Part shown: positions 1 through 12,617 of the stretch, piece after piece | Position numbering within the stretch: position 1 is the first letter of the stretch | How the letters are laid out: every line of letters begins with the position of its first letter | Origin: Verrucomicrobiota bacterium | Lineage (GTDB): Bacteria > Verrucomicrobiota > Verrucomicrobiia > Limisphaerales > Palsa-1400 | DNA: 12,617 nucleotides | NCBI GenBank assembly: GCA_049510745.1 | Contig: JBEKYR010000073.1 | Span: forward strand, 1-12,617 | Direction of reading: 5' to 3' | The notes under the pieces: generated by a model | Databases searched by the model: none | Seen by the model: the letters and a program-made list of their open reading frames with translations, nothing else | What the model was told of the DNA's origin: nothing | Translations under genes and position numbers: made by a program

Positions 1-54
1 GATTTTGACTGCTCCGAATTCAAAGTGCAGATCGGCCAAAATGTGTAAACGCAT
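1..54 (-). CDS. Metallophosphoesterase (calcineurin-like), N-terminal 18 aa only; runs off the window
   Basis: ATG at 54 gives MRLHILADLHFEFGAVKI, with the beta-strand plus D-x-H first metal-binding motif of calcineurin-like phosphoesterases. Not in the ORF track. Confidence 0.7.
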   Translation of the reverse strand, partial: MRLHILADLHFEFGAVKI

Positions 55-97
55 AGGTAACTTTATGTTAGGTGAGAATTGCTTAGGAGTTCAAAGT

Positions 98-125
98 GCG
101 GGCGGAAGCTTTCGCCTCCGCCCGC
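98..125 (-). terminator. GC-rich hairpin after the Ro60 gene (weak terminator or stabilising hairpin)
   Basis: GCGGGCGGAGGC-GAAA-GCTTCCGCCCGC followed by only ACTTTG, a poor U-tract. Confidence 0.5.
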
Positions 126-153
126 GTTGTTCCTGGCGTCCTTGAACCGTTCG

Positions 154-1845
154 CTATTCGCGAACAAAGTCCGCGATTACGGCCGGCACCGTCGTGTCGA
201 AGCCGACCACGTCCAGCATGCCGCGGTCGTTCGGGTCGGCGAGGGTGAAGCCGTTGGAGGTCATGCCCACAACGACCGCCTTCGCGTCGCCGACGAACTC
301 GTCGCGATACTGGCGCAGGGCCTGGGCCGGATGAATGTTGCCCGCCCACGTCTCGCTGTCCGTGTAGGTGACAAACGCCGACACGTTCAGCTTGTTGCGG
401 GCGGCCCACACCATTGGCAGGGCGCAATCCGTGCCACCCATCGGGATGGCTTCGATGCGCTTGATAACCTCGGCCAGTCTCATGCGCGGCGAGAGGTTCA
501 CGCGGGTGATGCCCGGTTCGCCGCCGCCATGCATGCCGCCGTAACGACCCTGTGCCGGAGCCGAGAACGCGATGATCTCGCATTCCGGTTCGGTTGCAGC
601 CGTGATCAGTGCCATCGCGGCGCTGCCTTCGCGGGCCGAGATGCATGAACCCGCGATCATCGAAGCCGCCATTGAGCCGCTCACGTCCAGCGCCAGCAGC
701 ACCGGCTTGTCGCATGGTTCCACGTTCTGGAACGTCGCGTAAAACGCTTCGTCCAGAGCGTCCACCACGGCCGACACTGGCGACCACTTGAGCGCGCCCT
801 TGTCGCCATGGCCCTGGGCGTAGATTTTCTGCGCCACAAGGACCGCCAGCGGGTGGATGCGCGCACGCCTGAGCGCCGTCTCGTCACGCAGCTTGCGGAC
901 GACCAAACGCTTGGCGTCGCTGAAGGGAGCCAGCAGACCGAGGCCAGTCATCTTGCCGAGGTTGCGGATCATCGCCGTCATCGGCATGCGTTCAAGCAAG
1001 GCTTCCCACACAATGGCTTCATTGAGCCACTGCGTTGGGATGGCTTCACGCGGCAGATCGAATTCGTTAATGAGCTTCACGATTTCGCCTGCGCTCGAAG
1101 CGCGCTTGGCCTGCTCGAAGGCTTCGATGAGCTTCGGCAGTGCGCCGACCGCGCCATACTTGGCAACACGGTCTTCACCGCGCACCTTGCGCTTCACTTC
1201 ACGCTCACCTAGCGAATCCGCGCCGGCCAGCAACCAGCGGAAGACCGATTCGTGCTGGGGCGACGGAGCCTTCGGGTGGGCAAGGCGGAGCAAGTCGCCG
1301 TGAGACCAACCATCGCGCTGCTGATACTTCACCGCCTGGTGCGCGAGATCATCGGCATCGCGGTAAACATACCAGTCGCCAACTCCATTGCGCAGACCAC
1401 GGCCCCAGCCGCGCATGGCGTTCACGTATTCAGCGAAGTGGAACAGATGCGTGCCAATGCGGCAGACCTTGTTCAAGATCGCGAATGCGTGCGCCTTCGC
1501 CCGGGCGTCACCATGGGTGACGGCGAGTGCCAGGGCGAAGATGGCCGGATCATTCTTGGGCGCGCGGCCCGCATCGCTGATCTCAACGATGCGGTTGACG
1601 GCGCGCACGCCATCCGCCTTGATGCAACGGACAATCGCCTCGTGGTTCTGCTTCACCAGATCGCGTTCCGTGATGTAATACGTGCCACCCTCGGCGCCAA
1701 GGATGAGGAAACGGTCAAGCCGCGTCCAGTCATCCACTTCCCAGGAGAAGCCGCCACCGGAGTTGCGGATCTGGGTCGAACCCGGGATCGGCTGCAATTG
1801 GGGAGTGATGCGGCGATTGAACTGACGTGCGTAGTTGATAGCCAT
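154..1845 (-). CDS. rsr: Ro60 orthologue (TROVE domain plus vWA domain), 563 aa
   Basis: N-terminal NSGGGFSW..LDRFLILGAEGGTYY, KYQQRDGWSHGDLLRLAHP, vWA MIDAS DVSGSM, GGTDCALP, TDSETW, C-terminal GMLDVVGFD; SD AAGGAGG at 1851-1857; adjacent Y RNAs. Confidence 0.97.
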   Translation of the reverse strand: MAINYARQFNRRITPQLQPIPGSTQIRNSGGGFSWEVDDWTRLDRFLILGAEGGTYYITERDLVKQNHEAIVRCIKADGVRAVNRIVEISDAGRAPKNDPAIFALALAVTHGDARAKAHAFAILNKVCRIGTHLFHFAEYVNAMRGWGRGLRNGVGDWYVYRDADDLAHQAVKYQQRDGWSHGDLLRLAHPKAPSPQHESVFRWLLAGADSLGEREVKRKVRGEDRVAKYGAVGALPKLIEAFEQAKRASSAGEIVKLINEFDLPREAIPTQWLNEAIVWEALLERMPMTAMIRNLGKMTGLGLLAPFSDAKRLVVRKLRDETALRRARIHPLAVLVAQKIYAQGHGDKGALKWSPVSAVVDALDEAFYATFQNVEPCDKPVLLALDVSGSMAASMIAGSCISAREGSAAMALITAATEPECEIIAFSAPAQGRYGGMHGGGEPGITRVNLSPRMRLAEVIKRIEAIPMGGTDCALPMVWAARNKLNVSAFVTYTDSETWAGNIHPAQALRQYRDEFVGDAKAVVVGMTSNGFTLADPNDRGMLDVVGFDTTVPAVIADFVRE

Positions 1846-1904
1846 GGTGGCCTCCTTTATATGTGCGCGCCGCCAACTCCCGGCACGGGTTTTCTATCGG
1901 TTAA

Positions 1905-1973
1905 ACTGCGGACAAGTTGGTGAATGTGGGGTTGGTCATTTGAAGTGATAACCCATGTTCTTCGGCCCGCAGT
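1905..1973 (-). ncRNA. Y RNA, minimal 69 nt, no tRNA-like domain (YrlB-like)
   Basis: 5' ACUGCGGGCCGAAG...UGGGUUAUC and 3' CUUGUCCGCAGU form the terminal stem with the bulged-C Ro60 site; resembles the metazoan Y1 5' end GGUCCGAAG..GUGAGUUAUC. Confidence 0.85.
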
Positions 1974-1987
1974 CAATGAGCTTGCGA

Positions 1988-2235
1988 TTATTCGCGGAAA
2001 AAAGTGATTCCTGAGAGCGCCGTCATATCGGCCGGTGCGGAGACAACATTTCTTAAAAGCTGCGTCCAGAGCCGCATGGGCACAGGTCGTTCCGGCCCAG
2101 CTTTTCGCTGAGTTCCTAATTCCCGTGAACGAGGCGCACGCCGCGTTTCACCTGTGTTTCGGACGGGAAACCCTTGCGACGTTTGCCGGTGATTTCGAAA
2201 CTTGAGTCTTCCTGATCGTGAGCATGGTTTGACAT
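1988..2235 (-). CDS. Small SEC-C (Zn-binding) protein, recoded or pseudogenised (in-frame TAG, +1 shift)
   Basis: SD GGAGG at 2240-2244, ATG 2235: [59 protein letters not shown]. The +1 frame continues [19 protein letters not shown]. The 3' end is uncertain. Confidence 0.75.
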
Positions 2236-2265
2236 ACGGCCTCCTGGTTTGAGTGTTACGGTTGA

Positions 2266-2290
2266 TTCATCGCGGCCGCGCCGTGATGAA
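2266..2290. other. Hairpin between a Y RNA and the SEC-C ORF
   Basis: TTCATCGCGG-CCGCG-CCGTGATGAA inverted repeat. Confidence 0.5.
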
Positions 2291-2296
2291 ATTTCA

Positions 2297-2422
2297 GATG
2301 GGCAAGGGACGCCATGGAATTACTCCTTGCGGAGGCTGCTCTACCGTTGAGCTACTGCCCCTTCAAGGGGGCAGATCGGACTCGAACCGACAACCGACGA
2401 TAACCCACAACTTCGGCCCATC
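2297..2422 (-). ncRNA. yrlA: Y RNA, YrlA type (circularly permuted tRNA-like domain)
   Basis: GAUGGGCCGAAG..UGGGUUAUC / CUUGCCCAUC Ro stem; T arm GUCGG-UUCGAGU-CCGAU, loop-closed acceptor-like stem, D arm UAGCUCAACGGUAGAGC. Confidence 0.92.
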
Positions 2423-2430
2423 AAATCAAA

Positions 2431-2554
2431 AGCGGACAAGAATGCGACTGTGGAGTTGCCCAGTGTGCTGCCTTTAGACCACCGCGGAATCTTCCGCGGG
2501 GCGGAATTGAACCGCCACTGCCGGGCCCCGATAACCCACAATCTATGGCCTGCT
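2431..2554 (-). ncRNA. Y RNA, YrlA type
   Basis: AGCAGGCCAUAG..UGGGUUAUC / CUUGUCCGCU stem; T arm GGCGG-UUCAAUU-CCGCC; closed CCGCGGA/UCCGCGG stem; D-like UGGUCUAAAGGCAGCAC. Confidence 0.85.
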
Positions 2555-2563
2555 AAAGAGAAC

Positions 2564-2694
2564 CGACGGATAAGAAACGAACTGGAAATTAACGTGCTCT
2601 ACCACTGAGCTACCCCGGCATATGGAGCCGGAGGCGGGATTCGAACCCGCGTCCACGCGCTTCGTAGGCGATAACCCAATCCTGCGATCCGTCG
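2564..2694 (-). ncRNA. Y RNA, YrlA type
   Basis: CGACGGAUCGCAG..UGGGUUAUC / CUUAUCCGUCG stem (compensatory AU/AU change); T arm GCGGG-UUCGAAU-CCCGC; closed acceptor-like stem; D arm UAGCUCAGUGGUAGAGC. Confidence 0.9.
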
Positions 2695-2708
2695 AAAAGC
2701 TAAAAACA

Positions 2709-2816
2709 TAGACGGACAAGAGGCGAGGTGGAAATCCATCGGTTGCCCAATGGCGCGGGATTTGCATCCGCTCGCGGTTTCCCGCTTACGATAATCCAAA
2801 CTCAACGGCCCGTCTA
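2709..2816 (-). ncRNA. Y RNA with G55-type T arm and no D arm
   Basis: UAGACGGGCCGUUG..UGGAUUAUC / CUUGUCCGUCUA stem; GCGG-GAAA-CCGC hairpin, T-like GCGGA-UGCAAAU-CCCGC, CCAUUGG-GCAA-CCGAUGG hairpin. Confidence 0.8.
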
Positions 2817-2819
2817 AAT

Positions 2820-2896
2820 TGACGCTCCCGATGGGAATCGAACCCACGTTTCCCGGACTAAATCCGGACATTCTCTCGCGGTTGAACTACGGGAAT
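2820..2896 (-). tRNA. tRNA-like gene with UUA anticodon (ochre/amber suppressor-like, or pseudo-tRNA)
   Basis: Cloverleaf ATTCCCG/CGGGAGC, D stem GTTC/GAAT, anticodon arm TCCGG-ATTTAGT-CCGGG, T arm GTGGG-TTCGATT-CCCAT, G73, ends TCA rather than CCA. Confidence 0.7.
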
Positions 2897-2981
2897 ATCC
2901 GGCACCCTCCTGCTGAATGCAGCACGGATGTCGGACGCGGTCTGGTCCGAGACCAACCTAGGTTGCGCCTTCGGAAAGTTC

Positions 2982-3110
2982 AGATGGACAAGTGGCGTGA
3001 TCGAACGGAGGCACTCCATGCCGGGAATCGAACCCGGACCGCCAAGGCTTTCGCCACGGACGGTACGCCCTCCTTATGGTGGAGGATAAACGATCAACTT
3101 CGGCCCATCT
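2982..3110 (-). ncRNA. Y RNA with T arm and extra hairpins
   Basis: AGAUGGGCCGAAGUUGAUCGUUUAUC / CGAUCA..CUUGUCCAUCU stem; T arm CCGGG-UUCGAUU-CCCGG; additional GAAA-capped hairpin. Confidence 0.82.
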
Positions 3111-3114
3111 AAAT

Positions 3115-3190
3115 TGGTCAGGAAGTCGGGATTCGCACCCGAACCGTCGCGTTCACAACGCGGAATGCTGCTGTTACACCACAATCCTGA
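3115..3190 (-). tRNA. tRNA-His(GTG), atypical
   Basis: Anticodon loop TTGTGAA; T loop TGCGAAT; encoded CCA; A73 and no G-1:C73. Confidence 0.8.
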
Positions 3191-3197
3191 TATGAAA

Positions 3198-3273
3198 TGG
3201 AGCCCCGGGTCGGACTCGCACCGACGATTACGAGCTTACGAAACTCGCCCTGTCGCTTCTGAGGCACTGGGGC
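3198..3273 (-). tRNA. tRNA-Thr(CGT)
   Basis: CGAGT-TTCGTAA-GCTCG; GCC..GGC acceptor, U73, CCA; T loop TGCGAGT. Confidence 0.87.
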
Positions 3274-3277
3274 AAAA

Positions 3278-3355
3278 TGGTGTCCACGGCAGGAATCGCG
3301 CCTGCGACCTCCACCTTCGCGCGGTGGCGCTCTGATCTAACTGAGCTACGCGGAC
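3278..3355 (-). tRNA. tRNA-Arg(GCG)
   Basis: CCACC-GCGCGAA-GGTGG (G32, C33); T loop CGCGATT; CCA. Confidence 0.85.
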
Positions 3356-3358
3356 AAT

Positions 3359-3436
3359 TGGCATCCGTGATCGGACTCGCACCGATTAGGCCTGGCTTGA
3401 AAGACCGGCTGCTCGATCTGCTTTGCATTCACGGAC
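3359..3436 (-). tRNA. tRNA-Glu(TTC)
   Basis: Loop CTTTCAA; acceptor GTCCGTG/CACGGAT, G73, CCA; T loop TGCGAGT. Confidence 0.87.
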
Positions 3437-3440
3437 GAAA

Positions 3441-3515
3441 TGGCCCCCGAAGTTGGTATCGCGCCAACGTCTCCTCCTCTTCAGGGAGGCGCTAATCTGC
3501 CTCAGCTACTCGGGG
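3441..3515 (-). tRNA. tRNA-Phe(GAA)
   Basis: CCTCC-CTGAAGA-GGAGG; T loop CGCGATA; G73, CCA. Confidence 0.87.
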
Positions 3516-3552
3516 AAATGGCTCACTGAGCCGTAGCTTGGAGAGCGAAAAC

Positions 3553-3626
3553 TGGTCGTCCCGGCAGGTAACGCTCCTGCTTCTTCCGGTTATCGACCGG
3601 AGGCTCTGCTTTTGAGCTACGAGACG
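3553..3626 (-). tRNA. tRNA-Ile(GAT)
   Basis: TCCGG-TCGATAA-CCGGA (C33); T loop AGCGTTA; A73, CCA. Confidence 0.87.
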
Positions 3627-3772
3627 GTGGTTAATTGGGGCTTCAAGCCAAACCGCTTCGCGGGACGGAAAACGATATTCACCTTCCCGGTTGGCCGGAT
3701 TCGCATGGCGCGAAAAGGCTTGTAGCTCCTGCGAAAGAGCAATTGGCTTTGATACTGAAGAACGGTCTTCAT
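3617..3772 (-). CDS. Putative 51-aa basic small protein inside the tRNA array
   Basis: SD-like AAAGGAAAG just before ATG 3772; MKTVLQYQSQLLFRRSYKPFRAMRIRPTGKVNIVFRPAKRFGLKPQLTTVS; fills the largest gap in the array; the stop overlaps the tRNA-Ile 5' end. Confidence 0.45.
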   Translation of the reverse strand: MKTVLQYQSQLLFRRSYKPFRAMRIRPTGKVNIVFRPAKRFGLKPQLTTVS

Positions 3773-3800
3773 GGGCTTTCCTTTCGTTGAGGGTTAATAT

Positions 3801-3887
3801 TGGCGGATGGTGTAGGGATCGCACCCACGCAGCCCGCAGGCTCACTCGGTTTTCGGGACCGGGGCATTACTTCTCTGCCAACCATCC
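3801..3887 (-). tRNA. tRNA-Ser(CGA)
   Basis: Loop CCCGAAA (C33), long variable arm, GGATGGT/ACCATCC, G73, CCA; T loop TGCGATC. Confidence 0.9.
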
Positions 3888-3895
3888 GAGCAAAT

Positions 3896-3969
3896 TGGCT
3901 GCCAGACTTGGACTCGCACCAAGACAAGCGGCTTAACAGGCCGCCGTGCTACTTTGACACCACCTGGCA
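3896..3969 (-). tRNA. tRNA-Asn(GTT)
   Basis: GCGGC-CTGTTAA-GCCGC; U1-A72, G73, CCA; T loop TGCGAGT. Confidence 0.9.
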
Positions 3970-3970
3970 A

Positions 3971-4046
3971 TGGCGCTGCCGGCAGGATTCTCACCTGCAT
4001 CGATCCGCTTAGAAGACGGATGCCTGATATGTTCGGCCACGGCAGC
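3971..4046 (-). tRNA. tRNA-Arg(TCT)
   Basis: TCCGT-CTTCTAA-GCGGA; T loop TGAGAAT; G73, CCA. Confidence 0.9.
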
Positions 4047-4053
4047 ATGGAAA

Positions 4054-4129
4054 TGGTCGGAATGGCAGGATTTTCACCCGCGGCCTCCCGGTCCCAAGCC
4101 GGGTGCTCTGAAGACTGAGCTACATTCCG
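4054..4129 (-). tRNA. tRNA-Pro(TGG)
   Basis: CCCGG-CTTGGGA-CCGGG; C1-G72, A73, CCA; T loop TGAAAAT. Confidence 0.92.
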
Positions 4130-4136
4130 TGAAAAA

Positions 4137-4212
4137 TGGCGGACCCGAAGGGAGTTGCACCCTCAACCCTCCCGCAGACAACGGGGCGCTCTGCTGATTG
4201 AGCTACGAGTCC
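4137..4212 (-). tRNA. tRNA-Asp(GTC)
   Basis: Loop TTGTCTG (U37); GGA..TCC acceptor, G73, CCA; T loop TGCAACT. Confidence 0.87.
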
Positions 4213-4216
4213 GAAA

Positions 4217-4304
4217 TGGTGGGAAGTGCTGGTAACGCTCCAGTCGTCGCTTCCAGCTTGTTTGAAGACACCGGTTTTACAGACCGGCAGCCGGATCACT
4301 CCCT
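4217..4304 (-). tRNA. tRNA-Tyr(GTA), D arm essentially absent
   Basis: CCGGT-CTGTAAA-ACCGG; long variable arm; only about 10 nt between the acceptor and anticodon stems; T loop AGCGTTA; A73, CCA. Confidence 0.78.
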
Positions 4305-4309
4305 AAAAT

Positions 4310-4387
4310 TGGTAGCGGGGGCAGGAATCACACCTGCCTCAAACGGTTTATGAGACCGTCCTCTGTGCTTTAGTCGAGTTCCCCGCA
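4310..4387 (-). tRNA. tRNA-Met(CAT), initiator-like 1:72 mismatch
   Basis: ACGGT-CTCATAA-ACCGT; acceptor TGCGGGG/CCCCGCT with U1:U72; T loop TGTGATT; CCA. Confidence 0.85.
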
Positions 4388-4393
4388 GTGAAA

Positions 4394-4468
4394 TGGTGGA
4401 GTCGATGGGTAACGCTCCCATATCAACTTGCTTGCAAGGCAAGTGCATTACTTGTCTGCCACGACCCC
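4394..4468 (-). tRNA. tRNA-Ala(TGC)
   Basis: CTTGC-CTTGCAA-GCAAG; G3:U70 and A73 identity elements kept; T loop AGCGTTA; CCA. Confidence 0.92.
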
Positions 4469-4474
4469 GGAAAA

Positions 4475-4546
4475 TGGCAGGCTGCCTCCGTGCCGCCCGG
4501 AGTACGCTGAGTTTTGGAGACTCGGCCGCGTGCTGACGCTCAGCCT
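4475..4546 (-). tRNA. tRNA-Trp(CCA), shortened D arm
   Basis: Loop CTCCAAA; G73, CCA; D arm GCGT-CAGC-ACGC; T loop GGCGGCA. Confidence 0.8.
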
Positions 4547-4555
4547 GTGAATGAA

Positions 4556-4632
4556 TGGTGCGGCTGCCGGGAGTTGCGCCCGGACTTCCTTCGTGGCGGG
4601 GAGGCATTCTGCAAAGGTTAAATTACAACCGC
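4556..4632 (-). tRNA. tRNA-Gly(GCC)
   Basis: Loop CCGCCAC (C33); GCG..CGC acceptor; A73; T loop CGCAACT; CCA. Confidence 0.85.
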
Positions 4633-4643
4633 GGAAATTAAGA

Positions 4644-4671
4644 GGGCCGGGAGCGTTCAGGTTCCCGGCCC
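4644..4671. other. Strong hairpin just 5' of the first tRNA
   Basis: GGGCCGGGA...TCCCGGCCC inverted repeat with no long U-tract. Confidence 0.6.
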
Positions 4672-4981
4672 ATGCCATTTCAACAAAGAACAAACACCTC
4701 TTGGCGATCTACTCGATCCCAACCCGCGGTTTCACGGCGGCTGTTTCGGTGTTTAGGGGCACACCTCCTGCGAAGCCCTTAATATGTAAATCTAAAATTC
4801 GTTTCGTTCGTCTTGGTGACGCTGTCTTCTGGTCGTGGGCAGACCCCACCGGTGAGGCTTCTCTGCTCGTCCTCGCCAAAAACAATTTGTCGCCAAAAGA
4901 CATCACCTGGATGTCGCTCTATTTTTGCTCACAGATCGTTCGTCTTTCGTTATCTGCCATTCTCGTCTCAGTCATACAGGG

Positions 4982-5018
4982 AAAATAAAAAACCCTGCTT
5001 ACACGCGGTAAGCAGGGT
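4982..5018 (-). terminator. Intrinsic terminator of a transcription attenuator
   Basis: Minus strand ACCCTGCTTAC-CGCGT-GTAAGCAGGG-TTTTTTATTTT. Confidence 0.92.
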
Positions 5019-5040
5019 GAATAAATTCTCTTTCGATTCG

Positions 5041-5211
5041 TTACCTGCTTACAGCCAGTCTATCCAAATTGCCTTCGGGTTGCTCTCCAATAGGCACCAA
5101 GGATAGTCCAAGGCCAAACACATGGCCTTGGGTGTACCGGCTATGACGTGTCGCTTTCGCGACCGCCATTGTCGGCCAACTCGTGGCTGATATGCTTAAG
5201 CAAGTCTTCAT
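5041..5211 (-). CDS. Putative attenuator leader peptide, 56 aa
   Basis: MKTCLSISATSWPTMAVAKATRHSRYTQGHVFGLGLSLVPIGEQPEGNLDRLAVSR*; TAA immediately follows the antiterminator; no clear SD. Confidence 0.65.
   Translation of the reverse strand: MKTCLSISATSWPTMAVAKATRHSRYTQGHVFGLGLSLVPIGEQPEGNLDRLAVSR
5044..5053 (-). promoter_or_regulatory. Antiterminator strand
   Basis: TGTAAGCAGG is an exact copy of part of the terminator 3' arm, so it can pair with the 5' arm CCTGCTTAC (5008-5016); it lies in the last codons of the leader ORF. Confidence 0.8.
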
Positions 5212-5223
5212 CGAACTTAAAGA

Positions 5224-5283
5224 CGTATAGCACATGCCACTGGTTACATGCAAGAATTAATTTGAAAATTTTACAAATATTTT
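5224..5283 (-). promoter_or_regulatory. Candidate sigma70-type promoter with AT-rich UP element
   Basis: TTGCAT (5253-5248), 18 nt, then TATACG (5229-5224) preceded by TG-C; AT-rich tract 5254-5283; the -10 is imperfect. Confidence 0.45.
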
Positions 5284-5370
5284 GCGGGCGGGGCAGGTCC
5301 AACTGGAATTCACATATTCGGATTGGTTGATGCGAACGTCATTTATCCCAAGGTTTGGGAGGAAAGCAAC

Positions 5371-5973
5371 TCAGGCGACCGACTCCTTCCAGCGAGACCG
5401 CTGGGAAGGAGGCAAGTAGCCGAACAGGAGATCCATGCTTTCTTGGAAGGTGGTCTCAGGTTCGGCTTGCTGGCAATAGCGGTGGTACACTTCGCAGGCA
5501 TGGCGGCGCAGTTGTTCAACGGGCGCGGCACTCAAGCCGGCGTGGGCGAAGGTGCCGATGAGCATATCCAACAAAGGAACGAACTCGGCGTCGTCGAGGG
5601 GCTTTTGATCGTTGTAGCTGAACCAGTGATCGAGTTGGATTTTCCCGAACCGCAGCAAGGTGGTTTCCGTGTCTGTGGCCGAGTGGTTCTCGGTTTTGGG
5701 CGGAGGAGGGTGGATGATGGCAGTCTCCGTGGCACCGTGCAAAGGCGGCAGTTCTTCGGCGGGAAGGCGTAGCGTGATGCTTCGCGCCTGGCCCGGCACG
5801 CGAGAAATCAGCCCGCGTCGCTCCAGGGTCAAAATCATTTGATGCACGCTCGGAGGTGTGACCTGGAAGAATTGCATCATCTCCGCCTCCGCCGGCGGAC
5901 GCCCGTGCAGAGTGATGTAGTGGTTTATGTAGGCCAGGAACTGGCCTTGCCGCGAGGTATAGGGCGGTTTCAT
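5371..5973 (-). CDS. LexA-type winged-helix DNA-binding protein with unrelated C-terminal domain
   Basis: YTSRQGQFLAYINHY..GRPPAEAEM..F.VTPPSVHQMILTLERRGLISR.PGQARSI resembles the LexA N-terminal domain; no S24 peptidase domain is evident. Confidence 0.8.
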   Translation of the reverse strand: MKPPYTSRQGQFLAYINHYITLHGRPPAEAEMMQFFQVTPPSVHQMILTLERRGLISRVPGQARSITLRLPAEELPPLHGATETAIIHPPPPKTENHSATDTETTLLRFGKIQLDHWFSYNDQKPLDDAEFVPLLDMLIGTFAHAGLSAAPVEQLRRHACEVYHRYCQQAEPETTFQESMDLLFGYLPPSQRSRWKESVA

Positions 5974-6755
5974 AGAATGTGCGTCCGCTTCTGCGACCGC
6001 GTGTTCTTCCGCAACTGTTGCAAACGTTCCAGATTGTTGGCAGGCAGGTCGTAAGCAGCAGGGGCAAGCTGGACTGCTTTCTCCAAGACCTTCTGTGCCT
6101 TGTCGAACCGGCCCAATTCTGCCAGTCCCCAGCCATAGTCATTGAGCACCGAGCAGTTGTTGGGGTCATTGGCGACGGCCCTTTCCAGCCACGGCAAGGC
6201 TTCCTGTTTTTTCCCGGCGCGGCACAAAGCCCAACCCAGGCCAATAATAAACTCCTGCTCGCCCGGGCTGGCTGCCAAGGCGGCCTCATACAGGCGGCAG
6301 GTGTTGGCGGCATCGCCCGCGTCCATCAATGACTGGCCAGCTTTGTCGATAATTTTAATCCAATCCGTGGTCTTTGGTGAAAGCTGCGTCAATTGGAGCA
6401 GCAACCTCATGCCTTCCGCCTTGCTGCCGTAGCGATGTTCATAACAGCCAACTGTCAGCAAGGCAGGAGCATATTCCGGGTCAATGGCCAAGGCGGCAAA
6501 TCCTGGGGGCCACTCGGGCGCAGGCAATCGCTCGCCCTGAAGGCTGGCCACCGCTGCCCCAAACAGGCTGTCACTTATGCTTACATCATAAGCCCACTCC
6601 GCCGCCGCCCGGCGCTTCGAGGCGGGTTTTCGCGCGTAGTCGGCTCGGAGGGCTGAAAGTTCCGGGTCGCGGGCCAGCAGTTCGGCGAAGCATTGCATCG
6701 TGAGGATGGCTGGCTTGGTTCTGGCGGTTTTTTTGGCCATGCTTGGGCTCCTCAT
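5970..6755 (-). CDS. Tetratricopeptide repeat protein
   Basis: TPR-like helices (LGWALCRAGKKQEALPWLERAVANDP; YGWGLAELGRFDKAQKVLEKAVQLAP); 4-nt overlaps with neighbours. Confidence 0.85.
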   Translation of the reverse strand: MRSPSMAKKTARTKPAILTMQCFAELLARDPELSALRADYARKPASKRRAAAEWAYDVSISDSLFGAAVASLQGERLPAPEWPPGFAALAIDPEYAPALLTVGCYEHRYGSKAEGMRLLLQLTQLSPKTTDWIKIIDKAGQSLMDAGDAANTCRLYEAALAASPGEQEFIIGLGWALCRAGKKQEALPWLERAVANDPNNCSVLNDYGWGLAELGRFDKAQKVLEKAVQLAPAAYDLPANNLERLQQLRKNTRSQKRTHIL

Positions 6756-7303
6756 TGGCGGCTTTCATGCATTTCTTCCAGCTTGTCCACGAAGCGGGCC
6801 ATCTCTTCAATTTTCATGAGGCTGAAACCGTTAAGCCCGTTACCGTGGCGGGAATCATAATGCTGGCAATAATCCGCCGCCAGTTTGTAGCCGTGTGCGG
6901 GTGAGTCAGAATGCCAGAGATAGATGGCTAGCGCCTGCTCCACGAGCATCAGGTTCCAGTCATGGATGATGCGCACCGGGCCCCATTGCTGGTACTTGTA
7001 TTCATTTTGGAATTTCCGAAGCCGATCATGCAACACCTTTGCCAATTTACGGTCCATTTTGGGGGCGTACGGGTTCACGCCGGCCAGCAGTGCCCGGGCC
7101 TGGCGCAAAAGCTCAGCCGCTTCAACCCCGGTTTTGCCCTTGCCCGAGATGGCCCGACTCGCCACCCAGATGGCGAACGAAGGCTGCCGCCCTGCCAGCC
7201 CAAACCACTTCTTCAGGACTGTCAACCGGGTAAGATTTGCATTGCCGCGCGACCCGATCTCGGCAGAGATTTTCAGGAGTTTTTCGGAAATGTCGGTGCG
7301 CAC
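6752..7303 (-). CDS. Hypothetical protein (about 183 aa)
   Basis: Likely GTG start at 7303 (VRTDISEKLL..), just after the upstream stop; the longer 7507 start overlaps the upstream gene. Confidence 0.7.
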   Translation of the reverse strand: MRTDISEKLLKISAEIGSRGNANLTRLTVLKKWFGLAGRQPSFAIWVASRAISGKGKTGVEAAELLRQARALLAGVNPYAPKMDRKLAKVLHDRLRKFQNEYKYQQWGPVRIIHDWNLMLVEQALAIYLWHSDSPAHGYKLAADYCQHYDSRHGNGLNGFSLMKIEEMARFVDKLEEMHESRQ

Positions 7304-7322
7304 AGCCAAATGTCCCTGTTCC

Positions 7323-7847
7323 TCAGGTTCCGGGCGTGGCGTCTGGCGGCAGCAGGCCCATCTGTTTGGCCAGTCCCAGCGAGACCACGAATCCATTCGA
7401 CAACTGCACATCCGTGAATGTGTCCACAAAAGCGCGTCGGCATAGGCCAGGTTCAGAGTGCTGGTGCAAGCGCAGCGTTCGTTCGATCTCGGTGGCTTTG
7501 CCCCCAACCGTTGTCTTTTTCACCTGGAAAAAATCGCAAATCGTGTCGAAAGTCAGATGCGCCGGCTGGCTTGGGTCAAAGAGGAAATTCATCCGTGCGA
7601 TAACGTGCGTCACGGAGGCTGCCCAGACGGTCGGGTTGCCCCGGCGGCAATCCAGACGTTTTGACCGGCAGACACGCTTCCAGAGATCGAGTGCGAAGCC
7701 CGTCAACTCCGGATCCAAATGTGCCGCGCCGAAACTCGTGATGCTGGCTGACACTTCGCAAAAGCGCTCCTGTTTTTCCTCTGCCACCCCAGCACTGTGT
7801 TTTGATTCCGCACCGATGCGGGACGAGTCGTTTTGGATTTCATTCAT
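7323..7847 (-). CDS. DUF6398-like protein
   Basis: WAASVTHVIARMNFLFDPSQPAHLTFDTICDFFQVKKTTVGGKATEI motif recognised from memory; ATG 7847 avoids overlap. Confidence 0.7.
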   Translation of the reverse strand: MNEIQNDSSRIGAESKHSAGVAEEKQERFCEVSASITSFGAAHLDPELTGFALDLWKRVCRSKRLDCRRGNPTVWAASVTHVIARMNFLFDPSQPAHLTFDTICDFFQVKKTTVGGKATEIERTLRLHQHSEPGLCRRAFVDTFTDVQLSNGFVVSLGLAKQMGLLPPDATPGT

Positions 7848-7912
7848 GAGATTGATCCTACCAGTCTGCCGGGCGGGTTCAAGCCAGTGATGCCAATTCA
7901 GCCATCTATTGT

Positions 7913-8521
7913 TTAATTGCGGGCGATTTCCTCCGCGAGCGGACGCATCCAAGCGGACAATTTGGGAGCGAGCAACGCCAAATCCTTCTTGGTCTTCGGA
8001 TCCAGATCCCGTTTCAGCCGTGCCACATGTTGTGACATCTCTGGGCTGCCGTGCAGATGGCGCAATGCCTGAATCACCAGGCCCGCCCGTCGGCCCGCTC
8101 CGATCAGATTCCGCGGCGCGGCTCGCCGAAAGTCCAGTATCAACTTCCCCAGCGATATTCGGCGAGGCACACCGTCTGTCAAAATGACGATTTTGGCCGG
8201 AACTTGCTCAGATAACCCGAGCGCATTTGCCGCGTAGGCCCCGGAGAACTGCCATTGCGCGTGGCTGCCGTTCATCAATGCACGCACCGTGGCCATGATG
8301 TCCGGTGCCGTCTGGCCGATGATCGGGTGTTGACGAGGCAAATCGTAAAGGCCCCGCCGAATCCGGCGAATCCTGCCGGCTTTGGCCAGCCGATGCAAGG
8401 CCACCCCCACCGCCGAACGGGCTCCCAAATCCAGGAAATCGCCCGGCGAAAACACGCTGCCTTGCCGGCTTCTGCGAATTCGGCTCAAAACCCTCTTATC
8501 CATGGTTTGCATCGTTTTCAT
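7913..8521 (-). CDS. DUF6088 family / AbiEi-like type IV antitoxin
   Basis: VFSPGDFLDLGARSAVGVALHRL..G.IRRIRRGLY and SGAYAANALGLSEQVPAKIVILTDG motifs. Confidence 0.85.
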   Translation of the reverse strand: MKTMQTMDKRVLSRIRRSRQGSVFSPGDFLDLGARSAVGVALHRLAKAGRIRRIRRGLYDLPRQHPIIGQTAPDIMATVRALMNGSHAQWQFSGAYAANALGLSEQVPAKIVILTDGVPRRISLGKLILDFRRAAPRNLIGAGRRAGLVIQALRHLHGSPEMSQHVARLKRDLDPKTKKDLALLAPKLSAWMRPLAEEIARN

Positions 8522-8763
8522 AAGCGTCTTTGTAACAAAAACTAGCTAGTTTTTATTACAATAACAAGTCAATTTCACCTCGCATCAGATGTAGTGCCTG
8601 AACGGCAGCGGCGCTTTCGGCACGGCCGGGCCACTGATGAAAACTTCGCCTGCGGCATCAGCGAATTTGAGCGTCACTGGTACTCCGTCGGCAGAATAGA
8701 TCAAAATTGGGGCGCATCGTGTGGAATCGATTACGACTCCTGAGATGGTCCGTCTTTATCGCC

Positions 8764-9210
8764 TCATGCACCGCAACACTTTTTGAATTTCTTACCGCTG
8801 CCGCACGGGCAGGGATCGTTGCGTCCGACTTTGGGTTCGGAACGACGCACGGGCATCGCTGGCGCAGGGAGGGAGGTCGTCGGAAAAAAAGGCGCCTGTG
8901 GGGCCGGTCGCTGCCGGGCCAGAAGTTGAAGATTGTATAACGCCATGAACTCGTCCAGGGCATGCCGGTCGCCGAGATCAACGCCTGCTTTCAGGGCTGC
9001 CATCGCGAAAGTTTTGGCTGGTCCCCAATGGCGTTCATCCTGCGAGGCGGCAATGACTTCCGTATCCAATTCGGCCGCGGTCTTAGCCAGAGCGCGGGCA
9101 TTGCTCAACAAGCCCTTCTCCTCCAGGAAGATGAAGAACGCCGACAGCACCGGGGCCACCGCCTGGAAAAAGGCGAGTTCGGCTGACATTTTTCCGGGCA
9201 GAGTGCTCAC
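8764..9210 (-). pseudogene. SEC-C motif protein, probably 5'-truncated
   Basis: C-terminal [22 protein letters not shown]; coding-like only from about LPGKMSAEL; upstream sequence is not protein-like. Confidence 0.6.
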
Positions 9211-9311
9211 AATTGTCGGCAGTCGGCAGCGGCAGTCGCCCGGTGCCCTGTGCCAGCCCACAAGTTCGGCACTTGCTCCTTCCGGGAGCCTGGATTATTC
9301 ACGGTGAGACA

Positions 9312-9695
9312 ATGAAAACTGCCCCACCACGGGTTTTGTTGAAGACGAGCACCGACGAATTGTTTCTGCCGTCCCGAATCGTTTATCACATGTGGGACGA
9401 AAAGGAACTGGTGACCAGGCTGCGTCAATTGCGATGCATGGCGTTCGACCGGCCAAGGGGACGCTGGACCTGGAACTTCGAGCACGAAGCCAAGGCGATG
9501 GGCTTCCCGGCGATTTACGAATCCGGGCCGGCGGCACAGCAAGGGGTGATGCCTCAAGACCGGTTCAACCTTTTCCATCACCGCGTGTCCGGCGAGTCGG
9601 GCGTATCGGTGCGTGCGGCGACCATGCCCGCTAGCCTCGATAGTGCTCTTACCTGCCGGGCACCCAGCAATCCGGCGGCGGAAGAGCTGGATTGA
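9312..9695 (+). pseudogene. Hypothetical protein fragment (N-terminal part)
   Basis: MKTAPPRVLLKTSTDELFLPSRIVYH..WTWNFEHEAK looks protein-like for about 75 aa, then degenerates and runs into the convergent protease gene. Confidence 0.45.
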
Positions 9696-12617
9696 TATGG
9701 TACCCGTTGGTCTGCCATATCAGGTTTGCGTTCGTATAGTAGGCTGCCGGGACTGGACAGGGGGGGATTGGCCAGGGCCCGGTGGTTACATAAGCGTTTG
9801 AGTAAGCGAGGTACTCGCTCGTCGAGATGGTGTAGTCCGCATTGAGGTCTGCCGGATGGGGTGTGGCGTTCGTGGCGGAAAAGCCCAGAGCGCGATAGTA
9901 GCACAGCGGTAGGCCAATGGCCTTGGTATCTGTCAGGGTTATAACATTGGAGGAGGGGGTGATGGAGAAGATGGCACGCCAGGAGGCGAGGTTTGTGGAG
10001 CATTGAACCCAATAGGTGCTACCTTGGACGCAGTCGAGGACGAGTTGGACAGCCCCGTTTGCTAGGTGTTGGGGCGCGCGGAAGCATGCGGTAGGTGGTG
10101 TGTCGTTGTCGGTTATGGTGACTGTTGTTGTTGTCGGACTTCCCAAGGCGGCACCGCTCGCGCCGCTCAAGCTCACCGTGAAGTACTCGTTCCCTGAGTA
10201 ACTGCCCTTGTCGATGATCAGCACGTCCACGTACTTGTCCGCCGCGTCCCCATCCACCCAACTCAGCGTCCCGGATACAGCGGTGTAGTCCGAGCCGGCG
10301 CCAGCGCTCCCATCGGCCGTGGCATAATTGACACCAGCAGCACCATACGACCCACCGGTGCGATTGACGTAAATCCGAATGCTCCCCCCGTTCTCGTTTA
10401 CGGAGTAGGCGGAAGATGCGAATTGCAAGTTACCCCGTGAGGGGGGGGTATCGTTATCAATAATCGTCACCGTCGTTGTTATCGGACTGCCCAGCGAGGC
10501 GCCACTTGCCCCGCTCAAGTTGAGCGTGAAGTACTCGTTCCCCGAGTAACTGCCCTCGTCAATAATCGGCACGTCGGCGTACTTGTCCGTCGCATCCCCA
10601 TCCGCCCAACTCAGCGTCCCGGATACTGCGGTGTAGTCCGAGCCGGCTCCGGCGCTCCCATCGGCCGTGGCATAGCTGACACCAGCAGCACCGTAGGAGC
10701 CACCCGTGCGGCTGACGTGAATCCGAATACTGCCCCCGTTCTCGTTCACGGAGTAGGTGGAGGAGGCGAATTGCAAGTTGCCGGGCGAAAAGAAGGCTTG
10801 CAGGAATTCGTCCCAGTGCGTCGCCGCCGTGAAAGCCAGGTTCGCGGGTGTCGCGCTTTGGTTAATGTAATTATTGTAGGTGTTATAGGTGTTGAAACAG
10901 TTAGCGTCCTGCGGTGATCGCGGAAAGAAGATGCTCAGTCCGTAAGTGCCTTTGTCGAACCAGAATCCGTTATTCTGGGTGGCGCCTGAGTCGTTGGCGT
11001 GTTGTTCCGACACTAGGAATGGGCCGCCAGCGTTCCCAATGGCGGCAATAACGGAATTGGCAGCGGTTTGGACTCCTGTGACCGGCACAACCGCCACAAG
11101 TTCCTGGCAAAGGTCTCGCACATCCAAAAACATATTGCCTGGGTCCATAGTCCAACTCTCATCGTGGCAGAAAGCAAACTTCTGAGCATGATTCTGCGCG
11201 GTGGCTATATTGGCGCGATAAACCGCCGTGTTTTGGATGAGTGCCGAAGCCAATGTGTCTACCGCACTGGAAATCGTCGCCGCCTGTCCGGGGCGGGTGA
11301 CGGCGATCGTGCGTCCACCGGAGATTGCGGTAAAGTAGGTATTGGCGATGGCTTGGGCCAAAGCCTGAGAGGTTGTCGCAGGCGTTATGGAGGCAACGTA
11401 GGTCTCCCACGAGGGGTCGATGGCCCAACCTTCATTCTCTGAAGCGACCAAGTAGTCGACTGAGTTGCGAAGCTCGTAGTTTACTTCAATCATCTGCATT
11501 AAGCATGCATCCAAATGAAGCACCTCAAGATTGCGCCCCAGTAATGTCTTCACATGGGCTGCAGCGTTGCCGAGGTCGGCAACAGAAAGGTAGTCTCCGG
11601 TATCATCCCAGCAGATCCCAGTGGGCACCGGTGGCAAGTTTGTTTCGCCGACAACCGTTGGGGAAATTCCACCTCCATGGTCGAAGATGACTAATGCGTA
11701 GTGATCACCGCTTATTCCGGATCGAGAGATAACAAAGTCGGTAAAAGTGTTGATTGTGTTAATCGACCCGGTGTCGAACTCAGAACCACTCAGCCCGATT
11801 TGTGCTGGCGTCCAACGGTCAACCCCATCGGTGTAGTCATCCATGTTGCCATCCTGCCTAATTCTGAACACACGGTCCAGCCCAGCGCCCGATCTATCCA
11901 CCAACATAAAAGCTTGGATGTTGTCGTTCAGGTTGGCAGCCACGGTGCTGAACTTGGCCGGTATGTACTGGTCTAGGTCGGCCCCGCCGCCGGACCCGTT
12001 ACACATGTAGTACATTACGACCCACGTAGGCGTCTTTAGGGCAGTAAACTGGTTGAGTTGAGTGAGACTGTCCCATGGCGAACCGCTGCCAATGGTCTGC
12101 CAAAGGCCCCAGGCAACGTCGTAGGACCCCAGTGATCCAGAAGGGACATTATAGTAACGCGTCTGCGTTGAGTATCCCGACGGGACCGTCTTGTACACGT
12201 CGTTAGCGGGGTCGCTCAGCCATGTGGAAGTGCCGTTCTGTCTAATTGAACATCCTAGGCCGATAGATATGCTCGATGAATTAGGGTTGTAAATTTGAAA
12301 ATACACCGTGAGCTGCCCCCCTGCGGTGATCGTCGCTGGTGAGACATAGCAGTTGGCAGCGACGAGGGTTGGCGTTCCCGGCACAACCGTGATGGTCTTG
12401 GTGTAGGTGTTGTCCGATTCATTACTCTCGCTGATCGCGCCCGTTGAATCGGTGATTATTTCCAACGTATGCGTGCCCGCACTGAGTGAACCGACGGAAT
12501 AGCCGGTCACCGTCGTGTAGTAATTCGCGTTCAACGGCGGATCCGTATACCAGGAATTATTCAACACCCCATCGACGTACAACGCGGTGTAGAACCGTGC
12601 CGCCGTGGCCGCCGTGC
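9649..12617 (-). CDS. Extracellular clostripain-family (C11) cysteine peptidase with Ig/CARDB-like region and two Calx-beta domains; 5' end outside the window
   Basis: WVVMYYM, YALVIFDHGGG (catalytic His), LHLDACLMQMIEV (catalytic Cys), YLVASE, GLSIFFP; ESNESDN CARDB-like motif; the frame is open to the window edge. Confidence 0.9.
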   Translation of the reverse strand, partial: TAATAARFYTALYVDGVLNNSWYTDPPLNANYYTTVTGYSVGSLSAGTHTLEIITDSTGAISESNESDNTYTKTITVVPGTPTLVAANCYVSPATITAGGQLTVYFQIYNPNSSSISIGLGCSIRQNGTSTWLSDPANDVYKTVPSGYSTQTRYYNVPSGSLGSYDVAWGLWQTIGSGSPWDSLTQLNQFTALKTPTWVVMYYMCNGSGGGADLDQYIPAKFSTVAANLNDNIQAFMLVDRSGAGLDRVFRIRQDGNMDDYTDGVDRWTPAQIGLSGSEFDTGSINTINTFTDFVISRSGISGDHYALVIFDHGGGISPTVVGETNLPPVPTGICWDDTGDYLSVADLGNAAAHVKTLLGRNLEVLHLDACLMQMIEVNYELRNSVDYLVASENEGWAIDPSWETYVASITPATTSQALAQAIANTYFTAISGGRTIAVTRPGQAATISSAVDTLASALIQNTAVYRANIATAQNHAQKFAFCHDESWTMDPGNMFLDVRDLCQELVAVVPVTGVQTAANSVIAAIGNAGGPFLVSEQHANDSGATQNNGFWFDKGTYGLSIFFPRSPQDANCFNTYNTYNNYINQSATPANLAFTAATHWDEFLQAFFSPGNLQFASSTYSVNENGGSIRIHVSRTGGSYGAAGVSYATADGSAGAGSDYTAVSGTLSWADGDATDKYADVPIIDEGSYSGNEYFTLNLSGASGASLGSPITTTVTIIDNDTPPSRGNLQFASSAYSVNENGGSIRIYVNRTGGSYGAAGVNYATADGSAGAGSDYTAVSGTLSWVDGDAADKYVDVLIIDKGSYSGNEYFTVSLSGASGAALGSPTTTTVTITDNDTPPTACFRAPQHLANGAVQLVLDCVQGSTYWVQCSTNLASWRAIFSITPSSNVITLTDTKAIGLPLCYYRALGFSATNATPHPADLNADYTISTSEYLAYSNAYVTTGPWPIPPCPVPAAYYTNANLIWQTNGYHINPALPPPDCWVPGR
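10090..10782 (-). repeat. Tandem intragenic duplication of a Calx-beta domain (348-nt period)
   Basis: GNLQFASS.YSVNENGGSIRI...DNDTPP occurs twice (starting at 10782 and 10434) with high nucleotide similarity. Confidence 0.9.

Follow-up and report, generated by a model that had tools for sequence, protein, structure and literature searches.

The window analyzed here is the entire 12.6-kb contig (12,617 nucleotides) of a Limisphaerales (Verrucomicrobiota) MAG from a soil organism. It is a short contig, and all sequences compared with it are MAG contigs as well. All components between positions 1 and 5283 lie on the minus strand, and the unit thus reads from 5253 to 1 (Table 1). It starts with a promoter-like block, followed by leader ORF1 with a terminator and an antiterminator, leader ORF2 running through an 88-nt element, and a second terminator. 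Then come 16 tRNA genes with a 51-aa microprotein among them. Six Y-RNA-like genes, a single tRNA-like gene, and a small SEC-C gene follow, before the gene of the RNA-quality-control protein Ro60 and the opening 18 codons of a metallophosphoesterase gene. The initial annotation had described a co-oriented promoter/leader/tRNA/Y RNA/SEC-C/Ro60/phosphoesterase unit, and each of the parts it listed was found in this interval.

Table 1. Features of the locus in order of reading, with the evidence for each.
Feature	Coordinates	Strand	Evidence
Conserved box upstream of promoter-like block (CATCAACCAATCCGAATAT..GAATTC)	5305..5333	-	conserved columns, 28-sequence leader alignment
Promoter-like block: TTGCAT (5253-5248), 18-nt spacer, extended -10-like TGnTATACG (5232-5224)	5224..5253	-	conservation
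Leader ORF1, 56 codons + TAA	5041..5211	-	open in homologs, dN/dS, amino-acid/codon content
Antiterminator half (GTAAGCAGG), 9-nt copy of T1 3' arm, ending at ORF1 stop codon	5044..5052	-	pairing with T1
Intrinsic terminator T1, 11-bp stem + T6	4985..5018	-	terminator scan (5018-4992 + T run)
Leader ORF2, 64 codons + TAG; alternative GTG start 4906	4709..4903	-	open in homologs
88-nt near-invariant RNA element, inside and just past ORF2	4693..4780	-	alignments, alifold
Terminator-like hairpin T2 (GGGCCGGGA..UCCCGGCCC + UCUUAAUUU), adjoining first tRNA	4633..4671	-	compensatory changes
tRNA-Gly(gcc), G55 type, T-loop CGCAACT	4556..4632	-	relaxed ARAGORN
tRNA-Trp(cca), G55 type	4475..4546	-	manual cloverleaf: acceptor 6/7 pairs, T stem 5/5, T-loop GGCGGCA, tail GCCA
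tRNA-Ala(tgc), G55 type, G3:U70 (read from sequence)	4394..4468	-	ARAGORN, Rfam
tRNA-Met(cat)-like, G55 type, 1-72 mismatch, T-loop TGTGATT	4310..4386	-	weak Rfam tRNA match (23.2 bits); manual
tRNA-Tyr(gta)-like, G55 type, long variable arm, odd D arm, T-loop AGCGTTA	4217..4300	-	manual
tRNA-Asp(gtc), G55 type	4137..4212	-	ARAGORN, Rfam
tRNA-Pro(tgg), G55 type (A56)	4054..4129	-	ARAGORN, Rfam
tRNA-Arg(tct), G55 type	3971..4046	-	ARAGORN, Rfam
tRNA-Asn(gtt), G55 type	3896..3969	-	ARAGORN, Rfam
tRNA-Ser(cga), G55 type	3801..3887	-	ARAGORN, Rfam
Conserved basic microprotein ORF, 51 aa, within array	3617..3772	-	tblastn
tRNA-Ile(gat), G55 type	3553..3626	-	Rfam (45.2 bits); relaxed ARAGORN
tRNA-Phe(gaa), G55 type	3441..3515	-	ARAGORN, Rfam
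tRNA-Glu(ttc), G55 type, T-loop TGCGAGT	3359..3437	-	manual: acceptor 7/7, T stem 5/5
tRNA-Arg(gcg), G55 type, anticodon loop GCGCGAA without U33	3278..3355	-	ARAGORN, Rfam, manual
tRNA-Thr(cgt), G55 type	3198..3273	-	ARAGORN, Rfam
tRNA-His(gtg), G55 type, A73, no evident G-1	3115..3189	-	ARAGORN, Rfam, manual
Y RNA 1, YrlA-like, tRNA-like module, canonical TTCGATT loop	2978..3111	-	Rfam Deinococcus_Y_RNA 46.8 bits (below gathering 80); fold z -3.77
tRNA-like element (ARAGORN 'tRNA-Stop(tta)'), canonical T loop, TCA end	2821..2897	-	ARAGORN, Rfam
Y RNA 2	2709..2816	-	end-paired fold z -2.19; GGATTATC and TCTTGTCCG motifs; no Rfam match
Y RNA 3, YrlA-like: T arm, closed acceptor, D arm	2564..2694	-	Rfam YrlA 44.5 bits (below 69); fold z -2.88
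Y RNA 4	2433..2553	-	fold z -2.00; motifs; no Rfam Y-family match
Y RNA 5, YrlA-like	2297..2422	-	partial Rfam YrlA match 35.5 bits (below 69); fold z -2.06
Small SEC-C gene	1988..2235	-	two +1 shifts needed, TTTT at 2058-2055 and 2003-2000
Y RNA 6, short, without tRNA-like module	1904..1974	-	Rfam ceN72-3_ceN74-2 38.2 bits (gathering 38); fold z -2.96
Ro60 (Rsr), 563 aa	154..1845	-	Pfam TROVE 3.5e-46, vWA_Ro60 2.1e-60
Metallophosphoesterase start, 18 codons, cut by contig end	1..54	-	translation; C74 paralog

Homology to related loci starts at the upstream box, which contains the palindrome ATCCGGAT in relatives and may be an operator or mark the island boundary. The promoter-like block is kept as TTGACT/TTGCAT ... 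TGnTAnnCG in 28 leaders. The promoter candidate proposed earlier coincides with a conserved block, although a sigma-70 consensus scan of 1800-5400 called zero sites; the simple scan misses the block because its -10 element lacks T6. It is conservation that points to a promoter here. The ATG of ORF1 lies 12 nt downstream of the -10-like hexamer, suggesting that the leader of the mRNA is very short or absent, and neither ORF1 nor ORF2 has a clear Shine-Dalgarno sequence.

ORF1 is under selection as a reading frame. Of 28 homologs, 27 keep it open (they are mutually related, so that counts across homologs, here and below, are not independent), and the indels in those 27 are all multiples of three, whereas the other frames of the leader homologs have 2-6 stops. 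Its dN/dS of 0.55 is lower than the values for the shifted frames (1.02 and 0.77). The content of ORF1 is unusual: all 20 amino acids are present in 22 of the 27 homologs and 19 in the remaining five, compared with 1.6% of 18,252 windows of 56 aa from the proteome of the same genome. All 20 are kept in 21 of 26 homologs; if residues were replaced at random to the same degree of divergence, 4.5 would be expected. The number of distinct codons ranges from 35 to 46 (56-codon windows of the same genome: mean 29.8, 99th percentile 37; uniform random codons: mean 36.8) and that of rare codons from 7 to 14, with about 2.4 expected. The stop codon falls 3-10 nt past GCAGG across the open homologs. The terminator T1 is invariant or compensated across the 28 homologs, and base pairing between the antiterminator half and the T1 segment CCTGCTTAC is possible in 98.4% of the 252 cells (28 sequences). 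Covariation in this second pairing is weak, with double changes in only two pairs and 44-49 of 500 shuffles equalling it. The leader ORF with an attenuator that had been predicted is present, its frame open in homologs and its terminator called by the scan.

Between T1 and the array lie another leader ORF and another terminator, both overlooked in the initial annotation. ORF2 starts within a GACATC..GATGTC hairpin. It is open in all 28 homologs (54-65 codons), three of which traverse the conserved element in a different frame; the other frames have on average 3.4 and 2.25 stops. The 88-nt element has covarying hairpins and two GAGGUGU boxes opposite one ACACC. It had no match in Rfam at E-values up to 1, nor in an exact-pattern search of viral contigs, and one genome (G005) has stand-alone copies remote from any leader. 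T2 shows compensatory changes in seven pairs (25 sequences) and was not called by the simple terminator scan.

The 16 atypical tRNAs reported earlier were recovered by combining ARAGORN (11 matches), Rfam (12 matches), and manual dissection. Gly(gcc) and Ile(gat) were contributed by the relaxed mode of ARAGORN, and four further genes, Trp(cca), Met(cat), Tyr(gta), and Glu(ttc), by the dissection, with the Tyr(gta)-like assignment being the least certain of the 16. Position 55 of the T-loop is a G in all of them, and about 95% of array tRNAs have G55 instead of U55 and lack GG18/19. These tRNAs are under selection, since across 35 orthologs of tRNA-Phe the anticodon never varies and compensatory changes affect 12 of 18 pairs, and since the anticodons of the arrays recur between loci. 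tRNA-Gly(gcc) is likewise the first of the array at many related loci. A complete set of housekeeping tRNAs is present elsewhere in the genome. Judging from their sequences, charging under the standard rules looks difficult for some array tRNAs: His (A73, no G-1), Phe (C1-G72), and Tyr (odd D arm).

The microprotein ORF has a ribosome-binding site (AAGGAAAG) and its end overlaps tRNA-Ile. It was found by tblastn (E <= 1e-3) in 31 related loci and matches no family in Pfam. All six of the predicted Y RNAs fold with paired 5' and 3' ends (z between -2.0 and -3.8), and four have Rfam matches, one at the threshold and three below it. Nematode stem-bulge RNAs (sbRNA) are described as homologous to Y RNAs (PMC4726728). 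The element previously read as a UUA tRNA turned out to be something else. All nine homologs compared share the conserved body yet differ in the sequence or length of the 'anticodon' loop. We therefore rejected a suppressor or decoding tRNA and regard it as a tRNA-like element.

The expected SEC-C ORF is present, but as a recoded gene requiring +1 frameshifting. Both shifts, at UUUU, are conserved and under selection, and this copy is inactivated by a premature in-frame TAG at 2118-2116. The Ro60 assignment agrees with the matches to both of its Pfam domains. So does the metallophosphoesterase assignment with its paralog on contig C74: the 18 codons in the window (54-1) have 78% DNA identity to this paralog, which matches Metallophos at 3.4e-12. 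The same gene also comes after Ro60 at another locus (L043).

The arrangement is conserved among relatives. DNA of leader plus array was found in 22 of 24 genomes of the same family and in 33 of the 41 genomes searched. Among 66 related, Verrucomicrobia-type Ro60 loci, 56 have three or more co-oriented tRNAs within a distance of 7 kb, and ten or more are present at 32 of the loci; in total, 626 of 629 tRNAs point in the same direction as Ro60. Arrays also occur at 6 of 14 Ro60 loci of other phyla, all six in Chloroflexota. RtcB is encoded in four and an RNA ligase in two of nine annotated related loci, and related islands also encode a phosphoesterase. On contig C75 an RtcB-like frame lies next to array-B tRNAs, and complete relatives have an additional second tRNA block, RtcB, and RNA ligase.

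We are inclined to see this locus as the front half of a chromosomal Limisphaerales RNA-damage/translation-stress island, organized as one long transcription unit with two serial ribosome-read checkpoints. From its sequence, it would most likely be a translation-stress-induced operon for backup tRNAs and RNA repair, which the two small leader frames probably switch on only when ribosomes translate badly. This reading of an inducible unit builds on the two open leader ORFs, the terminator after each, the amino-acid and codon breadth of ORF1, the conserved arrangement, and the RtcB, RNA ligase, and phosphoesterase of related islands. An inducible system that senses stalling or tRNA loss and supplies tRNAs and RNA-handling machinery had been proposed before; the comparative evidence fits it, although its UUA tRNA and SEC-C details were wrong. 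We infer induction and co-transcription, the mechanism of the second checkpoint, the charging of the tRNAs, and the reason for their altered elbow.

At the first checkpoint, ORF1, beginning near the 5' end of the RNA, would sample every amino acid and a wide range of codons that includes many rare ones. A ribosome that keeps pace with RNA polymerase up to the stop codon would cover GUAAGCAGG, and T1 would form and stop transcription. If the ribosome were stuck at any codon, or never loaded, GUAAGCAGG would be free to pair with the T1 5' arm, allowing transcription to continue. At the second, translation of ORF2 would have to cross the 88-nt element. It may hold this element unfolded, such that T2 terminates, while stalled translation may let the element fold and the polymerase pass T2. 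We found no convincing alternative pairing overriding T2, and this mechanism is thus a conjecture. Read-through would yield a supernumerary tRNA set (16 here, the remainder past the contig end) with a rebuilt A18/G55 elbow replacing G18/U55, the small basic protein, six Y RNAs, the tRNA-like RNA, a SEC-C zinc-knuckle protein produced only via +1 frameshifting, Ro60, and an end-healing-type phosphoesterase. Together with the second tRNA block, RtcB, and RNA ligase of relatives, these products would take the place of damaged tRNAs, clear them, and repair them.

Our literature searches returned no published account of leader-gated tRNA arrays. A precedent is the long tRNA array of Anabaena, which is described as responding to translational stress by induction and as sharing its regulation with rtcB (PMC8421152).

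The sequence, 12,617 nt long, is the whole of one contig (C73) of an assembly comprising 85 contigs and 5.6 Mb. The initial annotation had described a single co-oriented unit on it, made of a promoter candidate, a leader with an attenuator, atypical tRNAs, Y RNAs, a SEC-C ORF, Ro60 and a metallophosphoesterase, and our analysis upholds these components and extends the list (coordinates are collected in the table). All parts of the unit are on the minus strand, and it runs from ~5253 down to position 1, the end of the contig. By Pfam, the genes in the remainder of the contig are unrelated to the unit, and in the alignment of leaders the homology to related loci starts only at ~5333. The gene immediately upstream of the island encodes a 200-aa protein that matches the LexA DNA-binding domain only, with no match to the S24 peptidase. 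It was considered as a regulator of the island and rejected, since the flanks upstream of the leader are not conserved among loci. In the same part of the contig, the C11-peptidase/Calx-beta gene contains an internal tandem duplication, and another segment has a paralog on contig C50.

Coordinates of features in the window, in other contigs of the same genome and in related loci (L-numbers)
Feature	Sequence	Position	Strand	Details
Leader, with segment GUAAGCAGG	window	5340-4630	-	
Conserved box, candidate operator	window	5305-5333	-	
ORF1, start codon (ATG)	window	5211	-	56 codons
Copy of the 3' arm of T1, GTAAGCAGG	window	5052-5044	-	
T1	window	5018-4985	-	
Stop-start motif at ORF2	window	4901-4910	-	
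ORF2	window	4903-4709	-	64 codons
88-nt element	window	4780-4693	-	
T2 hairpin	window	4671-4644	-	
Microprotein ORF	window	3772-3617	-	51 aa
Mini-hairpin ending in CCA, GGCTCAGTGAGCCA	window	3519-3552	-	
'tRNA-Stop(tta)'	window	2897-2821	-	
LexA-domain protein gene	window	5371-5973	-	200 aa
Genes unrelated to the unit (Pfam)	window	5371-12617		LexA-DNA-binding-domain protein, TPR protein, DUF6398, DUF6088/AbiEi, ordinary SEC-C protein, C11 peptidase
Tandem duplication in C11-peptidase/Calx-beta gene	window	10094-10782		341 bp, 85% identity
Segment with paralog on C50	window	6589-7297		82% identity
Stray tRNA-Glu(ctc)	G000:C34	35893-35967		
Second copy of the island	C74 (L001)	5825-11341		
Metallophos gene	C74 (L001)	9904-10650		
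Block-B tRNA-Cys	C74 (L001)	10657		
Block-B tRNA-Arg	C74 (L001)	11147		
Region with block-B-type tRNAs	C75 (L002)	531-8863		
HipA-family gene	C75 (L002)	531-1820		
RtcB-like frame	C75 (L002)	8216-8863		290 aa
Unannotated 312-370-aa ORF	L043	5478-6482		
Unannotated 312-370-aa ORF	L014	5041-6057		
Unannotated 312-370-aa ORF	L022	5211-6323		
Unannotated 312-370-aa ORF	L074	5476-6414		
Leader-like region	L093 (G005:C1:4341500-4349500)	2532-4526		
RtcB-like ORF	L093	3408-4526		372 aa
All-20 ORF	L064	4286-4545		48 codons
All-20 ORFs	L084	1456-2180		
All-20 ORFs	L086	1242-1860		

By record title, the nearest public Ro60 loci come almost all from MAGs of Verrucomicrobiota / Verrucomicrobiia / Limisphaerales. 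We surveyed the best 80 loci, taking one genome per species; 66 were of the Verrucomicrobial type and 14 belonged to other phyla. Among these best 80, at least three co-oriented tRNAs were found within 7 kb in 56 of the 66 Verrucomicrobial-type loci, and at least ten in 32 of them, and 626 of the 629 tRNAs had the orientation of Ro60. Arrays lie beside Ro60 in 6 of the 14 loci of other phyla, all six of them Chloroflexota. Typically, the leader is followed by tRNA block A (Gly ... His), the Y RNAs, the SEC-C gene, Ro60, sometimes a phosphoesterase, and then a tRNA block B, which in related loci comprises Cys, Arg, Leu (three times), Ile(tat), Arg, Gly, Val, Glu, Thr, Leu, Lys, Gln and others. 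Taken together, blocks A and B of the related loci cover all 20 amino acids. The synteny that the initial annotation had proposed to look for in relatives is thus present, with the order kept across 56 of the 66 loci. DNA of the leader and array was found in 33 of the 41 related genomes searched, 22 of the 24 same-family genomes among them, and a genome often holds several copies.

Two other contigs of the same genome carry related material. On C74 there is a second copy, with a leader 93% identical to the one studied here and with tRNA block A, from which the Y RNAs and nearly all of Ro60 are gone; it continues into a Metallophos gene and block-B tRNAs. C75 has block-B-type tRNAs with G at position 55 of the T loop (Ile tat, Glu ctc, Leu gag, Gln ttg), an RtcB-like frame and a HipA-family gene, and it probably continues one of the two islands. 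A Pfam search on 126 ORFs of nine related loci identified RtcB in L018 (twice), L022, L043 and L064, RNA ligases in L043 and L082, an R2K ATP-grasp protein, HNH endonucleases and one integrase. RtcB is thus found in these four loci, and as the frame on C75, and not in the window, where the contig ends. Neither the 12 ORFs of the window nor the 126 ORFs of the nine loci have an RtcR-type domain (CARF plus sigma-54 activator), and the 126 ORFs showed no sigma-54-activator domain. Four related islands, but not the window, have an unannotated ORF of 312-370 aa between the Y RNAs and the SEC-C gene, which matches no Pfam family.

The 28 homologous leaders align across ~570 nt. They share the boxes TTGACT/TTGCAT and TGnTAnnCG, 17-18 nt apart; a simple sigma-70 scan does not call this block, so it is its conservation that marks it as a candidate promoter. 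Another conserved box, 50-80 nt upstream of the -35-like hexamer, contains the palindromes GAATTC and, in relatives, ATCCGGAT, and is a candidate operator that might add a layer of control. Past the promoter-like block, at 12-14 bases, a conserved ATG opens a frame of 56 codons, ORF1. It is open in 27 of the 28 homologs (56-61 codons) and frameshifted in L074. Among the 27, indels are multiples of three, and three-base insertions ahead of the stop codon leave the stop in frame. The other frames have 2-6 stops each, and the median pairwise dN/dS is 0.55 in frame versus 1.02 and 0.77 in the others. The sequence GCAGG always stands 3-10 nt before the stop codon of ORF1. The leader also holds a copy of the 3' arm of the hairpin T1, which a terminator scan calls. 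This copy, a putative antiterminator, can pair with the 5' arm of T1 in 98.4% of 252 cells, and the 9-bp pairing ends at the stop codon; covariation between the two is weak, with double changes at only two pairs. The arrangement of ORF1 and T1 thus appears to follow the logic of classical attenuators. No Shine-Dalgarno sequence is evident for ORF1 or for ORF2, the second leader frame. A known family of leader RNA (T-box, riboswitch, GOLLD/ROOL-like) was considered and dismissed, as positions 4469-5400 had no Rfam match at E up to 1, and no UGGN bulge was seen in the leader by eye.

What sets ORF1 apart is its composition. All 20 amino acids are present in 22 of the 27 homologs and 19 in the other five (Tyr is absent from four, Phe from one), a property found in 1.6% of 18,252 windows of 56 residues from the genome's own proteome. 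The median number of copies of C, D, E, F, H, W and Y is one each, and the positions of Y and C vary from homolog to homolog. All 20 are kept in 21 of 26 homologs, versus 4.5 of 26 predicted by random replacement at the observed divergence, a control that assumes independence of homologs that are in fact related. Codons are diversified as well: ORF1 has 35-46 distinct codons, at least 38 in 26 of the 27 homologs, versus a mean of 29.8, a 99th percentile of 37 and a maximum of 44 in 17,218 windows of the same genome, and a mean of 36.8 (sd 2.4) for uniform random codons. Between 7 and 14 of its codons belong to a rare class that makes up 4.3% of the codons of the genome. The peptide therefore reads as a census of the amino acids. 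The regulatory content of the leader would then match the regulated genes in a modified way, with an all-20 leader placed before a family of arrays that covers all 20.

Similar frames occur in the arrays of Chloroflexota. In an Ardenticatenaceae locus (L064), an ORF with all 20 amino acids lies ~200 nt before the first tRNA and contains a copy (GCCCGCGC) of the 3' arm of the downstream terminator-like hairpin. L084 and L086 each have two longer all-20 ORFs upstream of the first tRNA. Of these five ORFs (48, 89, 107, 81 and 93 codons), all but the one of 93 codons are followed by a terminator-like hairpin, i.e., both ORFs of L084 and only the first of L086. Since all-20 ORFs and hairpins precede the arrays in these three loci, there are hints that the leader logic extends to Chloroflexota.

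A second module separates T1 from the array. ORF2 is open in all 28 homologs, when the other frames have on average 3.4 and 2.25 stops. In most homologs TGATG, TAGATG or TAAATG precedes its start, an overlap of stop and start that might link ORF2 with a very small frame upstream. ORF2 extends 68-71 nt into an element of 88 nt that is near-invariant at every position, third codon positions included, while its flanks diverge by ~25%. The hairpins of the element covary, from CCGC/GCGG to CCAC/GTGG (a change that alters the encoded amino acids) and also in a GAUC hairpin, and two GAGGUGU boxes stand opposite one ACACC. Three of the 28 homologs read the element in another frame and still keep ORF2 open, which suggests that the passage of the ribosome matters and not the peptide. 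T2 follows ~40 nt past the element as a GC hairpin with seven compensated pairs, whose U-rich tail adjoins the first tRNA; the terminator scan does not call it, and no alternative pairing able to override it was identified in the leader.

The 88-nt element has no match in Rfam. It was tried as a phage feature and as the mark of a regulon, and neither idea held: the exact pattern had 0 matches in viral contigs, the genome itself holds only two copies (on C73 and C74), and the stand-alone copies in another genome, G005, precede no gene. These lone elements, in five regions (L094-L098) of contig C1 of G005, follow a small HTH-like ORF and short repeats of the GTAATC type and precede convergent genes; they may represent the end of a mobile element or a small RNA gene. 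On the same contig, L093 has a leader-like region in which the element and a terminator-like hairpin stand ahead of an ORF whose likeness to RtcB was judged by eye from its N-terminus.

The array itself was reported initially as 16 tRNAs, and this number is borne out. ARAGORN called 11 and Rfam 12 in the window, ARAGORN with relaxed parameters added Gly(gcc) and Ile(gat), and four further cloverleaves, Trp(cca), Met(cat), Tyr(gta) and Glu(ttc), appeared when the strand was cut at every NCCA followed by (A)TTT. The most irregular of the 16 are Tyr and Met. With 16 tRNAs in 1.5 kb, the density is ~10 per kb up to the contig end; L-arrays are defined by at least 20 tRNA genes at a minimum of 2 per kb (PMC4758250), and in related loci the default ARAGORN count is 19-21 for several and 25 for L086. 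The array is supernumerary: canonical tRNAs for all amino acids are on other contigs, with 53 ARAGORN calls outside C73-C75. Between tRNA-Ile and tRNA-Phe there is in addition a mini-hairpin ending in CCA, which might represent a minihelix, what is left of a tRNA, or a signal for processing.

The array tRNAs differ from the housekeeping set at the elbow. On the array contigs of the genome, 28 of the 29 tRNAs have G55 and only 7 of the 29 have any GG in the D loop, versus T55 in 48 of the 53 housekeeping calls and GG in all 53. The five calls off the array contigs that lack T55 comprise four seemingly false ones and one stray array-type gene, a tRNA-Glu(ctc) on contig C34 that has an array-type T loop (TGCGATT), lacks the G18G19 pair at the place where the housekeeping tRNAs have it and lies among housekeeping contigs. 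Across the Verrucomicrobial Ro60 loci, G55 is present in 584 of 613 well-parsed tRNAs, versus 0 of 76 in loci of other phyla. A rough rule based on position assigns A to the place of G18 in 234 of 384 cases. The 19-56 pair still covaries (G-C 202, U-A 20, U-G 20, C-G 12). The 35 orthologs of tRNA-Phe compared have compensatory changes at 12 of the 18 stem pairs and never vary in the anticodon or at G55, and anticodons recur across loci. These patterns argue that the array tRNAs are genes under selection and not relics. Signs of charging are mixed. G3:U70 is retained in tRNA-Ala, and CCA is encoded in 26 of the 29 array tRNAs, but likewise in 47 of the 53 housekeeping genes; against easy charging, tRNA-His has A73 and lacks G-1, and tRNA-Phe begins with C1-G72. 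Our guess is that the elbow was rebuilt to escape either a nuclease directed at the elbow or T loop, or modification and quality control.

All six Y RNA candidates fold with paired ends (z from -2.0 to -3.8) and lie on the same strand within 1.3 kb upstream of rsr. They have in common GGGCCGAAG..GGGTTATC at the 5' end and CTTGYCC at the 3' end, motifs that we take to resemble the animal Ro-binding helix. A tRNA-like module with T arm, closed acceptor and D arm is found in Y1, Y3, Y4 and Y5, with GGTTCGAWTCC loops, and GTAGCTCA..GGTAGAGC occurs in Y3 and Y5; the module is weaker in Y2 and absent from Y6. Four of the RNAs have matches to Rfam Y families. Three fall below threshold (YrlA, 44.5 and 35.5 versus 69; Deinococcus_Y_RNA, 46.8 versus 80) and one reaches it, with the nematode sbRNA model (38.2 versus 38), so we filed the six as Y-RNA-like by anatomy and position, not by score. 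Always immediately before Y2 is the gene called 'tRNA-Stop(tta)', with a conserved tRNA-like body and a canonical T loop. It had been annotated as a UUA tRNA, and we rejected it as an ochre suppressor of the TAG/TAA in the SEC-C ORF: its 'anticodon' loop is different in all nine homologs compared (6 nt in two of them), so that it has no fixed anticodon or constant loop, whereas the shift site of the ORF is constant.

Among the proteins of the unit, Ro60 is identified unambiguously, with a TROVE domain (PF05731, 3.5e-46) followed by vWA (PF25045, 2.1e-60). The metallophosphoesterase has only 18 codons in the window; Metallophos is matched by its paralog on C74 and by the gene after Ro60 in L043. 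A basic microprotein ORF with a ribosome-binding site lies within the array between tRNA-Ser and tRNA-Ile. It has no Pfam family and was found by tblastn (E of 1e-3 or better) in 31 related loci, just upstream of tRNA-Ile.

The SEC-C ORF recognized in the initial annotation does match the SEC-C profile, but over its full length only with +1 shifts of frame, and in the window it is broken by a TAG at codon 40, where homologs carry a Lys codon. In related loci the zero-frame ORF stops at a conserved AGC-TTT-TAA/TAG directly after CPCGSGRSF. This first site is TTT_TAA or TTT_TAG in 23 of the 28 tabulated loci, the window included, and the CxC...TTTT site is found in 29 loci. The +1 frame continues with (K/R)(N/K)CC LRSGRYDG.. 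RNH and restores exactly the CxC-x8-CC spacing of the normal SEC-C protein encoded in the window. Over 28 distinct segments of 51 nt, pN/pS is 0.21 in the +1 frame versus 1.77 and 1.45 elsewhere. Exactly 51 nt after the first site, 28 of the 29 loci have TTTTTT, where a further +1 step leads to a stop two codons on; the place of this stop is fixed while its identity varies (TAA 11, TAG 6 and TGA 4 of the 21 counted). When TTTT is read as one step, a protein of 79-81 aa results in 21 loci and one of 92 aa, from an earlier ATG, in two more, i.e., in 23 of the 30 loci in which our script detected the SEC-C ORF. The shifted product matches 19 of the 19 profile positions (37.8 bits), versus 13 of 19 (26.6 bits) for the zero-frame product. 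The exceptions are the window, with its TAG, L051, without the second site, L062, L073 and L077, without TTTT, and two mis-hits of the regular expression; the +1 frame of L077 still encodes DGSRRNHF.

From these sequence patterns, the gene is best read as using two programmed +1 slips of tRNA-Phe on UUU_U. TAA as a sense codon was rejected, the zero frame having no Cys-Cys pair and evolving at a pN/pS of 1.45. A single +1 shift leaves tails of 28-134 aa with no conserved stop, and the two-shift reading was adopted instead. The data do not distinguish slippage from general quadruplet decoding of TTTT; the window yielded no tRNA whose anticodon loop has 8 nt. In prfB, which encodes RF2, a programmed +1 frameshift occurs at CUU_U before an in-frame stop, with an upstream Shine-Dalgarno stimulator. 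The first site is like it in that the P-site codon re-pairs in +1 (UUU_U here, CUU_U in prfB), the in-frame stop comes next and the downstream frame is under purifying selection. It is unlike prfB in having no Shine-Dalgarno-like stimulator 3 nt upstream (the context, GGACGCAGC-TTT-TAA, lacks an AGGAGG-like box), in having a second +1 shift 18 codons later at UUU_UUU_C, without a stop codon, and in yielding an 81-aa SEC-C protein. Because this protein is not a release factor, an autoregulatory logic is not evident. A dependence of its synthesis on slow decoding or termination would nevertheless fit a unit gated by stress.

We propose the following mechanism. In healthy translation, ribosomes would finish ORF1 and ORF2 in step with the polymerase and transcription would end at T1 or T2. 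A ribosome completing ORF1 would hide the antiterminator, and one held upstream, or absent, would leave it free. Hold-up or failed loading could come from a missing aminoacyl-tRNA (through anticodon nucleases, other tRNA damage or starvation) or from a drug; the T1 antiterminator would then form, and supposedly the element before T2 as well. Translation would keep the 88-nt element unfolded, and the folded element would carry the polymerase past T2. Once in the array, the polymerase would produce a transcript whose processing frees spare tRNAs, Y RNAs and the tRNA-like RNA, and whose coding portions are translated into the microprotein, SEC-C protein, Ro60 and phosphoesterase; full islands would add block B, RtcB and RNA ligase. 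By analogy with Ro60/Y RNA particles and RtcB operons, RNAs that are broken or misfolded would be dealt with by Ro60 and the Y RNAs, and RNA ends would be repaired by the ligases and the phosphoesterase (PMC4201824, PMC7790460). We regard this reading, a ribosome-gated operon for spare tRNAs and RNA repair, as probable. The earlier proposal of an inducible unit that senses ribosome stalling or tRNA loss is supported by the comparative data in its anatomy and conservation, and loses the UUA tRNA as a decoding tRNA and an intact SEC-C gene in the window.

Other explanations have to be weighed against the ribosome-gated operon. The unit might belong to a mobile element (a prophage, an ICE or an island spread by homing endonucleases) and serve the translation or counter-defence of that element, in the manner of phage tRNA arrays, instead of the stress response of the host, with leader ORFs that only time expression. 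HNH endonucleases in or beside the arrays of L013, L064 and L086, the integrase at the left edge of L022, the several copies per genome (one of them partly deleted, on C74) and the variable flanks upstream of the leader would all fit, and so would the horizontal spread described for long tRNA arrays (PMC8421152) and the combination of tRNAs, RNA ligases and sometimes TROVE proteins in jumbo phages (PMC7824862). Yet there are no phage structural or replication genes among the 12 ORFs of the window or the 126 of the nine related loci, viral contigs lack the exact 88-nt pattern, and the presence of the island in 22 of the 24 genomes of the family fits a long vertical residence; we consider this explanation unlikely. 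That the leader is instead a structured non-coding RNA of 570 nt (riboswitch, protein-binding leader or large ornate RNA), with open frames that are by-products unread by ribosomes, would account for the many covarying hairpins within ORF1 and ORF2, for conservation of the element at the nucleotide level despite the codons it holds, with covariation that changes amino acids, for its occurrence alone elsewhere and for the missing Shine-Dalgarno sequences. It is difficult to reconcile with frames open in 27 (ORF1) and 28 (ORF2) of 28 homologs when the other frames have stops, with indels of ORF1 that, bar one frameshifted homolog, are multiples of three, with a stop that stays in frame after insertions, with an all-20 property held against drift and with the lack of any Rfam family at E up to 1, and it appears very unlikely.

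The tRNAs could also be non-decoding, i.e., decoys or sponges for tRNA-directed nucleases, or substrates or partners of Ro60 and the Y RNAs, whose anticodons only mimic targets. The universal G18/U55 contact is indeed replaced in 584 of 613 array tRNAs, the identity elements expected of a tRNA are missing from some of them, the same unit includes a tRNA-like RNA whose anticodon loop varies freely, and a sponge role for operonic tRNAs was raised by the authors of the Anabaena study (PMC8421152). On the other hand, the two blocks span all 20 amino acids with anticodons conserved across related loci, the tRNA-Phe orthologs have compensated cloverleaf pairs and an invariant anticodon loop, the 19-56 pair covaries, tRNA-Ala keeps G3:U70, CCA ends are encoded in 26 of 29, and in Anabaena 23 of the 26 operonic tRNAs are aminoacylated in vivo (PMC8421152), all of which makes a purely non-decoding role distinctly unlikely. 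The same compensatory changes and invariant anticodons, together with a single atypical T loop in 584 of 613 tRNAs from many genomes and an order conserved over 56 of 66 loci, speak strongly against a decaying relic of pseudo-tRNAs without present function. The broken SEC-C gene of the window, the C74 copy without Y RNAs and Ro60, and the 5 of 16 tRNAs missed by default ARAGORN could be taken as signs of decay, but this explanation is strongly disfavoured and exceedingly improbable.

Returning to the ribosome-gated operon, a bolder version can be formulated, which is speculative and, taken as a whole, unlikely to be right. The island would be an emergency kit of ~35 tRNAs with a rebuilt elbow (A18/G55 in place of the universal G18/Psi55, with 19-56 still paired) that dodge attack on the elbow or T loop, or modification and quality control, and its release would take first the census leader and next an antiterminator RNA gated by translation. 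The SEC-C protein, made only by two slips of tRNA-Phe on UUUU, possibly promoted by the variant tRNA-Phe of the array, would gauge the quality of decoding and tune the action of Ro60 and the Y RNAs. If the ribosome-gated reading itself holds, bacteria would control tRNA genes and Ro60/Y RNA quality control directly via the performance of ribosomes, with a leader peptide built for testing all amino acids at once as the sensor. This would give an answer to the purpose of silent spare tRNA arrays, and Ro60, Y RNAs, RtcB and end-healing enzymes would be co-located with them. The array would offer a full set of naturally occurring tRNAs that have another contact in place of the near-universal G18-Psi55, with a bearing on tRNA structure, modification enzymes, toxin evasion and orthogonal tRNA design, and a conserved bacterial gene needing two +1 frameshifts would be a rare case of recoding.

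Judged from its anatomy, the unit appears to combine three kinds of system: an L-array, a Ro60/Y RNA repair locus and a leader-peptide attenuator. We found no published account of the census leader, of the A18/G55 tRNA set (or of G55 with A18 in the T-loop context of tRNA), of the doubly frameshifted SEC-C gene or of any link between SEC-C and programmed frameshifting. In the main texts of the openly accessible literature searched, no tRNA array was found with Ro60, Y RNA, rsr or TROVE, and none under leader-peptide attenuation. The closest known system is the long tRNA array of the cyanobacterium Anabaena PCC 7120, which is described as silent, induced by translational stress and aiding survival, and as linked or co-regulated with rtcB and HNH genes; the same report describes long arrays as horizontally spread and lists Verrucomicrobia among the phyla that have them (PMC8421152). 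Both are dense operons of supernumerary tRNAs beside a dispersed housekeeping set, and related islands here have links to rtcB and HNH endonucleases. The Anabaena array is controlled at its promoter, where direct repeats are bound by the RHH repressor TrcR (PMC10272220), whereas here two leader-ORF/terminator modules stand ahead of the array. A term search of PMC8421152 returned no mention of Ro60, attenuator, leader, T-loop, G18 or U55.

In Salmonella, RtcR binds tRNA halves and activates the rsr-yrlBA-rtcBA operon (PMC7790460). This operon and Ro60-YrlA RNPs resemble the unit in placing Ro60 beside tRNA-like Y RNAs and, in relatives, RtcB, and they share a functional tie to damaged tRNAs (PMC4201824, PMC7790460). 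The unit differs in its six Y RNAs versus two, in its whole tRNA arrays and in a control apparently exerted via translation.

Leader-peptide transcription attenuators are known from trp, his, ilv and pheA. As in these, a short ORF is followed by a terminator, and an alternative pairing would be masked by a finishing ribosome, so that a stall leads to read-through. Here, however, tRNAs and non-coding RNAs would be controlled and not enzymes or regulators, ORF1 is not rich in one amino acid but has all 20 with codon diversity maximised, and there are two tandem modules, the second built around a near-invariant RNA element. Switches in which a uORF responds to translation stress are known from whiB7 and topAI/toiL (PMC10274678, PMC12121999). 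Finally, jumbo phages are reported to carry tRNAs, RtcB, Rnl, end-healing enzymes and occasionally ROT/TROVE proteins as a kit against tRNA-cleaving attack (PMC7824862). The unit and its relatives are like these phage clusters in bringing together tRNAs, RNA ligases, end-healing enzymes and a TROVE protein, and unlike them in being chromosomal in a bacterial family, with a defined operon order, gating by leader ORFs and an altered tRNA elbow.

Follow-up and report, generated by a model that had tools for sequence, protein, structure and literature searches.

A SEC-C mini-gene beside a bacterial rsr gene, probably expressed by serial +1 frameshifting at UUU-pyrimidine sites

We describe a small gene on the minus strand of a Verrucomicrobiota contig (JBEKYR010000073.1; the window, meaning the whole stretch of DNA analysed, is 12,617 nucleotides long) whose conserved coding sequence lies in three successive reading frames. 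Comparison with its homologues argues, with considerable confidence, for programmed +1 ribosomal frameshifting by slippage of tRNA-Phe on UUU followed by a pyrimidine (UUU_Y), used serially to yield a SEC-C protein of ~81 amino acids. In all likelihood this is a real small gene of ~81 codons for a basic protein with a Cys4 metal-binding motif of SEC-C type at its C-terminal end, and the two frame breaks of the gene, as judged from the aligned sequences, are not lesions. A preliminary description of this DNA had proposed that the product depends on recoding, with a +1 shift at UUU-UAA and another in a T-run. That proposal is borne out by breaks that are conserved across phyla, that fall at UUU plus a pyrimidine and that are flanked on both sides by constrained sequence.

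Anatomy of the mini-gene

Read directly from the window sequence, the open reading frame on the minus strand has the Shine-Dalgarno (SD) sequence AGGAGG followed by an ATG at 2235-2233. Its parts are as follows.

2240..2245, minus strand: SD sequence AGGAGG, 4 nt 5' of the start codon; the SD-ATG arrangement is kept in homologues
2056..2235, minus strand: segment 1, codons 1-60, frame 0; 39 residues, TAG, 20 residues
2116..2118, minus strand: in-frame TAG at codon 40, where homologues all have AAG or AAA (Lys); probably a polymorphic nonsense allele
2053..2058, minus strand: shift site B, UUU (2058-2056), then U (2055) opening the 0-frame stop UAA (2055-2053)
1998..2054, minus strand: segment 2, +1 frame, 19 residues; source of Cys ligands three and four of the SEC-C motif
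1997..2003, minus strand: shift site C, UUU UUU C, at which one +1 slip would bring CGC GAA TAA into frame
1988..1996, minus strand: segment 3, Arg-Glu-stop (CGC GAA TAA)

A +1 slip at site B would bring AAG AAA TGT TGT (KKCC) into frame, and site C stands in the context CAC TTT TTT C (2006-1997). When the TAG is written as X and each of the two T-runs is counted as one four-base step, the product has 81 residues; without the first slip it ends at residue 60 and two of the four Cys ligands are missing. The core of segment 1 is 94% identical to homologues. On all of these elements (SD, ATG, TAG, TTT-TAA, KKCC in the +1 frame and the second T-run) the preliminary description had the coordinates and the anatomy exact to the base.

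The predicted product

The recoded product (P0001) matched the Pfam SEC-C family PF02810 with 39.0 bits against a cut-off of 20.4, its residues 48-66 aligning with positions 1-19 of the 19-position profile, and this end-to-end match is obtained only across the frame break. Residues C51, C53, C63 and C64 correspond to the four ligands of C-x-C-x8-C-C/H and are united in one chain only after the +1 at codon 60; the 0-frame product has only the first two Cys ligands. The recoded product thereby carries the full GRND-x-CPCGSG-x3-K-x-CC and also matched solved zinc-finger peptides, namely YchJ-C (9l6b_C, 5.4e-07) and SecA (1sx0_A, 4.4e-05). The motif is common to the recoded product and to the SEC-C domains of the SecA C-terminus, YecA and YchJ; the body of YecA is absent from the product. 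No Pfam or NCBIfam family matched the first 45 residues. Identity with YecA/UPF0149 was considered and rejected, the best NCBIfam scores being 29-33 bits against cut-offs of 140-158 and covering the last ~22 residues only; database sources label the 60-aa stump 'YecA (UPF0149)'. An AlphaFold2 model computed from 16 aligned natural database proteins (alignment A3, with P0008 as its first row) was of poor quality, with a mean pLDDT of 55.2 and a pTM of 0.36; only the SEC-C part reached pLDDT 73-76.

Frame breaks in homologues

A DNA search of 41 related genomes located the mini-gene region in five others. In the alignment, the first break, TTT[T/C]AAG, is kept in all five, and the second, CAC TTT TTT C CGC GA, in four of the five. 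The fifth genome (G028) reads CAC TAC CTC CGC GAC TGA and reaches the same R-D-stop without a shift. G012 and G028 require a third +1 shift near the beginning of the gene, at CCN TTT TTT C GAR; it connects the SD-preceded ATG with the conserved frame.

Scanning a single genome per species for the pattern of the 48-residue 0-frame core (alignment A2) confirmed at least 583 loci. The best 80 of these at least 583 loci were used, a selection that is biased towards close relatives and in which kin are not independent. The threaded set derived from the best 80 of at least 583 has 85 rows (84 loci and the window) and 79 distinct sequences, duplicates being L002 and L013, L003 and L015, L004 and L070, and L006 and L057. 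Left out before counting were L001 (the window itself), L012 (a fragment that ends ~19 residues into the core) and L082 (too short). Each row was threaded against a guide protein twice, by an alignment free to shift anywhere and by one with a cheaper four-base step at TTT; both placed identical shifts. Every row needs at least one forward shift: one in 1 row, two in 64, three in 19 and four in 1 (best 80 of at least 583 loci).

The shifts recur at four positions. Within this same selection (best 80 of at least 583 loci), 76 of the 85 rows have TTT[T/C] at the position of site B, before K-x-CC, and 59 have a site at the position of site C, before the final R[ED]-stop, with one extra adjacent site; rows lacking site C have an in-frame TAC TTC or TAC CTC instead, and their R[ED]-stop ending is unchanged. 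A site between F and DG of G-x-F-DG occurs in 13 of the 85 rows. An N-terminal site before EITS occurs in ~40, an approximate count that depends on the choice of start codon and includes at least one doubtful call (L032). The ending fRE* is found in 44 of the 79 distinct sequences, and most others end in R[ED]* or a close form.

Sequence variation follows codon position on both sides of each break. The entropies at codon positions 1/2/3 are 0.36/0.28/1.27 ahead of site B, 0.64/0.57/1.35 from site B to site C, and 0.33/0.42/1.38 over the final three codons. This third-position periodicity in each segment suggests that all three segments are translated, in the frames that the shifts join. The preliminary description had named uninterrupted homologues, or lesions unique to this genome, as grounds for rejecting its proposal; for both frameshifts we found the opposite, the breaks recurring in relatives.

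The UUU-pyrimidine site

In the 85 rows (best 80 of at least 583 loci), 189 of the 190 shifts occur where an in-frame TTT precedes T (75) or C (114), and none at TTTA or TTTG. Only one shift departs from this: in L083 (Lysobacter sp.) the frame breaks at TTC AAG [G] AAT. A fourth base T leaves a stop as the old-frame codon at 73 of the 75 sites (TAA 35, TGA 22, TAG 16); a fourth base C leaves CCG (43), CAA (34), CGA (29) or CAG (6) there. The choice of fourth base follows what T would create: among the 79 distinct sequences (best 80 of at least 583 loci; kin not independent), T is used in 66 of the 68 cases in which it gives a stop, and C in 41 of the 43 in which T would give a sense codon; given this kinship, the p-value of the comparison is an overstatement. 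The N-terminal sites of relatives read TCC TTT TGA, TGC TTT CGA and CCG TTT TTT CGA.

Phe codons that are read normally in this set (best 80 of at least 583 loci) are TTC (187) or TTT before a purine (26), and TTT before a pyrimidine occurs outside the shift heptamer only seven times, five of them at KG-F-PSE and the others as TTT TTC in L063 and L066. A strict rule that counts UUU plus a pyrimidine as 4 nt leads from the SD start to the conserved stop in 74 of the 85 rows (best 80 of at least 583 loci), of which L007 and L083 arrive by a wrong path, leaving 72 genuine cases. It fails in the other 11 of the 85, four with TTT-C in KGFPSE, three in the C-terminal T-run and four on trivial grounds (the TAG in the window, missing upstream sequence, lack of an SD start, and an extended tail). 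In L029 one slip is needed where the strict rule predicts two. The shift is thus not obligatory at each UUU_Y, which fits slippage at partial efficiency better than a dedicated quadruplet reader.

No conserved stimulator accompanies these sites. An SD-like tetramer precedes 30 of the 70 distinct site-B contexts (25 at 6-nt spacing), 8 of 54 site-C contexts, 5 of 37 N-terminal contexts and 0 of 12 G-F-DG contexts. A search for RNA structure that might stimulate shifting, by RNAalifold on 14 diverse sequences reaching from site B to beyond the stop, returned 4 pairs, 0 compensatory changes and -1.33 kcal/mol. With no SD-like or structural stimulator found, slip efficiency may be low or conditional, and two to four serial slips at unstimulated sites should give a very low yield.

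The TAG at codon 40

The in-frame TAG behaves differently from the frame breaks. Codon 40 is AAG or AAA (Lys) in all 84 other rows (best 80 of at least 583 loci) and in all five related genomes covering the mini-gene, and among these sequences TAG is present in the window only. Contigs of four public runs (three DNA libraries and one RNA library) were aligned over 1880-2450. At 2118, AAG is carried by all four covering contigs of run X8 and, in X2, by a single minority contig; TAG is found in X2 (possibly the source run) and in X6, from another study, whose contig spans 1880-2130 with zero differences. A TAG that is unique to this lineage, together with TAG and AAG both in peat metagenome contigs, points to a nonsense allele, probably real and segregating, and not to a conserved recoding signal. 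The window's own copy is then probably inactive unless the TAG is suppressed. The programmed TAG read-through put forward in the preliminary description does not agree with these data, Lys standing in 84 of 84 other rows and the TAG being polymorphic in peat metagenomes. Suppression of the TAG by the UUA tRNA of the window likewise found no support: the other four rows with that tRNA (L004, L070, L022 and L063) have no in-frame stop at codon 40.

Genomic neighbourhood

The window is an entire 12.6-kb contig of a 5.6 Mb genome in 85 contigs. Around the mini-gene it holds the following elements.

154..1845, minus strand: rsr (Ro60 orthologue), Pfam TROVE 3.5e-46 and vWA_Ro60 2.1e-60; next gene downstream, same strand
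1905..1974, minus strand: Y-RNA-like stem, GGGCCGAAG...GGGUUAUC...UUGUCCGC; Rfam RF01656, 38.2 bits, gathering score 38
2296..2425, minus strand: YrlA-type Y RNA with tRNA-like domain; Rfam YrlA partial match, 2335-2398, 35.5 bits, gathering score 69
2821..4468 (4468-2821), minus strand: tRNA array, 11 genes by ARAGORN, more by Rfam
2821..2897, minus strand: tRNA-like gene, anticodon UUA (ochre-suppressor type), by ARAGORN; Rfam tRNA 41.7 bits
3441..3515, minus strand: array tRNA-Phe(GAA), anticodon loop CUGAAGA, with G37 and not the bacterial A37

An Rsr/Y RNA module, a Ro60 orthologue with TROVE and vWA domains and adjacent Y RNAs, is thus present at the window, and the mini-gene is placed between Y-RNA-like elements at ~2425-2296 and 1974-1905. 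The YrlA-type Y RNA lies directly upstream of it, with a closing stem, GAUGGGCCGAAG/CUUGCCCAUC, read by eye. RF01656 is the nematode stem-bulge or Y-like RNA family; the stem matching it lies directly 3' of the mini-gene and is conserved there in homologues. Further Y-RNA-like elements, at 3111-2978 and 2678-2564, had Rfam matches below the gathering score. The gene for the UUA tRNA has no encoded CCA and an A1-C72 mismatch.

Similar surroundings recur (all counts among the 85 rows from the best 80 of at least 583 loci). The flanks of 51 rows contain rsr or rtcB (rsr in 36, rtcB in 26, both in 11), co-oriented with the mini-gene in 63 of 63 hits. At least three tRNA genes surround 47 rows, no tRNA gene is present in the flanks of 27, and 18 rows have none of rsr, rtcB or a tRNA array. 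Other neighbours across the loci are integrases, NADAR with an ADP-ribosylglycohydrolase, and a SIR2 gene.

Proposed mechanism and alternatives

In the mechanism that we favour, peptidyl-tRNA-Phe (anticodon GAA) in the P site, wobble-paired on UUU, would move +1 onto UUU or UUC. With U as the fourth base, the slip would be aided by a 0-frame stop (UAA, UGA or UAG) in the A site. With C, the new pairing on UUC would be fully cognate, and the old-frame codon (CCG, CGA or CAA/CAG) is perhaps slowly read. The window would require two slips, at UUU_UAA (2058-2053) and UUU_UUU_C (2003-1997), and relatives one to four, at the four recurrent positions. Serial sites would make output a steep function of frameshift propensity, and from this, together with the RNA-repair context, we infer a gate or sensor of translational state, which would be used inside Rsr/Y RNA/RtcB RNA-repair operons and mobile tRNA-array islands. 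We offer only tentatively the idea that the full-length zinc-motif protein is made solely when decoding is perturbed. It might be triggered when tRNAs for the old-frame codons are damaged or depleted, when release factors become limiting, or when tRNA-Phe is hypomodified or is the G37 form from the island. Through UUU_Y sites in series, a modest rise in +1 shifting would be converted into a switch-like response, and the target of the protein so made would be the ribosome or RNA repair.

The tRNA array suggests another driver of the shifts. The preliminary description had suggested a possible tie of recoding to the UUA tRNA and the tRNA-Phe of the same operon. The UUA tRNA lies near the mini-gene in only 5 of the 85 rows (best 80 of at least 583 loci), and that part of the proposal is weak. 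The G37 of the tRNA-Phe is unusual for bacteria and could favour +1 slippage: were the G37 tRNA-Phe a dedicated island component, devoid of the bulky ms2i6A37 and therefore shift-prone, it might drive the shifts, which would be efficient only with the array expressed. Consistent with this, its loop CUGAAGA differs from the CUGAAAA of the housekeeping tRNA-Phe (contig C49), G37 is present in 27 of the 34 array tRNA-Phe genes beside homologues (best 80 of at least 583 loci), more than half of the rows (the 47 noted above) lie among at least three tRNA genes, and the review by Atkins states that +1 shifting at UUU_U may be inhibited by the elaborate modification that tRNA-Phe has at base 37. Yet 6 of the 34 array copies have A37, the 27 rows without a nearby tRNA gene have no such source at hand, and five array-free genomes with the interrupted gene all (5 of 5) have a canonical A37 tRNA-Phe. 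In these five, BLAST found no array-type tRNA-Phe bar one 19-nt match, and the shift load is as high, with a mean of 2.4 shifts per gene without an array against 2.1 in array loci. Array-free genomes with only canonical tRNA-Phe indicate that a dedicated tRNA is not required. We therefore regard the island tRNA as an unlikely general mechanism; the array G37 tRNA-Phe is at most an accessory booster, and only in this role does the proposed link to the operon tRNAs survive. True quadruplet decoding, in which an anticodon loop of 8 nt lets a tRNA take UUUY as a single Phe codon, would account for the success of the four-nucleotide rule in 74 rows (72 once L007 and L083 are removed; the row count takes in L037, with two adjacent steps), but the rule breaks the frame in L025, L044, L053, L081 and L007, which have TTT-C in KGFPSE, and in L029, L063 and L066, and the gene is present in array-free genomes. 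ARAGORN called no expanded-loop tRNA for UUUY in the window array or in the flanks of the 85 loci, its odd-loop calls having anticodons tcga, gcaa, ta, gc, ac, ca and gt; whole carrier genomes were covered by BLAST with two tRNA-Phe queries. Quadruplet decoding is accordingly very improbable.

Decay of a pseudogene, or sequencing or assembly error at homopolymers, could in principle produce broken frames, and the preliminary description had named simple pseudogenisation or homopolymer error as the alternative to recoding. The window's TAG is absent from relatives, decayed copies exist (for example one on a Manganitrophus plasmid, with an internal TGA and a lost Cys), and annotation pipelines call the 60-aa stump only. 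Against this, the breaks recur at four shared positions in 85 of 85 rows, which come from many phyla and assemblies, and include TTTC sites, which are not homopolymers; coding periodicity is present in every segment; and R[ED]-stop is kept in the final frame. No contig of the four public runs has an insertion or deletion at 2055-2058 or 1997-2003, and the independent contigs thus have no indel variation at the sites. Homopolymer sequencing error and lesions were rejected as the source of the frameshifts, because the breaks recur in relatives and the contigs lack indels. A lesion unique to this genome, the feature of a plain pseudogene, is found in the TAG only and not in the two frameshifts; we consider the pseudogene reading most likely for the TAG alone and, for the gene with its frame breaks, highly improbable. 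Restoration of the frame in the mRNA, by transcriptional slippage or RNA editing, appears scarcely credible. Site C is a run of six T, as transcriptional slippage would favour, but site B of the window has four T and 114 of the 189 sites are TTTC, with three T only, and known transcriptional slippery runs, a subject of the Atkins review, are far longer than three or four T. An RNA-library contig (1939-2082) that spans both sites has no gap, an observation of little weight given that it comes from a close relative with 3 differences and that DNA carry-over is possible. Programmed +1 frameshifting by tRNA-Phe on UUU_Y remains the reading that we favour.

Comparison with known frameshifting systems

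To our knowledge, conserved and productive +1 frameshifting in bacteria is essentially that of prfB. In prfB (CUU_UGA_C), as proposed for the mini-gene, a P-site tRNA slips +1 onto an overlapping codon, cognate or near-cognate, with a 0-frame stop in the A site, and the frame break is conserved across phyla, as in the mini-gene family. A YUU_U P-site codon able to re-pair in the +1 frame is found at UUU_U (2058-2055) and UUU_UUU_C (2003-1997), and the break is conserved among orthologues with both frames coding-constrained. The 0-frame A-site stop is present at site B of the window (UAA) and at 73 of the 75 U-type sites; it is absent at site C of the window (CCG) and at the 114 C-type sites. 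The main text of PMC3711429 gives the prfB consensus as YTT_TRA_C, which covers UUU_UGA_C, and the G-F-DG site of some relatives is TTT TGA C, that is, UUU_UGA_C. Unlike prfB, the mini-gene family has no conserved SD-like stimulator 3 nt upstream, 114 of its 189 sites are stop-free (UUU_C), and a gene has between one and four sites where prfB has a single one. Since the product is not a release factor, the autoregulatory logic of prfB is not evident. Judged by these sequence features, with no SD stimulator and no evident release-factor logic, the family is not a member of the prfB system.

Other known shifts share single features with the mini-gene. A gene of Euplotes can have several +1 sites, typically where a codon precedes a stop, as in AAA_UAA. 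There the shifting belongs to an altered termination system and is eukaryote-wide, whereas the mini-gene would be a gene-specific case in bacteria with standard termination; the Atkins review names Euplotes as a special case of +1 frameshifting. UUU_Y and the +1 direction are common to the mini-gene and to two bacterial examples, E. coli argI, where UUU_Ynn is +1 shift-prone without a stop codon according to that review, and the Yersinia YopN-TyeA fusion, made via UUU_Y +1 (PMC4914553). The argI shift is a low-level error and YopN-TyeA a single-lineage fusion, whereas the mini-gene sites are obligatory for the only conserved product, serial, and spread over many phyla. The influenza A PA-X cassette UCC_UUU_CGU, described in the Atkins review as UUU in the P site before a slow Arg codon, resembles the N-terminal mini-gene sites in having UUU and a C-starting codon, but is viral, uses eukaryotic ribosomes and has one low-efficiency site that gives an alternative product.

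In the openly available literature searched, the main text of PMC3711429 included, no description of a frameshifted SEC-C gene was found, and neither was any phylum-spanning bacterial gene whose family as a whole depends on UUU_Y sites used in series. If our reading is right, the mini-gene would join prfB as the second programmed +1 gene of bacteria that spans phyla, and would be the first to carry several sites in a single gene. It would also provide a phylogenetically replicated test set for UUU_Y shifting, with respect to the A-site codon, base 37 of tRNA-Phe and release-factor supply, and would point to an unrecognised component of Rsr/Y RNA/RtcB operons and of horizontally moving tRNA arrays. 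Should its output be gated by translational stress, it would be a sensor linking decoding fidelity to RNA repair.

Database proteins, distribution and mobility

A word-indexed search with a recoded homologue returned 1922 proteins, most of them of 60 aa and ending in ...GSGRSF, and a profile search of 1.84 billion cluster representatives gave 866 at E <= 1e-10, whose matches stop at profile positions 62, 72 or 81, the three downstream shift sites. Recoding would explain the thousands of 60-aa 'YecA' stump entries in databases. The core is present in 241 of 260 proteins examined, and only two, P0005 and P0070, both singletons, are fully in frame; in P0005 a compensating indel garbles GSG, and P0070 has one extra residue.

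Carriers (among the best 80 of at least 583 loci) belong to Verrucomicrobiota, Acidobacteriota, Planctomycetota, Pseudomonadota, Dehalococcoidia, Deinococcales and others; those in Pseudomonadota include the isolates Massilia pinisoli, M. horti, Telluria antibiotica, Pseudoxanthomonas wuyuanensis and P. daejeonensis, and a Lysobacter sp. In a phylum sample, full-length matches occurred in 2 of 301 genomes, the other 19 matches covering the generic SEC-C part only, and the gene is accordingly patchy. The 48-residue core is identical between copies in MAGs labelled as different phyla. A patchy distribution together with an identical core across phyla fits horizontal movement. A phage collection gave no match to the mini-gene, and a plasmid collection two records, both from Candidatus Manganitrophus. 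One of these plasmid copies (H1, locus L109) is the decayed one with the internal TGA and lost Cys, and it adjoins an integrase and a SIR2 gene. Among viral contigs there was one locus, L093, with shift sites at the N-terminal and G-F-DG positions.

Distribution and deviant copies of the mini-gene

The 48-residue 0-frame core of the SEC-C mini-gene product is 100% identical to the query at two homologous loci (L013 and L014), whose source MAGs are labelled Verrucomicrobiae and Terracidiphilus (Acidobacteriota). Further MAG labels among the best matches (the best 80 of at least 583 loci) include Saccharimonadales, Bifidobacteriaceae, Klebsiella and Akkermansia. This suggests that the island has recently moved horizontally, that small contigs were mis-binned, or both. 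Two deviant copies were located:

About 5998-6141, L083 (Lysobacter sp. isolate): mini-gene core
4001-4156, L109 (Candidatus Manganitrophus plasmid CP114562.1): unannotated mini-gene copy

The frame break of the Lysobacter copy reads TTC AAG [G] AAT TGT TGT, making it the sole homologue in the 85 rows broken elsewhere than at UUU; either this copy has decayed or its site is of another kind. The plasmid copy is decayed, with a TGA inside GSG and loss of Cys residues, and is flanked by a tyrosine integrase and a SIR2/ATP-binding gene pair.

Organization of the tRNA array and Y-RNA-like modules

The following RNA features and a short ORF were mapped in the window:

2821-4468, minus strand: tRNA array
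3630-3771, minus strand: 47-codon ORF, MKTVLQYQSQLLFRRSYKPF...
3626-3556, minus strand: Ile(GAU)-like tRNA, matched by Rfam and not called by ARAGORN
2821-2897, minus strand: tRNA-like gene, anticodon UUA (ochre-suppressor type)
2978-3111, minus strand: Y-RNA-like module
2564-2678, minus strand: Y-RNA-like module, tRNA-like part at 2492-2619
2296-2425, minus strand: Y-RNA-like module
1905-1974, minus strand: Y-RNA-like module

Most tRNA genes of the array encode CCA, and several have non-canonical anticodon loops: C33 is present in the Arg(GCG) and Ile(GAU)-like tRNAs and G37 in the Phe tRNA. Odd anticodon loops are again present in the arrays at related loci. The tRNA(UUA) gene has no encoded CCA and carries an A1-C72 mismatch; similar genes occur in the arrays of four other rows (L004, L022, L063 and L070). 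The 47-codon ORF, flanked by tRNA-Ser and the Ile-like tRNA, is preceded within a few nucleotides of its start by a purine-rich, SD-like AAGGAAAG, and gave no Pfam match when tested within a longer 117-aa ORF.

Upstream of rsr, the four Y-RNA-like modules are interspersed with the tRNAs. One attained the Rfam gathering score (nematode sbRNA model), and the remaining modules gave below-gathering matches to the models for Deinococcus Y RNA and YrlA.

A related array in the same assembly

Another contig of the window's assembly (C74, locus L095) carries a related tRNA array at about 7000-11300, comprising Ala, Pro, Arg, Asn, Phe, Thr, Cys and Arg tRNAs. Pieces of this array share 83-98% identity with the window array, and its Phe tRNA has the same G37 sequence; the mini-gene and most of rsr are absent. 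The array could belong to a second island, or to a strain that was co-binned.

Neighbouring genes

Consecutive genes of mobile or defence flavour occupy window positions 5371-9261 (minus strand):

8764-9261, minus strand: second SEC-C protein, 165 aa, uninterrupted
7913-8521, minus strand: DUF6088/AbiEi-like
7323-7952, minus strand: DUF6398
within 5371-9261, minus strand: TPR protein
5371-5973, minus strand: LexA-type DNA-binding protein

Follow-up and report, generated by a model that had tools for sequence, protein, structure and literature searches.

Comparative analysis places a tRNA gene with a stop-codon-type anticodon in a Verrucomicrobiota family of tRNA-shaped RNAs beside Y RNAs, probably with a structural or processing role

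Comparison of homologous loci assigns a tRNA-shaped RNA gene with UUA at its anticodon position to a family of such RNAs that appears specific to Verrucomicrobiota and resides within operons made up of a tRNA array, Y RNAs and rsr, the gene for the Ro60 orthologue. Almost always, 4-5 nt separate a family member from the 5' end of the Y RNA that follows. Because the anticodon loop changes freely across the family, the element probably has a part in structure or processing and does not work as a suppressor. Judged by the pattern of conservation, selection retains the tRNA body (T arm, 5-bp anticodon stem and D arm), together with four of the acceptor's pairs, all G-C, and a tail of the form G-(C/T)-C-A, but seemingly not the anticodon loop; a family that keeps such a body and a fixed place before a Y RNA while its loops are swapped is, on comparative grounds, not one of decoding tRNAs. 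The reading that we favour, and to which we give about even chances, is that of a non-decoding tRNA mimic which punctuates or partners the adjoining Y RNA. An earlier note on the locus had offered a stress-induced suppressor, a nuclease decoy or Ro60 ligand, and a decayed tRNA; among these readings the non-translational one, a tRNA mimic tied to Y RNA and Ro60, would best fit the family data.

Results

Genomic setting

The window, by which we mean the whole 12,617-nt stretch of DNA that was analysed, is contig C73 of a 5.6-Mb genome. The element is flanked by two Y-RNA units; a tRNA array precedes this group and rsr follows it, with all of these components on the minus strand (Table 1). A terminator-like hairpin lies upstream of the array, and no other convincing minus-strand terminator was found between this hairpin and rsr; a scan of positions 1800-5400 for sigma-70-like promoters returned 0 sites (shuffle mean 1.7). 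The first Y-RNA unit scores 46.8 bits against RF01053, under the gathering score of 80, and is separated from the element by a spacer that can form two hairpins; in homologues of the CACCCCG type, the 3' end of the upstream Y RNA is only 3 nt before the element. The second unit begins 4 nt (ATTT) past the TCA tail. The ends of the element pair as a tRNA acceptor helix, stems of the Ro60 type belonging instead to the flanking units, and rsr is found ~1 kb downstream on the same strand, inside the limit of about 4 kb that was applied to RNAs of the YrlA type. A contig from a DNA run is identical to the window across 2622-3172, the element included.

Table 1. Features of the RNA region and its downstream genes (window coordinates)
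Feature	Position	Strand	Basis
Terminator-like hairpin, upstream of the array	4992..5018	-	terminator scan
Array of 10 ARAGORN-called tRNA genes	3115..4468	-	ARAGORN
Additional array tRNA	3556-3626	-	Rfam tRNA match
Y-RNA unit 1; 5' AGATGGGCCGAAG, 3' CTTGTCCATCT, internal T arm GGTTCGATTCC	2982..3110	-	RF01053
85-nt spacer with two hairpins, from Y-RNA unit 1 to the element	2897..2981	-	sequence/fold
tRNA-shaped RNA gene, UUA at anticodon position	2896..2820	-	ARAGORN, Rfam, homologues
TTA triplet, anticodon positions 34-36	2859..2861	-	sequence, ARAGORN
Y-RNA unit 2, closing stem AGACGGGCC/GTCCGTCT	2710..2815	-	sequence; junction common to homologues
YrlA-like Y RNA	2564..2678	-	RF02553, 44.5 bits, under gathering score 69
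Further Y-RNA unit, T arm GGTTCGAGTCC	2293..2425 (ends approximate)	-	RF02553, 35.5 bits over 2335-2398
Small SEC-C-motif gene	1990..2235 (3' end approximate)	-	profile and homologous loci
Short Y-RNA unit, stem-bulge type, right before rsr	1905..1975	-	RF01656, 38.2 bits, gathering score 38
rsr, Ro60 orthologue, TROVE and Ro60 vWA domains	154..1845	-	domain search

The scattered tRNA genes of this genome form a complete set, Gln, Lys, Glu and Sec included, and beside this full housekeeping set stand 23 array genes, in pieces on contigs C73, C74 and C75, an arrangement which, with the patchy distribution of the element (4 of 31 family genomes), agrees with that of genes in an L-array (long tRNA array). 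The absence of Gln and Lys tRNAs from the array, to which the earlier note drew attention, holds for this contig alone: an array-type tRNA-Gln(ttg) is present on C75, and arrays of relatives contain tRNA-Lys(ttt). Profile searches found both RF1 and RF2 above the curated cut-offs, and the host therefore terminates at all three stop codons.

Upstream of the array, the minus strand encodes a LexA-type DNA-binding protein (5371-5973), a DUF6398 protein (7323-7952) and a DUF6088/AbiEi-like protein (7913-8521), possibly regulators or mobile-element neighbours of the RNA operon.

Structure of the element

The acceptor stem consists of ATTCCCG and CGGGAGC, with six of the seven pairs formed; A1 faces C72 and U2-G71 is a wobble pair. 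The D arm has a 4-bp stem (GTTC/GAAT) and a 10-nt loop without GG, so that G18G19 is missing, while the anticodon stem (TCCGG/CCGGG) bears the loop ATTTAGT (AUUUAGU), which comprises U33, the triplet UUA, G37 and the A32/U38 pair of residues. A variable loop of 4 nt is followed by a T arm of GTGGG-TTCGATT-CCCAT with a canonical T loop, and the 3' end reads G73 and then TCA in place of CCA. The loop centred on TTA, the A1:C72 mismatch, G73, A32-U38 and the TCA end had all been pointed out beforehand, and each is present in the sequence. The triplet is complementary to a stop codon, as a suppressor would require.

ARAGORN names the gene tRNA-Stop(tta) and places it at 2821-2897, in a register shifted by one base. 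The Rfam tRNA model matches the element with 41.7 bits (gathering score 29, E 3.9e-6), and neither RF02553 nor RF01053 gave a match on 2820-2896. The cloverleaf is the minimum free energy fold, with a z-score of 0.13 and 106 of 200 shuffled sequences folding equally well; because the folding energy is no better than that of shuffles, support for the structure comes from the covariance model and the homologues, not from energy. Descent from tRNA-Sec, considered on account of a shared 18-nt T-arm string, was rejected as weak, as the D arm, variable arm and acceptor differ.

The T loop distinguishes the element from the array that precedes it. In the 22 other array tRNA genes on C73-C75, T-loop position 55 is G (the forms being TGCGA, CGCGA, AGCGT, TGAGA, TGAAA and TGCAA), the D loop has no GG, and an encoded CCA is kept in nearly all, including every array gene of the window. 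The TTC T loop of the element does not match these tRNAs; it matches the tRNA-like modules of the Y RNAs. The earlier note had called the element the only tRNA gene here with a canonical TTCGA T loop, which is correct for the 11 ARAGORN-called genes of the window and for all 23 array genes on C73-C75; among the Y-RNA units of the window, however, GGTTCGA(N)TCC is present in three and GGTTCAATTCC in one more. The TGC triplet seen among the array T loops is also that of the staphylococcal non-proteogenic tRNAGly genes, described as having TGC where TTC is expected (PMC7826273), and the array may constitute a whole tRNA set with a re-wired elbow.

A family with interchangeable loops

Homologues were sought with a 20-nt D-arm pattern in genomes, metagenome contigs and viral contigs. 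With one genome per species the pattern found 11 loci, 10 of them in records of Verrucomicrobiota, Verrucomicrobiae or Limisphaerales; the remaining one, in a Rhodospirillales record, has no tRNA-like fold. Variants with one mismatch contributed 4 more loci. An order-wide search with three mismatches matched 250 of 401 genomes, and only matches with zero or one mismatch were used, because a reversed-pattern control matched about equally often. Metagenome contigs yielded at least 120 loci, of which 80 were listed, so the family sample is biased and incomplete; the viral contigs yielded 0 loci. Among the matches listed, the usable family comprises 94 loci and 77 distinct sequences, and all named ones belong to Verrucomicrobiota.

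The window copy has a 7-nt loop with U33 and a purine at position 37, features that are not kept across its homologues: among the matches listed, 29 of the 77 distinct sequences have a 7-nt loop with U33. The residue is present in this class by definition, and a purine 37 occurs in nearly all of the 29 (loci L126 and L160 have T). Stop-type triplets account for 21 of them (UCA in 12, UUA in 9) and sense triplets for 8 (UCC twice; UCG, UGA, UGU, UAA, CCA and AAA once each), again among the matches listed. The remaining 48 of the 77 distinct homologues in the same sample offer no usable anticodon loop: 7-nt loops that lack U33 are seen in 11 and 8-nt loops in 16, and the loop is shortened in the other 21, taking in 13 of them (22 loci) the form of a GNRA tetraloop (GAAA, GAGA, GCAA, GCGA or GUAA). 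Our own loop parser identified UUA in the metagenome loci L144, L122, L094 and L118/L154, and across the family the triplet is carried by four different acceptor types; the ATTCCCG acceptor type, that of the window copy, is also seen with GAGA or GCAA tetraloops. Used as an independent classifier on the matches listed, ARAGORN recognises a tRNA in 32 of 76 distinct sequences, assigning tca to 9, tta to 8, sense triplets to 8 and 'anticodons' of odd length to 7. All 10 members that were tested against the Rfam tRNA model, tetraloop forms included, pass its gathering score, with 32-49.5 bits.

A subgroup formed by L081 (genome G323), L040, L106, L129, L162 and L138 has 8-nt loops, mostly ACGCAAGU, and no CCA tail. 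Its T arm is altered by compensatory substitutions, GCAGG/CCTGC.

Conservation of the tRNA body and its position

Pairing was counted over 71 aligned sequences. The anticodon stem is 96.6% paired and shows changes on both sides in all five pairs, and the T stem is 98.6% paired; none of 500 shuffles reached the observed covariation. The T loop is almost invariant, though it was outside the search pattern, whereas invariance of the D arm arises by construction because that arm was the pattern itself. The D loop of the family reads AAC-N-GCGA-(G/T)-A, and GG occurs in no member. When the acceptor is read in the standard register, 64 of the 71 sequences lack pair 1:72, 51 lack 2:71 and 52 lack 3:70. 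A register with one bulged base and no discriminator, in which the helix is 83% paired, is the better fit family-wide, its pair 2-74 alternating between GC (22), AU (20) and CG (4); only the subtype of the window conforms to the standard register. Most members end in G-C-C-A or G-T-C-A and, as G-T-C-A recurs in many homologues, the TCA tail of the window copy does not appear to be a private lesion.

A Y-RNA 5' motif is found no more than 30 nt past the tail in 57 of 82 distinct loci, usually in the form CCA-ATTT-(A/C)-GACGGGCCG, and the 3' end of a Y RNA no more than 34 nt upstream of the element in 21 of 82.

The history of the loop was followed on a quick maximum-likelihood tree of 84 distinct rows, built with the loop masked and the flanks included, in which 15 of 81 branches are well supported. 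UCA is scattered over this tree, its 12 rows needing 11 changes (shuffled mean 11.4), while UUA needs 7 changes, at least 3 of which are forced by supported branches. The clade that contains the window copy (SH-aLRT 99, 7 rows) has UUA in five rows, AAA in one and a 6-nt loop in one. UCA is probably the ancestral loop state of the family, and UUA is one C-to-U transition away from it. Among the matches listed, the stop-type share of the canonical loops, 21 of 29, is striking and finds no explanation in the punctuation idea; an excess over neutral expectation cannot be claimed, because the tree is so poorly resolved.

Close orthologues and distribution

The 2.8-kb RNA region was matched in 32 of 41 related genomes. 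Of 20 loci examined, 4 have an ARAGORN-called tta gene at the equivalent position (two in G022 and one each in G020 and G012), and UUA is unchanged in the alignment of these four close orthologous loci from three genomes. Conservation of TTA, which the earlier note had proposed as a check, thus extends to these loci, but not to the family, where the loop varies and sense triplets are included. Substitutions in the stems of the close orthologues preserve pairing (27:43 from U-G to C-G; 30:40 and 7:66 from G-C to G-U), three of the four copies end in G-C-C-A, and T-loop position 57 is G, A or C.

Across 31 family genomes the full-length element is present in 4 and absent from 27. The G014 locus has flanks 83-91% identical to the window, and there 177 nt, as against 321 nt in the window, cover Y-RNA unit 1, the element and the start of Y-RNA unit 2; ARAGORN found no tta gene at this locus. 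From such comparisons the element is conserved where it is present, yet appears dispensable.

Contigs assembled from RNA libraries (three runs from three studies) cover most of positions 1800-4600 at 90-99% identity, and one of 544 nt spans 2682-3117 at about 91%. The sole difference within the element among the RNA-library matches listed is G>A at 2848. These data show that the sequence of the element occurs in RNA libraries; being assembled contigs, in which DNA may be present, they are blind to strand and CCA addition, and nothing follows from them on ends, charging or level.

A frameshift site in the neighbouring SEC-C gene

The small SEC-C gene begins with ATG at 2235..2233 on the minus strand and contains an in-frame TAG at 2118..2116 and a shift site, TTT TAA, at 2058..2053. 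The first half of its zinc motif is encoded in frame 0 up to UUU UAA G, and the second half (FK[KN]CC...GR[YF]DG) in the +1 frame. Seven other loci share TTT TAA G, and two have TTT CAA G. In locus L017, stepping by one base at the site gives a protein that aligns with the SEC-C profile over its full length, shift site included (39 bits, positions 1-19 of 19). On this comparative evidence, the UUU-UAA-G site is likely to be a conserved programmed +1 frameshift of the prfB type; none of the best matches of a literature search joined 'SEC-C motif' with frameshift. The in-frame TAG occupies a conserved Lys codon and is confined to this genome, all 9 other full-length homologous loci having AAG or AAA.

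The loop triplet of the element shows no covariation with the UAA of the neighbouring frameshift site. Compared with the stop codon of rsr (TAG, TGA or TAA), it shows no pattern in the few loci that reach the end of that gene. A quadruplet reading was also considered, the 8-nt loop of L081 containing CUUA, complementary to the UAAG of the shift site; it was rejected as a general explanation, since the other 8-nt loops do not match.

Discussion

A tRNA mimic of the Y-RNA module

From the family membership, conservation pattern, position and loop variability described above, we infer the following role. The operon would be transcribed as one precursor, in which the tRNA body of the element would be recognised by tRNA-end processing, with RNase P acting at the 5' side and a 3' endonuclease or trimming at the tail. 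Excision would free both flanking Y RNAs, the upstream one at its 3' end and the downstream one at its 5' end, and the Ro60/Y-RNA machinery may in addition take up the released mimic as a ligand. The UUA triplet would have no decoding role, and the element would remain uncharged.

In tRNA punctuation, and in the case of the mascRNA of MALAT1, a tRNA-shaped fold is cut out by the enzymes that process tRNA ends and thereby defines the ends of neighbouring non-coding RNAs. The mechanism proposed here is the same; those cases are mitochondrial or eukaryotic, whereas here it is suggested for bacterial genes, and we know of no end-defining tRNA-like role described for bacterial Y RNAs. Were this reading correct, the elements would form a separate class of Y-RNA-tied tRNA mimic, a bacterial example of a tRNA-shaped fold that sets the ends of non-coding RNAs, and, after spare tRNAs and Y RNAs, a third component of Ro60 operons in PVC bacteria. 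Annotation pipelines would, in that case, continue to mislabel them as 'tRNA-Sup', 'tRNA-SeC' or pseudo-tRNA in soil Verrucomicrobiota.

Several observations fit the mimic reading less well. U33, purine 37 and the stop triplets are more tRNA-like than a pure processing signal needs, and the close orthologues hold UUA through substitutions that preserve pairing. The in-frame TAG at the conserved Lys codon of the small SEC-C gene occurs in this genome only, and a UUA tRNA wobbling to UAG could mask it.

Alternative explanations

One alternative is a lineage-specific working ochre/amber suppressor. Such a tRNA would be expressed together with the stress operon, have its end restored to CCA, accept an amino acid, perhaps Gln, and decode UAA as well as, through wobble, UAG. 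We regard such a suppressor as unlikely. The complete cloverleaf, in which U33, G37 and a canonical T loop are all present, the recurrence of UUA in four more genome loci (three genomes) and in metagenome loci on four acceptor types, the pairing retained through stem substitutions, and TAG in the SEC-C gene against AAG/AAA in 9 of 9 other full-length homologous loci all speak for decoding, and the 1:72 mismatch with G73 resembles the classic glutamine-mischarging changes of su+3 tRNATyr. Yet the same clade (99% support) includes sisters with AAA and with a 6-nt loop, members with the very same ATTCCCG-type acceptor bear GAGA or GCAA tetraloops, G18G19 is missing, the window copy ends in TCA, and T-loop position 57 drifts between G, A and C in close orthologues. 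Nor is a consistent target apparent: the UUU-UAA site is unchanged across loci whose elements have UUA, UCA, tetraloops or 8-nt loops, and one UUA-bearing locus has CAA at the neighbouring shift site. RF1 and RF2 are both encoded, and 27 of 31 family genomes do without the element. Variable or sense anticodons in orthologues, which the earlier note had named as the outcome that would speak against its suppressor, are what the family displays, and a dedicated suppressor is not supported because the anticodon loops of homologues vary or are sense.

Loop variability would be expected of a decoy or sponge that draws tRNA-targeting nucleases, or decay of the Ro60/PNPase type, away from real tRNAs, because the loop would change in an arms race. 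A hypervariable loop atop a conserved scaffold, in an rsr/Y-RNA operon beside a spare tRNA array, is consistent with this idea, and a sponge role was raised for the L-array tRNAs of Anabaena by the authors of that work (PMC8421152). It is nevertheless improbable here, given that, among the matches listed, the 13 members with GNRA tetraloops and the 16 with 8-nt loops would mimic no anticodon loop, and that no linked nuclease gene is found within the window.

It is very unlikely, to our mind, that the family acts as a stop-codon-directed A-site ligand, supplied by the Ro60/spare-tRNA stress operon, which competes with release factors and tunes termination, read-through or frameshifting. True loops would then be held at UCA or UUA and the others disabled because the RNAs reach the ribosome, and the neighbouring SEC-C gene, with its +1 shift at UUU-UAA, is a possible target. 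The excess of stop triplets and the adjacent +1 site at UAA make this a concrete locus at which to ask whether tRNA mimics contact terminating ribosomes.

Simple decay, that is, a functionless tRNA pseudogene left over from a horizontally acquired array, would account for the variable loop, acceptor top and tail and for the sporadic distribution, and PVC bacteria are reported with degenerate tRNA clusters and many partly degraded tRNAs (PMC4807772), but it is highly improbable: the T arm is near-invariant although not searched for, the anticodon stem covaries at all five pairs, the bulged acceptor register covaries as well (one pair being GC in 22 and AU in 20), at least 57 of 82 distinct loci preserve the position ahead of a Y RNA, and true wrecks, such as L034, L121 and L160 with their broken T arms, look different.

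Relation to known systems

The preferred reading, of a tRNA mimic joined to the Y-RNA module, has its nearest precedent in the Y RNAs of the YrlA type, which are described as mimicking tRNA and as substrates of tRNA-recognising enzymes such as RNase P (Chen et al. 2014, PMC4201824). Like YrlA (RF02553), the element is a tRNA mimic with a canonical T arm; both map 1-3 kb from rsr, on its strand and among successive Y RNAs. In YrlA, as characterised there, the tRNA-like module is nested in the Ro60-binding stem and has no anticodon arm; the element, by contrast, stands by itself between two Y RNAs as a complete cloverleaf, ends in a G-(C/T)-C-A tail and has no Ro60-binding stem, and Rfam finds only tRNA there.

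L-arrays have been described for several phyla, Verrucomicrobia among them, and that of Anabaena is induced by translational stress together with rtcB; the neighbourhoods of cyanobacterial L-arrays are reported to include RNA-repair genes (PMC8421152). The element resembles such genes in that it closes a row of supernumerary, odd tRNA genes that lie on one strand and are sporadically distributed. It differs in its TTC T loop, which sets it apart from the 22 other array genes of this genome, in its unconserved anticodon loop and in being tied to the Y RNA and not to the array proper. Degenerate tRNA gene clusters are reported for Planctomycetes (PMC4807772), and a survey gives suppressor-type tRNAs as absent from array units, as far as its account of those units goes (PMC4758250). 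Among the best matches of a literature search, none brought tRNA arrays in the bacterial sense together with Y RNA or Ro60; the sole co-mention is in a mouse study of extracellular vesicles.

Other array-type tRNA genes

A stand-alone tRNA-Glu(ctc) gene on contig C34 (35893-35964, plus strand), outside the arrays, has the array-type T loop TGCGATT and a D loop without GG. The array member called as tRNA-Leu(gag) on contig C75 (4792-4868) has C33, a variable arm that is short and a tail that reads TCC; it is similar in its D arm to the element, of which it may be a paralogue.

Follow-up and report, generated by a model that had tools for sequence, protein, structure and literature searches.

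A tRNA array with a co-varying A18:G55 elbow lies beside Ro60-like and Y-RNA-like genes in a Verrucomicrobiota genome

The window analyzed here is the whole stretch of 12,617 nt that makes up positions 1 to 12,617 of contig JBEKYR010000073.1 (assembly GCA_049510745.1), from a Verrucomicrobiota bacterium. Its minus strand carries 16 tRNA units within 1.5 kb (4632-3115, own cloverleaf parse), in the 5' to 3' order Gly, Trp-like, Ala, Met, Tyr-like, Asp, Pro, Arg(TCT), Asn, Ser, Ile, Phe, Glu, Arg(GCG), Thr and His. The array lies upstream of Y-RNA-like genes and rsr, and is co-oriented with them. The features are listed below with the methods that detected them, where R1 denotes our own model, made from relatives.

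4985..5215, minus strand: stretch upstream of the array, covered by RNA-library contigs, with a strong terminator-like hairpin at its end (5018-4992)
4556..4632, minus strand: tRNA-Gly(GCC)-like; T loop CGCAACT (G55), D loop AACCTTTGCA without AG; own parse, R1 51.9 bits
4475..4546, minus strand: tRNA-Trp(CCA)-like; T loop GGCGGCA (G54 G55 C56 .. G58); R1 15.6 bits, E 0.008
4394..4468, minus strand: tRNA-Ala(TGC); T loop AGCGTTA (A54 G55 C56 .. U58), D loop ACAAGTA; ARAGORN, Rfam, own parse, R1
4310..4387, minus strand: tRNA-Met(CAT); T loop TGTGATT (G55, U56), D loop ACTAAAGCAC; own parse, R1 47.7 bits
4217..4303, minus strand: tRNA-Tyr(GTA)-like; T loop AGCGTTA, long variable arm; R1 9.6 bits, E 0.44
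4137..4212, minus strand: tRNA-Asp(GTC); T loop TGCAACT, D loop AATCAGCA; ARAGORN, Rfam, own parse, R1
4054..4129, minus strand: tRNA-Pro(TGG); T loop TGAAAAT (G55 A56), D loop AGTCTTCA (U18 U19); ARAGORN, Rfam, own parse
3971..4046, minus strand: tRNA-Arg(TCT); T loop TGAGAAT (G55 A56), D loop AACATATC(A), giving A18 U19 A20; ARAGORN, Rfam, own parse
3896..3969, minus strand: tRNA-Asn(GTT); T loop TGCGAGT, D loop CAAAGTA; ARAGORN, Rfam, own parse, R1
3801..3887, minus strand: tRNA-Ser(CGA); T loop TGCGATC, D loop AGAAGTA, long variable arm; ARAGORN, Rfam, own parse, R1
3617..3772, minus strand: basic ORF of 51 aa inside the array, its stop codon overlapping the 5' end of tRNA-Ile
3553..3626, minus strand: tRNA-Ile(GAT); T loop AGCGTTA, D loop AAAAGCA; Rfam, own parse, R1 74.2 bits (top match of the window)
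3441..3515, minus strand: tRNA-Phe(GAA); T loop CGCGATA (C54 G55), D loop AGGCAGAT; ARAGORN, Rfam, own parse, R1
3359..3436, minus strand: tRNA-Glu(TTC); T loop TGCGAGT, AG in the D loop; own parse, R1 36.7 bits
3278..3355, minus strand: tRNA-Arg(GCG); T loop CGCGATT, D loop AGTTAGATCA (A18 G19 A20); ARAGORN, Rfam, own parse
3198..3273, minus strand: tRNA-Thr(CGT); T loop TGCGAGT, D loop AGAAGCGA; ARAGORN, Rfam, own parse
3115..3189, minus strand: tRNA-His(GTG); T loop TGCGAAT, D loop AACAGCA; ARAGORN, Rfam 34.5 bits, R1 52.7 bits
2978..3111, minus strand: Y-RNA-like RNA (RF01053, 46.8 bits, under the gathering score of 80); tRNA-like domain with canonical UUCGAUU T loop
2821..2897, minus strand: tRNA-like module with tta at the anticodon position, canonical TTCGATT T loop, without CCA; ARAGORN, Rfam
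2335..2678, minus strand: two YrlA-like permuted tRNA-like modules, 2564-2678 and 2335-2398 (RF02553, 44.5 and 35.5 bits, under the gathering score of 69)
154..1845, minus strand: rsr, Ro60-like RNA-binding protein of 563 aa (Pfam TROVE 3.5e-46, 158.7 bits; vWA_Ro60 2.1e-60, 203.9 bits)

Judged by a 7-bp acceptor stem, a D arm, a 5-bp anticodon stem with 7-nt loop and a 5-bp T stem with 7-nt loop, 14/16 units form clean cloverleaves. The remaining two, Trp-like and Tyr-like, are conserved despite being non-canonical, and depart from the cloverleaf in the D arm, which is compact and accompanied by an extended anticodon stem in the former, while the latter is without a standard D arm. The Trp-like unit is kept in related arrays L134, L108 and L152 and on C74, a further contig of the same genome, with compensatory changes in the acceptor, T and anticodon stems, and the Tyr-like unit is kept in L134, C74 and L152 with compensatory acceptor changes. 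CCA is encoded in all 16 units, and identity elements are retained (Ala G3:U70, Arg A20, discriminator bases). An earlier, preliminary description of this DNA had stated that the stems are kept; as a correction, our parse places one mismatch in the Gly anticodon stem and two in the His acceptor stem. The Met unit has a mismatched 1:72 pair. The Gly unit also carries C33, and this copy looks partly degenerate from its sequence; its orthologues in L134, L108 and L152 have D loops with AG. The 51-aa ORF recurs at the same position in six other arrays (54–76% identity, tblastn), and profile searches of NCBIfam and PADLOC gave no match to it.

Standard tRNA finders performed unevenly on the array. 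ARAGORN called 10/16 units, and the Rfam tRNA model (RF00005) placed 11/16 over its gathering score (29 bits) and one, the Met unit, under it (23.2 bits), with four unreported; neither program made a call for Glu at 3359..3436. R1 recovered 14 units at E<=6e-9, the others being the Trp-like (E 0.008) and Tyr-like (E 0.44) units. The low finder scores arise because the GG and TTC motifs that the models expect are absent from the array tRNAs, and the consequence for annotation is that 5–6 of the 16 genes here are missed by standard tRNA finders.

Few nucleotides in biology are as conserved as U55 (pseudouridine 55) and G18, which define the tRNA elbow, a structure that is touched by RNase P, the ribosome, T-boxes, modification enzymes and some toxins. 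In the array, G55 is present in 16/16 units, and neither U55, a TTC T loop nor GG at positions 18-19 occurs in any; instead, A18 (or Y18) accompanies G55. C56 is retained in 13/16. AG takes the place of GG in 12/16 D loops, the exceptions being Arg-TCT (AT), Pro (TT), and the Gly and Tyr-like units, which have no such dinucleotide. Both units with AT or TT, Arg-TCT and Pro, have A56, so that U19 can compensate at the 19:56 pair. These counts, all read on the minus strand, bear out what the preliminary description had listed: 16 T loops with G55 and without TTC, D loops mostly with AG and never GG, and compensation at position 19 in the two A56 tRNAs. The host's housekeeping tRNAs do not share G55. 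Among 47 well-formed ARAGORN tRNAs off the array contigs, 46 have TTC and GG, and this canonical set covers 19 amino acids; the housekeeping tRNA-Ile probably sits in an unassembled rRNA operon. The G55 tRNAs of the window and of contigs C74 and C75 of the same genome together cover all 20 amino acids.

Positions 18:55 and 19:56 co-vary in homologous arrays. In those of the same class, 202/209 array tRNAs have G55; those with G55 and C56 carry AG in 165/189 cases and GG in 4/189, T55 tRNAs carry GG in 7/8, and in 14/15 cases with a base other than C56, base 19 pairs with 56. The 19:56 Watson-Crick pair is maintained via C56/G19, A56/U19 and G56/C19, and the Arg-TCT orthologues switch between A56/AU, G56/AC and C56/AG. 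When the 150 best matches were aligned with Infernal, A:G stood at 18:55 in 140/150, with A at the G18 position, and 19:56 is G:C in 143/150 and U:A in 4/150. Cloverleaf cells of these 150 array tRNAs are paired at 98.5%, against 59.8% in shuffles, and both-side changes occur at 21/22 cloverleaf pairs. Genome and viral collections gave T55 with GG in 146 and 202 tRNAs, and G55 with AG in 263 and 300, respectively; loci outside the phylum were chosen by a pattern requiring two neighbouring G55 T arms, and these numbers describe the association rather than the G55 share of arrays at large. The 18/55 association has Fisher p values of 4e-92 (genome) and 4e-110 (viral), which are inflated by relatedness, and holds in 37/38 anticodon classes.

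The earlier proposal of an elbow under selection rather than in decay is therefore well borne out, by the 18/55 and 19/56 covariation seen within the array, among its orthologues and across hundreds of array tRNAs of other phyla and of viral contigs, and by the match of the T loops to the UGNRA motif. Replacement of G18:U55 by A18:G55 as a co-varying swap, not decay, is strongly supported at the sequence level, and the A18:G55 geometry in tRNA is suggested by analogy. The proposed independence of pseudouridine 55 follows from the chemistry, as G cannot be pseudouridylated, and the host encodes TruB. The array units are real, evolutionarily maintained tRNA genes.

Other genomes of the class and Verrucomicrobiota MAGs contain arrays with A18:G55, as do, in part, other phyla. 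Viral contigs carry them as well, and among these a complete 275-kb phage record has G55 in 28/28 tRNAs. Uniformly G55 arrays reach 28–34 genes, and the arrays of relatives hold 27–34 genes versus 16 in the window. Of 401 genomes sampled from the phylum, 10 show the double G55 T-arm pattern, against 0 for the reversed control. This distribution is patchy, the feature by which horizontal transfer of long tRNA arrays (L-arrays) is recognised. Mixed G55/T55 arrays are numerous outside Verrucomicrobiota. A blastn search of 50,697 deposited phage records returned only generic single-tRNA matches, and our literature search found no published report of an A18:G55 swap in tRNA arrays.

The Y-RNA-like and YrlA-like matches all lie on the rsr strand within 1.3 kb, and the T loops (UUCGA) and D loops (GG) of the YrlA-like modules are canonical. 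Both the TROVE and vWA_Ro60 matches of rsr exceed the Pfam cut-offs, and the protein matches NCBIfam Rsr at 1.3e-150 (502 bits; cut-off 900). A Pfam search found no HNH gene in the window. Around the G55 arrays of relatives are genes for TROVE, HNH, sigma factor and RtcB proteins: HNH_4 adjoins the array on C75 and in L064, L065, L066 and L068, RtcB is present in L066, L067, L068 and C75 (a fragment on C75), and C74 carries a Pnkp fragment. Among five viral records with all-G55 arrays, RtcB occurs in two and TROVE in two. No gene for a T-loop-directed nuclease was found beside the arrays, PADLOC returning AbiEi and weak matches only. In four metatranscriptome runs (four studies), contigs cover the array and run across tRNA junctions, although strand and mature ends are not readable from them and DNA carry-over is possible. 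The RNA libraries covering the array come from peat, wetland and permafrost. The covered stretch at 4985..5215 is possibly a separate small RNA.

The array belongs to the horizontally spread long tRNA arrays that accompany RNA-repair genes, and is a short example of them. On balance, we lean towards the view that it is maintained beside those genes as a second translating tRNA set, whose A18:G55 elbow would make it insensitive to readers of the canonical T loop. The array tRNAs would be excised from a polycistronic transcript, would still fold into the L shape, and would be charged and then serve translation as a second set, which G55 would free from TruB. With Rsr/Y RNA, RtcB and Pnkp, this set may form a back-up against tRNA damage. 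Because the whole set shares one change at a universal position, we infer, with lower confidence, that the selected property is likely to be insensitivity to a reader of the U54-U55 T loop common to all tRNAs; such insensitivity is our best guess at why the swap was selected, and a T-loop-directed ribotoxin or a defence or takeover nuclease would be the most likely reader. A toxin that cuts the T loop between the conserved T and pseudouridine is described in a review (PMC9086364), and this, together with the RNA-repair neighbourhood, suggests that the array tRNAs might evade elbow-reading nucleases, as the preliminary description had proposed; taken as a whole, that earlier interpretation is partly supported. 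Since many arrays outside Verrucomicrobiota are mixed G55/T55, a model of whole-set resistance fits less well. We also count against our preferred explanation that the neighbouring Y-RNA-like mimics retain the canonical elbow, that the Trp-like and Tyr-like units lie far from the standard cloverleaf, and that the Gly unit looks damaged. A bolder formulation, which we put forward tentatively and consider rather doubtful, is that G55/A18 tRNAs form an orthogonal tRNA class, distinct and complete, of which phages (including the 275-kb jumbo phage) and bacterial RNA-repair islands carry whole sets because the altered T loop hides them from a nuclease or other factor that disables all canonical tRNAs at U54-U55. 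If true, translation could continue on the second set during destruction of the first, whether an attacker or the element itself is responsible.

Selection could instead have acted on self-sufficient folding, with an A18:G55 UGNRA elbow that is stable without TruB, m5U54 or other core modifications, and a burst of 16–40 extra tRNAs (under stress or phage infection) that is functional at once. TruB doubles as a tRNA chaperone. G55 cannot be pseudouridylated, TruB is present for the host's own tRNAs, and the A54, C54 and G54 variants would presumably evade m5U54 formation too. Riboswitch UGNRA T-loops are described as functioning unmodified, and known L-arrays as silent and then strongly induced by translational stress (PMC8421152). 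We nonetheless judge this reading unlikely, since canonical phage and L-array tRNAs cope with U55 (e.g., 20/21 parsed in the Nostoc operon) and the link to Rsr, RtcB, Pnkp and HNH is explained no better than by the damage model. Less probable again is near-neutral descent, in which an isosteric A18:G55 spread from an ancestral mobile array by duplication, anticodon switching and horizontal transfer without any G55-specific advantage. The sporadic distribution (10/401 phylum genomes), the occurrence of mixed arrays, and T-loop subclasses that follow the isoacceptor over distant arrays (AGCGTTA in Ile-GAT and Ala; GGCAG in Trp, Asp and Ser; CGC in Thr and Phe) are in keeping with such a history. 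However, acceptor and T stems are isoacceptor-specific and match canonical counterparts, as in Pro, where CGGAATG/CATTCCG equals the canonical tRNA-Pro in L038, which argues against a single duplicated founder. Moreover, the swap recurs in 37/38 anticodon classes, arrays of 28–34 genes are G55 throughout, and U55 is near-universal elsewhere.

It is improbable that the units are not decoders at all but tRNA-shaped decoys, sponges or ligands of ribotoxins, of Rsr/Y-RNA-directed decay or of repair-operon regulators. The array does adjoin co-oriented Y-RNA-like tRNA mimics and rsr, its Trp-like, Tyr-like and Gly units are aberrant, and a sponge role has been raised for L-arrays (PMC8421152), but anticodon loops, identity elements, CCA ends and a 20-amino-acid set, all needless in a decoy, are maintained, and the true mimics next door are unlike the array tRNAs, being permuted and without anticodon arms. 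We give least credence to decaying pseudogenes or an artefact of tRNA finding. Low or absent ARAGORN and Rfam scores for 5–6/16 units and the damaged Gly unit would fit this reading, which is contradicted by the conservation of orthologous arrays between genomes, by the 18:55 and 19:56 covariation, and by cloverleaf pairing (98.5% of cells, two-sided changes at 21/22 pairs).

Whole tRNA sets with a different, co-varying elbow are present in the window, its relatives and many viral contigs, and would represent a natural second solution to the L shape, borrowed from the riboswitch-type T-loop. Natural, functional-looking variants now make it possible to test what position 55 and its modification do, and mobile arrays and phage tRNA sets may counter conflicts over the tRNA body, not just the anticodon loop.

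As a long tRNA array, the locus is of a known kind; the elbow is what is new. An L-array for comparison is the trn operon of Nostoc on plasmid delta of PCC 7120 (Santamaria-Gomez et al. 2021, PMC8421152), a study that lists Verrucomicrobia among the phyla with L-arrays and links these to an HNH gene, RtcB and other RNA-processing genes. The window's array resembles them in its dense, one-strand, supernumerary tRNA genes with short spacers, in its sporadic horizontal spread, and in the HNH and RtcB genes that flank its relatives. It differs in having only 16 genes (below the at least 20 that define 'array units' in PMC4758250), in lacking an HNH gene of its own, and in being followed by rsr and Y-RNA-like genes. 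The Nostoc operon has TTC/GG in 20/21 parsed tRNAs, unlike the window (16/16 G55) and its relatives (202/209). Its sole G55 tRNA, Ile-GAU, has the T loop GGCAGTA, and the operonic tRNA-Ile-GAU was detected and aminoacylated (PMC8421152); the main text of that paper makes no mention of G18, U55, the T-loop or the elbow.

The T loops match, in sequence, the YGNRA motif of riboswitches, with A at the G18 position. In this five-base motif, G occupies position 2, a purine position 4 and A position 5, and a further adenosine inserts between the latter two. The UGNRA form with its intercalating adenosine is known from the riboswitches for FMN and cobalamin, with CGNRA as a minor variant, and rRNA contains a GGAAG type (bioRxiv 10.1101/2022.12.26.521914). 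In the window, 12/16 T loops fit YGNRA, with AGCGU in three and GGCGG in one. After the swap, the T loop takes the form (U/C)GCRA, AGCRU or GGCRG, and the 209 relatives include TGCRA in 118, CGCRA in 21, GGCRG in 15 and AGCRU in 23. AGCRU loops, in which 54:58 is switched to A:U (23/209), are absent from the description in the available text of that preprint. In riboswitches UGNRA is an internal tertiary dock, whereas in array tRNAs it replaces the UUCRA of complete sets.

The downstream genes recall the rsr-yrlA-rtcBA RNA-repair operon and the bacterial and phage Y RNAs (Chen et al. 2014, PMC4201824; Hughes et al. 2020, PMC7790460), as Y-RNA-like and YrlA-like modules precede rsr on the same strand and RtcB is near in relatives and on C75; Ro60 and Y RNAs are also reported from phages. 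Unlike that operon, a full tRNA array is fused upstream. YrlA U55 is described as modified by TruB in Salmonella, and the YrlA-like mimics retain U55, whereas the array tRNAs do not. Large tRNA clusters, often with HNH, are known from phages and mobile elements (Morgado & Vicente 2018/2019, PMC5966550, PMC6409571), and T loops are not mentioned in the available text of the former survey (PMC5966550). Viral contigs hold arrays of the same G55 design as the window. The array tRNAs are also distinct from other tRNAs with altered elbows. Animal mitochondrial tRNAs and tRNA-Pyl, which are without G18G19 and T54-psi55-C56, have loosened elbows and represent single species or reduced organellar sets; in contrast, the array is a full set with a tight, co-varying elbow and one defined substitution.

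The array codes for a maintained set of tRNAs with an alternative, co-varying elbow, and arrays of this kind lie in RNA-repair neighbourhoods of mobile origin. The features of the window referred to in the text are:

154-1845, minus strand: rsr, coding for a Ro60-like protein (TROVE and Ro60 vWA domains)
1905-3111, minus strand: Y-RNA-like and YrlA-like permuted tRNA mimics
3115-4632, minus strand: array of 16 tRNA units
3617-3772, minus strand: basic 51-aa ORF within the array, with its stop on the first bases of tRNA-Ile
4985-5215, minus strand: region of roughly 220 nt lying upstream of the array, covered by RNA-library contigs
7323-8521, minus strand: AbiEi antitoxin-like gene (7913-8521; PADLOC 4e-58), then a DUF6398 protein in place of the usual AbiEii nucleotidyltransferase
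9649-12582, minus strand: large secreted-looking protein with CARDB, clostripain (C11) and two Calx-beta domains, which appears to be unrelated to the array

Read from 4632 to 3115, the units are Gly(GCC), Trp(CCA)-like, Ala, Met, Tyr-like, Asp, Pro, Arg(TCT), Asn, Ser(CGA), Ile(GAT), Phe, Glu(TTC), Arg(GCG), Thr(CGT) and His. All of them were recovered on the minus strand with the 16 T loops listed in the preliminary description, and our own cloverleaf parse bears out that G55 is present in 16/16 and the canonical TTC in none. A CCA end is encoded in every unit, as had been noted. The D loops are indeed mostly of the AG type (AG at the canonical G18G19 site in 12 of the 16), and the two tRNAs with A56 have the U-containing D loops ascribed to them, with AU at this site in Arg-TCT and UU in Pro. 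Standard tRNA finders miss part of the array: ARAGORN detects 10 of the 16 tRNAs, while the Rfam tRNA model places 11 above threshold and scores one more below it. A covariance model (R1) built from an alignment (A1) of 80 related array tRNAs recovers 14 units at E ≤ 6e-9 and the other two more weakly, with E 0.008 for the Trp-like and E 0.44 for the Tyr-like one. In the Trp-like unit the D arm is compact and the anticodon stem extended, and the Tyr-like unit is without a standard D arm. That these two are spacers or junk was ruled out, because both are kept in 3–4 orthologous arrays with compensatory changes in the acceptor, T and anticodon stems. This copy of the Gly unit looks partly damaged, with C33, a single stem mismatch and a D loop that lacks the AG of its orthologues. 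The 51-aa ORF occurs at the same position in six other Verrucomicrobial arrays (54–76% identity), and of the five strain variants present in RNA-library contigs, four are at its third codon positions; it gave no family match.

The window is one entire 12.6-kb contig (C73) of a 5.6 Mb draft genome, and the housekeeping tRNAs of this genome are of the ordinary kind. TTC and GG are found together in 46 of the 47 well-formed tRNAs called by ARAGORN outside the array contigs, and G55 is confined to a few contigs, so the observation that would have refuted the preliminary description, G55 in the host's housekeeping tRNAs, was not made. The lone exception is a stand-alone tRNA-Glu(CTC) (C34:35893-35967, locus L033) with the T loop TGCGATT and an AG D loop. 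Other credible G55 tRNAs are restricted to the short contigs C73, C74, C75 and C80 and a single stand-alone tRNA-Val(TAC) (C21:31275-31348, GGCAGAA), which has near-identical copies on C75 and C80. Both stand-alone genes may have escaped from arrays or been domesticated from them. At a score of 48, our cloverleaf scan yields about 25 chance cloverleaves per 5.6 Mb, with chance hits lying near the threshold, and therefore only hits scoring at least 53 or inside arrays were trusted. Between them, the G55 tRNAs of C73, C74 and C75 account for all 20 amino acids. The canonical set called by ARAGORN across the whole genome covers 19, without tRNA-Ile, which is probably missing because the rRNA operons are unassembled in this draft (94% complete).

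Homologous arrays of up to 34 genes were retrieved from eight further genomes of the class by a DNA search across 401 genomes of the phylum, with 20-kb stretches then taken for inspection. In these relatives and the window genome's own array contigs, the cloverleaf scan found G55 in 202 of 209 array tRNAs. Syntenic orthologues of the window array are present at loci L134, L108, L152, L146 and L153. Two neighbouring G55 T arms, taken as a search pattern, were present in 10 of the 401 sampled genomes, indicating a patchy distribution, and the reversed control pattern in none. In public collections the same pattern matched at least 132 stretches in genome contigs and at least 133 in viral contigs, from each of which 80 loci were taken; loci outside the phylum were thus selected by a G55-specific pattern. 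Among the matches listed, 40 of the 80 genome-contig loci have three or more G55 tRNAs and 21 are chance matches without any tRNA, while 47 of the 80 viral loci have three or more. The named records with all-G55 arrays among these matches are Verrucomicrobiota MAGs (Verrucomicrobiaceae, Opitutus, Prosthecobacter, Limisphaerales and Akkermansiaceae), and mixed arrays of G55 and TTC-type (T55) tRNAs are found in records of Planctomycetota, Myxococcota, Gemmatimonadaceae, Pyrinomonadaceae, Cyanobacteria and Deinococcales. The viral contigs listed carry both mixed and uniform arrays. In a 275-kb viral record with terminal repeats, rated complete, G55 is present in 28/28 tRNAs, and other viral-contig arrays have it in 32/33, 30/30, 29/31, 17/17 and 16/16. 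The G55 design extends to phages and, in part, to phyla beyond Verrucomicrobiota. Searched by blastn (distant mode) with the window array, 72,556 plasmid and 50,697 phage records yielded only generic single-tRNA matches and no close relative.

The change at position 55 is accompanied by a change at position 18. Since A:G is not a standard pair, this association was judged by contingency tables instead of pair counting, with positions 18 and 19 placed either by Infernal or within admissible registers of the D loop. In the same-class set, tRNAs with G55 and C56 have AG in 165 of 189 cases and GG in four, and GG is present in seven of the eight T55 tRNAs. Among the matches listed, unique tRNAs of the genome-contig loci divide into T55 with GG (146) versus AG (1) and G55 with AG (263) versus GG (19), and those of the viral loci into 202 versus 4 and 300 versus 27, respectively. 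The rule is true in 37 of the 38 anticodon classes having both states at these loci, and is not built in, because the pattern that collected them ignores the D loop. Some tRNA-Ala genes of related arrays combine G55 with GG. Position 19 follows position 56 in turn: in 14 of the 15 G55 tRNAs without C56 a pairing base stands at an admissible position 19 (U with A56, C or U with G56, A or G with U56). Orthologous tRNA-Arg(TCT) genes alternate between A56/AU, G56/AC and C56/AG, as do those for tRNA-Arg(TCG), and the D-loop register is fixed here because the Arg identity base A20 stays directly 3' of the 18-19 pair. In the Infernal alignment of the best 150 matches, 18:55 is A:G in 140, U:G in 5, C:G in 4 and G:U in 1; 19:56 is G:C in 143, U:A in 4, G:U in 1 and unpaired in 2; and 54:58 is U:A in 87, C:A in 24, A:U in 19, C:C in 9 and G:G in 6. 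The 22 cloverleaf pairs of this alignment are standard in 98.5% of cells versus 59.8% in shuffles, and 21 change on both sides; such pairing and covariation figures are inflated by relatedness and show maintenance, not an event count.

Downstream of the array, on the same strand, are the tRNA mimics and then rsr. All mimic matches are below Rfam gathering scores, and the mimics retain UUCGA T loops and GG D loops, unlike the G55 tRNAs immediately upstream. In Salmonella, TruB pseudouridylates YrlA at this T-loop site (PMC4201824). In relatives, the surroundings of the long G55 arrays are recurrent: a divergent LysR gene, the array itself, HNH_4, a FliA-like sigma factor, two unknown genes, an AAA ATPase and RtcB. 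Three of these loci have a TROVE gene inside the array, and one has RlaP. In the window genome, an HNH gene and an RtcB fragment lie behind the array of C75 (L032), and a HipA kinase with an HTH partner is upstream of it (531-2334). On C74 (L031) are an N-terminal fragment of Pnkp (bacterial polynucleotide kinase-phosphatase) and a metallophosphatase gene within the array (2601-3008, 9904-10650). Five viral records with uniform G55 arrays include two with RtcB adjoining the array and two with a TROVE gene.

Words from the array were found in 24 public runs, comprising 18 peat, wetland or soil metagenomes and six RNA libraries. Contigs from four metatranscriptome runs of four studies cover rsr and the array (93–99% identical), and some bridge tRNA junctions (e.g. 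3672-3974 and 4036-4242), which fits a polycistronic transcript but falls short of proof of transcription or maturation. The region 5209-6500 is almost uncovered in the four libraries, an absence that proves nothing and so provides no silent control. A sigma-70 scan of 1800-5500 returned no site for an array promoter. The covered stretch at 4985-5215 ends in an 11-bp hairpin and T run (5018-4992), has a promoter-like TTGCAT..TATACG pair near 5255-5222 and no Rfam match, and may be a new small RNA.

The array tRNAs presumably decode. That one change at a universal position is shared by all members of a complete set points towards a factor acting on tRNAs in general via the T loop. Cleavage between the conserved T and pseudouridine of this loop has been described for one toxin (PMC9086364), and the reading we rank first is that the swap was selected for insensitivity to a T-loop-reading factor such as this. 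The mixed G55/T55 arrays weigh against it, as does the lack of an identified nuclease: among 23 neighbouring proteins, PADLOC detected none that would explain the elbow change, only AbiEi and weak matches. Ranked second is a fold that would be independent of TruB and other modifications. The host genome encodes TruB. Neutral inheritance of the swap, which would leave the change without a selective cause, is ranked third, behind both selection for insensitivity and modification-independent folding.

Long tRNA arrays have been described in Anabaena and other phyla, including Verrucomicrobia, with horizontal spread, HNH and RtcB neighbours and induction by translational stress (PMC8421152). The main text of that study does not mention G18, U55, T-loop or elbow, and neither of the array surveys Tran 2015 and Morgado 2018 mentions T-loop, T loop or U55. 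No published report of an A18/G55 swap was found in a literature search that had most subscription journals outside its reach. In our parse of the operon on the Nostoc PCC 7120 plasmid delta (L340, NC_003273), 20 of 21 tRNAs have TTC and GG. Only the last trn-operon gene, tRNA-Ile(GAU) (834-908, minus strand), deviates: its T loop is GGCAGTA, with G55, its D loop is of the AG type, and ARAGORN misses it; G55 is thus found in 1/21 tRNAs there, in contrast to 16/16 in the window. The operonic tRNA-Ile(GAU) was reported to be detected and aminoacylated, with aberrant gel migration (PMC8421152); if that tRNA is the product of the gene parsed here, charging has already been shown for one G55 tRNA.

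The T loops themselves fall into classes, with TGCRA (118), CGCRA (21), AGCRU (23) and GGCRG (15) among the 209 array tRNAs; positions 54 and 58 co-vary within the loop, as A:U in the Ile, Ala and Lys array tRNAs and as G:G in those for Trp, Asp, Ser and Val. The base normally inserted into the T loop of tRNA, in contact with position 55, is G18. The T-loop type of tRNA is UUCRA, a GGAAG type is found in rRNA, and FMN and cobalamin riboswitches use a YGNRA T-loop (UGNRA 88.7%, CGNRA 10.9%), in which the base inserted between loop positions 4 and 5 is almost exclusively adenosine (bioRxiv 10.1101/2022.12.26.521914). The TGCRA and CGCRA array classes match this riboswitch motif and, given the normal role of G18, A18 with G55 would represent, judging from the sequences, a riboswitch-type T-loop solution transplanted into tRNA.

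Follow-up and report, generated by a model that had tools for sequence, protein, structure and literature searches.

A leader ORF that appears to sample the whole genetic code precedes a spare-tRNA and Ro60 module in Verrucomicrobiota: a putative ribosome-mediated attenuator

To our knowledge, every classical case of leader-peptide attenuation monitors one amino acid, or a few, through runs of the corresponding codons. The locus described here raises the question of what a leader might monitor when it contains every amino acid and every sense NNY/NNR codon class. It lies in a 12,617-nt window (the whole stretch of DNA that was analyzed; assembly GCA_049510745.1, contig JBEKYR010000073.1) from a Verrucomicrobiota bacterium (Limisphaerales; Palsa-1400), for which a preliminary description had proposed that a small ORF gates the operon behind it by sensing the state of all tRNAs. 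We found no published description of such a whole-code leader in the literature. Through the comparative analysis reported below, a 56-codon leader appears to be held at near-complete coverage of the code, while its peptide drifts, ahead of spare tRNAs and an RNA quality-control module. We consider it rather probable that this leader is a ribosome-mediated attenuator of the BmrB/trp kind, which samples the whole code and controls an accessory operon of spare tRNAs, Y RNAs, and Ro60. Transcription probably proceeds past the leader only when ribosomes decode the ORF slowly.

The leader ORF (ORF1) occupies 5041..5211 on the minus strand, with its ATG at 5211..5209, 56 sense codons, and a TAA at 5043..5041. 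A recount agreed with the composition first given for it: the 56 sense codons ahead of the TAA comprise 43 distinct codons and 20/20 amino acids, with 18 sense codons absent, 12 of which (12/18) have their U/C partner present. The rare codons singled out at the time (TTA, CTA, ATA, AGA, AGG, TCA, ACA, and GTA) are each found. Under uniform codon usage, 36.8 ± 2.4 distinct codons are expected (about 37 had been claimed), the probability of 43 or more is 0.008, and that of finding all 20 amino acids is 0.05. The contrast is sharper against 56-codon windows drawn from the 1508 long ORFs of the same genome, which hold 29.6 ± 3.2 distinct codons (P of 43 or more, 0.0001) and include all 20 amino acids in 1.6% of cases. 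Codons rarer than 5 per thousand occur 12 times in ORF1 against a mean of 2.2 (P = 0.002), and its GC3 is 0.54 versus 0.73 for the long ORFs of the genome. When codons are grouped into half-boxes (NNY or NNR), the window copy has all 31 of the 31 sense classes, where the uniform null gives 26.0 ± 1.7 (P for 31, 0.0011); the two other frames of the same DNA contain 37 and 36 distinct triplets. ORF1 has no run of any codon, and the enrichment for operon-linked amino acids that marks the attenuator family is absent from it.

Leader matches occurred in 30 of 61 related genomes, often in two to four copies apiece, and a pattern scan (with a search pattern validated on 21/21 sequences) located 70 leader loci in species-representative genomes and 121 in metagenomes. 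Among 168 unique leader elements, 163 carry the terminator motif and 158 have an ORF1 that ends directly behind the antiterminator strand (segment 2; see below). Copies found by BLAST, independently of the search pattern, behave alike; of 16 that could be evaluated, 15 have an ORF that begins with ATG and ends at the same place, and the remaining one begins with GTG. Within ORF1, 17 of 21 gap runs are multiples of 3, versus 6 of 38 downstream. Only one premature stop was seen among 69 unique elements, whereas about 31 would be expected (a stop would arise from 3.9% of point changes, times the ca. 812 inferred changes). Like the ORFs of known attenuators, ORF1 is a short ORF at the 5′ end that is kept open in relatives, and it is the frame and the stop, rather than the peptide, that are conserved: changes fall almost equally on the three codon positions (263/236/313), leaving the peptide nearly unconstrained. 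For this reason, and because neither Pfam nor NCBIfam gave a match and, among 5.8 billion called proteins, no more than 11 match the ORF1 peptide (3 of them longer by at least 30 residues and 2 cut short), we rejected the idea that ORF1 encodes a small functional protein. ORF1 is under no selection for a particular peptide.

What is kept instead is coverage of the code. All 20 amino acids are present in 137 of 154 unique ORF1 homologues; the mean number of half-boxes is 30.2 of 31, with all 31 in 72/154 and at least 30 in 125/154. Off-frame controls on the same 154 elements gave 24.8 (frame 1) and 25.95 (frame 2) half-boxes and no complete set (0/154). A second conserved small ORF downstream (ORF2), which served as a further control, has 17.8 kinds of amino acid on average, is complete in 1 of 108 cases, and has as many distinct codons as uniform usage would predict. 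Tree-aware simulations yielded a complete set of amino acids in a fraction of 0.48 ± 0.14 versus 0.89 observed, and 28.8 ± 0.36 half-boxes versus 30.2, with 0 of 300 simulations reaching the observed value in either case. Synonymous resampling gave 28.6 or 28.0 half-boxes, and again none of 300 trials came up to the observed figure. Moreover, losses are compensated. Tyrosine occurs elsewhere in 84 of the 92 ORF1s that lack it in its main column versus 6 of the 62 that have it there; the corresponding figures (main column absent versus present) are 10/12 versus 41/142 for histidine and 40/43 versus 49/111 for glutamate. ORF1 appears to be selected to stay open and to hold all 20 amino acids and almost all NNY/NNR classes. 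With openness and coverage selected and the peptide not, ORF1 serves to sample the genetic code in its entirety. As the preliminary description had anticipated, then, homologous leaders keep the ORF, its stop position, and its codon diversity while the peptide drifts.

How such a sample could be read out is suggested by the RNA around its stop codon. An intrinsic terminator (terminator 1; 4982..5018, minus strand) follows ORF1 and comprises segment 3 (5018..5008), a loop, segment 4 (5002..4992), and a U-run (4991..4982); in the terminator scan, the stem at 5018..4992 has 11 pairs, with TTTTTATTTT after it. The final codons of ORF1, GCT GTA AGC AGG TAA (5055..5041), do include the complement of the terminator 5′ arm, ACCCTGCTTAC (5018..5008), as had been pointed out, and the last four sense codons constitute segment 2, GCUGUAAGCAGG (5044..5055, minus strand), the 5′ strand of an antiterminator. 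Segment 1, CUUGCUUA (codons 3 to 5; 5197..5204, minus strand), is predicted by RNAalifold to pair either with segment 2, as an anti-antiterminator, or with segment 4. Both of the competing structures that had been postulated hold up across 69 unique homologues: terminator 1 is paired in 98.3% of cells, with 2 pairs changed on both sides, and the antiterminator (segments 2 and 3) in 98.6%, with 3 pairs changed on both sides, versus 27 to 54% for slid controls. Some of the compensatory changes in the antiterminator are shared with segment 4. The helix between segments 1 and 2 is paired in 92.4% but has no compensatory change and a weak mean duplex energy (−8.3 kcal/mol). The spacer from the stop codon to segment 3 measures 19 to 27 nt and is 22 to 23 nt in 122 of 157 elements. 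These lengths are spread over the residues modulo 3 (27, 70, and 60), and for that reason an ochre-suppressor feedback, in which the leader UAA would be read through into segment 3, was dropped as a conserved feature.

We modeled ribosome footprints on transcripts cut after segment 3. With a ribosome at the stop codon, the antiterminator was blocked in 150 of 153 sequences, in keeping with the proposal that a ribosome reaching the stop masks it; with a ribosome at the start codon, the antiterminator formed in 153 of 153. In these folds, therefore, the leader has the parts of an attenuator, namely, an intrinsic terminator, a competing antiterminator, and a stop codon so placed that a ribosome there would mask the antiterminator strand only. 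The companion proposal, that stalling at any earlier codon permits read-through, fared less evenly. It agrees with the start-codon footprint, but stalls within the last 4 to 8 codons would themselves mask segment 2. This matters for particular codon classes, since the AGR codons come solely from the last 6 codons in 67/154 ORF1s, the GTR codons solely from the last 4 in 44/154, and the sole Asp codon lies within the last 8 in 138/154; a ribosome stalled at a late AGR, GTR, or Asp codon would itself cover or touch segment 2.

The course of events that we infer, comprising translation of ORF1, a race between ribosome and polymerase, and a condition that induces read-through, would run as follows. 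The leader's own promoter would give rise to an RNA that starts about 6 nt ahead of the ORF1 AUG. Segment 2 could pair with segment 3 and thereby block the terminator hairpin (3:4). A first ribosome that kept abreast of RNA polymerase would come to rest on the stop codon and cover segment 2; segment 3, 22 to 23 nt beyond the stop, would be left free, terminator 1 would form, and transcription would end. Were the ribosome late, from whatever cause, segments 2 and 3 would pair and the polymerase would continue. The delay might arise at any ORF1 codon whose tRNA is in short supply, uncharged, or damaged, or from a general slowdown of elongation. Read-through would then carry the polymerase past a second small-ORF/hairpin unit and into the tRNA array, the Y RNAs, and the Ro60 gene.

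All of these elements lie downstream on the minus strand. ORF2 (4709..4903) has 64 codons and a TAG stop, and its AUG sits in a hairpin (4915..4899). Of 69 unique homologues, 65 keep it open, and it measures 61 to 65 codons in 96 of 108 unique peptides, with no codon-position periodicity (354/374/354 changes); we infer some role for it in the read-through path. Behind it, in a conserved block, is a second GC-rich hairpin with a U-rich tract (terminator 2; 4635..4671); a conserved stretch of 340 nt also precedes the tRNAs. The fold of the spacer from 4985 to 4630 was not significant (z = −1.4). The leader would not be the only gate of the operon, as the conserved ORF2 and hairpin 2 intervene before the tRNAs. 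A degenerate tRNA-like gene with an encoded CCA end (4556..4632) lies where homologues have tRNA-Gly(GCC). The array proper (2821..4468) encodes tRNAs for Ala, Asp, Pro, Arg(UCU), Asn, Ser, one detected by Rfam only, Phe, Arg(GCG), Thr, His, and one with the anticodon UUA; ARAGORN counts 11 in the window and Rfam 12. With only some 11 to 13 tRNA species, it falls short of a full set, and it is supernumerary, given that 57 tRNAs elsewhere in the genome cover the 20 amino acids and SeC. It has the form of an L-array, i.e., many same-strand tRNAs on top of a complete housekeeping set. Next come the Y-RNA-like genes (1905..2678), two of them YrlA-like (2678..2564 and 2398..2335; 44.5 and 35.5 bits, under the Rfam cutoff of 69) and one, beside the Ro60 gene, of the stem-bulge/Y-RNA-like type (1974..1905; 38.2 bits, cutoff 38). 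This gene order is repeated in four other genomes. The Ro60 (Rsr) homologue itself (154..1845) has TROVE and Ro60-type vWA domains (Pfam E = 3.5e-46 and 2.1e-60), and with its adjacent Y RNA it makes up a bacterial Ro60/Y RNA module. In 4 of the 5 other genomes examined, a TROVE gene follows the leader at a distance of 4 to 5.5 kb, on the same strand.

One might suppose instead that promoter, ORF1, and terminator form a separate small gene, an independent sRNA or small-protein unit that merely travels with the tRNA island, in which case the array would start elsewhere and the 2:3 pairing would be nonregulatory. The unit does have promoter-like boxes of its own: a −35-like hexamer, TTGCAT (5248..5253, minus strand, read from the sequence), matched by TTGnnn at −42/−43 relative to the ATG in 99 of the 156 unique homologues, and an extended −10-like TGcTATACG (5224..5232, minus strand), with TAnnn[T/G] at −19/−18 in 136/156. 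The predicted transcript start lies near 5217, which would leave a 5′ untranslated region of ca. 6 nt; a Shine-Dalgarno-like motif precedes ORF1 in 1 of 156 homologues, and the window copy is without one, which, like so short an untranslated region, weighs against the attenuator reading. Such a gene would likewise account for the strong terminator, for the second terminator-like hairpin and the conserved stretch ahead of the tRNAs, and for the prevalence of the terminator in almost every scenario when the full transcript was folded at equilibrium under ribosome footprints (every second sequence, 74 of 154). These folds do not tell the models apart; they mean that the switch can work only kinetically. 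Against a separate gene stand the compensatory changes in segments 2 and 3, the narrow range of the stop-to-segment-3 spacing, and a peptide that is almost neutral with hardly a called protein to match it. A same-strand tRNA array, moreover, accompanies the leader at nearly all loci with enough flank, and hairpin 2 is separated from the first tRNA-like gene by 3 nt, which leaves no room for a promoter, so that the tRNA transcripts must begin upstream of this terminator-like hairpin. Finally, terminator 1 is bridged by one contig from RNA libraries (X4 record 28, 4856..5079), bearing in mind that RNA libraries may contain DNA. On this evidence we regard a separate small gene as unlikely.

Several related data sets were set aside. 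A σ70 consensus scan of 4200..6000 found no site; it missed the leader's own putative promoter too and is therefore uninformative on promoters in the spacer. Metatranscriptome contigs cannot reveal transcript starts, ends, or regulation. Three further contigs (X3 record 20, X2 record 13, and X1 record 6) were not accepted as bridging terminator 1, having fewer than 31 letters on one side of the U-run, and neither were X3 record 21 and X4 record 30, which end on the U-run or before reaching it. Upstream of ca. 5208, depth in four RNA runs drops to bins of 0 (three runs) or 1.5 (one run); with RNA runs alone, and with upstream DNA that differs between relatives, we did not count this toward a transcript start. 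The gene content upstream of the leader promoter is not conserved among homologues.

A second alternative is an RNA-only switch, in which a domain of about 170 nt, closed by the helix between segments 1 and 2, would sense a small molecule, a protein (e.g., Ro60), or a tRNA; binding would favor the terminator, and ORF1 would be secondary or kept for other reasons. The layout is that of an OFF-riboswitch, with the 3′ strand of the closing helix doubling in the antiterminator, and the fold is very stable (z = −7.3). The structured domain within ORF1 (helices 2 to 8; 5060..5194, minus strand) includes the hairpin CCAAGGCC-AUGUGUUU-GGCCUUGG, and 12 pairs in helices 4, 6, 7, and 8 have changed on both sides. 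In the 5′ third of ORF1, the wobble positions and loops are also strongly conserved; together with the covarying internal helices, this points to a further function at the RNA level. However, the closing helix is weak and does not covary, and no Rfam family reached its gathering score over the leader, nor did any T-box or riboswitch appear at E ≤ 10 in 4400..5450 (the best match, PyrG_leader, scored 23.4 bits against a cutoff of 65); T-box, riboswitch, and known leader models were accordingly rejected. More to the point, the reading frame is strongly constrained, as it would not be in a translation-independent riboswitch, and a switch of RNA alone leaves unexplained the in-frame indels, the avoidance of stops, the position of the stop behind segment 2, and a coverage of amino acids and codon classes that is compensated and specific to the frame. 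We consider an RNA-only switch quite improbable. The conserved RNA helices in ORF1 are more than a pure codon sampler needs.

Equally improbable, in our view, is that the same parts obey another logic and report ribosome availability (ORF1 translation opening the 1:2 helix, so that initiation means ON and its absence OFF, or ORF1 and ORF2 acting jointly, or Rho); the start-codon footprint, the tandem ORF/hairpin unit downstream, and the formation of helix 1:2 without a ribosome in 42 of 153 cut transcripts, the window's own among them, suit such schemes, yet the antiterminator forms ribosome-free in 110/153, and nothing in them calls for coverage of all codon classes or for a stop directly behind segment 2.

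An attenuator that samples the whole code would have familiar relatives. The leaders trpL and hisL and the multivalent ilv/thr leaders of enterobacteria have 14 to 30 codons, with runs for one to three amino acids, those that the operon synthesizes; in these, segment 2 is masked once a ribosome sits on the stop codon, and the antiterminator can form if the ribosome is late. Leaders of this kind are also covered in the discussion of PMC4191407. The present leader shares with them a short (here predicted) translated ORF, mutually exclusive 1:2, 2:3, and 3:4 pairings, and an intrinsic terminator. It differs in its 56 codons without a run, in its coverage of every amino acid (137/154) and nearly every NNY/NNR class, and in that RNA genes would be controlled here and biosynthetic enzymes there.

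A closer parallel is the bmrB leader of Bacillus subtilis bmrBCD, for which the sections of the report available to us describe a 53-codon ORF whose 3′ part overlaps a terminator, an antiterminator, and an anti-antiterminator (PMC4191407). The ribosome on the ORF does the sensing, and read-through rises as translation slows; rare codons increase it and codon optimization decreases it. The target there is a drug-efflux transporter, and the experiments used ribosome-targeting antibiotics (PMC4191407). Both leaders thus have a long ORF overlapping the switch structures and a ribosome as the proposed sensor. However, the bmrB terminator lies inside the ORF, while ORF1 stops 22 to 23 nt before its terminator; there is no sequence relationship, and selection for complete codon or amino acid coverage is not described for bmrB in those sections (PMC4191407). 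The toiL uORF of E. coli topAI-yjhQ is, like ORF1 as proposed, a multipurpose sensor, in which stalls at different positions report many translation stresses (PMC12121999). It differs in acting through ribosome-binding-site occlusion and Rho-dependent termination on a toxin-antitoxin cargo, and the portion of that report at hand mentions no whole-code design (PMC12121999).

As to what is controlled, the trn L-array of Anabaena sp. PCC 7120 consists, according to the portions available, of supernumerary tRNAs that are normally silent and are induced by translational stress (PMC8421152, PMC10272220). Verrucomicrobia are listed among the phyla with long tRNA arrays, whose neighborhoods are enriched for RNA-related genes, and up to 43 genes are described per array (PMC8421152); that of the window is shorter. 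The arrays are alike in being supernumerary, but the Anabaena array is controlled at its promoter by TrcR, a ribbon-helix-helix repressor that binds direct repeats (PMC8421152, PMC10272220), where we propose attenuation in a leader; the words leader, attenuat-, and terminator are absent from the text of PMC8421152. The Salmonella rsr-yrlBA-rtcBA operon, as far as the accessible part of its description goes, likewise combines Ro60 with tRNA-like Y RNAs, and it is controlled by RtcR and responds to tRNA damage (PMC7790460). Neither RtcR nor RtcB is found in the window, in which the proposed sensor is instead a translated leader.

One tentative and, we concede, rather doubtful elaboration is that the leader serves as a cis-acting checksum of the whole tRNA pool, in which a single ribosome run is timed against RNA polymerase. 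If any tRNA class were lost, cleaved, or left uncharged (anticodon nucleases from phages, colicins, or toxin-antitoxin systems being one example of a cause), the spare tRNAs and the Ro60/Y RNA module would be turned on, and restored decoding would turn them off. Per-tRNA sensing of this sort and a global gauge of translation speed fit the data alike. If the attenuation mechanism holds, one small RNA can watch the entire decoding capacity of a cell, which would be a novel means of checking the complete tRNA supply of a bacterium; accessory tRNA arrays would come under a direct control that needs no protein and agrees with the induction by translational stress seen in Anabaena, and Ro60/Y RNA would be linked with the surveillance of translation along a path that bypasses RtcR. 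If the checksum reading is true as well, a leader peptide would have been made into an innate surveillance circuit that watches over tRNA integrity in a sequence-agnostic manner. Such a leader could provide synthetic biology with a compact, portable sensor of tRNA supply, and frame-specific, compensated coverage of codon classes offers comparative genomics a criterion by which to find similar sensors.

The leader element is conserved in one order of Verrucomicrobiota (Limisphaerales-type metagenome-assembled genomes, the kind of record to which all 70 genome hits belong); a BLAST search of 300 other genomes from the phylum found it in none. A phage or mobile origin was considered and discarded, there being no match in viral_contigs or among GenBank phages. 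Some leader hits carry other labels at NCBI (Baltobacteraceae, Saccharimonadales, and others), which we have not taken as transfer, since two of these records agree at each of the 245 bases compared with copies from genomes that are placed in the window's family. Coverage of the code falls off in the most divergent copies: one (L020) has 35 distinct codons, another (L239) 25 half-boxes, and a third (L237), which has a GTG start, 17 kinds of amino acid.

The coverage of the genetic code by the leader is real and strongly non-random, and the control proposed for it works on the same principle as leader-peptide attenuation. The leader ORF (ORF1) runs on the minus strand for 56 codons, from an ATG at 5211 to a TAA at 5043..5041, behind two promoter-like motifs read from the same strand, TTGCAT (5253..5248) and TGcTATACG (5232..5224); its inferred 5′ UTR is about 6 nt long, and a Shine-Dalgarno sequence was found in 1 of 156 homologues. 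A 22-nt spacer leads from the TAA to a terminator hairpin of 11 pairs, identified by a terminator scan at 5018..4992 and followed by TTTTTATTTT, a run reaching to 4982. The last twelve sense bases of the ORF, GCUGUAAGCAGG (5055..5044), differ little from the 3′ arm of this hairpin, which makes them able to pair with its 5′ arm, ACCCUGCUUAC, as the preliminary description had stated for the final codons; the pairing is present in the predicted fold of 5260..4975 (z = -7.3 versus shuffles). That description had also counted 43 distinct codons and all 20 amino acids among the 56 sense codons, with the U/C partner present for 12 of the 18 missing codons, and our recount agrees. Uniform usage gives 36.8 ± 2.4 distinct codons per 56 (P[≥43] = 0.008), 56-codon windows cut from 1508 long ORFs in this genome average 29.6 ± 3.2 (P = 0.0001), and the other two frames of the leader DNA hold 37 and 36 different triplets. 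Of codons with a frequency below 5 per thousand, the leader contains 12 versus 2.2 on average, and by a hand tally it uses 39 of the 45 elongator anticodon species of the genome.

Homologous loci were retrieved with an IUPAC pattern of the first nine codons, which demands ATG. Species-representative genomes gave 70 loci, nearly all in MAGs that carry the label Verrucomicrobiota, Limisphaerales or subdivision 3 (locus L073, among the 70, proved to be a chance match), and metagenomes gave at least 121. With 18 loci cut by contig ends left out, 168 unique elements were obtained among the matches listed, of which 163 carry the terminator motif and 158 have the ORF end directly behind the GCUGUAAGCAGG segment. 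Because the pattern itself requires ATG, 18 BLAST matches were taken independently of it; of the 16 evaluable copies, 15 have an ORF that begins with ATG and stops at the same point, even at nucleotide identities as low as 66%, and the other starts with GTG.

The ORF, its stop position and its codon diversity are kept in these homologues, as anticipated: all 20 amino acids occur in 137 of 154 unique leader ORFs (among the matches listed), whereas frames 1 and 2 of the same DNA are complete in 0.6% and 1.3%. When codons are grouped into half-boxes (the first two bases plus a Y or R third base, 31 sense classes that roughly match tRNA decoding classes), the ORFs cover a mean of 30.2 of 31, with all 31 in 72 and at least 30 in 125 of the 154 (among the matches listed). 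Frames 1 and 2 cover 24.8 and 25.95, with no sequence reaching 31. A uniform null gives 26.0 ± 1.7 (P[31] = 0.0011), although such coverage tests overstate independence, the sequences being related; the frame controls and ORF2, a second ORF downstream, share the tree and hence are unaffected. ORF2, which has ca. 63 codons and shares this phylogeny, resembles random sequence in its codon content, with 17.8 amino-acid kinds, 1 of 108 complete, and 39.5 distinct codons, which equals the uniform expectation. In a tree simulation with independent codon columns, each keeping its own observed states and rate, and a complete root (300 runs), the share of complete ORFs was 0.48 ± 0.14 versus 0.89 observed, half-box coverage was 28.8 ± 0.36 versus 30.2, and the share with all 31 was 0.08 versus 0.47; no run reached the observed values, and a smaller sequence set gave P = 0.015 for completeness. 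Codon columns compensate for one another: an amino acid missing at its usual column was found elsewhere in 84 of 92 ORFs for Tyr, 10 of 12 for His, 40 of 43 for Glu and 57 of 57 for Gln, versus 6 of 62, 41 of 142, 49 of 111 and 59 of 97, respectively, when it was present there. Redrawing synonymous codons with the peptides fixed yielded 28.6 (uniform usage) or 28.0 (pooled usage) half-boxes, with 0 of 300 redraws reaching 30.2, which argues for selection on codon classes and not on amino acids alone.

The leader peptide matched no Pfam or NCBIfam family, and only 11 protein matches were found among 5.8 billion, named, if at all, "hypothetical protein." About two thirds of leader codon changes alter the amino acid, and changes fall on the three codon positions at 263/236/313 (65-sequence tree). 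The sequence comparison indicates that the peptide as such is barely constrained and that it is the reading frame that is selected. Gap runs of multiple-of-three length make up 17 of 21 distinct runs within the ORF versus 6 of 38 downstream of the stop, and in one copy a +2 and a +1 insertion jointly restore the frame. Some 3.9% of point changes create stops, so that about 31 of the roughly 812 nucleotide changes inferred on the same tree would be expected to do so under neutrality; among 69 unique elements, we observed one premature stop and three copies reading past the usual stop. ORF lengths range from 46 to 59 codons, with exactly 56 in 116 of 154 unique peptides, and the stops of the 154 unique ORFs are TAA in 131, TGA in 13 and TAG in 10 (both among the matches listed).

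The preliminary description had proposed that a ribosome at the stop codon brings about termination and that a ribosome stalled earlier permits read-through. Four segments would be involved: 1 (5204..5197, codons 3 to 5), 2 (5055..5044), 3 (5018..5008) and 4 (5002..4992), pairing as an anti-antiterminator (1:2), antiterminator (2:3) and terminator 1 (3:4), with mean duplex energies of -8.3, -16.8 and -18.1 kcal/mol, respectively. The structure of the terminator state, made up of helix 1:2, seven internal helices and the terminator, is paired in 93.0% of cells across 69 unique sequences versus 26 to 40% when slid, with 14 pairs changed on both sides, and antiterminator 2:3 is paired in 98.6%, with 3 such pairs; helix 1:2 showed no compensatory changes in this set. 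Two lineages carry the same U-to-C change in segments 2 and 4 together with an A-to-G change in segment 3. The spacer from stop to segment 3 is 19 to 27 nt long, and 22 or 23 nt in 122 of 157 (among the matches listed). The decision would fall when the transcript ends after segment 3, and we folded such truncated transcripts for 153 of the 154 sequences with a 30-nt ribosome footprint. A footprint at the stop codon prevented 2:3 in 150 of 153 and one at the start codon left it formed in all 153; with footprints at codons 15, 30 or 45, 2:3 formed in 120 to 125, and without a ribosome, 2:3 formed in 110 and 1:2 in 42. Equilibrium folds of the full-length transcript prefer the terminator, so that the attenuation model needs kinetics. 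Wobble positions are conserved in the first third of the ORF, which, together with the internal helices, suggests an added role at the RNA level.

From the predicted folds and the homologues, we consider the proposed whole-code attenuation, with moderate confidence, to be the best-supported explanation. Besides the absence of compensatory changes in helix 1:2, the need for kinetics, the near absence of a Shine-Dalgarno sequence and the suggested added RNA-level role, further points count against it. Of 154 ORFs, 67 have AGR codons nowhere but among the last 6 codons, 44 have GTR nowhere but among the last 4, and 138 carry their sole Asp codon within the last 8 (all among the matches listed), yet a ribosome stalled at the last codons would itself cover segment 2; with the last 6 codons removed, coverage is 29.4 half-boxes versus 24.9 ± 1.7 expected for 50 codons. 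Furthermore, no more than about a dozen tRNA species come from the tRNA array downstream.

Among the experimentally studied cases consulted, the closest is bmrB, a 53-codon leader of B. subtilis, where the ribosome acts as the sensor and read-through rises with translation inhibitors and falls with codon optimisation (PMC4191407). The multipurpose stress-sensing uORF toiL acts through Rho (PMC12121999), whereas the leader here has a predicted intrinsic terminator. Translational stress induces the Anabaena tRNA L-array through the promoter-bound repressor TrcR (PMC8421152, PMC10272220), and RtcR of Salmonella couples Ro60/Y RNA/RtcB to tRNA damage (PMC7790460). The full-text literature searched yielded no description of a leader ORF ahead of a tRNA array or of a whole-code leader.

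The 340 nt past terminator 1 also are conserved. ORF2 (4903..4709, minus strand) stays open in 65 of the 69 unique homologues, with 61 to 65 codons in 96 of 108 unique peptides and a TAG stop in 97 of 108 (among the matches listed); it showed no codon-position periodicity, and its AUG lies within a conserved hairpin (region 4709-4915, minus strand). A structured block follows, and then the GC-rich hairpin 2 with a U-rich tract (4671..4635, minus strand), for which no alternative pairing partner was found. ORF1/terminator 1 and ORF2/hairpin 2 look like two tandem attenuator units, and ORF2 may be a second attenuator. Since hairpin 2 ends 3 nt before a degenerate tRNA-like gene whose CCA end is encoded (4632..4556, minus strand; weak Rfam tRNA-like matches, no ARAGORN call), tRNA transcripts must start upstream of at least this hairpin. 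Homologues have tRNA-Gly(GCC) in place of the degenerate gene.

The array itself (4468..2821, minus strand) holds 11 tRNA genes by ARAGORN and 12 by Rfam. As 57 of the genome's 76 tRNAs lie outside the two array contigs and already cover the 20 amino acids plus SeC, the arrays are supernumerary. A same-strand array follows the leader in nearly all loci with enough flank, in a kept order (Gly, Ala, Asp, Pro, Arg-UCU, Asn, Ser, Ile, Phe, Arg-GCG, Thr, His, and so on). The tRNA at 2821-2897 (minus strand) has a UUA anticodon in a canonical loop (U33, purine 37) and, by its sequence, resembles an ochre suppressor. At least three other arrays (loci L039, L069 and L222) have it in the same position. 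UAA is the stop of most leader ORFs (131 of 154 among the matches listed). Between the array and a Ro60 homologue with TROVE and Ro60-vWA domains (1845..154, minus strand, by domain match) sit Y-RNA-like genes on the same strand: two YrlA-like ones (2678..2564 and 2398..2335, both below the Rfam cut-off) and a stem-bulge/Y-RNA-like one (1974..1905, at the cut-off). In four of five other genomes examined, a TROVE gene lies 4 to 5.5 kb downstream on the same strand with the same Y-RNA-like genes between, and in loci L222 and L223 one of these places has a Deinococcus-Y-RNA-like match. Metatranscriptome contigs from four runs of four studies lie over 4410..5207, carrying no information on ends or levels, and one of the listed contigs (X4 record 28, 4856..5079) runs across terminator 1 and extends more than 31 letters past it in both directions, although such libraries can contain DNA.

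By BLAST, a 341-nt stretch was matched in 30 of 61 related genomes: the window's own, 21 of 30 belonging to its family and 8 of 30 belonging to other families within the order. A further 300 genomes drawn from the phylum gave no match. Matching genomes often have two to four copies, and some relatives have up to four copies of the leader. In the window's genome, a second copy on another contig (G000:C74:5872-6207, 92% identical) heads an array at 7082-11147 of that contig, with partly different content including Cys and Arg-UCG, which runs off the contig end. Several element-bearing records (L071, L082 and others) are labelled Baltobacteraceae, Saccharimonadales, Acidobacteriota or Binatia. 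Two records labelled as other phyla are identical over 245 compared bases to copies in genomes placed in the window's family, and these labels look unreliable, not a sign of transfer.

Upstream of the leader lie a LexA-type winged-helix protein, a TPR protein, DUF6398, a DUF6088/AbiEi-like protein and others. None of the seven query proteins matched more than 2 of 69 unique loci; these neighbours are not conserved, and the conserved unit therefore begins at the leader's promoter. The 200-aa protein at 5371-5973 (minus strand), which ends about 160 nt upstream of the leader ATG, has a LexA-type DNA-binding N terminus and no LexA peptidase match, and was not found adjoining the element in other genomes. 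A DUF6088/AbiEi_4-like antitoxin-type regulator (7913-8521, minus strand) overlaps the DUF6398 protein (7323-7952, minus strand), and a 40%-identical DUF6088 protein likewise lies upstream of the element in loci L053 and L080. Farther off, and unrelated to the leader, a large secreted-type protein with CARDB, clostripain (peptidase C11) and two Calx-beta domains (9649-12615, minus strand) runs off the window end.
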